The notes: a model not told the origin generated them from the letters alone. Numbered from the stretch's first letter, positions 1 through 54,747 are shown. The stretch: 54,747 nucleotides of DNA from a virus (IMGVR_UViG_3300017910_000157:1-54747); one strand, 5' to 3'. Translations and numbers: made by a program.

Positions 1-1336
1 CTGATGTAGACCCAATATAAACATTGTTGCTATCAAAGCCTACCTTACCACGGTTTCCCGTTGATGGGCCAATGTCTATGTGTGGACTTGCAGCACCAAG
101 ATGAAGATCAGCATGAACGGTTGTCGTCCCAATTCCCACGTTGCCGCTGCTGTCAATGCGCATACTTTCAGACCAAGTAAGTGATGCGTCTGCTCCACCA
201 CTGTTACTTGCTGCTCTATCAAATGTAATCACTCCAGATGCAAAAGTAATTTTCTCACCAGTGCCGTTTTCCACATATTTCCAAGCACTATTGTAATAGG
301 CATTTTGAGAGATGTGAAAAGAACCAGCGTCATCGTCATTAATTACTGTACGATTTATTGTAAGGCTTTTCCCATTAGATGTAGTCTCTGGCGAAACTCC
401 TATCCCTACATTACCGCTGCTGTCGAGTATCATTTTGTCAACGCCAGAAATTTGAAAATCTATAGCTGTTCCTGCGCTGTTATTAATTTGAGCGTTGCCG
501 CTACCTGTTGGAGCGATATTAATCCGACTATCAATATTGGTTCCAACGGACCTTAATTGCAGTGCATCAGTATACCCAGATGCAGGCTCTAAGGTCAAAG
601 GTGTATTAGAAACGGGCGAAGTCGTCCCGATCCCCACGTTGCCGCTACCATCAATGACTAAATCGTTTCTGCTATCAGTTTCGTTTCGTATAGAAAAACC
701 AGTGTTGCTTGTGCCGGGTATCTGCCCACAAAGACTAAAAACTTCAGAACCTGATCCTTGAGAAGTGAGTCGCAGTTTTGCAGTGCCCGATGCTGGACTT
801 ACTTGGACCTCCCCAGCATTTGTTATGATGTTGCCACCGAAAGTAGCACCTGCATTAAACGTAGCAGCCCCAGCCTCAGACATATCAAGTGTCAATGCTG
901 TAATGGCAGAACCACCATCGTTCCCTTGGAAAATCATATCTTTGTCTGAAGCTGATGATTTAAACGTAAGGTTTTGACTAGCTCCACTAATTTGACCAAA
1001 GCCAACAGTATTGTCATTTAAATAAATGTTGCCATCGTCAGAATCTATTATAATATACCCCGAAGCATCTATCGTAAAATTCGTGCTTATATCAAGTTCG
1101 TTACTATCTATGGTGATGTTATCTACAACCACACCAGCGTTAGCAGTAACAACCCCACCAACGGCAAGAGTGGATGCCATATCTACAGCACCATCTATAT
1201 CCACAACGTCTAAGTTTGTTGTACCATCTACATCCGTATCGCCAGATATGTCTAAGGCACCTGCTGTAATTGTACCCGTCACGTTTGCAGCCGTAGTGCT
1301 TAACGCAACAGCCCTATTTCCAATATATCCTGCCAT
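1..1336 (-). CDS. Tail fibre / receptor-binding protein, truncated at the window start
   Basis: Not in the ORF track. ATG at 1336 overlaps the upstream TGA (TGATG) and the frame is open to position 1. Translation begins MAGYIGNRAVALSTT, carries three SGNVGIG repeats and shares an ANAGVVVDNITID module with the 808-aa fibre. Confidence 0.8.
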   Translation of the reverse strand, partial: MAGYIGNRAVALSTTAANVTGTITAGALDISGDTDVDGTTNLDVVDIDGAVDMASTLAVGGVVTANAGVVVDNITIDSNELDISTNFTIDASGYIIIDSDDGNIYLNDNTVGFGQISGASQNLTFKSSASDKDMIFQGNDGGSAITALTLDMSEAGAATFNAGATFGGNIITNAGEVQVSPASGTAKLRLTSQGSGSEVFSLCGQIPGTSNTGFSIRNETDSRNDLVIDGSGNVGIGTTSPVSNTPLTLEPASGYTDALQLRSVGTNIDSRINIAPTGSGNAQINNSAGTAIDFQISGVDKMILDSSGNVGIGVSPETTSNGKSLTINRTVINDDDAGSFHISQNAYYNSAWKYVENGTGEKITFASGVITFDRAASNSGGADASLTWSESMRIDSSGNVGIGTTTVHADLHLGAASPHIDIGPSTGNRGKVGFDSNNVYIGSTS

Positions 1337-1644
1337 CAGGTTTGCTCCAGAACAGACACAATTGCATCTACAGATGACGCAGTATTAGAAGTAACGACAA
1401 TAGTTTCCGCCGCCTCTGCAATCATTTTACCATCTAGCACAGACAAAGCCGACCCGCCGGGTATAGGCGCGTCCTTCACAACAAACGTTGAAGAAAGTTG
1501 CACATCTACAAGTATTTGGCTACCCGTCCTATTCGCCAGATTAAGACCAATAATTACGGCTGTTGTCGATCCCGGAACCGTGTAAACAGTAGATGCGCTA
1601 GTCCCTATCGACGCTGTATGATAATTCTTAAACGTATTTGCCAT
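1336..1644 (-). CDS. Small virion structural protein (tail-associated)
   Basis: 102 aa, beta-rich, MANTFKN start, lies in the tail gene cluster. Confidence 0.6.
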   Translation of the reverse strand: MANTFKNYHTASIGTSASTVYTVPGSTTAVIIGLNLANRTGSQILVDVQLSSTFVVKDAPIPGGSALSVLDGKMIAEAAETIVVTSNTASSVDAIVSVLEQT

Positions 1645-1647
1645 GTC

Positions 1648-2100
1648 TTATCCTAACGCAATCGCTAACGCCAAAGCAGTTCCCGCTCGATCTACATCCA
1701 AATTATTTCTAGCTGCTGATGCAGAAGACGCCCCCGTGCCACCATCTGATACAGCAAGATCTACGATCCCTGATATATTGCCCCCTGTAATCGCCACGTT
1801 GCTTGTGAGATCAGCCGCCACCGCCGTTATAAAAACAATAGCTGTGCCAGAAAGATTTATTGCATTGTCAGAGTTTGAACTCTCAGAAACACTGCGGGTA
1901 AGCGTAGTACCAGAGGCTGTAAAAACTCCTGTGCCTATTTCAAAGTTCGCCGCATCTTCAATACAATACTGCACTGTTTGACCATCAGTCACACCCGCCT
2001 CAGTGAACGTTTGAAACCCACCAAGAGCAGATCCCAACGTAATAGTCCCCGTCCCCGTGGTCGCGGTTGTCATCTTAGCTCTGTTGACGAGGACCGCCAT
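1648..2100 (-). CDS. Tail-fibre-related structural protein
   Basis: TTATTGTGTITL N-terminus, LAVSDGGTGASSASAARNNL fibre motif, C-terminal ALAIALG. Confidence 0.65.
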   Translation of the reverse strand: MAVLVNRAKMTTATTGTGTITLGSALGGFQTFTEAGVTDGQTVQYCIEDAANFEIGTGVFTASGTTLTRSVSESSNSDNAINLSGTAIVFITAVAADLTSNVAITGGNISGIVDLAVSDGGTGASSASAARNNLDVDRAGTALALAIALG

Positions 2101-2102
2101 AA

Positions 2103-2561
2103 TTACGCAATCCTAATGATTGCAGCACTTGAGCTTGCTGTAGGAAACTGGATAGTAAAATCACCATTCGATGATGTTTTGTCAGAACCAAAATCAAGAA
2201 TAACACACGCTGGGTTTGTAAGAGAGCTACCAGATTCATCATTAGCACTTGGAGTGCTGTTATAAATCATTGCACCCCTCGCTGTAATACTAGAACTACT
2301 GAAGGTTAAATCTGCAAAATCTGTAAATGCGGTTGTGCTACTTGTTGCTGGCGCGACTCCTGTAAGGGTGCCACCACCAGAGCTATATCCTGTCCCAGAA
2401 ACTTCGTTTGAGGTAGTAAAAGCTGTTGATGCAGCGTCAAGAGATGCACTGCTTGTATACAACGCCAACTTAAACGTATCTGCTGAATTTGTTCCGAACC
2501 TATGCACTCCTAACAGAAGCTCTTTCTTGAAAGAAGTACACATTGCCTGTGTAATTGCCAT
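2103..2561 (-). CDS. Virion structural protein
   Basis: MAITQAMCTSFKKELL...FKLALY; Ser/Thr-rich family commonly found in phage tail modules. Confidence 0.65.
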   Translation of the reverse strand: MAITQAMCTSFKKELLLGVHRFGTNSADTFKLALYTSSASLDAASTAFTTSNEVSGTGYSSGGGTLTGVAPATSSTTAFTDFADLTFSSSSITARGAMIYNSTPSANDESGSSLTNPACVILDFGSDKTSSNGDFTIQFPTASSSAAIIRIA

Positions 2562-2562
2562 G

Positions 2563-2847
2563 CTAAATTCTCCTTATGGCTTCTGCTAGACTGGGTTGCC
2601 CAGCATCCTTGATTGCATTGTATACCGTAGTTCTGTCACTTTTTATAGCCTCTTTCATGTAAAGAGTTATAACCTGTTGAACAGCATCACGATACGCTAT
2701 TGCCTGATCTCTCAATGCGGGGTGTGCATTTTCAGAAACTTCTACAATTTTTTCAACACAACGTGCGGCAACCTCTTCTGGTGTTTGACCTCTGTTTTGT
2801 GTCGTTATGACAGAGACAGTGGGTACGCTCATATGTGCTTCAAACAT
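2563..2847 (-). CDS. Hypothetical phage protein
   Basis: 94-aa ORF tightly coupled to its neighbours. Confidence 0.6.
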   Translation of the reverse strand: MFEAHMSVPTVSVITTQNRGQTPEEVAARCVEKIVEVSENAHPALRDQAIAYRDAVQQVITLYMKEAIKSDRTTVYNAIKDAGQPSLAEAIRRI

Positions 2848-3497
2848 TATGCTGCCTGTTCTTTGTATGTATCAGTTTTAAGCTTAACACCTAAAGACGC
2901 CATCTCTCTCAAGGACTCCATATATCTTTGAGAATACATTTGAAATATCTGAGAGTCGCCTTTCATAAAAGTATACGCCTCTAACAAACATCCATATAAA
3001 AGCGTAGTTTCTGCGTTGTCTCCAAGCCAAGATGTCGTTGATGTAATAATAGAAGGTGGGTCGTAATAGTAATGAAGCTCTATGGTATAATTTGAATCTG
3101 GTGTCGGACCTAATATAAAATGACCGTTAGATGTCTCAGATCCACCTGAATACGTGTCACCATCAAAGATACCATAATACTTTGGAAGACCTGTCGTTGA
3201 CGCAGATGGATATGCCTCTCTAATAAAATTTACCTCTTTATCTAAAAGATAACTATAATTGCTACTTCCATCTAAAACAGCCAAGGAGAATACAGATAAA
3301 AAGTCTGTTGGCCTAGCTAAATATGGAGTGCCAGAAGATACAGTACCCGTCACATTTTTTCTAAGTTCAGGTATTAATACAGATCTATATATACGCTCTT
3401 CTGCTTGTCGAATAAAATCATTTATATTAGCTACGAAAGTTGTTTCCGTATTCTCAGTGTATTCTTTTATAAGGTCAGTTAATTCAGAATAGTTCAT
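2847..3497 (-). CDS. Head-tail adaptor / tail tubular protein-like
   Basis: Helical N-terminus (FIRQAEERI), G.PKYY and LGPTPD motifs, and LLYGCLLEA, as in podovirus adaptors. Confidence 0.6.
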   Translation of the reverse strand: MNYSELTDLIKEYTENTETTFVANINDFIRQAEERIYRSVLIPELRKNVTGTVSSGTPYLARPTDFLSVFSLAVLDGSSNYSYLLDKEVNFIREAYPSASTTGLPKYYGIFDGDTYSGGSETSNGHFILGPTPDSNYTIELHYYYDPPSIITSTTSWLGDNAETTLLYGCLLEAYTFMKGDSQIFQMYSQRYMESLREMASLGVKLKTDTYKEQAA

Positions 3498-3505
3498 TTG
3501 AACTT

Positions 3506-4180
3506 TTATTCCTCTTGATAGAGATTGTCGAATATTCGATTAACATCGAGTGTATAATCTAAATCAGATTTTGAATAGTGTATATGTTGAGATGGCTTGA
3601 AATCTGGCGCTCCTGACCCTGTTTCAAACCATGCTGGATGAGTCACCCTCACGCGATTGTTTGGCAAAGCAATAATATTACCCGTCCATTCTCCAGCATC
3701 TAATAGTTGCATCACATGGCTTTGTTTATGCTGCGCTGGATCATCAGCGATTTCACTTTCAGAATAGTCCACAGTAAATAGATACTTTGCTGGATACATC
3801 TCTCCATCTATCTTAGCTAACCAAGGGCAAGGTGTTGCCCTGTCAAGGATGTACACGGCATGTGTATAAGAAGAGCAGTCCCACGGTTGTGCATCATGCA
3901 CTGCCATTGGAGTGGGCCACTCCTCATACGGCTCATCTGCTACTAACGCAGTTATAGGCATTCTCGCCCACATTGCACCGCCGTGTACATTCTCTTCTCC
4001 TTCATCATCAACCTCACAACCCGTAAAGATAACTTGAAAACTCAAGCATCTGTTTGGCATTGTTGTAACCGCTATCGCCATCGCATGAAGAAACTCACCG
4101 TGATAGGCTTCGTGGTTACATGTATACTCGCGTCTAACCCAGCACTTAAAGTGCGGGATATTACTTTGTAGATAAGGCAT
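3506..4180 (-). CDS. Conserved phage protein of unknown function (Cys/His/Trp-rich)
   Basis: 224 aa with GAMWARMP, QPWDC, QHKQSH and PNNRV motifs. Confidence 0.7.
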   Translation of the reverse strand: MPYLQSNIPHFKCWVRREYTCNHEAYHGEFLHAMAIAVTTMPNRCLSFQVIFTGCEVDDEGEENVHGGAMWARMPITALVADEPYEEWPTPMAVHDAQPWDCSSYTHAVYILDRATPCPWLAKIDGEMYPAKYLFTVDYSESEIADDPAQHKQSHVMQLLDAGEWTGNIIALPNNRVRVTHPAWFETGSGAPDFKPSQHIHYSKSDLDYTLDVNRIFDNLYQEE

Positions 4181-4201
4181 AGTTACTTCCCTAAACTAGA
4201 C

Positions 4202-4612
4202 TTATGCTGATCTTGAGAATCTTTTTCCTCTTGTTGCTGCGCCACCACCACGCATAACGCCACCTTTAGCCATCATTTTTTTCTTCATTTTTCCACCAGC
4301 CATCTTCTTGGTAGCGCCGCCTTTAGCCATGCCTTTCTTTTTCATTTTACCGCCGTACATCTTTTTAACGGTGCCACCTTTTTTCATTTTTCCTTTACCG
4401 TCAGCGGCAAAAGCTGGAATCATTTTTCCATCTTTTCCTTTGACCATTGGCATCTTACCGCCTTTAGCCATACCTTTCTTTTTCATCATGCCGCCGCCCA
4501 TCTTTTTAGCAGCACCGCCTTTCTTCATAGCCACAGGCTTTTTCTTCATAGCACCGCCGCCCATCTTTTTGGTGACGCCGCCCTTTTTGTAACCTTTCTT
4601 CTTCATAGCCAT
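4202..4612 (-). CDS. Lys/Met/Gly-rich basic repeat protein, possible DNA-condensing core protein
   Basis: GGAG RBS upstream; about 10 KKMxxGG-type repeats. Confidence 0.65.
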   Translation of the reverse strand: MAMKKKGYKKGGVTKKMGGGAMKKKPVAMKKGGAAKKMGGGMMKKKGMAKGGKMPMVKGKDGKMIPAFAADGKGKMKKGGTVKKMYGGKMKKKGMAKGGATKKMAGGKMKKKMMAKGGVMRGGGAATRGKRFSRSA

Positions 4613-4621
4613 ATTAATCTC

Positions 4622-5419
4622 CTATGGTGTGTTGGCTTGACCACCCATACCTGAGTGATTTGTACAATAATAGTACAGTGTGGGCGCACCACTTGCTACT
4701 GTGATTTGCGTGTATGCACCTGAGTTGCCCGGAGTTCCTACAGTTGTAACCCCGGTTGTGTATTCTGATCCACCACCATGTGTGCCATCAGATGTTGTAG
4801 AGAGTCTCAAAGGATGACCACTATTACTTGAATCTGATTGATCAAATCTGTAAGTGCTTCCCTCATTTAGATTAACAGTTGCTTGGCGACTTCCACCAAT
4901 GTAATATTTGTTAGCACCATAGTATGATGCAACCGTAACCGTAAAAGAGCCAATTACTGGGGAAGTAATCGCAACAGTTCCCAAAGAACCTGTAGCTGAC
5001 GTACCAGAAATTGATATACTCACATTAGGTGCCACAGCAGTGGCTGACCCAACAGAACCTGTAGCATTAACTCCTGTTAAAGTCACGGTAGAAGAAGAAG
5101 CAGAGCCAGTGGCTATAACAGATCCTACCTGACCTAACATGGGATTTAAAAAATCAACTGGAGGAAAAACACCGTTTCCTACAGGAACAAATACTTCTCT
5201 AAGGGTTGGGTCTGGTCTAGGATTTCTTAAAGATTGAGGATCAAATATTTTAACTCTACCTAGAAAATTTTGAGGATGGTCGGGATCAACAACATCTCGA
5301 CCAACAAGAAGACCTGTCTTTACTCCATTTTTATATTCAGGAACTAAATCTTTTAAAGGATATCTAAATCCTGTTCTGTCACAAAAACCAAAAGCATATT
5401 TGCCTCTTGCGTAACTCAT
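4622..5419 (-). CDS. Virion protein with C-terminal cupredoxin-like domain
   Basis: N-terminal CDRTGFRY virion motif, Ser/Thr/Gly linker, C-terminal HP...YYYCTNHSGMG. Confidence 0.6.
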   Translation of the reverse strand: MSYARGKYAFGFCDRTGFRYPLKDLVPEYKNGVKTGLLVGRDVVDPDHPQNFLGRVKIFDPQSLRNPRPDPTLREVFVPVGNGVFPPVDFLNPMLGQVGSVIATGSASSSTVTLTGVNATGSVGSATAVAPNVSISISGTSATGSLGTVAITSPVIGSFTVTVASYYGANKYYIGGSRQATVNLNEGSTYRFDQSDSSNSGHPLRLSTTSDGTHGGGSEYTTGVTTVGTPGNSGAYTQITVASGAPTLYYYCTNHSGMGGQANTP

Positions 5420-6097
5420 TTAAGCACCTAACATAAATGTGTCATAAGGAACAAACTTAATAGAAGCTGTTTCTTCGTCCTCTCCAGCAGCAAGCTCAAA
5501 TTGAAACTCATACTCTTGTTTAAGAGCAGAAACTCTAGCAGATGCCTCTGGCTTTTTCATTGCAATATAATACGCTAAACCCGCAGCCAAACACGGAACA
5601 AAACGTGGCGGCACAGAAGTTATCGTAGACCCCACACCAGAAGAAAGACCATCTATTCCCTTTAGCCTGTAATAAAATATCGAGTACGAACTGTCTGGCA
5701 CAGGCCATAGAGTTACTTTTGTTTCTGTCGAGAGCCTTTGGACGAAGATTTGCGTTGGCCTGCCTTGGGTGTTTTTATTGGTTTGTTGGGCGTAGGTTGC
5801 GACACTGATTCTTTCGAGGGCTGTGTCGATTTGACTTGTTCCTGTTCCTGTTCGGATTTGATGTTCGATGATGTCGATTGTGTCTGAAGGAAGGGTATAC
5901 GTTGCTGTACCTGCCGTAACAGAGATCGTACCCGATTCAATAGTGAAGAGATTAAGACCACGGTTCTGCCACTCCAATGTTAAAAGGTTAAGGCTACGTC
6001 TAGCTGTTCTAAGATCATAACCTGTACGCATTTCAAGGCCAGCACGTTCATATGCTTCCTCAAATATCTCTGTCATATCAGGTGTTACTACAGCCAT
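5420..6097 (-). CDS. Head-tail connector / tail tubular protein
   Basis: ARRSLNLL..EWQNRG, GRP, LWPVPD and GLAYY motifs; lies downstream of the capsid genes. Confidence 0.65.
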   Translation of the reverse strand: MAVVTPDMTEIFEEAYERAGLEMRTGYDLRTARRSLNLLTLEWQNRGLNLFTIESGTISVTAGTATYTLPSDTIDIIEHQIRTGTGTSQIDTALERISVATYAQQTNKNTQGRPTQIFVQRLSTETKVTLWPVPDSSYSIFYYRLKGIDGLSSGVGSTITSVPPRFVPCLAAGLAYYIAMKKPEASARVSALKQEYEFQFELAAGEDEETASIKFVPYDTFMLGA

Positions 6098-6348
6098 TAT
6101 GTCACCACACTTCTAAATTTTTTGGTTTTCTTTGCAATGTTCTTAGGTTGAGCCACATGCTGCTTACCTGCAGCCTTGCCTTTTCGCTTTGCTCGTGTTG
6201 TGGCTGCATACTCAGCAGGGCTAAGAGACTTAATAGCCGCGCTAGGTAAATACCGCTCACCAGTCTTAGAACTAGGCTTCCCGCTCTTCGTGCGCCATTT
6301 TTGCTTCGTCCAAGATTTAAGGCTTTTTTGAGACTTTTTTAGAGCCAT
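6097..6348 (-). CDS. Basic protein resembling the C-terminal half of DUF5872-type proteins
   Basis: SQKSLKSWTKQKW, ERYLP and GKQHV motifs. Confidence 0.6.
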   Translation of the reverse strand: MALKKSQKSLKSWTKQKWRTKSGKPSSKTGERYLPSAAIKSLSPAEYAATTRAKRKGKAAGKQHVAQPKNIAKKTKKFRSVVT

Positions 6349-6640
6349 GTTTTTTCCTTAAACTTTCTTTAGCTTTTTTAGCTATACGTGCCTGTTCTGT
6401 TTTACCAGCCACTTTGCTTCTTTGCTCCATCACAGTAAGTATCTGTATCTTTCTTGCGTATGGTTTATTAATCTTTTTAACTTTTGCTGCTGTTGCCCTA
6501 GCGTCTGCAGGAGTAGCATACTTTATTCTTACCGTGTCCTTTGGATTTTCATCAGTGTAAAGCCTACGGCCTGAACCCTTTGGTTTTTTTCCTGTTCCTT
6601 TCTCTGGATCTTTCTTTTTTCTTCTCAACCTACTGTCCAC
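6317..6640 (-). CDS. Basic hypothetical protein
   Basis: Lys-rich; RLYTDENPKDTV motif; overlaps both neighbours. Confidence 0.6.
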   Translation of the reverse strand: MDSRLRRKKKDPEKGTGKKPKGSGRRLYTDENPKDTVRIKYATPADARATAAKVKKINKPYARKIQILTVMEQRSKVAGKTEQARIAKKAKESLRKKHGSKKVSKKP

Positions 6641-6897
6641 TACTTATATCCGCCACCCGCTTTTTTATAAGCTGAAGCCAACATTTGCGCTTTTCTTGCT
6701 GACCATTGTCCCGGATTTCCGCCTTTTCCACCAGCTTTTATTCTATTAAACAAACGCTTACGCATACCCGGCTTTGTATAATTGCCAGCCTCGTTTACAC
6801 GACTTTTAGACTTCTTCTTTTTCTTAGTCTTGCCGCCTTTACCCATGCGAATGAGTTCAAGATCTTTTGCATCATCACCAGTGCTATTTAACTGCAT
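6640..6897 (-). CDS. Basic protein resembling the N-terminal half of DUF5872-type proteins
   Basis: GNYTKP...GGKGG.PGQWSARKAQML...YKKAGGGY. Confidence 0.65.
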   Translation of the reverse strand: MQLNSTGDDAKDLELIRMGKGGKTKKKKKSKSRVNEAGNYTKPGMRKRLFNRIKAGGKGGNPGQWSARKAQMLASAYKKAGGGYK

Positions 6898-7069
6898 ACA
6901 ACCTCTCCAACTCTAACTTTATTGCTTCTATCTGAACAGCCATAACCTCTGTTCGTTTATCCACAGCAATAAGTGTTTCGGTGGTCCAGCTTGCCCAACT
7001 ATAAGACACAGCGCCAACAACCCCAACTACTGTAGTTATAATTGCCATTGTTACTTTTTTATCTAACAT
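6884..7069 (-). CDS. Small single-pass membrane protein with coiled coil
   Basis: Hydrophobic segment AIITTVVGVVGAVSY followed by a heptad-like tail; ATG at 7069. Confidence 0.55.
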   Translation of the reverse strand: MLDKKVTMAIITTVVGVVGAVSYSWASWTTETLIAVDKRTEVMAVQIEAIKLELERLYAVK

Positions 7070-7353
7070 TTCCAACGCTTCCTTGCTTGTCTCAAACGAG
7101 AATTAGGATCTTTAGCGGCCTTGGGAAACTTCTTCATCTGCCCAGCAGAACGAGCGCAAAAAGACTTACGCCTCTTTGCGTCCTTACTTCCCTTTTTTAC
7201 TTTTCCTGTAACCGCTGTCTTTAATTTGGAACCGGGGTTATCTCTACGATATTTAGCCACACCTTTAGCAGTCATACCCGCACCTGATTTAGTAGGGCGC
7301 TTATGACCACCTTTTATGGTGTGGCCTTTCATTGATCCCTTTTTAGCAGCCAT
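7063..7353 (-). CDS. Basic hypothetical protein (DUF6321-like)
   Basis: GMTAKG...NPGSKL...RRKSFCAR...SRLRQARKRWKC. Confidence 0.6.
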   Translation of the reverse strand: MAAKKGSMKGHTIKGGHKRPTKSGAGMTAKGVAKYRRDNPGSKLKTAVTGKVKKGSKDAKRRKSFCARSAGQMKKFPKAAKDPNSRLRQARKRWKC

Positions 7354-7360
7354 AGATCAC

Positions 7361-7639
7361 CTATGATAAGAAGACGGTGACGCCCTCACACGCAGTCAGG
7401 TCGAGGTACACATCAGTTGTAAACAATATACCATTATCTGGGATATTGACTGAATGCACGTTTGATGTCGTGAAAGTTAATGACAAAAGCGTTGTTCCAC
7501 CTGAGCCACCATCTTTCAAAACAACTGCTGGACTGCCAGACCCTGATGTATGAACTTGAATCTGACGAACCCGTGCGCGACCTGCGAATACAGTTGCATC
7601 AGCGGTTTTCGTGACAGCAAAAATATCTGACTGAGACAT
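7361..7639 (-). CDS. Small virion structural protein
   Basis: 92 aa, beta-rich, IPDNGILF motif. Confidence 0.55.
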   Translation of the reverse strand: MSQSDIFAVTKTADATVFAGRARVRQIQVHTSGSGSPAVVLKDGGSGGTTLLSLTFTTSNVHSVNIPDNGILFTTDVYLDLTACEGVTVFLS

Positions 7640-7734
7640 TAGCTATCCTTTTTCTTAGATGGTCTTCCACGTTTTTTAGGGGCTTCTTTAGGTGTTGATT
7701 TTTTTACACCCTTCCCCATGTTCAACTTACCCAT
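7639..7734 (-). CDS. 31-aa basic peptide with AT-hook
   Basis: Not in the ORF track. MGKLNMGKGVKKSTPKEAPKKRGRPSKKKDS; AGGTG RBS; fills the gap and its stop overlaps the next ATG. Confidence 0.55.
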   Translation of the reverse strand: MGKLNMGKGVKKSTPKEAPKKRGRPSKKKDS

Positions 7735-7741
7735 GCATCAC

Positions 7742-8224
7742 CTATGAAACCGCTGCGCTAAACGGAGTAGCTTCTGTTCCCGTAGCTGATTGATTGATCA
7801 AAACACGATACACGTTTGATGCAACATCTTGCAGTTCAACTTGACCACCAAGTATGCCACCTGTTGTGGTGCCATCTAAAGTAATTGTATCTGAAGCTGC
7901 TGCTGTCTCAAAAATAGAAGCGGTGTTGTCACTGTCATTTGCCACAACTGCAATACCAGCCATCGTATCATTTGCATTAGCAACTTGGATTTTGTAACTA
8001 TTTGAGGTTACCGTTGTTTGTACGAAAAACTTGTAGGTATTACCCGTGCCAGAAGCGGCAGGTAAAGTACAAGTAGCCCCAGACGCTATATTTAGATTCA
8101 TGGTGCGACCAGCATGTGAAGCTGCTGTTATAGTTGTGTCAGCCGCAATCGAAACAATAGACCCTGAACCGCTAATAAAACCAGCAGTAGACGTAACTGG
8201 ACCTGAAAAAGTAGTAGAAGCCAT
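7742..8224 (-). CDS. Virion structural protein (possible head decoration/fibre)
   Basis: MASTTFSGPV start, Ala/Thr-rich; first gene after the major capsid gene. Confidence 0.6.
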   Translation of the reverse strand: MASTTFSGPVTSTAGFISGSGSIVSIAADTTITAASHAGRTMNLNIASGATCTLPAASGTGNTYKFFVQTTVTSNSYKIQVANANDTMAGIAVVANDSDNTASIFETAAASDTITLDGTTTGGILGGQVELQDVASNVYRVLINQSATGTEATPFSAAVS

Positions 8225-8231
8225 ATAAACA

Positions 8232-8312
8232 CCCTTTGCACAAGGCTTCGCCTTACAGTCTGTGCAACGTCAGGTGGGGAGTATCCTGTCTGCAAGGCTC
8301 ATGTGATCCCCA
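8232..8312 (-). ncRNA. Pseudoknotted RNA element, candidate Mu-gpT-DE motif
   Basis: Pairings GCCUUGCAG/CUGUAAGGC, UUGCACA/UGUGCAA, CAGG/CCUG and GGGGA/UCCCC; lies downstream of a gpT-like capsid gene. Confidence 0.55.
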
Positions 8313-8333
8313 AAAACACAATAACATAGTTTA

Positions 8334-8366
8334 TAAAAAAAGAAAGGGGCAACTTGCGTTGCCCCA
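8334..8366 (-). terminator. Rho-independent terminator after the major capsid gene
   Basis: GGGGCAAC-GCAA-GTTGCCCC followed by a U-rich tract on the minus strand. A second hairpin (AGGATACTGG/CCAGTATCCT) lies at 8379-8406. Confidence 0.85.
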
Positions 8367-8420
8367 ATCCAACAGGGGAGGATACTGGCGTGTCAACCAG
8401 TATCCTTAATCTAACATACT

Positions 8421-9326
8421 TTATGCTCCGGGGGAACCATAAATTCCAAGTGGGTCAGAGACACCGAATGAATAACGCTCACGCGCTTTGTAGCGCACGT
8501 TACCTGTATCGAAATCTCCGTCCATACCCGTCTGCATAGCAGTACGCACAAAGTGCTTCATACCGTTAGGGATGTCAGTGGTGATAAAGAACGCATCATT
8601 ATCTGTCAGATAGTGATTAACAGTATAGCCCTCTGGGATAGATCCGTTTGAGCGTAACGCGTTAAGATCGTTATCTGCTGTTCCAACACGTAACTCTGTC
8701 TGCAGAAGTCGAGTTGCAACAAACATCAACGCTGGTGGAATGATAAGCTTGCGTGGACGCGCGGCGATTAATAGACCACGTTCATCAGTGAACGCAGCAA
8801 TATCAATCACAGCTTGTTCAAGCGAAGTCTCATTCAAATCAGCAGCAGTTGCTAATGTGTTCGCATTGTTGCCACCTTGCACTGTTGGGTGCGAAGTTGA
8901 AAACAAAGTTACACCATCACCTGAACTGAAGGTGCTAAACCCTGTGTTCAACAAAGATGCCGCTTTGGTTTGCTTAGTGTACGCCATACCACGGGCAAGA
9001 GCCTTAGTATAACGAGCAGAAAGCGAATCATACAAATTATCTTCCATCGCTTCTTCTGTGATAGAAAATCCCATTGCAACCGTTTCGTGGTTGTAACGAG
9101 CCGTGAAAGATTCCTGTGCGGTATCATATGAGATCGCGGAACCCTCTGGTTTTACTGGTGCAGCACCAAAACCAGAAAGTTTTGTTTCCTCTTCAAAGCT
9201 ACGCTCTGAAGTTTCAGTCTCATATATCTCTGCATGTTCGTTTTCGTACTTGTCGTACTCAAGTCCAAACAATGCGTTCAAACCGGGCAGCAACTCTTTC
9301 AGAAGCTGGGCGCGAGAAATAGCCAT
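8421..9326 (-). CDS. Major capsid protein (Mu gpT-like, HK97 fold)
   Basis: MAISRAQLLKELLPGLNALFGLEY N-terminus and KARERYSFG C-terminus; strong AAGGAGG RBS; followed by a terminator. Confidence 0.9.
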   Translation of the reverse strand: MAISRAQLLKELLPGLNALFGLEYDKYENEHAEIYETETSERSFEEETKLSGFGAAPVKPEGSAISYDTAQESFTARYNHETVAMGFSITEEAMEDNLYDSLSARYTKALARGMAYTKQTKAASLLNTGFSTFSSGDGVTLFSTSHPTVQGGNNANTLATAADLNETSLEQAVIDIAAFTDERGLLIAARPRKLIIPPALMFVATRLLQTELRVGTADNDLNALRSNGSIPEGYTVNHYLTDNDAFFITTDIPNGMKHFVRTAMQTGMDGDFDTGNVRYKARERYSFGVSDPLGIYGSPGA

Positions 9327-9338
9327 GTTTCAGCCTCC

Positions 9339-9941
9339 TTAACTTGAGCCAGTAGTTGACGAGTGCTGATGGTAATTAAACTTACACACCAGAATCGGGA
9401 AAGATGTACCCTTCTCATCACCCTGATCACCGCCAAGATAGTCGATAATACGGATTGGGTTTTGAGGATCAGTATCTAGCTCAGAAATGTCCAGAGCAAC
9501 ACGACTAATGTTTAGCGTGGTGTTTGGAGCAGTTTGAACCAAAAGAGTATTCTTACCATAGATATCGCCAGTATTTGTTGGCGCACCGTCAGCTTGGATT
9601 GTGAACAAAACATTTGGATCATCAACGACATAGGCCATTGCATCAGATGCAACAGTACCTGCAGGCCATTTTTGACTAAATGTCATTTGGTTAGTATTTG
9701 GATCTGTAAACTTACAGCCCAAAAAGATACCAACGATATCAATCGCGGTACTATCATCCCCTGTAGCGGACTGCTTTTCAATTGTTGTCGCAGTGCCACC
9801 ATCCACAAGTTGTACAATATCTCCAGTGCAGATATTTGTATTGTAGCCAGAAGCAACAGGATATTGACGGAACACTTCAAGCGAACCGCTATCCAAGCGA
9901 CCAATTGGACGCAGACCAAAGGGAGCAGCAGTAGAAGACAT
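9339..9941 (-). CDS. Capsid decoration / minor capsid protein
   Basis: APFGLRP and GDIV motifs; immediately upstream of the major capsid gene. Confidence 0.6.
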   Translation of the reverse strand: MSSTAAPFGLRPIGRLDSGSLEVFRQYPVASGYNTNICTGDIVQLVDGGTATTIEKQSATGDDSTAIDIVGIFLGCKFTDPNTNQMTFSQKWPAGTVASDAMAYVVDDPNVLFTIQADGAPTNTGDIYGKNTLLVQTAPNTTLNISRVALDISELDTDPQNPIRIIDYLGGDQGDEKGTSFPILVCKFNYHQHSSTTGSS

Positions 9942-9983
9942 ATCTTCTCTCCTTAGTCTAGGTTAAGCAAAAGTTCGGTAGAA

Positions 9984-10427
9984 CTACTTGCCGAATGAAG
10001 TCCTCGTAGACCGCTCTGGGTTCAAAACAGGCATACGAGGGTCTGATTGTCTCAAGTAAGAATTATCCACAGCTTGCATCTGACTATGTGCCTGATCAAG
10101 TTGTGCTTCTTTCCTAGCTTGAACATTTTCGGTAGAGTTCTGGCATAACAGTAATCCACCGACCTCAATATTGTCTTGAAATCGTGAGTCGATATCAGAC
10201 ACAATGTGAAGGTTTGGATGGTCCTCTTTCCGAACAGGTGTCCAACCTTCACGAAATCTGGAAGAAACATTCGTGTTATCTACGTTTCCCAAGGTAGCTG
10301 TGCGAATCCAGCGGAACTCAATGCCCTCTCTGGGTTCGGGGGTAGGTAACATCGAAGGTCTCTGCCACGACACTTTACGTTTAGACTCTTCACGAGTCTC
10401 TGTGGTGCGTGAGGTTCTGTTCGTCAT
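9984..10427 (-). CDS. Conserved head-module protein
   Basis: FRWIR, REGW.PV and VGGLLL motifs; between the scaffold and capsid genes. Confidence 0.6.
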   Translation of the reverse strand: MTNRTSRTTETREESKRKVSWQRPSMLPTPEPREGIEFRWIRTATLGNVDNTNVSSRFREGWTPVRKEDHPNLHIVSDIDSRFQDNIEVGGLLLCQNSTENVQARKEAQLDQAHSQMQAVDNSYLRQSDPRMPVLNPERSTRTSFGK

Positions 10428-11389
10428 TTAGACATATCCTTCATTAACTGCGCCGCATATTGCTCATTTGTCAGACCAAGCCGCTTGGCGAGAGAGGCTT
10501 GCGTTGAGGTCAGTCGCACTGTGCGTGGCTTTTTAGTCCCTTTGGACGGTGCGGCAACCACGGAACCGGCCTGACGTTGGGGTGCTTCTTCCTCAATTGA
10601 CCCATCGTCAAACTTATCTGGAAAGACTCGTCTTACAGACTTGTCTATTTCATCATAGTACTGATCGCTTCTCGGATCAATACCTTGTTTCACAAGCTTC
10701 TCATGAAGCCCATATGCGTATCCTGTCATCTCAGGATCTGTTTCAAACCACGTATTCTTCTTTCCCCAGTCTAGAGCTTTTTGGTCTACCTGTGGTGGTT
10801 GAGCCGCAGGTTGTTGGTAAGTAGGCTGCGGATCTTGCTGTTGTACTCTTTGTTGTGGTTTGTAGCTATCAACACGATATTTTTCATTTTGGATAATTGT
10901 AAGTTGTTCTTGTGCAGCAAGAAGTGCATCAGGATCTCCAGACTCATAAGCAGCCTTATACGCGGCTTTTGCTTTATCCATCTGTGCGTCAATACGCCCT
11001 TTCGCCTGATCAATTAGAGTGGCCTCTCCTTCATCAAGCGTTTTCTTTAACCTGTCGTTTTCGGCCTTTACTTGCTGTGCATAACGTAAAGCTTCTTCTT
11101 GTAATTTAGTAGCCTCAAGTTTTTGCCGTTCTTGCTCCCGTGCTTCAAACTTTAGTTTATTTAGACGCTTTTGTACTCCTGCAGAATACGTCTCTATCTC
11201 TTCTTCAGAGGGAACTTCTGGTTCTCTATCCGCTTCTAAACGAGGCTTTTCTTTTTCAGGTGTATCATCGACAACCTCAATCTCGAAGTTGTCATCACTT
11301 TCTTCCACCTGCGCATCAGCCTGTGCGCTCTCTATTGCTTCTGCAACGGTTTCTTCTTTGAACTCTTGCTCTTCAGCTAAATTACTCAT
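10424..11389 (-). CDS. Scaffolding protein
   Basis: Acidic N-terminus, long coiled coil, W...N.WF motif, C-terminal AKRLGLT..QYA helix; head-module position. Confidence 0.7.
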   Translation of the reverse strand: MSNLAEEQEFKEETVAEAIESAQADAQVEESDDNFEIEVVDDTPEKEKPRLEADREPEVPSEEEIETYSAGVQKRLNKLKFEAREQERQKLEATKLQEEALRYAQQVKAENDRLKKTLDEGEATLIDQAKGRIDAQMDKAKAAYKAAYESGDPDALLAAQEQLTIIQNEKYRVDSYKPQQRVQQQDPQPTYQQPAAQPPQVDQKALDWGKKNTWFETDPEMTGYAYGLHEKLVKQGIDPRSDQYYDEIDKSVRRVFPDKFDDGSIEEEAPQRQAGSVVAAPSKGTKKPRTVRLTSTQASLAKRLGLTNEQYAAQLMKDMSK

Positions 11390-11754
11390 ACTCGTGTGTA
11401 CCCCCGTGGATCATCAACTACAGCTTCAACAGTGTCATCATTAATTAAACGAAACTCTTTTCCATGAATCTTAAATCGCGTGCCTGAGTAAGAACGAAAG
11501 ATAACAAAATCTCCTTCTTCACAGTACGGACCATTTGGAAATCGGTCTTTATCAGAGTAAGCATCATTGCCCATCTTGATAACAAAACCTATTATTGATG
11601 CAGTTTCTTCGGCGGATCGCATACCATCTGGCATAAATACGCCGCCATCAGTTGTTTCACTCACTTCGGGTATACCTATTAGGATTTTATATCCTTTAGG
11701 TTGTGGTAGCTGTGTTGCTACTTTCTCCTCAGTTGTTTTTTTACCTGTATACAT
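11386..11754 (-). CDS. groES: GroES/Cpn10-like co-chaperonin
   Basis: P.GYKIL, TDGGVFMP mobile loop, GDFVIF..YSG and RLINDD.VEAV. Confidence 0.8.
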   Translation of the reverse strand: MYTGKKTTEEKVATQLPQPKGYKILIGIPEVSETTDGGVFMPDGMRSAEETASIIGFVIKMGNDAYSDKDRFPNGPYCEEGDFVIFRSYSGTRFKIHGKEFRLINDDTVEAVVDDPRGYTRV

Positions 11755-11840
11755 TTATTTACCTTGCAGTGATTAAAGGTTCACAGAAACCTTGCGTGGA
11801 TTCATCCACGAAGCCCCACCATCAAATAGAATAAAAAATT

Positions 11841-12032
11841 CTATTCTTCAATAAATCTTTTCTCTAACTCATCTAACTCCCTTTCAAGTGTCTTTAATCC
11901 TTCATAGCGCCCAACAATTCTGTTGTAGCGGTTCATATCCTCGGCACCACCATCAGCTAAAAACAACTCTATTTCTGTTTTATATTGTGCAATGACCCGC
12001 TGCATGAGTGTGATTATACTACTGTCTTCCAC
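11841..12032 (-). CDS. Hypothetical protein
   Basis: Y..IVG...GL motif; follows the portal gene. Confidence 0.6.
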   Translation of the reverse strand: MEDSSIITLMQRVIAQYKTEIELFLADGGAEDMNRYNRIVGRYEGLKTLERELDELEKRFIEE

Positions 12033-14436
12033 CTTTTGTTAGCTCCCGTGCCACTTCTATACCCAGTTTTGCGCCTTCACGCTGATCTGCGCGTTGGTTT
12101 TTATCAAGCTCTGTTGCAAGTTCTACCCCCAGTTTTGCACCTTCGCGTTGATTCTGAGATTCTATCTTTTTAGCTTCAAGTTGAAGTTTAGCTTGATCAA
12201 GCTGCATTTTGTGTTGCAACTCTGCTTGTTTCAATTTCATCTCTGCTTGTTGCATTTGCACAACAGGATCTTGCTGTTGTTTCTGTATTTGCTGTTGTTG
12301 TGCTTCTGCTTGATCTTTCTTCAACAACTTACCAGCCGCTTCTTGAGTTAGACGAGATACACGTACCTCTAAGTCTTCAGGTAGTGGTTGATCTTGTGGT
12401 GGCATCTCTACGCCAAGCTGCTTTTCTATCTCCTTACGATATTGAGCGGCAACATGTTCAGTAATATGTGCAGCCATATTTTGCTGTATAACCTTTGCAA
12501 ACGGAGACTGACCTATCATCTGCATAATCTTCGGATCTTGCGCTGCAGCCATATGAACAGCGATGTGGGCCTCATGATCTTGATACGCAAATACCTTCAC
12601 AGGCTCTTGCTTCATAATCATCATATTTTCTGTTACAGGATCTGCTGGTTTAATTTCATCTGGTAGCTTGATTATATCACTAGCGTCTTGAATACCAAGA
12701 ACTTCTAACATCTGACGATGAAGCTGACCCATATCGTATAACTGTGGTGCTTGCTGGGCCAACTGTAACGCTGCCTGATACTGCATGATACGCTGGGACA
12801 TAGTTGCAGCATTTGGGTCAGATACTGGAATTACATCAACACGTTTATCAAAGTCTTGTGTTCTGCTAAAATTACCTTCCATCTCGTATGCGTATTCGGC
12901 AGGCATATAATCATGAACGATTTTTGCAAGTAGACGTAGTTCCTTCTTCATCGCGGCATGAAGGCGAGCCTGTACACCAGACATCACCTTCATGGACCGC
13001 TCCAGAAGCGCAAGAGTTGTGCCGACTGGTGCTTGAGCATTCATGTCACCAACCTGTATATCGGCAACAGACCCTATGCGCCTTCCTTCTTCGACAATAT
13101 TTCCAAGCAACGAGTAGAGTACACCACTTGGCTCTTTGTAAGGAATAAACGTAATCGAATCACGGATGGCACCACCCGGCACGTCCACATCCCTAAATTC
13201 ACCCGGCATAAGAGGAGTGTCGTCGCCTTTAATACGCATACCCCTAGCTTTAAGGCCAGCAGGTAAGTTTGATAAAGTGCCAGCGTCAATAAGCTGACGA
13301 AGGATAGACGTAGCGGATTTAGCCAAGCCACCAATGAGGTGAATAAGACCCGTCCCATAGAACCCAAGACCCGGAAGATATTTGTAGTGAACAAAGTGCT
13401 GACGCTTCCGTTTTTTAGGGTCATCTTCGTACCAATTCTTTCTAATAGCTAATATCTCTTGTGAAGACTTCTCTATGGTTATGACATATGGCCTTGCTAT
13501 ACCATCAGGGTCGTCAAACTCCTCGGGCATATTGATGTCGATATGCATTTCAAGAATTGTATAACGATCATCATCTTCGATAATTGCGCTCTCACCATCA
13601 AGCTCATCATACTTTTCTTGTATATCAGAAAAGTCTGGAGCAGGGTCCGGGAGGTCTATGTCTTTATAAAACCCTGCAACCTGCAACTCTAAGATCTCAT
13701 TCTTAGTTTTCTTCATGACGTGTGTATATCTTGGACAGGTCATAAGATCAGTTGTGCCATAGGATGCCACAAAGTCCTCAGATGGGACAAATACGGCACA
13801 TGGCCTATCCATTAGAGGATCATAATATACTTTTTTGAACGCAGAGCCAGCAAGAGGGAGTTTAAATAACATCTGCTCAAGCTCATCCCTATACTCTGTC
13901 ATCTCCTCGGTTAGAAGATAATTCATCTCAGTTTCTACACGTTCAGCTTGATCTGTCTTTTCTGGGGTCATTTTCCCCATGATTTTAGTTCTGACAGGAC
14001 CACTCGCTGGAAACAGCTCTCCCATAGCCTGTGCTTGAAATCTTACAACAGATTCAGTCAATACGGGATGAAATACACCAGAGGCTCCAGCCCACGGCTG
14101 CTGACGCTCCTCTATCTTCATACCCAAAAGATCAAGCCCTTTTACATAGGATCTAGCCCAATCAGCCCGTGACTCTCTATCTGAATTAAAATCTTCAACC
14201 AACTCAGAGGCCATAGATTGCAGATCGCTCTCATCAATAAATTCTGCAAGGTTTGAATCGTGATCTGGACCTATAAGATCTTGAGTAACCTCACCAGTAA
14301 AATCAATAACAACACCACCATCTTCTGTTTCCATAGAAACAGCGTCTGGGTTTACTATCTCGACTGTAAGTTCTTCTTCAGAAGGGTTGCTTTCCATATC
14401 CAGCTCTGCTGGAACCATAGGTTTTTCGATAGCCAT
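12019..14436 (-). CDS. Portal protein (P22-like with coiled-coil barrel)
   Basis: ~805 aa next to TerL; PW.GASGV.HP, GSAFKKVY and GFYG.GLIH motifs; Gln-rich C-terminus. Confidence 0.85.
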   Translation of the reverse strand: MAIEKPMVPAELDMESNPSEEELTVEIVNPDAVSMETEDGGVVIDFTGEVTQDLIGPDHDSNLAEFIDESDLQSMASELVEDFNSDRESRADWARSYVKGLDLLGMKIEERQQPWAGASGVFHPVLTESVVRFQAQAMGELFPASGPVRTKIMGKMTPEKTDQAERVETEMNYLLTEEMTEYRDELEQMLFKLPLAGSAFKKVYYDPLMDRPCAVFVPSEDFVASYGTTDLMTCPRYTHVMKKTKNEILELQVAGFYKDIDLPDPAPDFSDIQEKYDELDGESAIIEDDDRYTILEMHIDINMPEEFDDPDGIARPYVITIEKSSQEILAIRKNWYEDDPKKRKRQHFVHYKYLPGLGFYGTGLIHLIGGLAKSATSILRQLIDAGTLSNLPAGLKARGMRIKGDDTPLMPGEFRDVDVPGGAIRDSITFIPYKEPSGVLYSLLGNIVEEGRRIGSVADIQVGDMNAQAPVGTTLALLERSMKVMSGVQARLHAAMKKELRLLAKIVHDYMPAEYAYEMEGNFSRTQDFDKRVDVIPVSDPNAATMSQRIMQYQAALQLAQQAPQLYDMGQLHRQMLEVLGIQDASDIIKLPDEIKPADPVTENMMIMKQEPVKVFAYQDHEAHIAVHMAAAQDPKIMQMIGQSPFAKVIQQNMAAHITEHVAAQYRKEIEKQLGVEMPPQDQPLPEDLEVRVSRLTQEAAGKLLKKDQAEAQQQQIQKQQQDPVVQMQQAEMKLKQAELQHKMQLDQAKLQLEAKKIESQNQREGAKLGVELATELDKNQRADQREGAKLGIEVARELTKGGRQ

Positions 14437-14599
14437 AAGCACTCTCTCTGGTGTGACTTAGTTTACTGTACACAAAAATCACGATGTGGTCTATACTCTT
14501 AGTTGGCGAAGCACGGCGGTGGGGTCACCGCGCCTCGCCGTGGGACACGGGAAGTGGAGTCCCAAGTAGGTTGTAGACAATACATGGTACAAAAACAAG

Positions 14600-15067
14600 A
14601 TGATAGACCCCGTAACTGCCATCGCAGGTTGTACTGCTGCTTTTAACGCCATCCGTAAGGGCTGTCAGATCGGAAGAGATCTAGAGAGCATGGGTAAAGA
14701 TTTATCCAGATGGTCAAAAAGTTTAAGTGATTTTGAGTTTGCAGCCAAACAAATAGAAAAACCTCCGTGGTACAAAACTTTGGGTGGCGGTATAGAGGCC
14801 CAAGCTATGGAACTATTTGTGCAACGTAGGCAGATACAGGCTCAACGCGAAGAATTAAGAACATGGATCTCTGGAACATTAGGTCCATCCGCATGGCAAG
14901 AGCTATTGAAGATAGAAGCAGAAGTGAGGAAAGCTCAACGAGAACATGAATACAAAAGAATAGAAACTTGGCAAACAATTACAGAGTGGGCTGCTGGCAT
15001 ATTTTTATTCTTGTTTTGCGTTGGTGGATTGTTTGCGTTGGTTTGGCTTATGAAGACCGCAAACTAA
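14600..15067 (+). CDS. Hypothetical protein with C-terminal transmembrane helix, antisense to the packaging operon
   Basis: MIDPVTAIA... 155 aa, helical with a hydrophobic C-terminus; stop overlaps the TerL stop. Confidence 0.7.
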   Translation: MIDPVTAIAGCTAAFNAIRKGCQIGRDLESMGKDLSRWSKSLSDFEFAAKQIEKPPWYKTLGGGIEAQAMELFVQRRQIQAQREELRTWISGTLGPSAWQELLKIEAEVRKAQREHEYKRIETWQTITEWAAGIFLFLFCVGGLFALVWLMKTAN

Positions 15068-16632
15068 TAATACTCCACAGGTCTGCGGTATATCGGTTCA
15101 TCGTCCCACTCATCCGTGGGTAAACGAATAAATCCCCCCTGCCTAAATCGCATAAGTGCCATGACTGTAGAGTCAACAAGGTCATCGTTAGACATAAATG
15201 GAAACCCTGCAACTTCTTCTACAACCTCCTCAGCCCATCTTTTGTCAGGGACCCAGACAAAACCACTGGCAATAATATCCGAAATACTATTTAGACGTGC
15301 CATCTTATCACCCGTACCCCTATGGGGTGTGTATTCTTGTACAGGTAATCCCATACGACGCATTTCTTGATATAACGCCGCTCCTGCAGACTTCTTCTCC
15401 ACAATAAATGCATCGGGTTCCCACTCATCATATTCCCTTAAAGCAAGCTCTTTCAGTTCAGGAAACTCAAGTCGCTCCTTTATGCTATGTAGCAAGATGA
15501 TGTGATGTGCATTTTCTTCCTCATTAAAGAACACACCCCATGTGGTGAGAGCAGTATAGTCAGCGCGATTGTGTTTTTCTGCCGCCGCATCAAGCGACAT
15601 GATAATATATTCCACAGACGGAGGATCATCTTTGGGCCATAGCTGCCACCACTCACGTTTTACTATAGATGCTTCTTCTGCCGTAGGGTTTTGTTGATAC
15701 TGCGCATTCCACTGGAACGTAGGCATAGATGCTTTTGTACGTTCCAAAGCCGCTAAATCAAAGAAATCAGGCCACAACGGTTTTTGTATGGGCCGACCAT
15801 TTGCATCTTCAGAATCTAAAAGTGCGGGGAACTCAATAATTTCGTATTGATCAGCCCCTTCGTTCTTCACCATATCGTTAGTTACACGTCCCGTGAGGTC
15901 ATCCATATGCCAACGGGTCTGAATAATTGCTACTCGACCTCCCGGCATAAGACGAGTACGCGCACCGAAGGTGAACCACTCGTAAGCTTTTTCAAACACA
16001 GAGAAGTTTCCGTTGATAACATCCTGTTCTGAATGGGGATCGTCAACGAGCAGGAGGTCAGCACCCCTACCAGCGAGAGCAGACCCAATACCACACGCAT
16101 AATACTCACCCCCAAAGTTTGTATTCCACCTACCCGCAGATTTACTATCTACCGCTAGGGAAACCTTTGGGAATATTGTTATATACTCGTCTGAGGATAT
16201 GAGATTTCTAACTTTCCTACCAAAATCTACCGCTAAGTCGGTAGTATGAGACACCATCATGACTTTTCTGTTAGGATTACGCCCCAAAAACCATGCTGGA
16301 TAGAATATAGACACTAATTGAGACTTACCGTGTCGTGGGGGGATGTTTACACAGATACGATCCTTATTTCCCGCCTCAATAGCCATCAATTCGTCAGCAA
16401 GAATGCGGTGATGCCGCCCAACTTTGTAATCTGGCTGCATTCTTTTACAAAATTCTATCAAATCATCCTGCGCTGCGGTATTTTGTTTGCGAATATCCAA
16501 TTCATCCGCGATTTTTTCTATTTCTGCTAACTCTTCTTGCGAATATACGTCTAAATTATCCAACATTCGTTGTATTTCTAAGGGGGAAAACCCCATATCT
16601 GCTGCAACATCCGCAAGAACAGGCTCAGTCAT
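15064..16632 (-). CDS. terL: Terminase large subunit
   Basis: Walker A PPRHGKS, Walker B LLLVDDP, TRW coupling motif, nuclease SLD...DY and NDDLVD. Confidence 0.95.
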   Translation of the reverse strand: MTEPVLADVAADMGFSPLEIQRMLDNLDVYSQEELAEIEKIADELDIRKQNTAAQDDLIEFCKRMQPDYKVGRHHRILADELMAIEAGNKDRICVNIPPRHGKSQLVSIFYPAWFLGRNPNRKVMMVSHTTDLAVDFGRKVRNLISSDEYITIFPKVSLAVDSKSAGRWNTNFGGEYYACGIGSALAGRGADLLLVDDPHSEQDVINGNFSVFEKAYEWFTFGARTRLMPGGRVAIIQTRWHMDDLTGRVTNDMVKNEGADQYEIIEFPALLDSEDANGRPIQKPLWPDFFDLAALERTKASMPTFQWNAQYQQNPTAEEASIVKREWWQLWPKDDPPSVEYIIMSLDAAAEKHNRADYTALTTWGVFFNEEENAHHIILLHSIKERLEFPELKELALREYDEWEPDAFIVEKKSAGAALYQEMRRMGLPVQEYTPHRGTGDKMARLNSISDIIASGFVWVPDKRWAEEVVEEVAGFPFMSNDDLVDSTVMALMRFRQGGFIRLPTDEWDDEPIYRRPVEYY

Positions 16633-17209
16633 CTTTCAAACCAAACTCTTTATCCAAATCTATGGTAGAAGAATCCAAAACAACAGCGTCTTCTACGGGT
16701 TTAACAAGTTTTGCTAATTTAGAACGCAATCTTTCTTTTAAATCATCAGTGGTTTGATGTGTTATTGTCACTTCTGTGCGTTCTGCAAACAAACCTACGT
16801 CAGCAATCTTACCTAAAAGCTCTAAAGCACGTAATCTAGCCCGAACATCAGGACTCTCTGTCTCTTCTATCAACTTATTTGTAACGAGATGCCGTATCTG
16901 AGTAGCACTTTCTACTACAGAATGCCCAAAATTCTTTAAAATTTGATCTGTTAAGAGCAAAGATGCAGGTGTGAGGGATGCGGTACGGGCTGGGGTGGCT
17001 TTTTTGGATGTCTTCTCAGGATCTGCCGCATATGCCATAGCTAATTTTGCAGATACATCTTTGTCGTCACCATTAACTTCTACTTTTAACCCGTGTTCAG
17101 ACAAAAAATTTACAGTTGCCGCCGCCGCAGAAGCGCGTTTTGCCAAGTCTTTGGTCTTACTAGGTGGGGGTATGGGTATACCGCCTTCGGGTTCAATATG
17201 GATTGCCAT
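16625..17209 (-). CDS. Probable terminase small subunit
   Basis: Directly upstream of and overlapping terL; RLRALELLGK...GLF motif. Confidence 0.65.
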   Translation of the reverse strand: MAIHIEPEGGIPIPPPSKTKDLAKRASAAAATVNFLSEHGLKVEVNGDDKDVSAKLAMAYAADPEKTSKKATPARTASLTPASLLLTDQILKNFGHSVVESATQIRHLVTNKLIEETESPDVRARLRALELLGKIADVGLFAERTEVTITHQTTDDLKERLRSKLAKLVKPVEDAVVLDSSTIDLDKEFGLKDD

Positions 17210-17295
17210 AATCGCTATATAACTGAAACTAAATAAAACGCAAAATTTTTGTGCAGATTAATATGTATAACTAGTTGTGCGCGTGTGCGCCTAGA

Positions 17296-17317
17296 GGGGG
17301 GTGGGGGGCGGGTGGGG
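17296..17317 (+). other. G-quadruplex-capable tract
   Basis: GGGGGG-T-GGGGGG-C-GGG-T-GGGG at the divergence point of the two gene arms. Confidence 0.7.
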
Positions 17318-17340
17318 ATGCCATATCTACAGCTATATAT

Positions 17341-17368
17341 TTGACACATAGACGTATACGCGTATAAT
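17341..17368 (+). promoter_or_regulatory. Early sigma70 promoter P1
   Basis: TTGACA-16 bp-TATAAT, perfect hexamers. Confidence 0.85.
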
Positions 17369-17438
17369 GGATGACATAGCAGGGCAGATGAGCTGCCTTG
17401 TTAGTAACCTACTAACAGATCTGAGAAAGGATCAAACA

Positions 17439-18173
17439 ATGTTTAATAAACTTTTCAACGCTATTGTCAAAACAGAGACAAGTATTCCAATGATTAAAAA
17501 TAGTGAAGACGTCAATCAAGGCGCTGGCAATTGGATCATTGGTGGCGAACTAAAAAACAAGGCAGTTAAATACTGGTATGACAAAGCTGTCGAGTTAGGG
17601 CATGGATCAAGTGAAAACATCGCCAAGCTATTTGTTTGGAAGGAAGTAAAAAACAGCAATAGCATGCGTGCTTTTTACGACGATTTCAATGCAGCGTTCA
17701 TTATATACCTTGGTGGCGCTTCAGCCTATTCAGTCACATATGCGCCTGATGCTAAAAAGGTCGGACGCGATGAGCCACTATTGCCAGACGCTGGATCGTA
17801 TTGGGCAATTACTGGACGCAAAGGTCTAACACAAAATACCGCAATGGCGGGTGTTGGTGATATGCGTAAAAAGATGAGTGCTGCTTTGGTCAAATATACC
17901 AAAGAGTTGGAAGCGCCAAAGACGCCAGCAAATAAAGGCGCAGGTAAGTCAAAAACAAAGCAGCCTTTGACTGATGCAGGTATAAAATTAATGAACACCT
18001 ACGCGGAACGCCTGCAAAAATTTGATCCTAAAAAAGCGCAAGGCGCGGATAAGCATGTGGATATTGTTGAAATGATGACACTACTCGATCAGATCAGCTT
18101 ACTGCTTGCCGACGCAAACGAAAAAGCGAAGCCCAAGCCAAGAGCAAAAGCTTCGACTAAGAAACCATCTTAA
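17439..18173 (+). CDS. First early protein, unknown function
   Basis: The track start at 17367 overlaps the -10 box. GAAAGGA RBS precedes ATG 17439. The gene has its own promoter and terminator. Confidence 0.75.
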   Translation: MFNKLFNAIVKTETSIPMIKNSEDVNQGAGNWIIGGELKNKAVKYWYDKAVELGHGSSENIAKLFVWKEVKNSNSMRAFYDDFNAAFIIYLGGASAYSVTYAPDAKKVGRDEPLLPDAGSYWAITGRKGLTQNTAMAGVGDMRKKMSAALVKYTKELEAPKTPANKGAGKSKTKQPLTDAGIKLMNTYAERLQKFDPKKAQGADKHVDIVEMMTLLDQISLLLADANEKAKPKPRAKASTKKPS

Positions 18174-18179
18174 ACTATC

Positions 18180-18206
18180 GGGGAGCTTCGGCTCCCCACT
18201 TTTTTT
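18180..18206 (+). terminator. Rho-independent terminator
   Basis: GGGGAGC-TTCG-GCTCCCC followed by a T7 run. Confidence 0.9.
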
Positions 18207-18223
18207 GTGCCTAAATTTTTTTA

Positions 18224-18298
18224 ATACCAGTTATCTCTCTAGTAGTTCGCTCATACATACAAGTCTACCTATACCAGTTATCTCTCTAGTAGTTCGCT
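18224..18298. repeat. Two perfect 28-bp direct repeats with a 19-bp spacer
   Basis: ATACCAGTTATCTCTCTAGTAGTTCGCT at 18224-18251 and 18271-18298. Confidence 0.9.
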
Positions 18299-18648
18299 TT
18301 TTTAGTAATGTAACTTTTTGTGTAACCATTTTTCCCATAATGTAACTTTTTTAAATCGCATAAGATATTGTTTTATTTATATTGTTACTTTGTAACCTCT
18401 TTTAAACACACAGACTACGTAAGAGAACTCTCGACAAGAAAAAGCATATTCCTCCCTCGAAGCACAATCCAAAATTACCCCCTCACAGTGTCCTCAGAAA
18501 AGGTTACAAAGTAACATTGCTTTATTATCAGACACTTAAGCGGTTTTAAAAAGTTACATAATAGGTACTATAGGTACATTGTAGTGTTAGTAGTGTTACT
18601 AACAGTATATGTCTGTGTTTGATCCATATACCTTGATATATGCAACGC

Positions 18649-18677
18649 TTGACAAACACATACATATATAGTATAAT
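18649..18677 (+). promoter_or_regulatory. Early sigma70 promoter P2
   Basis: TTGACA-17 bp-TATAAT, perfect consensus. Confidence 0.9.
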
Positions 18678-18711
18678 GTAGGCACATTCAAAAGACAGGA
18701 GTATACGTTCA

Positions 18712-18990
18712 ATGTTACAAAAACTAATCAAGGCCTTTCGACTGTTAGTGACCCCACTAACACCATCGTCGGAACTGGCATATCAGGTATCTAGACAGAA
18801 AGCTGTCTGTGTCGATTGCGGTTCTGCATACGACATACGCCGTTACTATCTCGGCTACCCTCTTTGCCTAGATTGTGGAGAGACGTCTGCACGAGAAGTA
18901 AAACACTGCATAGTCCCGCTGCACAAGGGCAACTACACTGTGATCACTCGCAAGTCAGACTTGCTACATCTAAACCAGAAGCCAAACTAG
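18712..18990 (+). CDS. C4 zinc-finger protein (DksA/TraR-like finger)
   Basis: CVDC-x15-CLDC; AGGAG RBS upstream. Confidence 0.6.
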   Translation: MLQKLIKAFRLLVTPLTPSSELAYQVSRQKAVCVDCGSAYDIRRYYLGYPLCLDCGETSAREVKHCIVPLHKGNYTVITRKSDLLHLNQKPN

Positions 18991-19006
18991 AAGGAGTGTT
19001 AGTAAA

Positions 19007-19243
19007 ATGACTAACAAAGAAGACACCGTTATAACGGATCTAGCCACTGATCTAATCATAGAGATACGTGCACTTATGAGAGACGCATATTTGCACGGGT
19101 TCAACGCTAGTCGTGAAGGCTACAATTCTGAGTATCCATTCAGTGACAATAATTGGAAGCCTGACTGTCAGTCTGACTGGATCGAGAGAAGAGACAACGT
19201 AGTCACACAAATACTAAAAACTGGAAGTGGAGAAATTCAATGA
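19007..19243 (+). CDS. Hypothetical early protein
   Basis: AAGGAG RBS; GF.AS.EGYN.EY motif. Confidence 0.65.
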   Translation: MTNKEDTVITDLATDLIIEIRALMRDAYLHGFNASREGYNSEYPFSDNNWKPDCQSDWIERRDNVVTQILKTGSGEIQ

Positions 19244-20166
19244 ACATGCAAACCATAAACCCAACATCAACGGCTGTTAGTAAAGCTACTAACATAGACA
19301 ACTATGCCTCTCTCAGTTCGTCAACGTCACTTGTAGAGTTGTCTATCGGACAATCCACTGGACGCAAGAAAGACAAGCGCGCATCCGAAGAATTGTGTGA
19401 TACCAAGGGCGCAAGTAAGAAAGCTGCGGCTGTACACAAACGTCTGTTCGGGGAGTGCGATGAGTTGGACGCTATCCAAAAATGCGTGTCTGCAGCGAGA
19501 CGTACACATGAGTTTATGACTGTGCCTTGGGGCAACCTTGGTCAACGCATGCTCACAACTATGCAGCGTCCGAAGTACATCGAAGAGATGACTGGTTTTC
19601 AGAATGAGTTTCACAAACTTGTCGAGGAGTTTGGTCAGGCACATCCAACCATTCTCAAAAACGTGTCTCAGGAACTGGGCGCACTGTATGACCCCAACGA
19701 TTACGAAGATTGGTATACACTACGCAATAGGTTCCGCTTTACTTTGCGTCATTGGCCTACACCCGACACAGGTGACATTCGCACTGATTTACCGAAACAA
19801 GCGTTGGAAGAGATGAAGGCTGACATGGAAGCCGCGATACAAGAGAATCTTGTAACAGCAAACAACAACCTATGGCAGCGGCTGTCTAAGGTTTGCAAGA
19901 ACATGTCTGCACGACTAGAGCCAACCACCGACGGAAAGAAGCAACGTTTCAATGACACACTTGTCTCTAACGTCGAGGACATGGTGGAGTTGATGCGTAC
20001 TCTTAACGTTACCAATGATCCACAAATGACACAGACCGCAAATCGGATCGAAGATGTGCTGCGGGGAATCACCCCTGATGCACTTCGTGAAGACGAGTAT
20101 ATGCGAGATGAAACCAAACGCGAGATTGATGACGTACTCGCATCACTACCCAACTTAGACATCTAA
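19240..20166 (+). CDS. DUF3150-like protein
   Basis: L.I..STGRKKD, HKRLF and TVPWG..G.R motifs; helical; upstream of an AAA+VWA pair, the usual DUF3150 context. Confidence 0.55.
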   Translation: MNMQTINPTSTAVSKATNIDNYASLSSSTSLVELSIGQSTGRKKDKRASEELCDTKGASKKAAAVHKRLFGECDELDAIQKCVSAARRTHEFMTVPWGNLGQRMLTTMQRPKYIEEMTGFQNEFHKLVEEFGQAHPTILKNVSQELGALYDPNDYEDWYTLRNRFRFTLRHWPTPDTGDIRTDLPKQALEEMKADMEAAIQENLVTANNNLWQRLSKVCKNMSARLEPTTDGKKQRFNDTLVSNVEDMVELMRTLNVTNDPQMTQTANRIEDVLRGITPDALREDEYMRDETKREIDDVLASLPNLDI

Positions 20167-20218
20167 TCGTTAGTGAAAACACTAACACAATTCAAACCAT
20201 AAACAGGAGAACAAAATT

Positions 20219-21328
20219 ATGGTAAACTTTAACAACACCGCTTCATTCATGCATGCACAAGACTTGGATAGCTGCGTGAATTGTATCGCTGCACTTGGGC
20301 ATCAAACTACATACATGTTGCAGGGTGACATAGGTAACGGCAAGTCAGCTACACGGCATATGCTCAAGAAGATGTTTCCTAATCACAGAGTGTTCTATCT
20401 TGATTGCACCACAAAAGATGTGGGTGATCTGATGCTGCCGAAGATCATGGAGATGGACGAGAACGATCAGTTTGTGCGCTACGTACCAAACGAAGAGATT
20501 GGTCTGCATATGAACGGACCAGTCATTATCATGGTCGATGAGTTTGGCAAGGCAAACAAGTCTGTGCAGAACGCACTGCTATGTCTCATGTACGAGCGCA
20601 TGATGGGTAGCCACACATTGCACCCTGATACCATCGTCTACGCTACGACTAACCTTGGTTCAGAAGGTGTCGGTGACTTGCTTCCTCCACATACACGTAA
20701 CCGTATGGTTGTGTTGACTGTGAAGAAATGGAACGCTGAACAGTGGATCGGTTGGGGTATCAACAATGGTATTGACCACAACGTCTTGTTGTTTGCGAAA
20801 GAACATCCAGAGATCTTTCATTCATTTACAGAAACACCTGACCCCGAAAGCAACGAGTATATATTTCATCCGAAGGTACAACGTGCAGCATTCATCACTC
20901 CAAGATCATTGGAGAATGCATCACATATTGTGAAGGTTCGAGATAGGCTTGGCAAGAGTGCAACCACAGCGTCACTGATCGGGTGTCTTGGTGATCGCGG
21001 TGGTCTAGACTTGTCTGCACAGCTTTCGTTAGCAGATCAACTAACACCACTGGATGAGATTAAGAACAATCCAAATACTGCAACAGTCCCAACCAATGCG
21101 GCAGCTATCTGTATGATTATCTATCGTACACTGTCCAACATTGATCGGTCATGGATTGATGCATGGATGGACTACTTCAACCGCCTACCTGCCGAAGCAC
21201 AGGGTATGTTCGTGAACGGTGTCTATGCAGAGAAGTTTGACGAGAAGAAAAGAGCTATGATCTGCTCTAACCGTAAGTTCACAGACTTCACTATGGCAAA
21301 CCCTCACCTTCATGCGGCAGATGTGTAA
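20219..21328 (+). CDS. MoxR-like AAA+ ATPase
   Basis: Walker A GDIGNGKS, Walker B IIMVDE, sensor ATTN, NR finger, TPRS motif. Confidence 0.85.
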   Translation: MVNFNNTASFMHAQDLDSCVNCIAALGHQTTYMLQGDIGNGKSATRHMLKKMFPNHRVFYLDCTTKDVGDLMLPKIMEMDENDQFVRYVPNEEIGLHMNGPVIIMVDEFGKANKSVQNALLCLMYERMMGSHTLHPDTIVYATTNLGSEGVGDLLPPHTRNRMVVLTVKKWNAEQWIGWGINNGIDHNVLLFAKEHPEIFHSFTETPDPESNEYIFHPKVQRAAFITPRSLENASHIVKVRDRLGKSATTASLIGCLGDRGGLDLSAQLSLADQLTPLDEIKNNPNTATVPTNAAAICMIIYRTLSNIDRSWIDAWMDYFNRLPAEAQGMFVNGVYAEKFDEKKRAMICSNRKFTDFTMANPHLHAADV

Positions 21329-21356
21329 TGGAAGCTGCACACTTGGAGGAAGAATA

Positions 21357-21536
21357 GTGAGCGACGAATATATAAAGGCTCTCGAACACTGGGCCAAGTG
21401 TTTTCGCAGCGGACTAGCCGACGATCAGTTTGCAGATGAAATAGCCTACTTGCTTGAAGACAAGGCACACGATCTCAAACTAGCTAAACAGGAGGTAACT
21501 GATGATGGATTGGTATCTGATGAAAGAGAACGGTGA
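21357..21536 (+). CDS. Hypothetical early protein
   Basis: GGAGGA RBS before GTG 21357. Confidence 0.55.
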   Translation: MSDEYIKALEHWAKCFRSGLADDQFADEIAYLLEDKAHDLKLAKQEVTDDGLVSDERER

Positions 21537-21657
21537 CACGTTCTGGACGCAATGTGAGAGCCGTGAACAGGCTCTTGCAGACGCCGCTATGTGGGGTGCC
21601 GAGCTAATTCGGCAAGCCAACATTGTAGAAGCTGCACACTTAGAAGAGGAGGAGTGA
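21502..21657 (+). CDS. 51-aa hypothetical protein
   Basis: Not in the ORF track. AGGAGG RBS; MMDWYLMKENGDTFW...HLEEEE; TGATG coupling to the next gene. Confidence 0.55.
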   Translation: MMDWYLMKENGDTFWTQCESREQALADAAMWGAELIRQANIVEAAHLEEEE

Positions 21658-21779
21658 TGTTGGCACGTAACTCGACCAATTTTAAGTGTAGTATCTGTAA
21701 AGCCCCTGCACTTTGTAGTCACCGCAACCAATGGTGGTGCGCGGTATGCTGGCTAAACTTTTTCAAGAAGGAGAAATAA
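21657..21779 (+). CDS. 40-aa zinc-finger peptide
   Basis: GAGGAGGAG RBS; CSIC...WCAVC. Confidence 0.55.
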   Translation: MLARNSTNFKCSICKAPALCSHRNQWWCAVCWLNFFKKEK

Positions 21780-21781
21780 TT

Positions 21782-23056
21782 ATGATAGACAGACTTATAC
21801 TCACAGGAAATCTCACACTAGATCAGCGTATGCACAAGAACGTGATGCGCCTTATGAGAGATGCGCCTGAGATCGCAGCGATACTCGTAATCGGTGATCG
21901 TGAGATTATAGACGACGATGCAACAGCGTGTACAAATGGTCGTGACGAGTGGTATAGTCGAGCCTTTTGCGACAAACAAAACGATGGACAACTAAGGTTC
22001 ATTATCATCCACGAAAACTACCACAAGATGTTCAGACATCTTATCACATGGGCGCATCTGTGGGAGATTGATCCGCAACTTGCAAACATGGCTATGGACT
22101 TCGTGATCAATTACATAATTTGGGATACGTATGGTGAAACTGATCTGGTCGATTGGCCCGAAGGTGGTCTGTACAACCCTATGTTTGCAGAGTGGGATAC
22201 AGCGCGTGTGTTCTGGTATCTACACAAAAGAAAGAACACACCCGACTTCCCGGCAAACGTACATCCCAAGACAGGGACAAGTACACCTGTTAGTGGAGAC
22301 ACTAACGACATTGCCACTGGTGTCGATACTAATAAACCATTCCGCGACAAGCACGACTTTGAAGGCGCGAAAGATATGCCATCTAAAGACAAGAAAGATC
22401 TAGAAAAAGAGATCGACGAAGCTAATCGTCAGGGTCAGCTTGTGGCAGGTAAACTTGCGGGTAAGACTGGAGTTGATAACACCAAACACCTTAAAGATTT
22501 ACTTAAACCTGTGGTAGATTTTCGTGAACAAATCAGAGAGTTCGTTACAACCAACTGCAATGGCAAAGACTTTGGTACGTGGAGAAAGTTGAACAGAAGA
22601 TACATTGGTTCGGGCATTATGATGCCATCTACTATCAGTGAGACTGTCGAGGCTCTCGTATGTGCAGGAGATATGTCTGCATCTATTGGCAACAAAGAGC
22701 GGCAGATAATCATCGGTGCAACAGCAAAGGCCGCACAAGATGTTTTGCCCGAAGAGATGCATGTGCTGTATTGGACAACTGAGGTAACTGGTGCAGAGAA
22801 GTATGAGCGCGATGAGTTGGATACTATTGAAGATCAAACAAAACCAGTCGGGTTTGGTGGCACTGATCCACGTTGCATCCCTGCGTATCTGCGAGAACAT
22901 CAAATCAAACCTAATGCAAGCATCGTTGCCACAGATGGACACATCTGTGACTGGGGCGAGTGGGATCATCCGGTGTTGTGGGTGATCATTGACAACAAAA
23001 AATGCATACCGCCAGTCGGCAAGTATGTGCATGTAAGTTCAGGAGACTTAGTATGA
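21782..23056 (+). CDS. DUF2201-type HExxH metallopeptidase + VWA domain protein
   Basis: TACTNG, HENYH, N.AMD..IN; MIDAS DMSAS, GGTD, TDG; AAGGAG RBS before ATG 21782. Confidence 0.85.
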   Translation: MIDRLILTGNLTLDQRMHKNVMRLMRDAPEIAAILVIGDREIIDDDATACTNGRDEWYSRAFCDKQNDGQLRFIIIHENYHKMFRHLITWAHLWEIDPQLANMAMDFVINYIIWDTYGETDLVDWPEGGLYNPMFAEWDTARVFWYLHKRKNTPDFPANVHPKTGTSTPVSGDTNDIATGVDTNKPFRDKHDFEGAKDMPSKDKKDLEKEIDEANRQGQLVAGKLAGKTGVDNTKHLKDLLKPVVDFREQIREFVTTNCNGKDFGTWRKLNRRYIGSGIMMPSTISETVEALVCAGDMSASIGNKERQIIIGATAKAAQDVLPEEMHVLYWTTEVTGAEKYERDELDTIEDQTKPVGFGGTDPRCIPAYLREHQIKPNASIVATDGHICDWGEWDHPVLWVIIDNKKCIPPVGKYVHVSSGDLV

Positions 23057-23145
23057 AAATTGATAGACAAGACTGGATAATCTTTGCCTTAGTGGTCATC
23101 ATGGCGGCTGTGTTTGTTACGCTGGTAAGTTGGGGTGTGATATAA
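23053..23145 (+). CDS. 30-aa membrane peptide
   Basis: AGGAG RBS, ATGA overlap; WIIFALVVIMAAVFVTLVSW. Confidence 0.5.
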   Translation: MKIDRQDWIIFALVVIMAAVFVTLVSWGVI

Positions 23146-23148
23146 ACG

Positions 23149-23388
23149 ATGATTGAGTTTATCACGATATTGTTCATCGACTATGAGGTTCCAGAATACA
23201 ATATGGCTCCAATGGCAAGTGTGGTCTATGCAAAAGAAGACCACTGCCAACAAGCAATGGATAGGGGTCTAGCTGACCCCATCTACGACCACCTTATGGA
23301 TTTGTACGGTAACGACATGATGATGTGGTGTCATGTAACAGATCAAGTGTCAGTGTATGTTAGACCGAGGGCGAGACCAGATGGCTAA
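23149..23388 (+). CDS. Hypothetical protein
   Basis: 79 aa, two Cys, C-terminal RP.ARP. Confidence 0.6.
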   Translation: MIEFITILFIDYEVPEYNMAPMASVVYAKEDHCQQAMDRGLADPIYDHLMDLYGNDMMMWCHVTDQVSVYVRPRARPDG

Positions 23389-23518
23389 CAAAAAGAAGAA
23401 GGGCCAGATGAAACAAAGAAGACGTCTGGCAGATATGTGTATGTACAAAGCGCAAAAAGAAACTGTTAGTAAAACGACTAACAAAAAGAAAATCAAAAAG
23501 GAGAACAACAATGGGTAA
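23381..23518 (+). CDS. 45-aa Lys/Arg-rich peptide
   Basis: Not in the ORF track. MANKKKKGQMKQRRRLADMCMYK...; overlaps both neighbours and fills the gap. Confidence 0.5.
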   Translation: MANKKKKGQMKQRRRLADMCMYKAQKETVSKTTNKKKIKKENNNG

Positions 23519-24389
23519 CTTTACAAGCACAACATACTGCCCTGTCAATGAATTGGATCACACACCAGATAGCAAAAATCATCTACAAGACCATGGGACG
23601 CGCGTGTTCCGCGAGCGCGTTGAGAAAGAGATGAAATGCAAGACTTGTTATCGTGACAGTAAAAGTGCGTGGGTCTATCGTGAAGGTGACAGTTTTACAC
23701 TTGGCTACCTTGGTTTCATGGATAAAACCCGCAATAGTGTAAAAAACAACACTAAGTATACGTGTGTGTCTAAAAACATCGTCAACTGGAAGTACACCAG
23801 CGGTCAAGATCAACATCATATGGCAGGCTCTACTGATCTAAACAAAGCCGTAAAAAATGCCAAACGCTACTTTCGTCCTTGGTCACCGTTTGAAATTGCA
23901 TCCATCAGCTTTGGGTTACTTCGACGTGCATTTTCTGACGTGCAGTTTGAAGTAGATCAGGCATACTCTACTCAGCTTCAAGAGTTCACAAACTCATTTA
24001 CACAGAAAGGTGACGTGTTCCAAGAGATGGGTCTGCTCCTGTCTAGCAACTACGATTTCAAATATCCGTCAGTGCGTAACATGGTACAGAAGATACACGA
24101 TGCGTTAGATGATGTGAAAGAAAAGAAAAAGCGTGATCCCATACACAAATTTGTATACATACGTGATCGTATGGGGAAACAAGAGGTTGGCACTTTTGAT
24201 ATCGACGCAAGTCAATATTATTTTTCTCCCGAAAAATACAACCCCGAAGATATTACATTCGTAGACGTGTCTGAAATAGATGAAGAGTTGGCTCGTAAAG
24301 TGTCGTCTCTTACTGGCCTAAAACAGAATGGCTACATGGACGGCATTGGTTTTAAGGCAGCAGACAATTGCTACTACGTCACGAAATAA
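23511..24389 (+). CDS. Hypothetical early protein
   Basis: AAGGAG RBS; 292 aa. Confidence 0.75.
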   Translation: MGNFTSTTYCPVNELDHTPDSKNHLQDHGTRVFRERVEKEMKCKTCYRDSKSAWVYREGDSFTLGYLGFMDKTRNSVKNNTKYTCVSKNIVNWKYTSGQDQHHMAGSTDLNKAVKNAKRYFRPWSPFEIASISFGLLRRAFSDVQFEVDQAYSTQLQEFTNSFTQKGDVFQEMGLLLSSNYDFKYPSVRNMVQKIHDALDDVKEKKKRDPIHKFVYIRDRMGKQEVGTFDIDASQYYFSPEKYNPEDITFVDVSEIDEELARKVSSLTGLKQNGYMDGIGFKAADNCYYVTK

Positions 24390-24567
24390 AAAATAAAAAA
24401 ATTTACACGCACCTCCTATAATATGGGGAAGTGCGTGTTATTATGATTATAACGACAATCGCTTCTGCTAAAGTGTGTCGTTACAGAGAGTGTGTCTTAG
24501 GGAAAGCTATCCTTATATAAGCTAAGGCACACTCTCACTTTACCTAACACAGATAAAATAGTAACAT

Positions 24568-24873
24568 ATGTTTGTGGGATTATACTGCAATCATATCGAA
24601 AACAAATCCGATTGTTTATCGTATTTGCAAAACGAAAGCATATATCGTGTTTTCGTCGATCCTATACACCTACATATTGAAATTGTAAATTTTGATGTAT
24701 TTCCTCTTGAAACAGATGTAAAAGACCTGTATATAGATGAAACCGATCTACCAGATTGGATCAAAAGAAAACTATCGGTGCTTCTGTTTTGTGACTGGAA
24801 GCGTAAATCGGTAACAGAGATAGATGGTGTGGGAAGACGTATTGATGAACATACGTTTTGGATATATAAATAA
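24568..24873 (+). CDS. Hypothetical protein
   Basis: LPDWI..KLSVL and GVGRRI motifs. Confidence 0.6.
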   Translation: MFVGLYCNHIENKSDCLSYLQNESIYRVFVDPIHLHIEIVNFDVFPLETDVKDLYIDETDLPDWIKRKLSVLLFCDWKRKSVTEIDGVGRRIDEHTFWIYK

Positions 24874-25152
24874 TTTTGATGCCAGTTTTTTGGATTGGAC
24901 CTCCCTGTGTTCACGAAGGGTTTTCCACACGGACGAGGCGGCGTGTGGTCCGAACCGCCTCACGAAATTAGTTTGCGGCGGGGTTTTCCTTCTTACCCGA
25001 ATTGACACCTTGATGGGCGGTGGAGACCGCGAAGCCCATCGTAACCCCAGTCGGCGGTGGGTGAGATATGTGCCTTCAAAAACACCGACAGCACAGGCGT
25101 TGATCACCTCATACGACATTGGCGTGACTGTGTATTGGGGGGCGTAGTAGAC

Positions 25153-25905
25153 ATGTCTGATATTGGTCAAGAATTAGAAATGTTGAAGAGACGTGCGGTT
25201 TCTGCTCAACGCACAGGTCAACGTCCCCCAACGTCTTTTACTAAAAAACAAAAGCGGAATTATGCAGCCATACATAAAGTAATAGAAATAGATCTTAAGA
25301 AAGCTGACCCTTATGAGCTTGTCACAGATGAATTTCTAGAAACAGCGGACGACTACGAAGATGAATTAACCGCTTACGAGCTGCAGTCCTACGTAGACTC
25401 CATACTTTCCTCTGTAGATGTCTGTGTGTGTAACAATGCGTTTGTCATTCCTGTTGATAAACGTGAAATCCCCGAAGACTATGTGGGAAACGCTGCAGAT
25501 AATAACAGGGGTCATAAGTTCACTTACGAACAAGAAACATTTATGGAAGAATTAGCTCGGAGAAAAGAGCTAAAACGAAAAGCGAAAGAGAAGTCAGATG
25601 CAGCCGCTCGGCACCTTGAAGCGTGTCATAAATATCAGGCTCGGAGGAAAGCGTATAATTTAAAAAGAGCTTTATTAAAGGATTACGCATTCAGACGGTT
25701 TCCAAACAAAGATAGAAGGAGGGCATCAGGTATGAAATACGCAGTTGTATATAACAATCAACCTATACGTGAAACGAACAGTACAGTCATATATTTTAAA
25801 ACGTTACGCGAAGCAAAAGCGGCTAGAGCTAACTTGCTGCTTAAACATGGTTTTCAGCCCGAAGACATAGAAATACTAAAAACATTTGGTAAGGATAACA
25901 TATGA
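25153..25905 (+). CDS. Hypothetical protein
   Basis: Probable ATG at 25153 after a G-rich RBS-like stretch; ATGA overlap with the next gene. Confidence 0.6.
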   Translation: MSDIGQELEMLKRRAVSAQRTGQRPPTSFTKKQKRNYAAIHKVIEIDLKKADPYELVTDEFLETADDYEDELTAYELQSYVDSILSSVDVCVCNNAFVIPVDKREIPEDYVGNAADNNRGHKFTYEQETFMEELARRKELKRKAKEKSDAAARHLEACHKYQARRKAYNLKRALLKDYAFRRFPNKDRRRASGMKYAVVYNNQPIRETNSTVIYFKTLREAKAARANLLLKHGFQPEDIEILKTFGKDNI

Positions 25906-26186
25906 CACCCGAAGCAAAGGTTAAACGTAGGATTACTGCCAAATTAAAGGACATGGGCGCGTACTACTTTTATCCGATGACAGGTGGGTATGGGCGTAGC
26001 GGTGTGCCTGATATTGTTGGTTGCTATAGGGGTATGTTTTTCGGGATCGAAGTTAAGGCAGGGAAGAACAAACCAACAGCTTTACAGATGAGAAATTTAC
26101 AAGAGATAGAAGCGCAAGATGGAATAGCGCTCGTGGTCAATGAAGATAATGTATCTCGTGTAGAGGAGTATCTTAATGGGGGATGA
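25902..26186 (+). CDS. VRR-NUC domain nuclease (resolvase-like)
   Basis: E, G.PD, IEVK and T..Q motifs. Confidence 0.85.
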   Translation: MTPEAKVKRRITAKLKDMGAYYFYPMTGGYGRSGVPDIVGCYRGMFFGIEVKAGKNKPTALQMRNLQEIEAQDGIALVVNEDNVSRVEEYLNGG

Positions 26187-26370
26187 TACAAAATTATCTC
26201 CAGCCGACGAAGCACTTTTGCGTCACCTACGTCAAGAGGTAGATTACTACCAAGATGAAAGTTTAAGGACGCAATTTAGGCACCCGAATGTCAACCAAGA
26301 TTGGGATCGGGCAAGAAGAGAACTCAAAGAGTTTGTAACTAAACTGCGTATCGCAGGAAAAAATGTTTAG
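26176..26370 (+). CDS. Hypothetical protein
   Basis: GAGGAG RBS; ARRELKEFV..LR..G motif. Confidence 0.6.
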   Translation: MGDDTKLSPADEALLRHLRQEVDYYQDESLRTQFRHPNVNQDWDRARRELKEFVTKLRIAGKNV

Positions 26371-26379
26371 GAGAACATA

Positions 26380-26937
26380 ATGGTTAAGAAAGTCAGAACA
26401 ACTAAAGCAGATAAGATTTGGGCCTACAAAGTTAAACACCCAGAGGCGTCTGCAAAAGAGATTGCAAAGGCAACGAAATCATCAGCCGCATATGTATGGA
26501 AGTTGATGGAGAAGATCGGTACGCCAAAAGAGGTGCTAGAAGCGCCGAAAAATGTAGTGATGACTGAACATATGGATCTGACCCAAAAGATTGCAGAGAA
26601 GTACACGATCACTCGTAAAGCGCCAGAGGGCGCAATACCATCCAAGACAACTATGGATGAAATAGAAAGTAGATCACGTAGAGGTATTCTCAGGAAAGCC
26701 GAAACACTTGTATGTAAGGATCGTGCAGAAGAACATGGTGATGCTCACGACAACTTTGCAACAACAGCGAAGTATTGGAATGCACATCTTGGCATTGATT
26801 GGATTGAACCGAGTGACGTTGCTATTATGATGGCAATGCTCAAGATGGCTAGACTGCGTTCTAAATTAGAAAACGTAGAAAACTATCAAGATGCCTGTGG
26901 TTATATGGCACTGGGCGGCGAGATGCGTCCAAAGTGA
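26380..26937 (+). CDS. N-terminal HTH-like domain + DUF6378-like domain
   Basis: SAKEIAKATKSS..YV HTH pattern; R...HGD...NF...A..W...K.AR...D..GY. Confidence 0.65.
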   Translation: MVKKVRTTKADKIWAYKVKHPEASAKEIAKATKSSAAYVWKLMEKIGTPKEVLEAPKNVVMTEHMDLTQKIAEKYTITRKAPEGAIPSKTTMDEIESRSRRGILRKAETLVCKDRAEEHGDAHDNFATTAKYWNAHLGIDWIEPSDVAIMMAMLKMARLRSKLENVENYQDACGYMALGGEMRPK

Positions 26938-28757
26938 GTTTTGTTACATTAGACTTTGAGACCTATTACGACAGACAATACACGTTAAAAAAGCTCACGA
27001 CAGAAGAGTATGTGCGTGATAATCGTTTTGAAGTAATAGGTCTTGCTATAAAAATTGACGACAGTCCGACCATGTGGGTAGAGGGTGCTGGTGACGTTGA
27101 AGGTTTTCTATCAGAGGCAGACTTCTCTGAGAGTATTATACTTTGTCACAACACGATGTTTGATGGCGCAATACTTAATTGGCACTACAATATTAAACCT
27201 ATGGCATGGTTCGACACGCTGTGTATGTCAAGGGCATTACATGGAACAGAGCAAAGCGTTGCGCTGAAGAACGTGGCTGCGCGGTACGGCGTTGGTGTAA
27301 AAGGTGATGAAGTACAGAACACTATGGGTAAACACCTAGATGACTTCACCAGAGAGGAGTTAGATAGGTTTGCAGAATATGCGATCAATGATGTTGATCT
27401 GACCTACGAGATATTCAGACACATGCAGCCTACGTTCCCGCAGCAGGAACTAGAGTTAATTGATCTCACATTACGCATGTTTATAGAACCTATGTTACGT
27501 CTAGATCTCGCGGGTTTACAAGAACACTTGTCAGAAACACGTATGCGTAAATTAAATTTACTGAAGACAGCTAACGTATCGCGCGAAGAGTTGATGTCCA
27601 ATCCGAAGTTCGCGGTGCTACTTGAAAGTTTTGGGGTAAAACCCCCTACAAAGATCAGCGCACGAACAGGTAAAGAAACTTTTGCTTTTGCCAAATCAGA
27701 TGAAAAGTTCAAAGCGTTACTCAACCATGAAGACGATAGGGTGCAAGCGTTAGTAACTGCAAGGTTGGGTACTAAAAGTACCTTAGAGGAAACTCGTACA
27801 GAGAGATTTATAGGGATCGGTCAACGTGGCACGCTTCCCGTACCAGTTCGCTACTATGCTGCTCACACAGGACGGTGGGGTGGGGATGATAAAATCAACC
27901 TGCAAAACCTGCCAAGTCGAGGTCCAAACGGTAAAAGACTAAAGAGTAGTATTATCGCACCCGAAGGGTACAGTCTTATAGATGCCGACAGTTCGCAAAT
28001 TGAAGCGCGTGTATTAGCGTGGTTGTCAGAGCAGGACGATCTCGTCCATCAGTTTGCTAACGGTGAAGACGTCTACATAAAAATGGCGAGTTCTATCTAC
28101 GATGTTCCCGAAGATCAGGTTACGAAAGACCAGAGGTTTGTTGGTAAGACCACCATCCTCGGCGCGGGATATGGGATGGGGTATTTAAAGTTTGGGGCGC
28201 AACTTAAAACATTTGGTTATGAAGTATCCAAAGCAGAAGCAAAACGTATTATTAATGTTTACAGAGAGACGTATCCAGACATACAGGATCTTTGGCAGGC
28301 CGCAGGCCAGTGTGTAAAAGATATGTACAACAACAAAGTATTTAGGTTCGGTCGTAAGGGGGTAATTGAATTAGACGTGGATCAGAATGCCATTGTCTTA
28401 CCCTCTGGTCTAAAGATGTTTTATACTGACTTAGCCACCACAACAGAGGAGGACCGAACCGAGTATCACTACAAAACCAGAGAGGGGCGCACTCGAATAT
28501 ACGGTGGGAAGGTGGTAGAGAATGTCTGCCAAGCTATCGCTCGTTGTATAATTGGTGAACAAATGTTAAATATTTCCAAGAAATACCGCGTAGTTTTGAC
28601 AGTGCATGATAGTATTGTTTGTTGCGTAAAGAATGCAGAGTTAACTGACGCACAGGTATACGTGGAGAGTTGTATGCGTGAGACACCAGAGTGGGCTTTA
28701 GGACTGCCTGTTGACTGTGAAAGCGGTGTTGGTAGGTCATATGGAGAGTGCGAATAG
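26934..28757 (+). CDS. polA: DNA polymerase family A with 3'-5' exonuclease
   Basis: Exo DFE, HN..FD, Y...D; TGR; motif A DSSQIEAR; motif B K.TILG.GYG; motif C VHD. Confidence 0.95.
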   Translation: MSFVTLDFETYYDRQYTLKKLTTEEYVRDNRFEVIGLAIKIDDSPTMWVEGAGDVEGFLSEADFSESIILCHNTMFDGAILNWHYNIKPMAWFDTLCMSRALHGTEQSVALKNVAARYGVGVKGDEVQNTMGKHLDDFTREELDRFAEYAINDVDLTYEIFRHMQPTFPQQELELIDLTLRMFIEPMLRLDLAGLQEHLSETRMRKLNLLKTANVSREELMSNPKFAVLLESFGVKPPTKISARTGKETFAFAKSDEKFKALLNHEDDRVQALVTARLGTKSTLEETRTERFIGIGQRGTLPVPVRYYAAHTGRWGGDDKINLQNLPSRGPNGKRLKSSIIAPEGYSLIDADSSQIEARVLAWLSEQDDLVHQFANGEDVYIKMASSIYDVPEDQVTKDQRFVGKTTILGAGYGMGYLKFGAQLKTFGYEVSKAEAKRIINVYRETYPDIQDLWQAAGQCVKDMYNNKVFRFGRKGVIELDVDQNAIVLPSGLKMFYTDLATTTEEDRTEYHYKTREGRTRIYGGKVVENVCQAIARCIIGEQMLNISKKYRVVLTVHDSIVCCVKNAELTDAQVYVESCMRETPEWALGLPVDCESGVGRSYGECE

Positions 28758-29422
28758 TGTCAGCTTGGTCCTTCAGTAAGTTAAAAAGTTTTGAGACGTG
28801 TCCAAAACAGTTTTATCATTTGACTGTATTAAAAGAGTATCCGCAGGAAGAAACCGAAGCGATGCTCTACGGTACAGCTATGCACAAAGCAGCGGAAGAT
28901 TACATAAAATCGGATACACCACTTGATCCGAGGTTTGATTACGTGAAGGACGCTTTGGATGAACTTAAAGAAATACGAGGTGTTAAACTTTGTGAAAAGA
29001 AAATGGGTCTTACAAAAGAATTAAAACCATGCGGCTTTTACGATAAAAAAGCATGGTTTCGTGGTATTGTAGATTTAGCAATCATCGACACTTTGGCGGA
29101 GCGAGCGTGGGTTGTGGACTATAAGACAGGCAAGTCTACACGATATGCAGATAAAGGTCAGTTAGAGCTGATGGCTTTGAGTATCTTCAAAGAATACCCT
29201 GAGATCAAGTATGTGAATGCTGCACTTCTTTTTGTTGTTGCCGGGGAGCTGATAGATGACGCCTATCATGTAGACAACTCTGTGGCTATGTGGGGGAAAT
29301 GGATTACGAAACATGATAAAATGCAAAAAGCATTTGATACGGATGTCTGGAACCCACGTCCATCAGGGCTATGCAGGCACCACTGTCCTGTTGTAGAATG
29401 CGCTCACAACGGAAGGAATTAG
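28748..29422 (+). CDS. Cas4/RecB-like PD-(D/E)xK exonuclease
   Basis: WSFS..., CP, G...H, E, G.VD, DYKTG, QL; C-terminal Cys cluster. Confidence 0.8.
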   Translation: MRIVSAWSFSKLKSFETCPKQFYHLTVLKEYPQEETEAMLYGTAMHKAAEDYIKSDTPLDPRFDYVKDALDELKEIRGVKLCEKKMGLTKELKPCGFYDKKAWFRGIVDLAIIDTLAERAWVVDYKTGKSTRYADKGQLELMALSIFKEYPEIKYVNAALLFVVAGELIDDAYHVDNSVAMWGKWITKHDKMQKAFDTDVWNPRPSGLCRHHCPVVECAHNGRN

Positions 29423-29424
29423 CC

Positions 29425-29721
29425 ATGCCCTATGTAAACAAGCCGCGCCCCTACAAAAAAGAATACAAACAACAAAAAGCCAGAGGCGAACACTCTGACC
29501 GCATGGAGCGCCAACGTGCGCGTCGAGCGATGGACAAGACAGGTAAAGACGCCAACAAAAATGGCAAAGCTGACAAGCGCGAGGGTAAAGATATTGCCCA
29601 TAAAAAACCATTGAGTAAGGGCGGTAAAAATAAAGATGGGTACAAAATTCAAAGCCGTAAGAAGAATAGAGCGGCAGGTGGTGCTTTAAGCAAAGGCCCG
29701 AAAAAATATAAAAAACGTTAG
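29425..29721 (+). CDS. Basic HNH-like protein
   Basis: GGAAGGA RBS; R.YKKEY, GKDIAHKKPLSKGG.N...S...NR. Confidence 0.6.
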   Translation: MPYVNKPRPYKKEYKQQKARGEHSDRMERQRARRAMDKTGKDANKNGKADKREGKDIAHKKPLSKGGKNKDGYKIQSRKKNRAAGGALSKGPKKYKKR

Positions 29722-29746
29722 TAGATTACTAACAAAGGGGAACATA

Positions 29747-31150
29747 ATGAATATCATGCGTGATAAACCAGTTACTGCAATAGAAAAACACTATAAATGG
29801 TCGGGGCAGTACAAACCTTTTGACCATCAAAAGAAAACAGCGGCATTTCTTACCTCTTATCCAAAAGCGTTTTGTTTTAACGAACAAGGCACTGGCAAGA
29901 CCGCTAGTGCAATTTGGGCGTCAGACTTTTTAATAGAGAAAAGTTTAGTAAAACGTGTGTTAATTGTATGTCCACTATCTATTATGGATAGCGCATGGCG
30001 GCAAGATTTAGAAACTTTTGCCCCGCATCTATCGGTGGACATAGCGCATGGAGCGAAAGAAAAACGTGAAAAAACACTGCTGGGGAGTTCGCGTTTCGTA
30101 ATAATTAATTACGATGGAGTTAAAATTGTAAAAGACGCTATAGTTAAAGCAGGGTTTGATTTGATTATTGTAGATGAAGCCACACACTACAAAAATCCAC
30201 AGTCGCAACGATGGAAAGTCCTTAACAAAATTGCAGAGGAAACGGGATGTGGTTTATGGATGATGACCGGAACACCTGCTGCACAGTCTCCTGTAGATGC
30301 GTATGGGTTAGCGAAACTAATAAACCCTAACGGGGTGCCACGTTTCTTTAGTGGCTTTAGAGATCAAGTAATGCAGCAAATATCTCGCTTTACATGGGTG
30401 CCAAAACCTAGCGCCGTGCATACGGTGTATGCCGCACTTCAACCTGCAATACGGTTTACAAAAGAACAATGTCTCGACTTGCCCGACATGCTCTATACTA
30501 AACGGCGCGTTGCACTTACTCGACAACAAAAAACATACTATGAAAAGCTTAGAAAAGAGATGATTGTTGAACTGTCAGACGATAGCGTTACAGCAGTCAA
30601 TGCTGCAGTAGCGCTCAATAAACTCCTGCAAATAAGTTCTGGTGCAGCCTATACGGATGACGGGGGTGTAATCGCGTTTGACATAGACAACCGATACAAG
30701 GTTTTGAAAGAAGCGATAGACGAGACGGATCATAAAGTTTTAGTTTTTGTGCCGTTCAAACATACAATACAGTTGCTTGCAGATAAGCTGAACGCAGATG
30801 GGATAGATACTGAAGTGATCCAAGGATCAGTCAGTGCATCACGGAGAGCGCAGACGTTTAAAGATTTTCAAGAGAAGAAGTCTCCACGAGTGTTGGTCAT
30901 ACAACCACAAAGCGCCGCACATGGAGTTACCCTGACCGCTGCCAATACTGTTGTGTGGTGGTCACCCACTCCTTCCCTAGAGACGTATGCACAAGCTAAC
31001 GCACGGGTCCATCGAGCTGGGCAAACAAATAAATGTATTGTCATACAGTTGGAAGGCTCAACCGCAGAACGCAGAATGTATAAATTGTTAGATAAGAAAA
31101 TAGATATACATTCACAAATTATAGGATTATATAAAGAAATACTTGACTAG
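29747..31150 (+). CDS. SNF2-family (SF2) helicase
   Basis: GTGKT, DEAT, TGTP and QANARVHRAGQ motifs. Confidence 0.9.
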   Translation: MNIMRDKPVTAIEKHYKWSGQYKPFDHQKKTAAFLTSYPKAFCFNEQGTGKTASAIWASDFLIEKSLVKRVLIVCPLSIMDSAWRQDLETFAPHLSVDIAHGAKEKREKTLLGSSRFVIINYDGVKIVKDAIVKAGFDLIIVDEATHYKNPQSQRWKVLNKIAEETGCGLWMMTGTPAAQSPVDAYGLAKLINPNGVPRFFSGFRDQVMQQISRFTWVPKPSAVHTVYAALQPAIRFTKEQCLDLPDMLYTKRRVALTRQQKTYYEKLRKEMIVELSDDSVTAVNAAVALNKLLQISSGAAYTDDGGVIAFDIDNRYKVLKEAIDETDHKVLVFVPFKHTIQLLADKLNADGIDTEVIQGSVSASRRAQTFKDFQEKKSPRVLVIQPQSAAHGVTLTAANTVVWWSPTPSLETYAQANARVHRAGQTNKCIVIQLEGSTAERRMYKLLDKKIDIHSQIIGLYKEILD

Positions 31151-31171
31151 GCAATTCTTTATACCTATATA
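31143..31171 (+). promoter_or_regulatory. Possible internal sigma70 promoter
   Basis: TTGACT-17 bp-TATATA in an AT-rich gap. Confidence 0.45.
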
Positions 31172-31198
31172 GGTCATATAATAATAAATTGGAGAACA

Positions 31199-31597
31199 AT
31201 GGTGTCTATATCTATAGAAGACCTTACTCGCACATACTTAAACCTGCGAACCGAGCGTTCTATTTTGTCTAAAGAATATAAAGACAAAGACGCAGAGCTA
31301 ATAGAAGCGCAGGAAAAAGTAAAAGCTGCTTTGTTGCAGCATTGCGATGAACAAGGTCTTGAGAGCGTCAAGACTTCTGAGGGGTTGGTGTACAAAACTA
31401 CAACAGAAAAATATTGGACCTACGATTGGGAACGTATGCATGAGTTCATACTAGAACATCGTGTGCCAGAGTTGTTAGACAGACGCATCAATCAAAAACA
31501 TCTGAGGGAGTTTTTAGAGGACAACCCCGAACTACTACCAAAGGGGTTGAACAAAACTGTAGACGTATCTGTAACTGTGAGGAAACCCACACGATGA
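31199..31597 (+). CDS. Conserved replication-module protein
   Basis: GGAG RBS; coiled coil plus SVKT..G, DW and LL..RI motifs. Confidence 0.65.
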   Translation: MVSISIEDLTRTYLNLRTERSILSKEYKDKDAELIEAQEKVKAALLQHCDEQGLESVKTSEGLVYKTTTEKYWTYDWERMHEFILEHRVPELLDRRINQKHLREFLEDNPELLPKGLNKTVDVSVTVRKPTR

Positions 31598-31827
31598 AAA
31601 TGTCATTTCAAACACCCACTCCCCACAAAAAATATGTTGAGACTGCCACGCTTGCAGAGTATTTTGATGTCTCAATACAAACAATAAATAACTGGAGAAA
31701 ACGTGGGGATATACCACGCTCTTCATTCATACAAGCGGGAGACGTGTACCGCTATAACATAGCGCTCATAGAAGCGCACCTAACTTCAGAAGGAGAACCT
31801 GATGGCGAAGAAACAATATCTGATTAA
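31594..31827 (+). CDS. Winged-HTH (MerR/Xis-like) DNA-binding protein
   Basis: LAEYFDVS.QTI.NW...G.IP....G..YRY. Confidence 0.75.
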   Translation: MKMSFQTPTPHKKYVETATLAEYFDVSIQTINNWRKRGDIPRSSFIQAGDVYRYNIALIEAHLTSEGEPDGEETISD

Positions 31828-32518
31828 AAATGTTGAGGTTAAATACCCAAGGCTAAATCAACCCTATCATTGGGATTCAAAGATAGGAAAAACAGTGCCG
31901 TGCGGTGCATTGGATGATAACGCTGCTTACACATCTAACTTTGTTATGGATGAAAGTGTCGCTGAACCTTTATATCAAGAGATGGATGAGACGTACACGC
32001 AGCAACGTAAGTCGAACTGGCCCAAGGAACTTGGTGATCCTACAGAGGTGTTTACGGAAACTGATGACGGTAGGTATGAGTACAAAGTAAAATTCCCTGC
32101 GGCGTATAATGGACAGGCTACGAGAAAGCCTATTCACTTTGATGCTAAAATGGATGTGCTACCAGACGACTTTGAGTTGACAATGGGTAGTATAGTAAAT
32201 TTTGTAGTGGAACTTATACCTTACAAACTGAATAGTCACGGCGTGTCACTACGGTTACGTCAGGTGCAAGTGTTGCAGCTTGCAGAACAAATGCAAAGGG
32301 CTTCGGATCTTCTTCAAGCTGAAGACGGATACACGTTTGATAAACCTAAGTTTGGGGTCAAAACTGATGTAGCTGATCAATTGCCAGACATTGAAGAAGA
32401 AGTAGAAGAACCCAAAAAAGTTGTGTCGATGAAGAAGGAGAAGGCTGCTGCTCCTATATCTGAAAGCGACATGAAAGGTTTAGTCAATAAGTGGGGGCAA
32501 AAGAAAAAAGTTGATTAA
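31802..32518 (+). CDS. Single-stranded DNA-binding protein (T7 gp2.5-like)
   Basis: YP.L..P, GS.V, GVSLRL..VQV motifs; acidic C-terminal region. Confidence 0.7.
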   Translation: MAKKQYLIKNVEVKYPRLNQPYHWDSKIGKTVPCGALDDNAAYTSNFVMDESVAEPLYQEMDETYTQQRKSNWPKELGDPTEVFTETDDGRYEYKVKFPAAYNGQATRKPIHFDAKMDVLPDDFELTMGSIVNFVVELIPYKLNSHGVSLRLRQVQVLQLAEQMQRASDLLQAEDGYTFDKPKFGVKTDVADQLPDIEEEVEEPKKVVSMKKEKAAAPISESDMKGLVNKWGQKKKVD

Positions 32519-32526
32519 ACCACAAC

Positions 32527-32559
32527 AACGGTGGGCATGTGGGGTGTCCACCGTTTTTT
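32527..32559 (+). terminator. Probable terminator/attenuator hairpin
   Basis: AACGGTGGGCA-loop-TGTCCACCGTT ending in a T run. Confidence 0.6.
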
Positions 32560-32574
32560 ATTGAAAGCAGCAAA

Positions 32575-35364
32575 ATGGAAACGATAGACTTTTTAAAGTC
32601 AGTTTTGGGGAACGATGGACTATACTGTGCTTGGGGTAAGAACAAACAAAACACCAAGATACAAAAGTTTTACGAAACTGTAGAAGAATTAGAGGCCGCA
32701 GCTTACGAATACGATAAGAACGGTTATGATATATATTTTGCACTTGGCACCTATAAAAAAGAAGGTGTTAGGAAAGTAAGCAAGAATATATACGAGGGAC
32801 GTGATGCATCTAACATAAAGCAAATGCGATCTATGTTTATCGACATAGATGTTGATGATAAAAAAGGATATCCCTCTCAACTGGACGCGGCAATTGCGTT
32901 AAAAGAGTTTGTAAATAAAACTGGGTTACAAGAACCCATGACGGTAAACTCAGGTAATGGTATACATGTATATTGGAACTTAACTGAACCTGTCACCAAA
33001 GATGAATGGCTTCCAATCGCACAAAGATTAAAATCTGCGTGTAGAAATCTGGGGCTACGCATTGATACAACACGTACAGCAGACGCATCTAGTATTTTGC
33101 GGATACCGCAAACACGTAACCACAAAGGTGATACGCCTTTGCCAGTCGAATGCATGGAAAGTGTTATTCCTACACCAGTGCTACTTAGTGACTTCGGTGA
33201 TATATTTACTCCAGACGAGTACGCAGAAATAGAAGACACTTATACCTTTGGGTCAGCACAAGCGTTTGATGTCTATCGTGATAATAAACGATATGATTTT
33301 GATGCAATTATGCAGAAAACAATGGAAGGTGATGGTTGCGCTCAAATGGCGCATATATTTTTACGTCAGGCAGAAGTCAGTGAACCATTGTGGGTGTCAG
33401 CGCTTTCTATCGCAAAATTTTGTGATGACGGCGAAAACGTTGCAGTGCGAATATCGAATGAGCATCCTGAGTTTAACGAAGAAGTGATGCAGAAAAAACT
33501 AAACGGTATTAAGCATAGGCATACATGTATTACGTTTAACGACAGAAACTCTGATGTATGCGATAAATGTCCACATTGGGGTAACATAAGATCTCCGTTG
33601 GATCTCGGCACTTACGTTGTTGAAGCAGAACCAGAAAAAGATATACCTACATACCCCGCACCATATTTTAGGGGTAAAAATGGCGGTGTTTATCAGCGTG
33701 TGGAAAAAGATGGTGTACCAGAAGATTTGCCCATATACCACAATGATTTGTACGTTATGAAACGTTTGCACGATACCGAATTAGGTGAAGTTGCTGTGTT
33801 TCATTTGCGACTTCCAAAAGATGGGGTAAGAGAGTTTAGCATACCACTAGCCAGCATTACCTCAACTGATGAGTTTCGTAAAAACATGTCTACACAAGGG
33901 GTGACTGCTGTAGGCGCAAAACTTAAGCTAATAATGGATTATTCAATGCGATGGATTGACGAACTACAACAACAAGGGCCAGCCGATAAAGTACATAATC
34001 AATTTGGGTGGACAGATGATACCCTGACAGAGTTTGTATTAGGCGACAAACTAATAACGGAAGATGAACCAAAGTTTAGCCCACCCTCTGCAAAGACTGC
34101 GGGTCTTATAGAGGCGTTTGTACCTGCAGGTGCGAGAGATCGTCAGGCAGAGCTTTTTAATTTTTATAATAAAGAGGGGTTTGAACTACATCGCTTTATT
34201 ATAGGTATGGGTTTTGGCACGATACTCATGCCGTTCACAGGTTTAAATAGCATGTTGGTGCATCTTTATGGTGGCACAGGGGTAGGTAAAACTACGGCTC
34301 AGAATATGGCGTTGTCCGTGTGGGGTGACCCCGAACAACTGATGAACCAACGACACGATACATATAATTCTATTATGAACCGTGGTGAAACTCTCCACAA
34401 CATACTTCTCTGTCTCGACGAAATGACTAATGTCAGCGGTCTGGAGTTTTCTAAGTTTGTATATCAATTTTCTGGTGGGCGACAGAAAAACAGACTAGCC
34501 ATGAGTGGCAATCAAGAACGTCAGCGTGGCAGACCGTGGGAATTATTGGGAGTCACTTCTGCAAATGTCAGTGCGTGGGAGATGCTAACAAAAGAAAAGG
34601 CAGAACCAAAAGCAGAAATGCAGCGGTTATTAGAGATAGACGTGCCAAGTTTGATACAACCTGATCCAAAGCTGAAGTCTGTAACGGACGTGTTGTTTAA
34701 GGATATTAAGAAAAATTACGGTTGGTTTGCTGAAGAGTATATCCAGTGGGTGATAAACAACAAAGATCATGTTGCAGATTTGATAGAGGACGCACAGAAG
34801 AAAATAGATAAACATGCAGGTCTTAGTCAGGAAAACAGGTTCTGGAGTGCAGGGTGCGCTGCGGCACTTGTCGGTCTTCTAATCGCAGGTAAGTTGGGCA
34901 TAGTAAAATACCCTATGGAAAAACAATTCGATTGGGTGGTGAATATGCTTAAACGTCAGAAGTCGTCTGTGGATGAAATAGGTTCTTCTGTGACTGAAGT
35001 TATAAATGATTTTATAGCAGAAAACTGGAGCAATGTGTTACATATAAACAGCGATCAAGATCTTCGTGGAGATGTGGAGGATATAACTATACCAGAAAGC
35101 ACTCCTAGAGGGGGGCTAGTAGCGCGGTACGAGATAGACAAACAAAACTTGTACATAAAACCTGCCCCTTTAAAAGTTTGGTGTGCTGACAGGCAGATTA
35201 ACTATCAGCAACTTGTGAAAGACATGGTGAAAGATATGGGCGCTAAGACAAACAGACCTGTGCGATTTGGTAAAGGCACTAGGTTTAATTTACCACCTGC
35301 AAAAGCAATACAGTTAAACTTCCGTATGTCAGATAAAAATGAATCAAAAAGTATTAAAAATTGA
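32575..35364 (+). CDS. AEP primase - DUF927 helicase fusion
   Basis: DID, SGNG.H.YW, RIP.T.N; Cys cluster; Walker A GGTGVGKT; Walker B LCLDE. Confidence 0.85.
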   Translation: METIDFLKSVLGNDGLYCAWGKNKQNTKIQKFYETVEELEAAAYEYDKNGYDIYFALGTYKKEGVRKVSKNIYEGRDASNIKQMRSMFIDIDVDDKKGYPSQLDAAIALKEFVNKTGLQEPMTVNSGNGIHVYWNLTEPVTKDEWLPIAQRLKSACRNLGLRIDTTRTADASSILRIPQTRNHKGDTPLPVECMESVIPTPVLLSDFGDIFTPDEYAEIEDTYTFGSAQAFDVYRDNKRYDFDAIMQKTMEGDGCAQMAHIFLRQAEVSEPLWVSALSIAKFCDDGENVAVRISNEHPEFNEEVMQKKLNGIKHRHTCITFNDRNSDVCDKCPHWGNIRSPLDLGTYVVEAEPEKDIPTYPAPYFRGKNGGVYQRVEKDGVPEDLPIYHNDLYVMKRLHDTELGEVAVFHLRLPKDGVREFSIPLASITSTDEFRKNMSTQGVTAVGAKLKLIMDYSMRWIDELQQQGPADKVHNQFGWTDDTLTEFVLGDKLITEDEPKFSPPSAKTAGLIEAFVPAGARDRQAELFNFYNKEGFELHRFIIGMGFGTILMPFTGLNSMLVHLYGGTGVGKTTAQNMALSVWGDPEQLMNQRHDTYNSIMNRGETLHNILLCLDEMTNVSGLEFSKFVYQFSGGRQKNRLAMSGNQERQRGRPWELLGVTSANVSAWEMLTKEKAEPKAEMQRLLEIDVPSLIQPDPKLKSVTDVLFKDIKKNYGWFAEEYIQWVINNKDHVADLIEDAQKKIDKHAGLSQENRFWSAGCAAALVGLLIAGKLGIVKYPMEKQFDWVVNMLKRQKSSVDEIGSSVTEVINDFIAENWSNVLHINSDQDLRGDVEDITIPESTPRGGLVARYEIDKQNLYIKPAPLKVWCADRQINYQQLVKDMVKDMGAKTNRPVRFGKGTRFNLPPAKAIQLNFRMSDKNESKSIKN

Positions 35365-35566
35365 TGACTTAAACCCTGACGGGTTACGTATTACAGTGAA
35401 TTGGGAAAGTATGGATATAGGTCATTCTGTATTTATACCTTGCATAAATACGGAAAAAGCTAAAGAACAAGTTAAAAATGTTGCTAAAATGAAATACTGG
35501 ACAGTAGAAACCCGTGTTTTAACAGAAGATGAAAAACTAGGCTTGCGTGTTTGGAGAACGGTGTGA
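35339..35566 (+). CDS. Hypothetical protein
   Basis: G.S.FIP...GLRVWR motif; last gene of the plus arm. Confidence 0.65.
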   Translation: MNQKVLKIDDLNPDGLRITVNWESMDIGHSVFIPCINTEKAKEQVKNVAKMKYWTVETRVLTEDEKLGLRVWRTV

Positions 35567-35614
35567 TACATCTGCCTCGACAACCTCACACCATGAAGTT
35601 GTTCTCCATGAACT

Positions 35615-35645
35615 GACCCCTACATTTTGTGGGGGTCTTTTTTTA
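35615..35645 (+). terminator. Terminator at the convergence of the two arms
   Basis: GACCCC...GGGGTC hairpin followed by a T7 run. Confidence 0.75.
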
Positions 35646-38600
35646 TTAAAAGTAATCTGCTACGGGATCGCCGTATCTTGCTGCATCTTCTAAAATTCTT
35701 TGTCTTAGTCGAGGTGTTATCGTCGTTCCTTGAAAAGACGTTTCTCTACCACGTATTCTACCCTTTATAGATCTCTCTAAATTATCGTAAAGTATTGGGT
35801 AATCTGGATAAGCCTGATTATATTTCCCAATCTTTTCTAACGCACGTTGAATGCCCTTCGCGTCTTGATCAAAGTAAGCTCTGGCGTACATGTCATACAG
35901 TTTACGTCTACGTTTAGCCACGCCCTTTTGCATTCTCATGGCACGCGCATTTGTCTCCATCGCTGCGCTATATGCTGTAGGTGTAAACCCAAAAAACTGA
36001 CCTGCGATATGGGCAGGGTGTATGTCTTGAATAATCGGTTTACCATCCCGCGTATATGCACCGCCTTCATATAGGTCAGAATATCGTATTGCTCTTAGAC
36101 CGTTTTTCATCGCTGCTGGCATAAGCGTTTCGGCTGCACGGTATATCCGATCACTGTCACCTGCACCAAATCCCGCGCTCATCTCTCTTATCCCACGATC
36201 TGTATTTAAAGCAATACCTACAAGTGGGCCACCAAATTGTTCAGCCCATGAATAAAACAGCGGCTGGTTTTTTTGCACCATCGGATCTCTAACTAGAAGC
36301 TCACCCAACCCAATCCTACTAGCCACGTTCACACCTGCATAGTAGTTTACAGCCCCTTTATACGGCCCATCATCGAGGTACGCACGTACCATAGTTTTAG
36401 CATCGTCATCTTCACCTCCGGGGTCGTACCCTGCCAGTGACATAGCTGTATCTGCCGCCATAGTGAAAAGACCAAAACCCGGTACACCTTGCACTCCTGC
36501 TAACAACGAAGCTGATCCGTATATACCCACCATTTGGGACAAAGCTACCATACGATCTTTTGCCGAACCTCTGACCATTTTGGTTGCTAACTCTATTAAC
36601 ATACCTGTCATAGACACACCAAAACGTTTATACATAAATACAACTGCGCCTAAATTAGTTTTAGCGAGGGGTGGAGCCGCACCTGCAGCTATGCCGCCGT
36701 TTGTTGTCTCTGTCTCATACACAGCTTGTTGCATGGCTTTTTTAAGTTGTTGTACATCTGCTCTATCGGCAGGGGACATTTTATTTACGATACCACCATA
36801 TGCAGTTAACAACGCCACTTCGCGGTTTATACGTTCTCCGTGAAATTGCATGAACCCTGTAATCTTGTTAAATTTTTGCCAGCTACCACTCATGCCCTCC
36901 ACGTCCATAAGTTCATAGTCTGCTGACCGTTTGAATTGCCCTAACTCTGCGCCTATTTCTTGAAATACTTTAAACTCAAGTGACCGTTTTGAATCCTCTA
37001 CATTTATATTCATTTTTTTGAGGGCTTTTACTTGTTCTTTAGTTAGAGCATCAGGATCTATATTGATCATGCCTAATGGTCCGTCCACCTCTGCATCTAT
37101 CTCGCCACCATCAGGACCATATGTTTTTAATTTACGTTTGTACCCACTATTTTTTATTAAACTCATACTTGAGCTTACACCACGAAAGGTTTGACCATAA
37201 CCATACTTACCACCGAAGTACGGCACTGTAACCAGAGGTGTCTGGGACAAGTTTACCAGTGCGCCTGAAACGTTTAGACCAAGCGTCATATTAAAACCTA
37301 CGCCAGTCAACGCGCGTGAAGTTTTACTGCGCTCAGGCATTGCCCCATCCTTCACATACCCATCAAGCGCTCTTAAATAAGCTGCCTTCGCAGGGGTTTG
37401 ACGCGGGTCAGCTTCCATCTCCTTTTGTATGGTAGAAAAAGCTTGTTGTAGTTTGGCCTTATATTTCATGTTTACGATCTGACGAACCATAGATCGTGAG
37501 CTATCACCTATCTCTTTTATTGAGTCTTGATTGAAACCCATGCGTGCTTGTATGAGATCGCCACCTTTACGGTTTCTAAACGATTGTAAATATGAAGTTT
37601 CTGGTAAAGTATCTAAAACAAGATTGCCTATCTCTTCTCGCATCTCTGAAGAGATTTCAGGGTTTTTTTGTAACTGGGTCATCAAATCTTTGACAAAAGA
37701 TGCAGGGGGGGACTTGTCTACAAAAGTAGATATTTTTAATCCTTGTTCTCTTTCAGGATTCATAAATGCCTTTATAGCGGTGGCTCTGTCGAATTGACCC
37801 GTATTTATACGGCTATCTATCTCATTTTTAATACGTGCAGCCCCTGCATTTTCTGGAAGCTGCAAGTCCTGTGGAGACATCTCACTCGCCGCATCATAAG
37901 CTTCGTTTATCTCTTTTTCTGCATCTGCTTGTATAAGTGCAGCGGCTTTATCTCGTGCATCTGGTCCTGTAAAGTTGTCTGTGTATCTCTCCACTCTCCC
38001 CGTTAAAGGATCTACAGCGTTTACAGAGAACCAGTAATCACCATCACCGCGTTTCAGTGGGGAGTATGGATCAAGCATACCACCCTGTACAAGTTTGTCA
38101 TAAAATGAAGTGCGTATAGTTTTTCGCTGCTCTGCGGGTATACCTGATGCTTCTAATCGAATGTCTAGAGCATTGTTTAATTCTTCGACCATACCTTTAA
38201 ACATAGCACGGGCTTGTTTATAGAGCTTTATACCTTCTCCATTACGTTGCTTCTGTAGTCGCACGTAATCTTTCTTGAGGGGCTTATATATGGTGTTATA
38301 TACAACTGCTGTGTATTTCTTTTTAGCGGCTTCTGGCGACAGCACGGGATCTACTCTATATGCTGTACCTACAGTATTAAGACGGTTAAAGGCATCCACA
38401 TCTTTCTGACTGGACTTTTTAGCCCAACGTACAATCCCATCGTTTACAGCATTAACCTTATCGTAAAACTCTTGAACCTCTCCCCCCGCTTGGTTCATCA
38501 AGTCGTTTATTCTTCCCGCGCTTGGAGCGAACTGTTTTGCAAGTCGTACTATATAATGAAGCGGAGTGATCTGAAGTATGCCACGTCTACCCAAATCAAA

Positions 38601-41600
38601 ACCAAAAGCAGCGTTATCTCTAGCCGTGCTTTCTGGTAAGTTATTATACTTTGCCATCGTTTCCTGATTAAACTCAGGGCCGTTAGTCAAAGCCTCACTA
38701 AATACTTTTTCTACCGCAGCTGGTTTGTTAGCAATCATCAGTAGGGCATCAGAGTCTCTAAAAGAGGGCGCAGGGTTTACTAACTGATCTACAAGAGGAT
38801 CTAGCATATCAAGAATAGTACGGCGTTCTGGGGGTGGACCGCCTAATTCAAACCGCAATCTTTGGAATATACGCCGTATAGCTTTCACTATGCGAGTTCG
38901 CGCAGACTCGTACTGTCCTTTGTCCATAACCCCTGATAGCACAGAGCGCACTTCGGGATTACTGTAATACTCAGCCACAAACTCGTCTAAGTCAAAAGCG
39001 CTTATAGGAAGGACATCTTTTAAATCTTCATACACTTTTCGTATTGTCTGCACGGGCGCAGATTGTGGGTTGTTTTGTATCTCAGCAGCGGTGACTGCAT
39101 GTGCCACTTCATGTAAAAGAGTGTGTCCTGTAGGTGGTATATTCGTGTTAAACGTAATTGTGTTTGTCCGGGGGTCAAAGTAACCCGCTACCTGTGTACC
39201 TCTATCTGCAAATTCAACTCGCGTATTACCTGCGTTTTTAGCAAATAATCTAGCAAACGCTTTTGAAGCAGGGCTTGCAGTTTTTGCATACTCTTTAAGT
39301 GCATCTGACAAGTTATTGTCTTCCAACATTGTCATTGTCACAGGATCAAGCGGCATGTGCTGATCCATAAGAAATCTAGTGTACAACCTTTTGTAACTAG
39401 GGTCGAATCCTTCACCGTATAGCTCTGCAACTATATCAACGTCAGCATTCGCCATTATTTTAAGCGCACGTTCATCATCCCTGCGCCTGCCTGTTTTAGC
39501 TACTACAGCCTTTTTTTCACTATCTGTATAGATATCTAGGCTTTCAGCACCTTTACCTTTTACTTCAGATATAGGTTCAGCTGTAAAATCGGGCAAAGTA
39601 GTAGTATCTGCCAGCCGCGCTGCGTTTTCACGAACAGCATTGTCAGTTTCTAATTTTTGGTTAAATTTTTTATTTAACTCAGCGCCTTCGTCTCTTGCCG
39701 CTTCTGCTACTTTTTCTTGCATCGTGGGTAGACGTTTACCTGAAGCAGCATACATGCCCCCGTACTTTTCGTCCCATTCCTGTGCTGCCTGTTTTTGTTT
39801 AGCAGTAGCGCCCTTTTTTGGTACTTTAGGTCTTGGATCTACTTTATCCTGCAGTTTAAAATTTTGTTCTCTGCGGATTTTGTATCTTTGTGATGCAGCA
39901 GTTCGCTCTTTATCGTAGACTGCATTTACTTCAGGGGATAAATTTGTAGCTATCCATTTTTCTGCAAGTGTAGCCGTGTCTTTGTTAAACGGCTCTAGAA
40001 ACGAAGCCATAGTCGTAGCGATGTTCATCCTTTCCCGATCAGCTTCTGGCAGTAAATCTACTTTACTTGCACCGGGTACAGCATCGTTTACGTCTATCTG
40101 TGTACGTGTCGCTATCTCTTCTATGGCATGTTCAGGACGTTCAAACCGTTCAAAAAACGTAATGGCTGCTACGTCTTCATCAGTAAGTGGCTTTTGTTTT
40201 ACTAACTCACCATCAATTAACTCTGACGGTAACTCTGCGTTTTTGGCCTTTCTAAATAAATCATTTAATTTTTCTAAGTCTCTAACATTCTCATTAAAGT
40301 AATCAATATCACTTTCTTTATCTACGATGAACTCATCATGTAAGACAGCCATGTCAGGATTTTTATTACGGAAATCAACAAACCTAGCGGTGGCTGTATT
40401 ACGTTGCTCTGTGGTGTATTTACTTAAAGCGCTTTCCGCACTTTCTCGTGCTTTTTGCACCATCACAGGAGCGCGTGGCTGTGGCCCTGTAGGCTGCGTT
40501 AATGTAGTAGGCTGCGTTCCTTCTCCAACATTAGACTGTATAGCATCAACACTATCTCCTCCCACTCCTTCGTCTTTAGATGTCTCAGGTTCGATGGGAT
40601 CTTTAACGGCTTCTTCAACGTTGCTTGATGCGCCAACCGCAGTGCTGCTTCCATCTCTTGTTGAGTCAATTCCAACATTTGTACCTCTTAAAGCGTTTTC
40701 TGCCTCACGTTGTTTTGCAGCGGCTCCATCATTGTGCAAAGCATGTACTTCAGCGTCTGCAGCCTCTCTTTCAGTCTTGGTTTGAGTTTTACCTTTTGCT
40801 TTTTCGTTTTTCTTTGTTAGCTCAGATACAAAAGCAGCGCCCCCCGCTTGACCCTCTTGCGTTTCTCTATCTCTGTGCGCCTTTAACAGTGAGCCAACGC
40901 TAACATCATCTTTAGCGATTATACCACTACCAACGCCATACTCGTACACTGTCTCTGCGTCTTTGGAATTTATGTCATATTTAGTGCTGTATTCTTCTAT
41001 TGCTGCAGCATCTGGCAGCGGTGGAGCTTCTGCTTTTGCCTTTGCTTCTGCTTCTGCTTCTGCTTTTGCCTTTGCTTCTGCTTCTGCTTTTGCTCTTGCT
41101 TCTGCGTCTGCTTCTTCGCCTGCTTTTGCTTCTGCTTTTTCGCCTGTATCTGCTTCTTCGCCTGCTTTTTTATCTTTCGTTATTGGTTTCTTACCAAATG
41201 CTACGCCACCTACGCCCCCAACGGCTGCGCCTAAAGTAGCACCGCCTACAAAAGATTGCAGAAGTTCCTCTGAACCTTCTTCGTCAAGAAGCGGTAGCCC
41301 GGCGGCAAGACGTTCAACCCCTTGCTGAAACGTCTCTGTAGCACCTTCAACAACTTTACCTTTTATTCCACCTTCTATAAACCGTGCGGCTAATCTTTTA
41401 CTTATAATATCAGGAGTAAAACCTAATTTAGCTAGATATTTAAGACCGAACCTTTCCGCTAGAGCCTGTGCATATCCAGACCCCAAAGATATGGCTAAAT
41501 CCTCTACACCAGCTTCATCTAAATTAAGTTCTTCCATACGTCGATCAAGCGTTCTACCCGCAGCGGTTACGCCAAGACCTGAAAGAAAACCGGGACCAAT

Positions 41601-42164
41601 CCCAGCCATTGCACCGCCTACTGTACCAGCACCGGGGATCACAGTGCCGCCTACAGCACCTACACCCGCACCAATTGCAGCGCCTTGAAATCCACTTGCT
41701 ATGTTTGCAGCCGTGCCGCCAACAAGACCACCTAAATAACTGATGCCTTTGTTTATATCAAACCCATCTTCGTACACTTCCCTAAAATCTCTTACAGTCT
41801 CTGGAGCGTCTAGAAAATTTAGAGTCTGTTCAAATCTGCGTTCCCTCGCACGATCTTGCATCCGTTGACCGTAGTCTCTTAAGAACCCTAACCCAGAAGT
41901 TTGTCCTGTTTGTTCTACAAGAAGCCCAAGATCTTCTTTAAGCCCTTGTCGCGTTTGAGAGTATTCTCGCCCTAATAAAGTTCCATCATCAGGAGGGGCA
42001 GGGGCTTCTCCGTAGTAGTTTATATATTTTTGTGTGTAGTCTGCTCTGTCCTGCTGGATTATACGTTGTGCATCTGCAAACGCTTTGTCAGAAGGCGTTT
42101 CACCATCAAACTCAAAAATATATTGTTTTCTAGAATACGGGTCTGTGTACGCAAGTTCGCCCAT
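35646..42164 (-). CDS. Giant internal virion/ejection protein, polyvalent-protein-like, with zincin motif
   Basis: 2172 aa; last late gene; Gly-rich hydrophobic N-terminal segments; G.F...TITF...LLHEVAHA...EFVAE; hydrophobic C-terminal region. Confidence 0.75.
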   Translation of the reverse strand: MGELAYTDPYSRKQYIFEFDGETPSDKAFADAQRIIQQDRADYTQKYINYYGEAPAPPDDGTLLGREYSQTRQGLKEDLGLLVEQTGQTSGLGFLRDYGQRMQDRARERRFEQTLNFLDAPETVRDFREVYEDGFDINKGISYLGGLVGGTAANIASGFQGAAIGAGVGAVGGTVIPGAGTVGGAMAGIGPGFLSGLGVTAAGRTLDRRMEELNLDEAGVEDLAISLGSGYAQALAERFGLKYLAKLGFTPDIISKRLAARFIEGGIKGKVVEGATETFQQGVERLAAGLPLLDEEGSEELLQSFVGGATLGAAVGGVGGVAFGKKPITKDKKAGEEADTGEKAEAKAGEEADAEARAKAEAEAKAKAEAEAEAKAKAEAPPLPDAAAIEEYSTKYDINSKDAETVYEYGVGSGIIAKDDVSVGSLLKAHRDRETQEGQAGGAAFVSELTKKNEKAKGKTQTKTEREAADAEVHALHNDGAAAKQREAENALRGTNVGIDSTRDGSSTAVGASSNVEEAVKDPIEPETSKDEGVGGDSVDAIQSNVGEGTQPTTLTQPTGPQPRAPVMVQKARESAESALSKYTTEQRNTATARFVDFRNKNPDMAVLHDEFIVDKESDIDYFNENVRDLEKLNDLFRKAKNAELPSELIDGELVKQKPLTDEDVAAITFFERFERPEHAIEEIATRTQIDVNDAVPGASKVDLLPEADRERMNIATTMASFLEPFNKDTATLAEKWIATNLSPEVNAVYDKERTAASQRYKIRREQNFKLQDKVDPRPKVPKKGATAKQKQAAQEWDEKYGGMYAASGKRLPTMQEKVAEAARDEGAELNKKFNQKLETDNAVRENAARLADTTTLPDFTAEPISEVKGKGAESLDIYTDSEKKAVVAKTGRRRDDERALKIMANADVDIVAELYGEGFDPSYKRLYTRFLMDQHMPLDPVTMTMLEDNNLSDALKEYAKTASPASKAFARLFAKNAGNTRVEFADRGTQVAGYFDPRTNTITFNTNIPPTGHTLLHEVAHAVTAAEIQNNPQSAPVQTIRKVYEDLKDVLPISAFDLDEFVAEYYSNPEVRSVLSGVMDKGQYESARTRIVKAIRRIFQRLRFELGGPPPERRTILDMLDPLVDQLVNPAPSFRDSDALLMIANKPAAVEKVFSEALTNGPEFNQETMAKYNNLPESTARDNAAFGFDLGRRGILQITPLHYIVRLAKQFAPSAGRINDLMNQAGGEVQEFYDKVNAVNDGIVRWAKKSSQKDVDAFNRLNTVGTAYRVDPVLSPEAAKKKYTAVVYNTIYKPLKKDYVRLQKQRNGEGIKLYKQARAMFKGMVEELNNALDIRLEASGIPAEQRKTIRTSFYDKLVQGGMLDPYSPLKRGDGDYWFSVNAVDPLTGRVERYTDNFTGPDARDKAAALIQADAEKEINEAYDAASEMSPQDLQLPENAGAARIKNEIDSRINTGQFDRATAIKAFMNPEREQGLKISTFVDKSPPASFVKDLMTQLQKNPEISSEMREEIGNLVLDTLPETSYLQSFRNRKGGDLIQARMGFNQDSIKEIGDSSRSMVRQIVNMKYKAKLQQAFSTIQKEMEADPRQTPAKAAYLRALDGYVKDGAMPERSKTSRALTGVGFNMTLGLNVSGALVNLSQTPLVTVPYFGGKYGYGQTFRGVSSSMSLIKNSGYKRKLKTYGPDGGEIDAEVDGPLGMINIDPDALTKEQVKALKKMNINVEDSKRSLEFKVFQEIGAELGQFKRSADYELMDVEGMSGSWQKFNKITGFMQFHGERINREVALLTAYGGIVNKMSPADRADVQQLKKAMQQAVYETETTNGGIAAGAAPPLAKTNLGAVVFMYKRFGVSMTGMLIELATKMVRGSAKDRMVALSQMVGIYGSASLLAGVQGVPGFGLFTMAADTAMSLAGYDPGGEDDDAKTMVRAYLDDGPYKGAVNYYAGVNVASRIGLGELLVRDPMVQKNQPLFYSWAEQFGGPLVGIALNTDRGIREMSAGFGAGDSDRIYRAAETLMPAAMKNGLRAIRYSDLYEGGAYTRDGKPIIQDIHPAHIAGQFFGFTPTAYSAAMETNARAMRMQKGVAKRRRKLYDMYARAYFDQDAKGIQRALEKIGKYNQAYPDYPILYDNLERSIKGRIRGRETSFQGTTITPRLRQRILEDAARYGDPVADYF
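41025..41168. repeat. Tandem coding repeat (KAEAEA / AGEEAD)
   Basis: Reiterated GCTTCT/GCTTTT units. Confidence 0.8.
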
Positions 42165-42170
42165 AACGGC

Positions 42171-44240
42171 TTATCCTATTTTTATTTTGCCATCATTTAC
42201 AATTTGCCCATCTTTTACCACGATACCACTGCCGCCAGACATGATGTCATTAGCTATCTCTCTTGCAGTTTTTGCTTCTTCCATCAAATCTATAAATGCA
42301 GCGCTTTGTCCAGTCGGATCAACCCTAAACGCAGCATTCTCTAGCCGATCTGCTTCATCGTTATAATACTTTGCCGTAGCAATAGCTGTTCTTATATCTG
42401 AAGCACCAGAGCGCATACTTGCGGCTTTTAGTGAAGCATCAATTTGTTTCATTTTAGCATCATAAGCCATCTTACCTTGTTTGTCTTTTTGTAGATAAGT
42501 AAGCCCTGCTTTAAAAGCGGGACCTACATCTTTCGGATCTCCTGAAGATATGCCTGCACCAATCATGGCAAGTGCTAACCATTGTTCTGTAGAAAAACCT
42601 TTTTGCCGCGCTGCCTCATCAGCGGTGGGAGACCCAGTGGGTTGTTTATTTTTATTAATATTTAATAACTTATCAGGTGTAACTAGTGGAGGGATTTTAG
42701 TTTTTTGGGCTAGTTCCTCCGCTCTTGCGGCTTGTTCTGCGGCAGATAGAAAACCCGCTCTTTCAATTTCTGCATCTGTTGCGTCTACGTTTGCTTTTAG
42801 CTTATTTATAAGTTTAGCAGTCCCCGTACCTATAGTTTCAACAATACCCGGTTTTGGTCCGGAACCCGCTTCCTTTACTCGCGCCTCAGCATCCGCAATG
42901 TTTTGGGCTATTATTGATTGATCTAAATCACCGAAAAATTGTTCTTGTTTTTTTGCCTCATCTGCTAATGCTTCTTTGTATAATCTATTTGATATTTGGG
43001 TAATGACTTCTGGAGGTTCCCCTTGAAACTTAGCAATTTCACGAACATCACCACCTAAAAGGGTGCCGTATATCTCACTAGGTGGTGTGAACTGATCGCT
43101 TTTTAAAAAATCTAAGGCGCGGCGATTTACATCTCCGGGGAAATATTCATCAACAATTTTTTTATCAATTTCACTTGCAGGATCACGACGCCTTATATCC
43201 CGTCTATCTATTACATCCGCTAAACCAAGACTTGTTTCATCTGCTAAAAAAGCACGACGTAGGTCTTGCTCTCGTTGAGCTTGCATATTTGCAAATGATT
43301 CTTCTGGTAAAGTAGGAGGGGGGCCAGCAAGTGGTGTTCTTGGAGACTCAGTGGTGTTGATAAGTCCAGACTCTGAAAAACTTTTTATCTCATCAGATTT
43401 AGATCGCAGTGATTCTGGGCCTAATGGTCCGTCCACAGAATACCCTAGTGGGTTTTCTAACCCATATTCATATGGAATAGACATTTTGCGTGGAAACGTA
43501 GCCTTTTGATCTTCTGGTAAAAAGCTTACAGGCATGCCTTCAGCAAAGATAGGATCATCTTCATCATATTTTTTCCGAGCCAGATTAGAATCTATTTTTG
43601 CTTGGATTGCGCGTTCAGGCTGGCTTTGTTCAATTTCTAACTGTTTTTTAGACACTGCGCGTCTAGACGGATCAGTAAATACACGTCGAAAAGTATCAAA
43701 ACTGCGATCCGCTTCAAGCTCTTCTAACCCTGTTTCATCTGGTGTTGTTGTCTCCATTTTTCTACGGAAGTAAGATTGTGCTACTTGAGCTAACACCTCT
43801 GGATCACCTACGGCTTCTGCCGCTTCATATACATCTGGATGATTTAGTTTTAAATTTGCAATGGCGGTCATTGTGCCGCCAAACATACCACCACCTTCAC
43901 GCAGACGTGTGATCCCACCTTCAGCCATACCCATAGTAGGCTGTCTTGGCGCAGCGTCAGCTACACTTGTATTCTGCCCCATGCTGGTTTGTGGAGCCAT
44001 AGACTTAGCCATCTGCATAACACCCTGTGGGGGCATCCCTGCGCCTTGTATGGCTTCTTCTGCCACGGTAGGCATATCCTGTGCTTGTTGCCTTTGAAAC
44101 TCATCACGCACACGTTTACGGCGTTTTATTTCTGTAAGCACAAGATACTGTGGAAAGTTCCCTGTAGGCATTTGCATTTCACGCATAAGAACCTGTTCGG
44201 GTAAATCCTTTAAGGCTTCGGACTGTTCTAAAATATTCAT
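42171..44240 (-). CDS. Internal virion (ejection) protein
   Basis: 689 aa; helical, low complexity; MAEGG motif; between the pilot-like and giant genes. Confidence 0.6.
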   Translation of the reverse strand: MNILEQSEALKDLPEQVLMREMQMPTGNFPQYLVLTEIKRRKRVRDEFQRQQAQDMPTVAEEAIQGAGMPPQGVMQMAKSMAPQTSMGQNTSVADAAPRQPTMGMAEGGITRLREGGGMFGGTMTAIANLKLNHPDVYEAAEAVGDPEVLAQVAQSYFRRKMETTTPDETGLEELEADRSFDTFRRVFTDPSRRAVSKKQLEIEQSQPERAIQAKIDSNLARKKYDEDDPIFAEGMPVSFLPEDQKATFPRKMSIPYEYGLENPLGYSVDGPLGPESLRSKSDEIKSFSESGLINTTESPRTPLAGPPPTLPEESFANMQAQREQDLRRAFLADETSLGLADVIDRRDIRRRDPASEIDKKIVDEYFPGDVNRRALDFLKSDQFTPPSEIYGTLLGGDVREIAKFQGEPPEVITQISNRLYKEALADEAKKQEQFFGDLDQSIIAQNIADAEARVKEAGSGPKPGIVETIGTGTAKLINKLKANVDATDAEIERAGFLSAAEQAARAEELAQKTKIPPLVTPDKLLNINKNKQPTGSPTADEAARQKGFSTEQWLALAMIGAGISSGDPKDVGPAFKAGLTYLQKDKQGKMAYDAKMKQIDASLKAASMRSGASDIRTAIATAKYYNDEADRLENAAFRVDPTGQSAAFIDLMEEAKTAREIANDIMSGGSGIVVKDGQIVNDGKIKIG

Positions 44241-45448
44241 TATCGTCCTCCGTATCCCAAGCCTCTATATAATCCAAGACCACCAAGACCCGCACCCAAA
44301 GCTGCTTGTATTGGATTAAACGCTTGATACGTTTGTGTGTACGTGTCTGGAGTAATAGGCACACCTCGCAGCAGCCCGGCAAACCTTTCGTACTGCCGTA
44401 TTGGATAGTCTTGTTGACGTAAGAAGTCTTGATAATCTAAATCAAGCCGCGCCTGATCTTCAGCGCGAAGATCACTACCAATAGTTTCAAGCAACTGTGC
44501 ATCTTGAATATCTGCACCTCTGGCTCTTTCGCCAAGACCAACGAGACCTGCACCTGCGCCCATGTATTGATCATAAAGACCAGCCGTATTTAATCTCTGC
44601 GCTTCTTGAGCGGCTTGTACCCTAGCCTGCTCTGCTGCATCTGCGCCTTGTACACGAGCCGCTTCCGCAGCGGTTCCAGCTTCAGTACGAGCTAATTCAC
44701 CAACATCAATTCGATCAAGTCGTGCCTGTTCTCCTGCGCGACGTTGTTCTGTATCCATCTGTGCGGCGCGATCAGATTCAAACATTTTCATAGCACGGTC
44801 AAATGCGGCCTGACTTCCAATTTGTTGTATATCACCCAGTCTTTGTTGTAAGTTTTCCTGCGCCATCCCTTGTTGGATAGCTTGACGTGATCCACCATAT
44901 GCCCCCGCACCTACAGCCGCTGCATCTCTACCTGCTTGGCCCCTCTCAAAATCCTTCACCGCCTCACGTTTTTGAATATCAACAACGCCCTGCATGTAGG
45001 GGTCCATGTAATCTTGAACTTCGCCCCCAGTAAACTGTCTAGGATCAGCAAAATCAAATCTAGTGCCTGCACCTCTAGTAAATTGTGATTCTGTAAACTG
45101 AGAAGGCGTAAAGCTTGTTGGGCTTTCCGCAAGGGTCCTTATGCCTTCCATACCCGTTAATTGTGCGCCAACTGCTGTCTCCATGCCCGGAATACCAGCC
45201 CCAGCAGTATTACGGATCATGTCTCTTGAAGCTGTAATATCACCGTAATCTGCGGAAGAAGTTAATCTTTCTCCTTCATACGGTTGGAAAGTAGACTCAC
45301 CTGCAAGATCACCATAAAGTTCAGGATCATCAGGGTAATATGGCATTGTAGCTTCTTCAGAACCTTTGAGAAGCCGTTGAAAATATGGGTCAACGTATTC
45401 AGGGAGACCTGTACTAGTTTGTTGTGAAGCTGGTGCGCCCTTACCCAT
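44240..45448 (-). CDS. Internal virion / DNA pilot-like protein
   Basis: YMDPY...V and GAYGGSRQ motifs; Ala/Gln-rich; Gly-rich C-terminus. Confidence 0.65.
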   Translation of the reverse strand: MGKGAPASQQTSTGLPEYVDPYFQRLLKGSEEATMPYYPDDPELYGDLAGESTFQPYEGERLTSSADYGDITASRDMIRNTAGAGIPGMETAVGAQLTGMEGIRTLAESPTSFTPSQFTESQFTRGAGTRFDFADPRQFTGGEVQDYMDPYMQGVVDIQKREAVKDFERGQAGRDAAAVGAGAYGGSRQAIQQGMAQENLQQRLGDIQQIGSQAAFDRAMKMFESDRAAQMDTEQRRAGEQARLDRIDVGELARTEAGTAAEAARVQGADAAEQARVQAAQEAQRLNTAGLYDQYMGAGAGLVGLGERARGADIQDAQLLETIGSDLRAEDQARLDLDYQDFLRQQDYPIRQYERFAGLLRGVPITPDTYTQTYQAFNPIQAALGAGLGGLGLYRGLGYGGR

Positions 45449-45860
45449 TGTTTATCTCCATTCGGTAGGTAATGTATTCTGGATAAAACCCATGTTTTTT
45501 TAAAGCACGACCCCATGCTTTACGACCATAGCCCTCTAGGTGTTGGCAGTCATTAAGAACAGCAAATTTAACAACTTTTTCCATACCGATATCTAACCAT
45601 TCTTTCATTCTGCTTCCACCTACCCAATCAAGTGCCATACTTTTACGTTGTGGGTATATAATTACTCTAGTTGTAAAAGCAGCAATGATATTATCACCTT
45701 CAAATACAACCCAAAGAACATAAGTGTCGTCTAATACTCCCTTTAAAACATCTATCATCTGCATCTTTCCGATAGCTGTTTCGACACTTTTTTCTAATAC
45801 CCGTTCAACATCCTTCCATATATACTTGACTGTCTCTTTCGGAACAGCACTTACTCTCAA
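45441..45860 (-). CDS. GNAT-fold-like tail assembly protein
   Basis: LWVV, GG..M..W and GRKAW motifs; position analogous to T7 gp13. Confidence 0.5.
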   Translation of the reverse strand: MRVSAVPKETVKYIWKDVERVLEKSVETAIGKMQMIDVLKGVLDDTYVLWVVFEGDNIIAAFTTRVIIYPQRKSMALDWVGGSRMKEWLDIGMEKVVKFAVLNDCQHLEGYGRKAWGRALKKHGFYPEYITYRMEINNG

Positions 45861-46871
45861 TTACCCCACCATTTTCTTAAGCACTTTTGGTGCGTCCTCT
45901 TCGGCTTGATTAACCTTATCTAAAAAACCACCACCAAATGCTTTGGTTAACGCTTCTTGTGTTGGTTGACGTATTACAAACTCATCTTCAGTAAGAAGCA
46001 CAGGATCTGTCCCGTTTAATGTAGCAGGCACTTTATCATCTTCACCTGACCCATCACCGGGGCCACGTACCATGCCTTTTTCACCTCTTGCAAACCTAGC
46101 TACTGTGTCGTCGTACTCCCCAGATTTTGTTTTTTCTACAAGATCTTCTAAAGCTTCTTTTCCATATTTTTCTAAAAATTCACCTAACACTTCTCTGGAA
46201 CTTTCTATAGACAACTCGCCCTTTACTGCGCGTATAGAATTAAGAATTAGCTGATCTTCACGCATATCATCAACTTCACCACCTCTAGCAAGAGACATAA
46301 TTCCACCCATACTCATTCTTTGCGTTGTTATGGGTGGGTTGAAATAGTCTTCAGGATCATAGTAGTTGAAGTAATTAAATTCGCCTTGATAATCATCTGG
46401 TTTTTTGTTTTGTACTCGTATTTTAGGTCGAGGGTCAGGGACATCTACCTTTTTTCTTTTAGGGGTTTCACGATCTAACCCAGCAGCAGTGCTTGCACCA
46501 ATTAAAGCTGTGTCTAAAACTCCCGGTGTAGCTATGGTTGTCGCTAAATTTTCACCAAGTACGGGCTGTAAAAAAAGATTTTGTGCTGGGGCCGCCGCTG
46601 TTGAAGCCGTACCTGAAGCAAGAGCATTTGCAGAAGCTGTTGCCTGTGGTCCACCAAGCGCCCCGCCAAGACCGCCTAGAAGTTTGCCACCTAGCACGGC
46701 AGTCAGACCTGTCTGTACGCCCTTTCCTATATCGCCACTCTGCAGAAATGATCCAAGCCCTGCACCAAACCCCGCTAACATAGGAGCAGACAACCCACTA
46801 AGCGCCCCGCCAAACGCAGCCGTTTTTGCAAGAGCGGGTAAACCAAAGCTAAATAAGAGTGGGAGAACCAT
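45861..46871 (-). CDS. Internal virion protein
   Basis: Gly/Ala-rich N-terminus; MGG/ARGG; V.GPGDG..D..PA.L...EFV motif. Confidence 0.6.
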   Translation of the reverse strand: MVLPLLFSFGLPALAKTAAFGGALSGLSAPMLAGFGAGLGSFLQSGDIGKGVQTGLTAVLGGKLLGGLGGALGGPQATASANALASGTASTAAAPAQNLFLQPVLGENLATTIATPGVLDTALIGASTAAGLDRETPKRKKVDVPDPRPKIRVQNKKPDDYQGEFNYFNYYDPEDYFNPPITTQRMSMGGIMSLARGGEVDDMREDQLILNSIRAVKGELSIESSREVLGEFLEKYGKEALEDLVEKTKSGEYDDTVARFARGEKGMVRGPGDGSGEDDKVPATLNGTDPVLLTEDEFVIRQPTQEALTKAFGGGFLDKVNQAEEDAPKVLKKMVG

Positions 46872-46910
46872 ATTTTACCTCTAGAGCTGTCTCACTGTAG
46901 CATTAAACGT

Positions 46911-47363
46911 CTAATCCATCAATTCAAAATGGGGACCGTCTATGAAAGGTCTACGCCCCTGTGATCTACGCAGGTCGATATACGCATTCATGGCCTCTTC
47001 CATTGTGCCTTCCCATTTACTAATGTCATCTATGTGCCATGCTGCACCCCACCTTATCGGACAACCTACAATCATTGCGGCTTCTTTAATAGCGTCAGCA
47101 AGATCGTCATACAAATTCAATTCCCAAGACGCTCGACCATTTACATACGCCATGATATCGAAAGCTTTGCCTTCAAGGTGCTTTGATTTCATCGTTTGAC
47201 TTGCGCCTTTTGCAACCAACTCTTTCTGCTGCTCAAGGGTTCGTATTCCTTGAATTACACCGAAGTCCGTCTTGGTCAGCGTGATGGCTTGTTTTGCTAC
47301 CGCCTGCAAGCGCCAATCGACGCCTTCTAGTCTATCAAGGCTGCGTCTGCTTAATTTAAACAT
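46911..47363 (-). CDS. Endolysin, peptidase M15 (L-Ala-D-Glu peptidase-like)
   Basis: G.RT...Q, SKH..G.A.D, WG..W and D.PHFEL motifs. Confidence 0.85.
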   Translation of the reverse strand: MFKLSRRSLDRLEGVDWRLQAVAKQAITLTKTDFGVIQGIRTLEQQKELVAKGASQTMKSKHLEGKAFDIMAYVNGRASWELNLYDDLADAIKEAAMIVGCPIRWGAAWHIDDISKWEGTMEEAMNAYIDLRRSQGRRPFIDGPHFELMD

Positions 47364-47553
47364 CTGTTTCATCTCCAAAAAGTTTTACACACCGCCAAGA
47401 AATAATATTATAATTTGGATAACGTTGCCTCACAATATTTACCCCATAAGCACTTATAGACAATTCACACATTTCCTTGTTTGGAAACACGGGACTGCCT
47501 ATGGACATACAATTTCCTTCTGTACATACTAAAAAGATTGCTGCCCATATCAC
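47356..47553 (-). CDS. Small secreted/periplasmic Cys-containing protein
   Basis: Hydrophobic N-terminus, four Cys; next to the endolysin gene. Confidence 0.55.
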   Translation of the reverse strand: MIWAAIFLVCTEGNCMSIGSPVFPNKEMCELSISAYGVNIVRQRYPNYNIISWRCVKLFGDETDV

Positions 47554-47699
47554 TTTTTCTTTACCTTGCCGCCCTTTTTGATACGAGCAGTACGTGCAGC
47601 GTCTTTGAAATTTTGTTGAGTCGGTGCCCCTTTTGCACCCTTTGCACGCATTTTTCTACCACTTTTGCGTTTTTTGTGAATGTTTTCATATAAACTCAT
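47550..47699 (-). CDS. 49-aa basic protein
   Basis: MSLYENIHKKR...GAP...KKGGKVKKK; probable ATG at 47699 overlapping the upstream stop. Confidence 0.6.
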   Translation of the reverse strand: MSLYENIHKKRKSGRKMRAKGAKGAPTQQNFKDAARTARIKKGGKVKKK

Positions 47700-48157
47700 G
47701 ACTTCACCTTCATATATTTTTGTATTGCACGTCCCCCAAACCAAAAGCTGAGGACGGCAGAAAATAACGCCGAAGTTTCTGGGTCCCATAGCATAGAAAG
47801 CGCACGACCAAGATCAACGCCGGAGTTCATCAAAGCCATGAGCGCCGTGATTTTGATGGCACAAAAAAGACCAAAGAAAACATAAGTGATAACAGGTCGA
47901 ACAGAAGCCCGTAATGCATTGACAAATCTCCCGCCATCAAGTCCTTGATCATGACTATAAAGCCCCTCTGTTTCTGCGATGTCTGCTTCTTTATCTAATA
48001 TCTGTATCTTTAACTCTGCACGTTTTGACATCAAATCCATTTCAAGCTGCATTCGCTCAAGATTATGTTTATGTTCCTGACCAGCCTTAAAATAATTTAA
48101 TATCTCTGGAAGGAACGATGTGCCGAAGCCTAAAAGACTTCCAAGTAATGCCATCAT
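47696..48157 (-). CDS. Holin-like membrane protein (3TM)
   Basis: RASVRP..TY, transmembrane helices, FWFG.R motif; near the endolysin gene. Confidence 0.6.
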   Translation of the reverse strand: MMALLGSLLGFGTSFLPEILNYFKAGQEHKHNLERMQLEMDLMSKRAELKIQILDKEADIAETEGLYSHDQGLDGGRFVNALRASVRPVITYVFFGLFCAIKITALMALMNSGVDLGRALSMLWDPETSALFSAVLSFWFGGRAIQKYMKVKS

Positions 48158-49017
48158 ACTGATTTCCCCATATCACCCATAGCCATCTGCCTACCCATCT
48201 CATACTGCTGTTGCTGCATCACTGGACCTAACGCCACGATCCCACCCATATTCATTGGTTGCGGAATACCTACCTCTCCTCTTCTCCGTTGCTCCATAAG
48301 GTAACGTAAATGAGGTGGGATGTAGTTTGGATCTGTGGCTGGATCTGGATCTCCCGTAGCAGCAGTTTCTTGTGTCGCCCTAGTGCCACCTGATGTAGGT
48401 CTTCCTTCAGAGCCGTATATGGCTCTTGCTAAACGTTGCCTATCTAAATTTTTTTCTGTGTCTGTAATGTATCTCTGTGCTTGATCTCGACTAAATCCTT
48501 GGTCTAAAAAGTTTTGCATTTGCTTATTACGATCAGTTGCAAAAGCACCGCCGCTTGCAATATTTGCTAAACCCATACCCGCAGCTTCTCTCATACCCGG
48601 AGTAACTTGGGCCATTTTACCTAAAAAACCTTGTGGGTTAAGGTTTGGTCCCGGTCCAGCAAGGCTAGGAAAAAAGCCACCTGCGCCCTCTTGGTCAGAA
48701 GATCCTTGATAAGTATCATACGATCTTAAGTTTTGTGGCTGCACTGCCCTATAAAGAGGATTAGATGAAGCTGTGTCATACTGTTGCGTATTAAACAAAC
48801 CCTGATTAGTCCCGAACATGCTTGGGTCATTTTCAGGATCGCCACCACCCTTTAAAAAATTCATACGTTGTGTATCAGCCAGCGCTGCACGCATAGCGGT
48901 AGGATTAACACTATCACCAGCCCCCATCGCTTCGGTTTTTTCATAGAGACTGTCGAAAGCACTGCCATACTGTTCTTTGTCTTTTTCAAAATCGGATTGT
49001 GTATAAATAGCCATCAC
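48154..49017 (-). CDS. Probable internal virion protein
   Basis: Low-complexity Gly/Gln/Met; C-terminal MNMGGIV motif. Confidence 0.5.
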   Translation of the reverse strand: MMAIYTQSDFEKDKEQYGSAFDSLYEKTEAMGAGDSVNPTAMRAALADTQRMNFLKGGGDPENDPSMFGTNQGLFNTQQYDTASSNPLYRAVQPQNLRSYDTYQGSSDQEGAGGFFPSLAGPGPNLNPQGFLGKMAQVTPGMREAAGMGLANIASGGAFATDRNKQMQNFLDQGFSRDQAQRYITDTEKNLDRQRLARAIYGSEGRPTSGGTRATQETAATGDPDPATDPNYIPPHLRYLMEQRRRGEVGIPQPMNMGGIVALGPVMQQQQYEMGRQMAMGDMGKSV

Positions 49018-49211
49018 TTTGCCTCCTTATTCATCCAAATGCCAAAGCAACCAGTAAGTGCGCCCATACACACAGATACCAGACCTGCCTGACCGTTAGT
49101 AGGAGATTCCAAGCCCATATACCAATGCACAGACTGATAAGTTAGGATCGTAACCACAAGCATCATAAGCCTTGGGAAGACCTTATAATCGTCTATTATT
49201 GAGTGTGTCAT
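49014..49211 (-). CDS. Two-TM small membrane protein (holin-like)
   Basis: FPRL..., W.M.L..P and two hydrophobic helices. Confidence 0.55.
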   Translation of the reverse strand: MTHSIIDDYKVFPRLMMLVVTILTYQSVHWYMGLESPTNGQAGLVSVCMGALTGCFGIWMNKEAK

Positions 49212-49220
49212 CTAAATCTC

Positions 49221-49622
49221 CTAACTACTGGATACCGCTGCTCTTGTGTCAACACGCAGCCAGTTTGAGCCATCACCAAAGGCCACAACAGGACTACCCG
49301 CTGCACCATTTGATACATAGATCAACGTGCCTGTCTCTACAGTAGGGAGAGAAGCTACGGTGTATTGAGGTAGAGGTATACCCGCTGTGTTATTTGCAGC
49401 GGTTGCTGATTTAATCCTGAGTATCGTATTGCTCTCGTATACAGTCCCAACCTCATCACCGCTTTGTGCTGATGTGGGAATCTCAATAAGAACAGGTTTT
49501 GCCAAAGCAGGATTGTTGATTTGCTGTGCAAACGTAGCAAATGCCCTAGTAATCTCAGCAAGATATTGTTGTGAATACTGAGGCGGTGGGACAGGAAAGA
49601 AGGGTACGGGGGATACTGACAT
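49221..49622 (-). CDS. Tail-associated structural protein
   Basis: P.PP..Y start; YTVASLP and DG.NW fibre-like motifs. Confidence 0.55.
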   Translation of the reverse strand: MSVSPVPFFPVPPPQYSQQYLAEITRAFATFAQQINNPALAKPVLIEIPTSAQSGDEVGTVYESNTILRIKSATAANNTAGIPLPQYTVASLPTVETGTLIYVSNGAAGSPVVAFGDGSNWLRVDTRAAVSSS

Positions 49623-52039
49623 TATCTTCTCCCGTCTGAACGTATGTCAATGCGTGGTGTACCTAAACGCCAAAGCACATTAAGATCTGTCGATTGAACT
49701 TTAAAAGTAAAACTCCTGCCTCTTAACCGTGTTTGATATTGATTTGTATATACGCCGACACTGTTTGATATAGTTTTATTAACAGTATCTGTTTCTGTAC
49801 TTTGAGCAACTTGACCCGGAGCGTTCTTAGCAGTGAATATAAAATCCACTTGTGTCGCCCCATCGTCTACAGACTCTCTAAATTTTAAATCTGGTATAAC
49901 TCTAGATATAAAGCTAAATTGATCACCACCAGATATATCCATGTCTCCACTTTCTATGAACGAAGTCATAGCAACAGTGTCTGCTTTAGATCCTGTTTCA
50001 TGATTGAACAAATAATAATCCGAACCAGCACCCAAGGGTAACGGACCCACACCACGATCTAACCATGCGGTTCTACCTAAATTACCTATGAACCAAATAT
50101 TTTCTTGGTAATTATAAACGACATACCTATCATTTTCAGTCGATCCGCTAGAAGGATAAAACCACCAAATCTCTGCAAAAGAAACATTAGATCCAGCCAC
50201 AACTTTTTCTATTTGATTGTTATCTATATTATCGAAGACATAATCTTTTACCGTGCAGGGGATTCTTTGTACTGAACCACCATAACTATAAAATTCTCCA
50301 CTACCCATCCAATAAACAATATCATTTACAGCAACGGCAGCTTTGGGGCTTGCTATAGTTATATTAGATGAGACTAGATTTATCCCAAAAAAGAAAGGTG
50401 GTCCTATGAACTGCATTGCATATACAGCAACGTCTGTAATAACCACTATCTGTTGACGGGTTTCAATAGCTTGAACAATCTGTGATCCTGCATCAATACG
50501 AAGATCACCTGCTGTATTCGTGTCTGTAGGAAACCAATCAACGGGAGTTTCTTGACTGGCAAATCTTATCAACATAGGATCTTGAATACCGTTCCCTTTA
50601 GTTGCTGAAGATGTAGCACCAAGACCATCTGCACCAAAAGCAATAACATGCCTGTCTCTGTCTGACAGTAATATTTGAGAGCATTTCTGTGGGACTGAAG
50701 TACAAGGGACCGTGTTACCTAGAAAATCAATAAACGTTAACGTTGAAAGTTCTACACCTCGCGTTGCCACACCGTTTGTTTTGTCCCAAAAATATATCTG
50801 ACCATGCCTTTCGTTAAAAATAAGATCTTCTTGAAAATTGTCATGTGACCAAATACGCAATCCTGATGTTGAAGTTAAAACACCAGTGTTTACTCCTTCA
50901 CCCCAACCATTAAAATCATTTGCGGCTATAGAATTTCCAGTGGTTAACCGAACTACTGCGCCATTAGCATGTGTAGCTGCTACGGTATTTTGATGTCCTC
51001 TAGTACACCCCGTAATGTCATCAGAACTTATGCCCCCAACAAGAATAAGCTCTTCACCAATCATAACTATGTCACCCGCGACAATGCTTGCAGCAGATGA
51101 GAGCGTGATCGTTGTAGCAGCGGCATCTGTAATCGCCCCATTTAACGTTGTCTGATTTGCAGCATTATTAATACCGCCCCACAATCCAGCGCCCCAACCT
51201 GTTCCGGGAACAGCAGTATTCAATCCTACGCTAACCTGATACGCTGCCACTGTGCTATTGATAGTCGCTGTGATGTTGGTATTTGTAGCGTTTGCATTTG
51301 CGCTTAACTCAAACGTGGTAGCGTCTGTTATAGAGGCAACTGTAGTATTTGCAGGGATACCTGTCCCTGAGATAGAAGACCCAACAACAAGAGAAGAAGT
51401 GCTATCCATTGTACACGTAGCATCGCCGTTTGTGGTGTCTACGGTGCTGTCTTGAAAATTACCATTTCCTGTATCACTACTATTTGCGGTTACAAGAGTT
51501 GGGCTTAACGCCCCATCTACAGTAATACTAGAAATTGTACTTACAGTACGTGCAGATATTTTATATGTATTCCCATCTACAACAGATGTGACCTGATACT
51601 CTTGATTTAAAATAGCAGCGGTTATATTCCCGCCTAAAGATGCGGCTCCAGAAAACGTAACAAAATCACCAACAACACAACGATGCTCTACATTTGAAAC
51701 CGTTATAGTGGAAGATCCATTAGTAGCAGAAAAAGTAACATTCCCAGTTGAAGTAAGACGAAGGGGTGTAACATCTTTAAAATCTAAACCTTTTTGGATG
51801 TAATATTTTACCTGTGTTCCAAGACCTAAGAAAGATTCTCCACTTAACGCTCTCCAATTGTGCAAGCCTCTGCATATACCAAGAAAGGATCTAGCACTAT
51901 TTTTTACCCAGCCATTTAATTTTTCTGGGTAACCAAAACGAAATCTAATCTTGTCGCAGTCTACCCAACCATTCTCCTCAGAGTACGGCGTAATTTCTTT
52001 GTTTATGCCTGCTTTAAAACGAAGATCTGTAAAAGCCAT
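49622..52039 (-). CDS. Tail nozzle / stabilisation protein (P22 gp10 / T7 gp12-like)
   Basis: GINKE..., RFR.G.PEK, beta-propeller-like C-terminal half (YWMG..FY.Y.G, EIWWFY, RTAW.D). Confidence 0.7.
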   Translation of the reverse strand: MAFTDLRFKAGINKEITPYSEENGWVDCDKIRFRFGYPEKLNGWVKNSARSFLGICRGLHNWRALSGESFLGLGTQVKYYIQKGLDFKDVTPLRLTSTGNVTFSATNGSSTITVSNVEHRCVVGDFVTFSGAASLGGNITAAILNQEYQVTSVVDGNTYKISARTVSTISSITVDGALSPTLVTANSSDTGNGNFQDSTVDTTNGDATCTMDSTSSLVVGSSISGTGIPANTTVASITDATTFELSANANATNTNITATINSTVAAYQVSVGLNTAVPGTGWGAGLWGGINNAANQTTLNGAITDAAATTITLSSAASIVAGDIVMIGEELILVGGISSDDITGCTRGHQNTVAATHANGAVVRLTTGNSIAANDFNGWGEGVNTGVLTSTSGLRIWSHDNFQEDLIFNERHGQIYFWDKTNGVATRGVELSTLTFIDFLGNTVPCTSVPQKCSQILLSDRDRHVIAFGADGLGATSSATKGNGIQDPMLIRFASQETPVDWFPTDTNTAGDLRIDAGSQIVQAIETRQQIVVITDVAVYAMQFIGPPFFFGINLVSSNITIASPKAAVAVNDIVYWMGSGEFYSYGGSVQRIPCTVKDYVFDNIDNNQIEKVVAGSNVSFAEIWWFYPSSGSTENDRYVVYNYQENIWFIGNLGRTAWLDRGVGPLPLGAGSDYYLFNHETGSKADTVAMTSFIESGDMDISGGDQFSFISRVIPDLKFRESVDDGATQVDFIFTAKNAPGQVAQSTETDTVNKTISNSVGVYTNQYQTRLRGRSFTFKVQSTDLNVLWRLGTPRIDIRSDGRR

Positions 52040-54466
52040 TTACAACCCCGCAATAATAAATGCTAGAAGTTCTGAATACCGTACAGCTAAAACCGATTTT
52101 TCTGTCGCGTTTGAAGGGGCTTCTTCTGCAGTATTGTATACAACTCTTTCCTCATCTACTCCTGTTTCCCAATACGTTGTTTTACAAAGCATGGCATATT
52201 TAAATGCATCAAGACCTTCATCCTCAAACGCTTTTTGAACATCTTGGGCAATAACACCAAAGTGAATACGCGCTTCATCTCCCTTCTCTTCTACAGAAGA
52301 TATTAAACGATATTTACGTAACATCCCTTTAAGCACTTTAGCCACACGGGTTTCTGCCTCAGAGATAGACTCAATATCTTGTTTAAGATTTTTATCAGAA
52401 GTTTGAATGGTGGCATTACCAGCGTATATGTCTCTCCACCGATAACTACCATTGCCTAAATCGTATAGATCATCCGCGTTGGGCCTCCATGATGGCATAT
52501 CTGGGTCCCAAACAACACTTACTAAACTACCAGACGTATTTTCAGCGCGTATAACAAAATCGGCCCCATGTGTTTGGGACCGCATCAATACGTTACCACT
52601 ACTAAAAGAAATATTTAATCTATCAGTCGTTCCCTCTCTTAATTTTATAAAAGAGCTTTCTCCACCACATTCTAAATTTATACTTCCAGCAACATCAAGC
52701 GTGAGATCACCAGAGGACACGTCTATCTCTTGTCCATCAATGGTTATGTTATCAACGATTACACCTGCATTGGCTGTTACTGTCGAGTTAAACGTAGCAG
52801 CCCCAGCATTAGCCATACTAAGCGTAAGAGCCGTTAAATCACTTGCTAAACCGTCCTTACCTTTAAAGATTATATCTTTGTCAGATGTTTCACACTTGAG
52901 TATAAGATCTGAGCTTTCATTTCTTATTTGTCCGAATATTGATCCACCATCATGAAATTGAATATCACCACCATTAGCATCAAGAATAACATCTCCAGTC
53001 GATGCAGAGGCTTTAATTGTTAGATCACCACTTGATAAACCTATTTCAGTTCCATCAATGGTAATGTTGTCTACGACTACACCTGCATTGGCTGTTACTG
53101 TGCCGTTAAAGCTGGCATTCCCCGCGTTTTCCATATCAAGAGTAAGGGCTGTGATTTCATTTGTTGCATCCATCCCCTTAAACTGCATTTGCTTGTCTTG
53201 AACTCTAGATCTTATTTCAAAATGTTGGTTGTTTAAACCAAAAGTACCAACAGGTGTATCGCCATAACTTAAAACAATGCTGCCATTACCCGCGCTAATG
53301 TCGATGTCTCCAGACACATCAAAGACAAGATTACCGTTATTTTGAAAATCTCCGCTACTGCCATTATGTGTTATTTGTAAATCAGCATCAGCACCTATGC
53401 TCAATACAGCACTGTCAGAATCTAACCGAAGATCATCACCCACAGATAAATCTGCTGCAATACCTGCACCGCCAGCTACTGTTAAAGCACCAGTGGATGA
53501 ACTGGAACTAGCAGTGGTTGCAGAAATAGAAACAATACCACCTGAAGTAATACCTATGGCATCAGTATCAGTAGCAGAACCTATGTTGCCTCCATCAGCT
53601 ATGATTACATTTCCACCAGCCGTTATATTACCTGCTGTGGTTAAATCATCACCGCTGAATGTTGTGTTAAGTGTTGCTGATGCAGTAAATAATTTTATGG
53701 TTTGAGTAGTGTTTAAATCTAAATAACCCCGTGTATTAGTGTTATCTTGAAGATTTATTAAACCATTTTCAGCATTAAGATTAATGCTACCAGATTCAGA
53801 AGTTAAAACCAACGTGTCAGATGCTTTAATAGCTTGACTAGTGCTACCTAAATTAAACCTAAGTTGTTCACCTGATGTAATACCCTGCATGAATACATCA
53901 TCACCCGTAGGTCGTAGGTATAAATCAGTAGAAGCAGATATAACATCGCCATTGATAGTTACGTCATCAACAGTAAGCGTTGTGAGTGTACCCAAGGATG
54001 TAATATTTGGTTGTGATGCAGTGATGACTGTTGACACGTTAAACGTAGCAGTTAGATCAGTTACATTGTCAGACCCGTCACAAAAAACAATAGCGCCATC
54101 GCCATTGGCTATAGTGACTGTAGTTGTGGCACTACCTTGTTGCAACTTAACACTTTGACCACCTGTCGTACTGTTTAAAAACATATAAACTCTAGCATGA
54201 TCTGCTGGGACAATAGTGATGGTATGTAACGCGCTTAAGGTGCTACTCACAAACTCAATAGCTTTAAAATTACCTGAATCAGCAGCGGATGGAGTGCCTG
54301 TAGAATCTCCTAAATTTGAGGACGTCCCTGTAAGGGTAAGCTGCGTAAATCCGTTAGCAGCGCGTTCTAAAATCTGCAGGTTCACGTTGGTGCTTGATCC
54401 CCATGTACCAGCTTCGTCGCCAGTATCTATAAGCTTCACGCCATTAATATCTGTATATGTAGCCAT
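52040..54466 (-). CDS. Tail fibre with C-terminal intramolecular chaperone (peptidase S74)
   Basis: G...GTWG..TN.N anchor, internal repeats, DLG....RW..IY, SD.NLK.DI, GVIAQ and VRY.EL motifs. Confidence 0.85.
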   Translation of the reverse strand: MATYTDINGVKLIDTGDEAGTWGSSTNVNLQILERAANGFTQLTLTGTSSNLGDSTGTPSAADSGNFKAIEFVSSTLSALHTITIVPADHARVYMFLNSTTGGQSVKLQQGSATTTVTIANGDGAIVFCDGSDNVTDLTATFNVSTVITASQPNITSLGTLTTLTVDDVTINGDVISASTDLYLRPTGDDVFMQGITSGEQLRFNLGSTSQAIKASDTLVLTSESGSINLNAENGLINLQDNTNTRGYLDLNTTQTIKLFTASATLNTTFSGDDLTTAGNITAGGNVIIADGGNIGSATDTDAIGITSGGIVSISATTASSSSSTGALTVAGGAGIAADLSVGDDLRLDSDSAVLSIGADADLQITHNGSSGDFQNNGNLVFDVSGDIDISAGNGSIVLSYGDTPVGTFGLNNQHFEIRSRVQDKQMQFKGMDATNEITALTLDMENAGNASFNGTVTANAGVVVDNITIDGTEIGLSSGDLTIKASASTGDVILDANGGDIQFHDGGSIFGQIRNESSDLILKCETSDKDIIFKGKDGLASDLTALTLSMANAGAATFNSTVTANAGVIVDNITIDGQEIDVSSGDLTLDVAGSINLECGGESSFIKLREGTTDRLNISFSSGNVLMRSQTHGADFVIRAENTSGSLVSVVWDPDMPSWRPNADDLYDLGNGSYRWRDIYAGNATIQTSDKNLKQDIESISEAETRVAKVLKGMLRKYRLISSVEEKGDEARIHFGVIAQDVQKAFEDEGLDAFKYAMLCKTTYWETGVDEERVVYNTAEEAPSNATEKSVLAVRYSELLAFIIAGL

Positions 54467-54477
54467 GTTCTAATCCA

Positions 54478-54747
54478 CTATGCTGCGATGTCATCATAAC
54501 CTGCATTTTGATTTGGGGCAATCTCTGTCCACGAAGGATTTTGTGAAGTGCTAACTGCTTGGTAACTGGGGGTTTGATCAGGCAGTATTGGACCCCATAC
54601 GTTAACCGTCCCAACTATACCAGATGCAGCTATACCCGTTGGTACAACAACAGCAGAACCTATAACAACAACAGGAGTCCCGTCACCGACAAAAGCTGTA
54701 GCAGCCACACCTGTCACTGGTACGTCAACAGGAATCACTACCTCTGC
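54478..54747 (-). CDS. C-terminal fragment of a virion protein, 5' end outside the window
   Basis: Frame is open to the window edge; VTGV.AT..VG repeats. Confidence 0.6.
   Translation of the reverse strand, partial: AEVVIPVDVPVTGVAATAFVGDGTPVVVIGSAVVVPTGIAASGIVGTVNVWGPILPDQTPSYQAVSTSQNPSWTEIAPNQNAGYDDIAA

Follow-up and report, generated by a model that had tools for sequence, protein, structure and literature searches.

We found that the early arm of an uncultured podovirus genome carries ten copies of a palindrome, GTTAGT-N5/6-ACTAAC, and that in its relatives, as judged by sequence comparison, the sites are conserved in position while their word switches in concert with the first early gene (gene 1). 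The joint change of word and gene points to a fast-evolving control system consisting of a protein and its sites. In our best reading, to which we give about an even chance, the ten palindromes are DNA sites cognate to the product of the first early gene (17439-18173) and form a multi-site operator, one of several roles considered in the original prediction. We found no description of such an early-arm palindrome system in the literature searched, in agreement with the earlier view that the element is undescribed.

The palindromes of the early arm

The window, i.e. the whole stretch of DNA analysed (54,747 nt), is a complete record of an uncultured seawater virus that is distantly HTVC023P-like. 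A pattern scan of the window gave nine exact copies of GTTAGT-N5/6-ACTAAC, starting at 17400, 18586, 18744, 18998, 19276, 20169, 22289, 23465 and 29717. The mean expected by chance is 0.02, and none of 100 dinucleotide shuffles reached nine. The tenth copy (21028, GTTAGC...ACTAAC) has one mismatch, and no further copies with up to one mismatch and a spacer of 3 to 8 were detected across all 54.7 kb. All ten are located on the rightward early arm (17.4-29.7 kb), nine of them within 6.1 kb (17400-23482), and the whole-window scan found no copy on the leftward late arm. The number of copies, their crowding and their absence from late genes had been predicted and were borne out, as were the contexts assigned to the copies at 17400, 18586, 18744, 18998, 19276, 20169, 21028, 22289 and 29717. 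These results confirm the element and its restriction to the early arm. The copies and the features around them are as follows.

17341..17368, + strand: P1, sigma-70-like promoter with 12/12 matches, drives gene 1
17400..17416, + strand: copy 1, N5, closing A-T, centre of 3 nt; located in the gene-1 5' leader, between P1 and the ATG at 17439, which lies 22 nt further
17439..18173, + strand: gene 1, first early ORF (244 aa), the proposed cognate binder by position
18180..18197, + strand: T1, intrinsic-terminator-like hairpin with T run, 3' of gene 1
18586..18603, + strand: copy 2, N6; 3' of T1 and the origin-like region, 46 nt 5' of the P2 -35 box
18649..18677, + strand: P2, sigma-70-like promoter with 12/12 matches, drives the remainder of the early arm, with copy 2 upstream and copy 3 downstream
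18744..18761, + strand: copy 3, N6; at about +60 relative to P2, within the start of ORF 18712-18990
18998..19015, + strand: copy 4, N6, innermost A..G unpaired; overlaps the ATG at 19007
19276..19293, + strand: copy 5, in frame (VSKATN), 36 nt into the DUF3150 gene, in its variable N-terminal part
20169..20186, + strand: copy 6, intergenic; ATG of the AAA gene 33 nt downstream
21028..21045, + strand: degenerate copy inside the AAA gene, one arm mismatch, weakest fold
22289..22306, + strand: copy 8, in frame (VSGDTN) in the DUF2201 peptidase-VWA linker
23465..23482, + strand: copy 9; ATG at 23511, 29 nt further
29717..29733, + strand: copy 10, N5; ATG of the SNF2 helicase 14 nt downstream

Promoter-like sites are not in excess in the early arm (34 vs 40.9 in shuffles). 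Only P1 and P2 exceed 10/12 matches there, and two of the ten copies are near one of them. Terminator-like sites with at least six G-C pairs number three in the whole arm. Outside the ten copies we counted nine isolated half-sites, compared with 30.7 +/- 5.6 in dinucleotide shuffles, of which 0/300 had so low a count; a 5-mer/4-mer model expects 16.3. Stray half-sites are avoided in the window.

The innermost pair of the ten copies is A..T in four, G..C in three and unpaired in three. That three G meet three C among the nine exact copies has a chance of 1 in 84 (p ~0.01). The covariation originally proposed for this pair is seen in the window but is not general, as 28 Watson-Crick pairs were observed and 28.7 expected in the pool of eight genomes that vary on both sides. 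Two copies of the window have an N4-type short stem with a 3-nt loop and five have 7 bp with a 4-nt loop.

Conservation of the sites in relatives

As relatives we used 426 IMG/VR stretches encoding homologues of the DUF3150 protein of the window, from which 104 sources were examined (given here as L with a number). Absence from relatives had been named as a finding that would speak against the element; we found that one palindromic 6-base arm occurs at least four times in 99 of the 104 sources. The arms differ between lineages (GTTAGT, GTTAGC, GTTAGG, GTTAGA, GTTATC, GTTATG, GTTATA, GTTATT, GTAGTG and others), and both arms change together, so that changes are compensated. Among 26 copies from seven genomes, 94.7% of cells pair compared with 77.6% in shuffles (0/500), and three of eight pairs show changes on both sides.

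There are 5 to 12 sites per early arm, and in four complete relatives (62-67 kb) all sites of the own type are found in blocks of 2.5-12 kb. Copies occupy orthologous places, even within reading frames. At the DUF3150 N-terminal place of copy 19276, each genome has its own word, and the helicase of L005 is likewise preceded by the word of L005. At the place of VSGDTN (copy 22289), L005 and L006 have VIDPDN, and the degenerate copy at 21028 has no counterpart in L005, the closest relative. Judging from these comparisons, the sites are orthologous in place and take precedence over coding.

The word switches together with gene 1

The clearest case is the pair L021 and L023. Their AAA proteins are 99% identical and their DNA is 89-93% identical throughout, except for a segment of about 1.2 kb with gene 1 and a small membrane ORF, which is the sole non-homologous part of the 18.7 kb compared. 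All 10-11 sites, including the one in the DUF3150 N-terminus, differ in word between the two. The swapped segment starts close to the first copy and extends to just past the copy at the origin-like repeats.

The same was seen among 64 dereplicated loci, where the stem is uniform within all 12 gene-1 clusters that have several members. With DUF3150 proteins at least 85% identical, pairs with similar gene 1 had the same stem in 57 cases and a different one in a single case, an artefact; with dissimilar gene 1 the stem was the same in 8 pairs and different in 27, and six of these eight were due to wrong gene-1 calls. These pair counts are not independent, and represent at least four separate switches. 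The identity of the gene-1 protein tracks the word across relatives. Its central helix varies with the word and is KRYWQQQIGA-like in every GTTAGTG phage. Speaking against the proposed link, the GTTAGT core accompanies gene-1 proteins of the window, L010 and L021 that are unrelated by BLAST. The first early protein had been listed beforehand among the candidate binders, and the co-variation of its counterpart in relatives with the motif strengthens this choice.

The gene-1 protein

The gene-1 proteins have 167-317 aa and are helical; the member that was modelled is folded, with nine helices. The family belongs to no Pfam family, Foldseek gave 0 matches at E <= 0.001 in PDB and BFVD, and neither Pfam nor Foldseek led to a recognised DNA-binding domain or HTH. 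The family protein is predicted to form a symmetric homodimer: ipSAE was 0.85 in three runs, while the best control reached 0.00, the pLDDT of the partner was at least 81 and at least 93% of contacts agreed between runs. During calibration, 20 of 30 solved homomers and one of 23 single chains reached the mark; because our own alignment was used, these counts apply only approximately. The predicted interface leaves the basic helix mostly free. The earlier preference for a hairpin over a rigid operator is weakened by this predicted symmetry of the partner protein and by the lack of general covariation.

Gene 1 of the window is the positional counterpart of this fast-evolving family. We link the two by position only, since hhalign gave a probability of ~1% and hence no sequence homology, a search of 5.8 billion proteins returned the window protein itself and nothing else, and its fold model (pLDDT 39) was unusable.

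Proposed binding of a protein to many sites in the early arm

We infer that the gene-1 protein binds the sites, that its target is DNA rather than RNA, and in which direction early transcription is affected. Three observations argue for DNA. Firstly, the distance from a G-rich block to the start of the first copy is 17-77 nt in 28 of 44 loci, and no + strand gene precedes the copy. Secondly, the first copies of L012 and L023 come before the promoter-like site that, by consensus match, is the best for gene 1. Thirdly, copy 18586 is situated between T1 and P2.

In the mechanism that we propose, host polymerase would start at P1 and the gene-1 protein would be made first. As a helical homodimer it would read both arms of each site with its conserved basic helix and occupy 5-12 sites: those at its own gene, next to the origin-like region, on either side of P2, and at the fronts of early genes or just inside them. 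Host polymerase would be obstructed, and the most likely outcome would be that early transcription is dampened or shut off. Later-arriving phages of the same specificity would also be silenced, and this exclusion effect would account for the rapid joint change of protein and sites.

A symmetric dimer leaves some features unexplained. In 3-nt centres the middle base on the + strand is C in 58, G in 15, A in 10 and T in 9 (n=92), the centre GACTC outnumbers its complement 10:0, and the 3' flank is A-rich (+1 A 87% vs -1 T 67%). Moreover, N5 and N6 spacers are mixed at 12 of 85 loci, the window included. The innermost-pair covariation of the window and the absence of a recognised DNA-binding domain in the protein also speak against our reading. 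The mixed spacers and the strand bias of the central base favour a single-strand or an asymmetric reading of the sites.

The closest comparison for an operator with many sites is found in Cluster A mycobacteriophages. Excerpts of PMC9283540 describe, for L5 gp71 and the TipsytheTRex repressor, many short cognate sites per protein at promoters and in short intergenic spaces. These stoperators are oriented with transcription, have been proposed to block initiation as well as elongation, and belong to a system that permits the evolution of new immunity specificities (PMC9283540, in the same excerpts). The multiple intergenic sites described here are likewise co-oriented with transcription. However, stoperators are asymmetric 13-mers, more than 20 in number and genome-wide in temperate phages, and are recognised by a monomeric protein that has an HTH and a second domain (PMC9283540, in part), whereas our sites are dyad-symmetric with a variable centre of 3-4 nt and restricted to the early arm, and their protein is a predicted dimer without HTH or fold match. 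Nor does the window resemble the genome of a phage with a temperate immunity repressor, as no integrase was found: PF00589 had no match in the window and matched 14 of 14 control genomes.

A possible role as RNA hairpins in early messages

Alternatively, the copies may act as 7-8-bp hairpins in early mRNAs, where the gene-1 protein would bring about terminator read-through or control translation or stability of the next gene. We consider this unlikely. In phage lambda, the boxB hairpin precedes the first early gene N and a terminator follows it, and protein and hairpin specificities differ between related phages. The order of P1, hairpin 17400, gene 1 and T1 in the window mirrors that of promoter, nut site, N gene and terminator, every copy is oriented as the genes are, the centres are strand-biased and the loop length varies within genomes. 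The nine exact copies fold with -5.4 to -9.2 kcal/mol, and 65 of 175 copies end 11-30 nt 5' of a start codon with RBS, compared with 10% of random positions. Dimeric proteins can bind single RNA hairpins, MS2-type coat proteins being an example.

The boxB-like role suggested originally fits copy 17400; it does not fit copy 18586, which follows a strong terminator and precedes P2, nor the first copies of relatives that lie upstream of the promoter-like site or directly 3' of the G-rich block. Copies 20-36 nt inside the DUF3150 frame are poorly placed for the control of a translation start, the three terminator-like sites of the arm are too few to need ten copies, pooled pairing covariation is absent, and L089 tolerates single-arm deviations such as G..G and C..C. 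Furthermore, lambda has two nut sites per genome and its N protein is small and disordered, whereas here we have ten sites, many of them upstream of promoters or inside reading frames, and a folded helical dimer by prediction instead of a small arginine-rich protein of the N type.

A possible role as hairpin promoters

Another explanation, which in our view has a low probability, is that the copies are promoters of the N4 or LUZ7 kind, extruded by supercoiling and read by an unrecognised polymerase or by host polymerase with gene 1 providing a cofactor. According to excerpts of PMC4496689, N4 promoters combine a stem of 5-7 bp with a loop of 3 nt whose centre is at -11, and excerpts of PMC9163698 report nine early hairpin promoters in LUZ7 as well as middle promoters, in which the stems have at least 6 bp and the loops 3-4 nt. 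Our copies match this geometry, with stems of 5-8 bp, loops of 3-4 nt and about ten copies before early or middle genes: 69 of 149 unique copies have 7 bp/3 nt, 21 have 7 bp/4 nt and 20 have 6 bp/3 nt. In 58 of 92 three-nt loops the central base of the template strand is G, as at N4 position -11 (PMC4496689, in part), although the window's own loops deviate. The first copy is placed at the very start of the arm, and relatives have two tandem copies at the origin-like repeats. The AAA and VWA gene pair is shared with N4-like phages, which make up most of the only named relatives of the AAA protein (71 records, all below 60% identity).

However, we found no phage RNA polymerase, either of the virion or of the early kind. 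PF00940 matched none of five genomes, a result to be read with the control genomes, which also gave no match, and no RNA polymerase family was detected among the ORFs scanned with PHROGs and Pfam, the sole transcription-related match being a weak sigma-factor hit at 31199-31597 (phrog_1025, E = 0.0035). A pattern search of the 2172-aa protein gave neither polymerase motifs B/C nor DxDxD. Its nearest Atlas clusters are LPD39/LPD22/LPD38/LPD5, it is also PLxRFG/DarB-like, and by sequence it looks like a polyvalent injected protein. These results weaken the N4-like hypothesis of the original prediction. The window has two perfect host-type promoters, transcripts from the in-frame DUF3150 copies would start past the start codon, and in about 18 cases the ATG follows the copy after only 11-16 nt. 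N4-type transcripts would begin 11-15 nt past the loop centre; a search of RNA runs returned none that contains the stretch. Moreover, the stem sequence does not vary within a genome, and its changes between genomes go with those of a small early protein and not of a polymerase.

A variant without phage polymerase, in which the dimeric gene-1 protein would hand the extruded hairpin of one strand to host RNA polymerase, has in our opinion only a slender chance of being correct. If true, the gene-1 protein would be a structure-reading substitute for a sigma factor, and transcription would switch from two host-type promoters to about ten private hairpin promoters.

Possible roles in replication or as mobile elements

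The copies might also be sites for a host factor or for replication, for example one-strand signals for the phage primase-helicase, with gene 1 as a hitch-hiking hypervariable gene. In phages, the first early gene is often hypervariable for non-regulatory reasons. The copies are strand-biased and lie on both sides of the origin-like region, and ACCAGTT repeats follow them after 6-7 nt in most relatives. Nevertheless, we regard this as very improbable: the words of L021 and L023 differ despite nearly identical AAA proteins and closely similar DNA including the other early genes, the gene-1 segment alone is non-homologous, and the sites are limited to their blocks instead of being replicon-wide.

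It is hardly credible that the copies are recombination or mobile punctuation, that is cassette boundaries or self-spreading elements made uniform within a genome by copying and not by a reader protein, since, although the swapped L021/L023 segment is bounded near copies and copy number differs between close relatives (11 in L012, 5-6 in L019), the copies are only 17-18 nt long, share no flanking sequence outside +/-1 to 3, sit in orthologous rather than new places and are written into reading frames, P1 and P2 are the only promoters accompanying them, and copying alone explains neither the strict link to the gene-1 type nor the avoidance of half-sites.

Other repeated elements of early regions

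Repeated short dyad-symmetric elements adjoining early-gene starts are present in T4-type phages (PeSL) and in Cluster K mycobacteriophages (SAS/ESAS). PeSL units carry their own early promoter, in contrast to the palindromes of the window, where a host-type promoter is near two of ten copies. To our knowledge, no co-varying protein has been reported for PeSL or SAS/ESAS. Phages of the T7 group have an early RNA polymerase that is expressed by way of host polymerase, with about ten class II promoters including two at the origin, and its specificity differs between relatives. The gene-1 product has 170-270 aa and is not a polymerase, and its putative sites are palindromic, but with the proposed binding of gene-1 protein to DNA the two systems would have in common an early product made by host polymerase and some ten cognate sites ahead of the genes that follow.

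Palindromes and genome layout

All ten copies of GTTAGT-N5/6-ACTAAC claimed in the original prediction are present at their claimed positions, nine of them exact and one with a single mismatch (shuffles give 0.02), and the genome contains no further copy. When inverted repeats were counted de novo, the next-best unrelated palindromic arm reached 2 copies. The copies form up to 8 pairs around a 3-4-nt centre; in two exact copies with an unformed innermost pair the centre is 6 nt. T stands at -1 in 7 of the 10 copies and A at +1 in 9. The predicted folds of the nine exact copies range from -5.4 to -9.2 kcal/mol as RNA and from -3.5 to -6.0 as DNA.

The window is linear (54,747 bases, a whole IMG/VR virus record) with an estimated completeness of 89%, and its rightward (+) gene block extends over 17.4-35.6 kb.

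Features of the window
17341-17368, +, P1, sigma-70-like promoter (12/12) at the start of the early arm
17439-18173, +, gene 1, the first ORF, 244 aa, no family
18180-18197, +, terminator 3' of the first ORF
18649-18677, +, P2, sigma-70-like promoter (12/12) in the early arm
Early arm, +, small ORFs after the first ORF
Early arm, +, DUF3150 protein, family assigned via relatives (10/13 aligned members match, best E = 6.9e-8)
Early arm, +, AAA_5/MoxR-like ATPase
Early arm, +, DUF2201 peptidase-VWA protein
Rightward block, +, family A DNA polymerase, PD-(D/E)XK nuclease, SNF2 helicase
Rightward block, +, small HTH protein, gp2.5/Enc34-like single-strand-binding protein, DUF927 primase-helicase
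Remainder, leftward, terminase, portal, virion proteins, tail fibres, 2172-aa protein

The triad of DUF3150, AAA_5 (MoxR-like) and DUF2201 (peptidase and VWA) proteins at 19240-23056 is kept in all relatives. The only named relatives of the AAA protein are 71 phage records, mostly N4-like phages, all below 60% identity and at 24-28% among the 30 listed. For the portal protein, the nearest named phages are Pelagibacter HTVC023P and HTVC027P and podoviruses of Planktothrix, Roseobacter and Caulobacter (32-44% identity). HTVC023P is the nearest of these (42%) and has neither the AAA/DUF3150 module nor any such palindrome. Megablast found no near-identical DNA among 50,697 phage records. The early region (17200-24600) is present in 20 seawater DNA runs, and no RNA run is listed as containing it. 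A tyrosine integrase was not found in the window, with the control positive in 14 of 14 genomes.

The early arm is preceded at 17245-17317 by a conserved block (cagattaatatgtataac; attagtaatatata-like in the relatives) and then a G-rich tract that contains four G runs (17296-17317). The whole block was found in every relative read by eye, and the G-rich tract in 44 of the 44 loci in which gene 1 could be placed by scan. No sigma-70-like site was seen within 17245-17317; this stretch could be a packaging or quadruplex-forming signal, or else an end of the genome. The leader of gene 1 contains a second small hairpin, GGCAG-N5-CTGCC (17383-17397), just before the first copy; GC-rich leader hairpins also precede gene 1 in the related loci L005, L040, L084, L062, L041 and L075.

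An origin-like region follows the gene-1 terminator (18222-18580). It contains two direct repeats of about 28 nt with ACCAGTT (18226 and 18273), and after them AATGTAAC-type iterons and AT-rich DNA. The relatives keep the ACCAGTT units, most of them together with ATGTTCG-type iterons, and in most relatives, but not in the window, a palindrome copy lies 6-7 nt upstream of each unit.

Words and their placement in related loci

Searching IMG/VR with the AAA protein, we obtained 26 loci at 44-68% identity. The exact word occurs in some of them and is absent from others, including the closest, L005 and L006. By the de novo count, every locus has a multi-copy palindrome of its own. A second search, this time with an alignment of DUF3150 proteins, yielded 426 confirmed related stretches, and 80 loci were retrieved from these. 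Four or more copies of a single palindromic 6-base arm were found in 99 of the 104 sources, some of which are loci sharing a contig. As a rule the outer GTTA...TAAC is retained, while positions 5-7 are highly variable with a complementary partner arm. The GTTA-type arms seen were GTTAGT, GTTAGC, GTTAGG, GTTAGA, GTTATC, GTTATG, GTTATA and GTTATT; other types were GTAGTG, GTAGTT, GTAGGG, TTTACG, GCGTGG, ATGACC and TGTATA. In four complete relatives, sites of the own type are confined to blocks of 2.5-12 kb.

Across 26 copies from 7 genomes, 94.7% of the cells pair, compared with 77.6% in shuffles (0/500), and both-sided changes occur in 3 of the 8 stem pairs. The dyad is thus kept across genomes, which is compatible with a hairpin and with a two-fold protein site alike. 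We found no pairing of the flanks beyond +/-1. Within genomes, positions -2/+2 gave 72 Watson-Crick pairs where 129 were expected, so that the flanks pair less often than in shuffles. One-mismatch copies inspected by eye for a G-T wobble preference were too few to separate the strands.

Copies tend to lie close to gene starts. Without dereplication, 65 of 175 have a start codon with an RBS 11-30 nt beyond their end; the figure for random positions drawn from these regions is 10%. This proximity may only reflect where a non-coding word fits, because the intergenic gaps are just 35-50 nt. Most places are common to the window and L005: upstream of gene 1, downstream of P2, the DUF3150 N-terminus, upstream of the AAA gene, the DUF2201 linker and upstream of the helicase. 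Where there is no gap, the word sits within the reading frame and the peptide is altered accordingly: at the DUF3150 N-terminus it reads VSKATN in the window, VIDIDN in L005, VSQPLT in L021 and GSDSLQ in L023. Selection therefore acts on the nucleic-acid word.

The word changes with the first early gene

The AAA identity matrix revealed near-identical phages with different words. The AAA proteins of L021 (GTTAGTC type) and L023 (GTAGTGA type) share 99% identity, and those of L011-13 (GTTAGGG) and L015/19/27 (GTTATAC) 93-97%. The DNA of L021 and L023 is 89-93% identical across 18.7 kb, except for about 1.2 kb comprising the first early gene and a small membrane ORF. Their first early genes (202 aa in L021, 204 aa in L023) have no BLAST relation to each other, and each of the 10-11 sites has a different word in the two phages while keeping its place. 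The small ORF after gene 1 in this swapped segment (L021 7836-8114, L023 7955-8125) encodes a C-terminal membrane helix.

Taking gene 1 as the first ORF after the first site, we compared 18 sequences of 167-317 aa, most of which form one fast-evolving family. For the statistics we used 64 dereplicated loci; the locus pairs among them are not independent. Each of the 12 gene-1 clusters with more than one member has a single stem. Where the DUF3150 proteins are at least 85% identical, pairs with similar gene 1 share their stem in 57 of 58 cases, the odd one being an artefact of the class rule, and pairs with dissimilar gene 1 differ in stem in 27 of 35. Six of the 8 same-stem exceptions are wrong gene-1 calls, and one pair differs in loop length. 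At least 4 separate switches of gene 1 and word were counted. Moreover, the full gene-1 alignment has a central helix, KRYWQQQIGA-like in every GTTAGTG phage, that changes along with the word. That gene 1 and word go together is the firm new result of these sequence comparisons; the mechanism is inferred.

The family has no Pfam match and comprises at least 192 metagenomic protein clusters, all unnamed. A model of the L010 gene-1 protein is all-helical (pLDDT 72.6); a fold search with it against PDB and BFVD gave no hit at E <= 0.001, and the top BFVD match was an uncharacterised phage protein (E = 0.055). A homodimer was predicted with an ipSAE of 0.85 in three runs (best control 0.00), a partner pLDDT of at least 81 and at least 93% of contacts agreeing between runs. 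In calibration, 20 of the 30 solved homomers reached the mark, as did 1 of the 23 single chains; these counts are only rough as the alignment was self-made. In the predicted dimer the contact is made by the terminal helices, and the basic helix stays largely free. Gene 1 of the window is tied to the family by position only. Its sole match in a search of 5.8 billion proteins was the protein itself, hhalign of the family gave a probability of about 1% against it and likewise against L021 gene 1, and AlphaFold without an alignment gave no usable model (pLDDT 39).

Nature of the target

We give about an even chance to the reading that the palindromes are cognate DNA sites of the gene-1 protein and act as a multi-site operator. 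Most likely, the protein would then damp the early arm as well as incoming phages of the same type. Several positions favour DNA. The first copy lies 17-77 nt after the conserved G-rich block in 28 of 44 loci, and no rightward gene precedes it; in L012 and L023 it is upstream of the best promoter-like site for gene 1; and the copy at 18586 in the window lies between the terminator and P2. A fixed distance from the first copy to the gene-1 promoter was rejected, the distances varying from -56 to -103 with automated promoter and gene-start calls that are unreliable.

A duplex is favoured by the predicted dimeric state of the gene-1 partner and by the tolerance of G..G and C..C in L089. Half-sites are also avoided outside the ten copies of the window, with 9 seen and 30.7 +/- 5.6 in dinucleotide shuffles; in a higher-order model the half-site word is the 46th most depleted of 1958. 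Pairing covariation, put forward for the innermost pair in favour of a hairpin, is absent when pairs are pooled within genomes (28 seen, 28.7 expected).

It seems rather unlikely that the same protein binds the copies as RNA hairpins, against which the positions favouring DNA weigh. Other features point to a single-stranded or asymmetric target: 3-nt centres have C in the middle in 58 cases, G in 15, A in 10 and T in 9; GACTC outnumbers GAGTC 10:0, CGCCG its complement 5:0 and ACT AGT 14:4; the flank from +1 to +3 is A-rich (87, 53 and 50%); spacer lengths are mixed in 12 of 85 loci; and the innermost pair of the window covaries (1 in 84).

Hairpin promoters like those of N4 and LUZ7 are less probable again. 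As described in PMC4496689 and PMC9163698, they have the nearest geometry, but their defining enzyme is missing here. No RNA polymerase family matched the window's ORFs scanned, and PF00940 was absent from the window and four complete relatives, although the control genomes were also silent. An RNA polymerase gene is likewise reported absent from the related CRP-901/902 phages (PMC10149686). The giant 2172-aa protein (35646-42164, -) lacks polymerase patterns, and its match to PDB sequences is a chance one (E = 0.15). Its C-terminal third (680 aa or so) matches PLxRFG/DarB-like proteins of podoviruses of about 60 kb, the nearest clusters to its first 1500 residues are LPD39/LPD22/LPD38/LPD5 ('large polyvalent protein', scores 0.93-0.85), and an HExxH motif lies near residue 1018. 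Encoded next to ejection-protein genes, it probably serves in counter-defence as an injected protein of several domains. The rest of the probability goes to recombination punctuation, or to host or replication sites.

Among known systems, the logic is closest to that of the operators and stoperators of Cluster A mycobacteriophages (PMC9283540), which differ in site symmetry, protein, lifestyle and extent. In the literature searched, supplements aside, we found no description of the motif, of the gene-1 family or of a link between them.

Overall, in a large seawater clade with relatives encoded on 426 IMG/VR stretches, a sequence-specific nucleic-acid code appears to reside in a protein family without a known fold. 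In seawater, most phage early genes are unreadable. This code can be read from natural swaps, in which a recognition-helix variant is paired with a site variant, and would supply a set of orthogonal protein-site pairs. Early-gene timing in lytic marine phages, whether they exclude close relatives, and the joint specificity switch of one regulator and ten sites are now directly testable.

Further observations on the window

Two ORFs are nearer to L009/L010 than to L005, otherwise the closest relative of the window: 26380-26937 (58% compared with 37%) and 29371-29721 (86% compared with 70%). Such a pattern points to mosaic exchange within the replication module. As a pointer to the binder the discordance was dropped; it fails for L021, and the swap between L021 and L023 leads away from these ORFs. 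Moreover, ATCGAT, CACGTG, CCCGGG, CGATCG, CGTACG and GAATTC are absent throughout the window, where 9-20 copies are expected, which looks like restriction-site avoidance.
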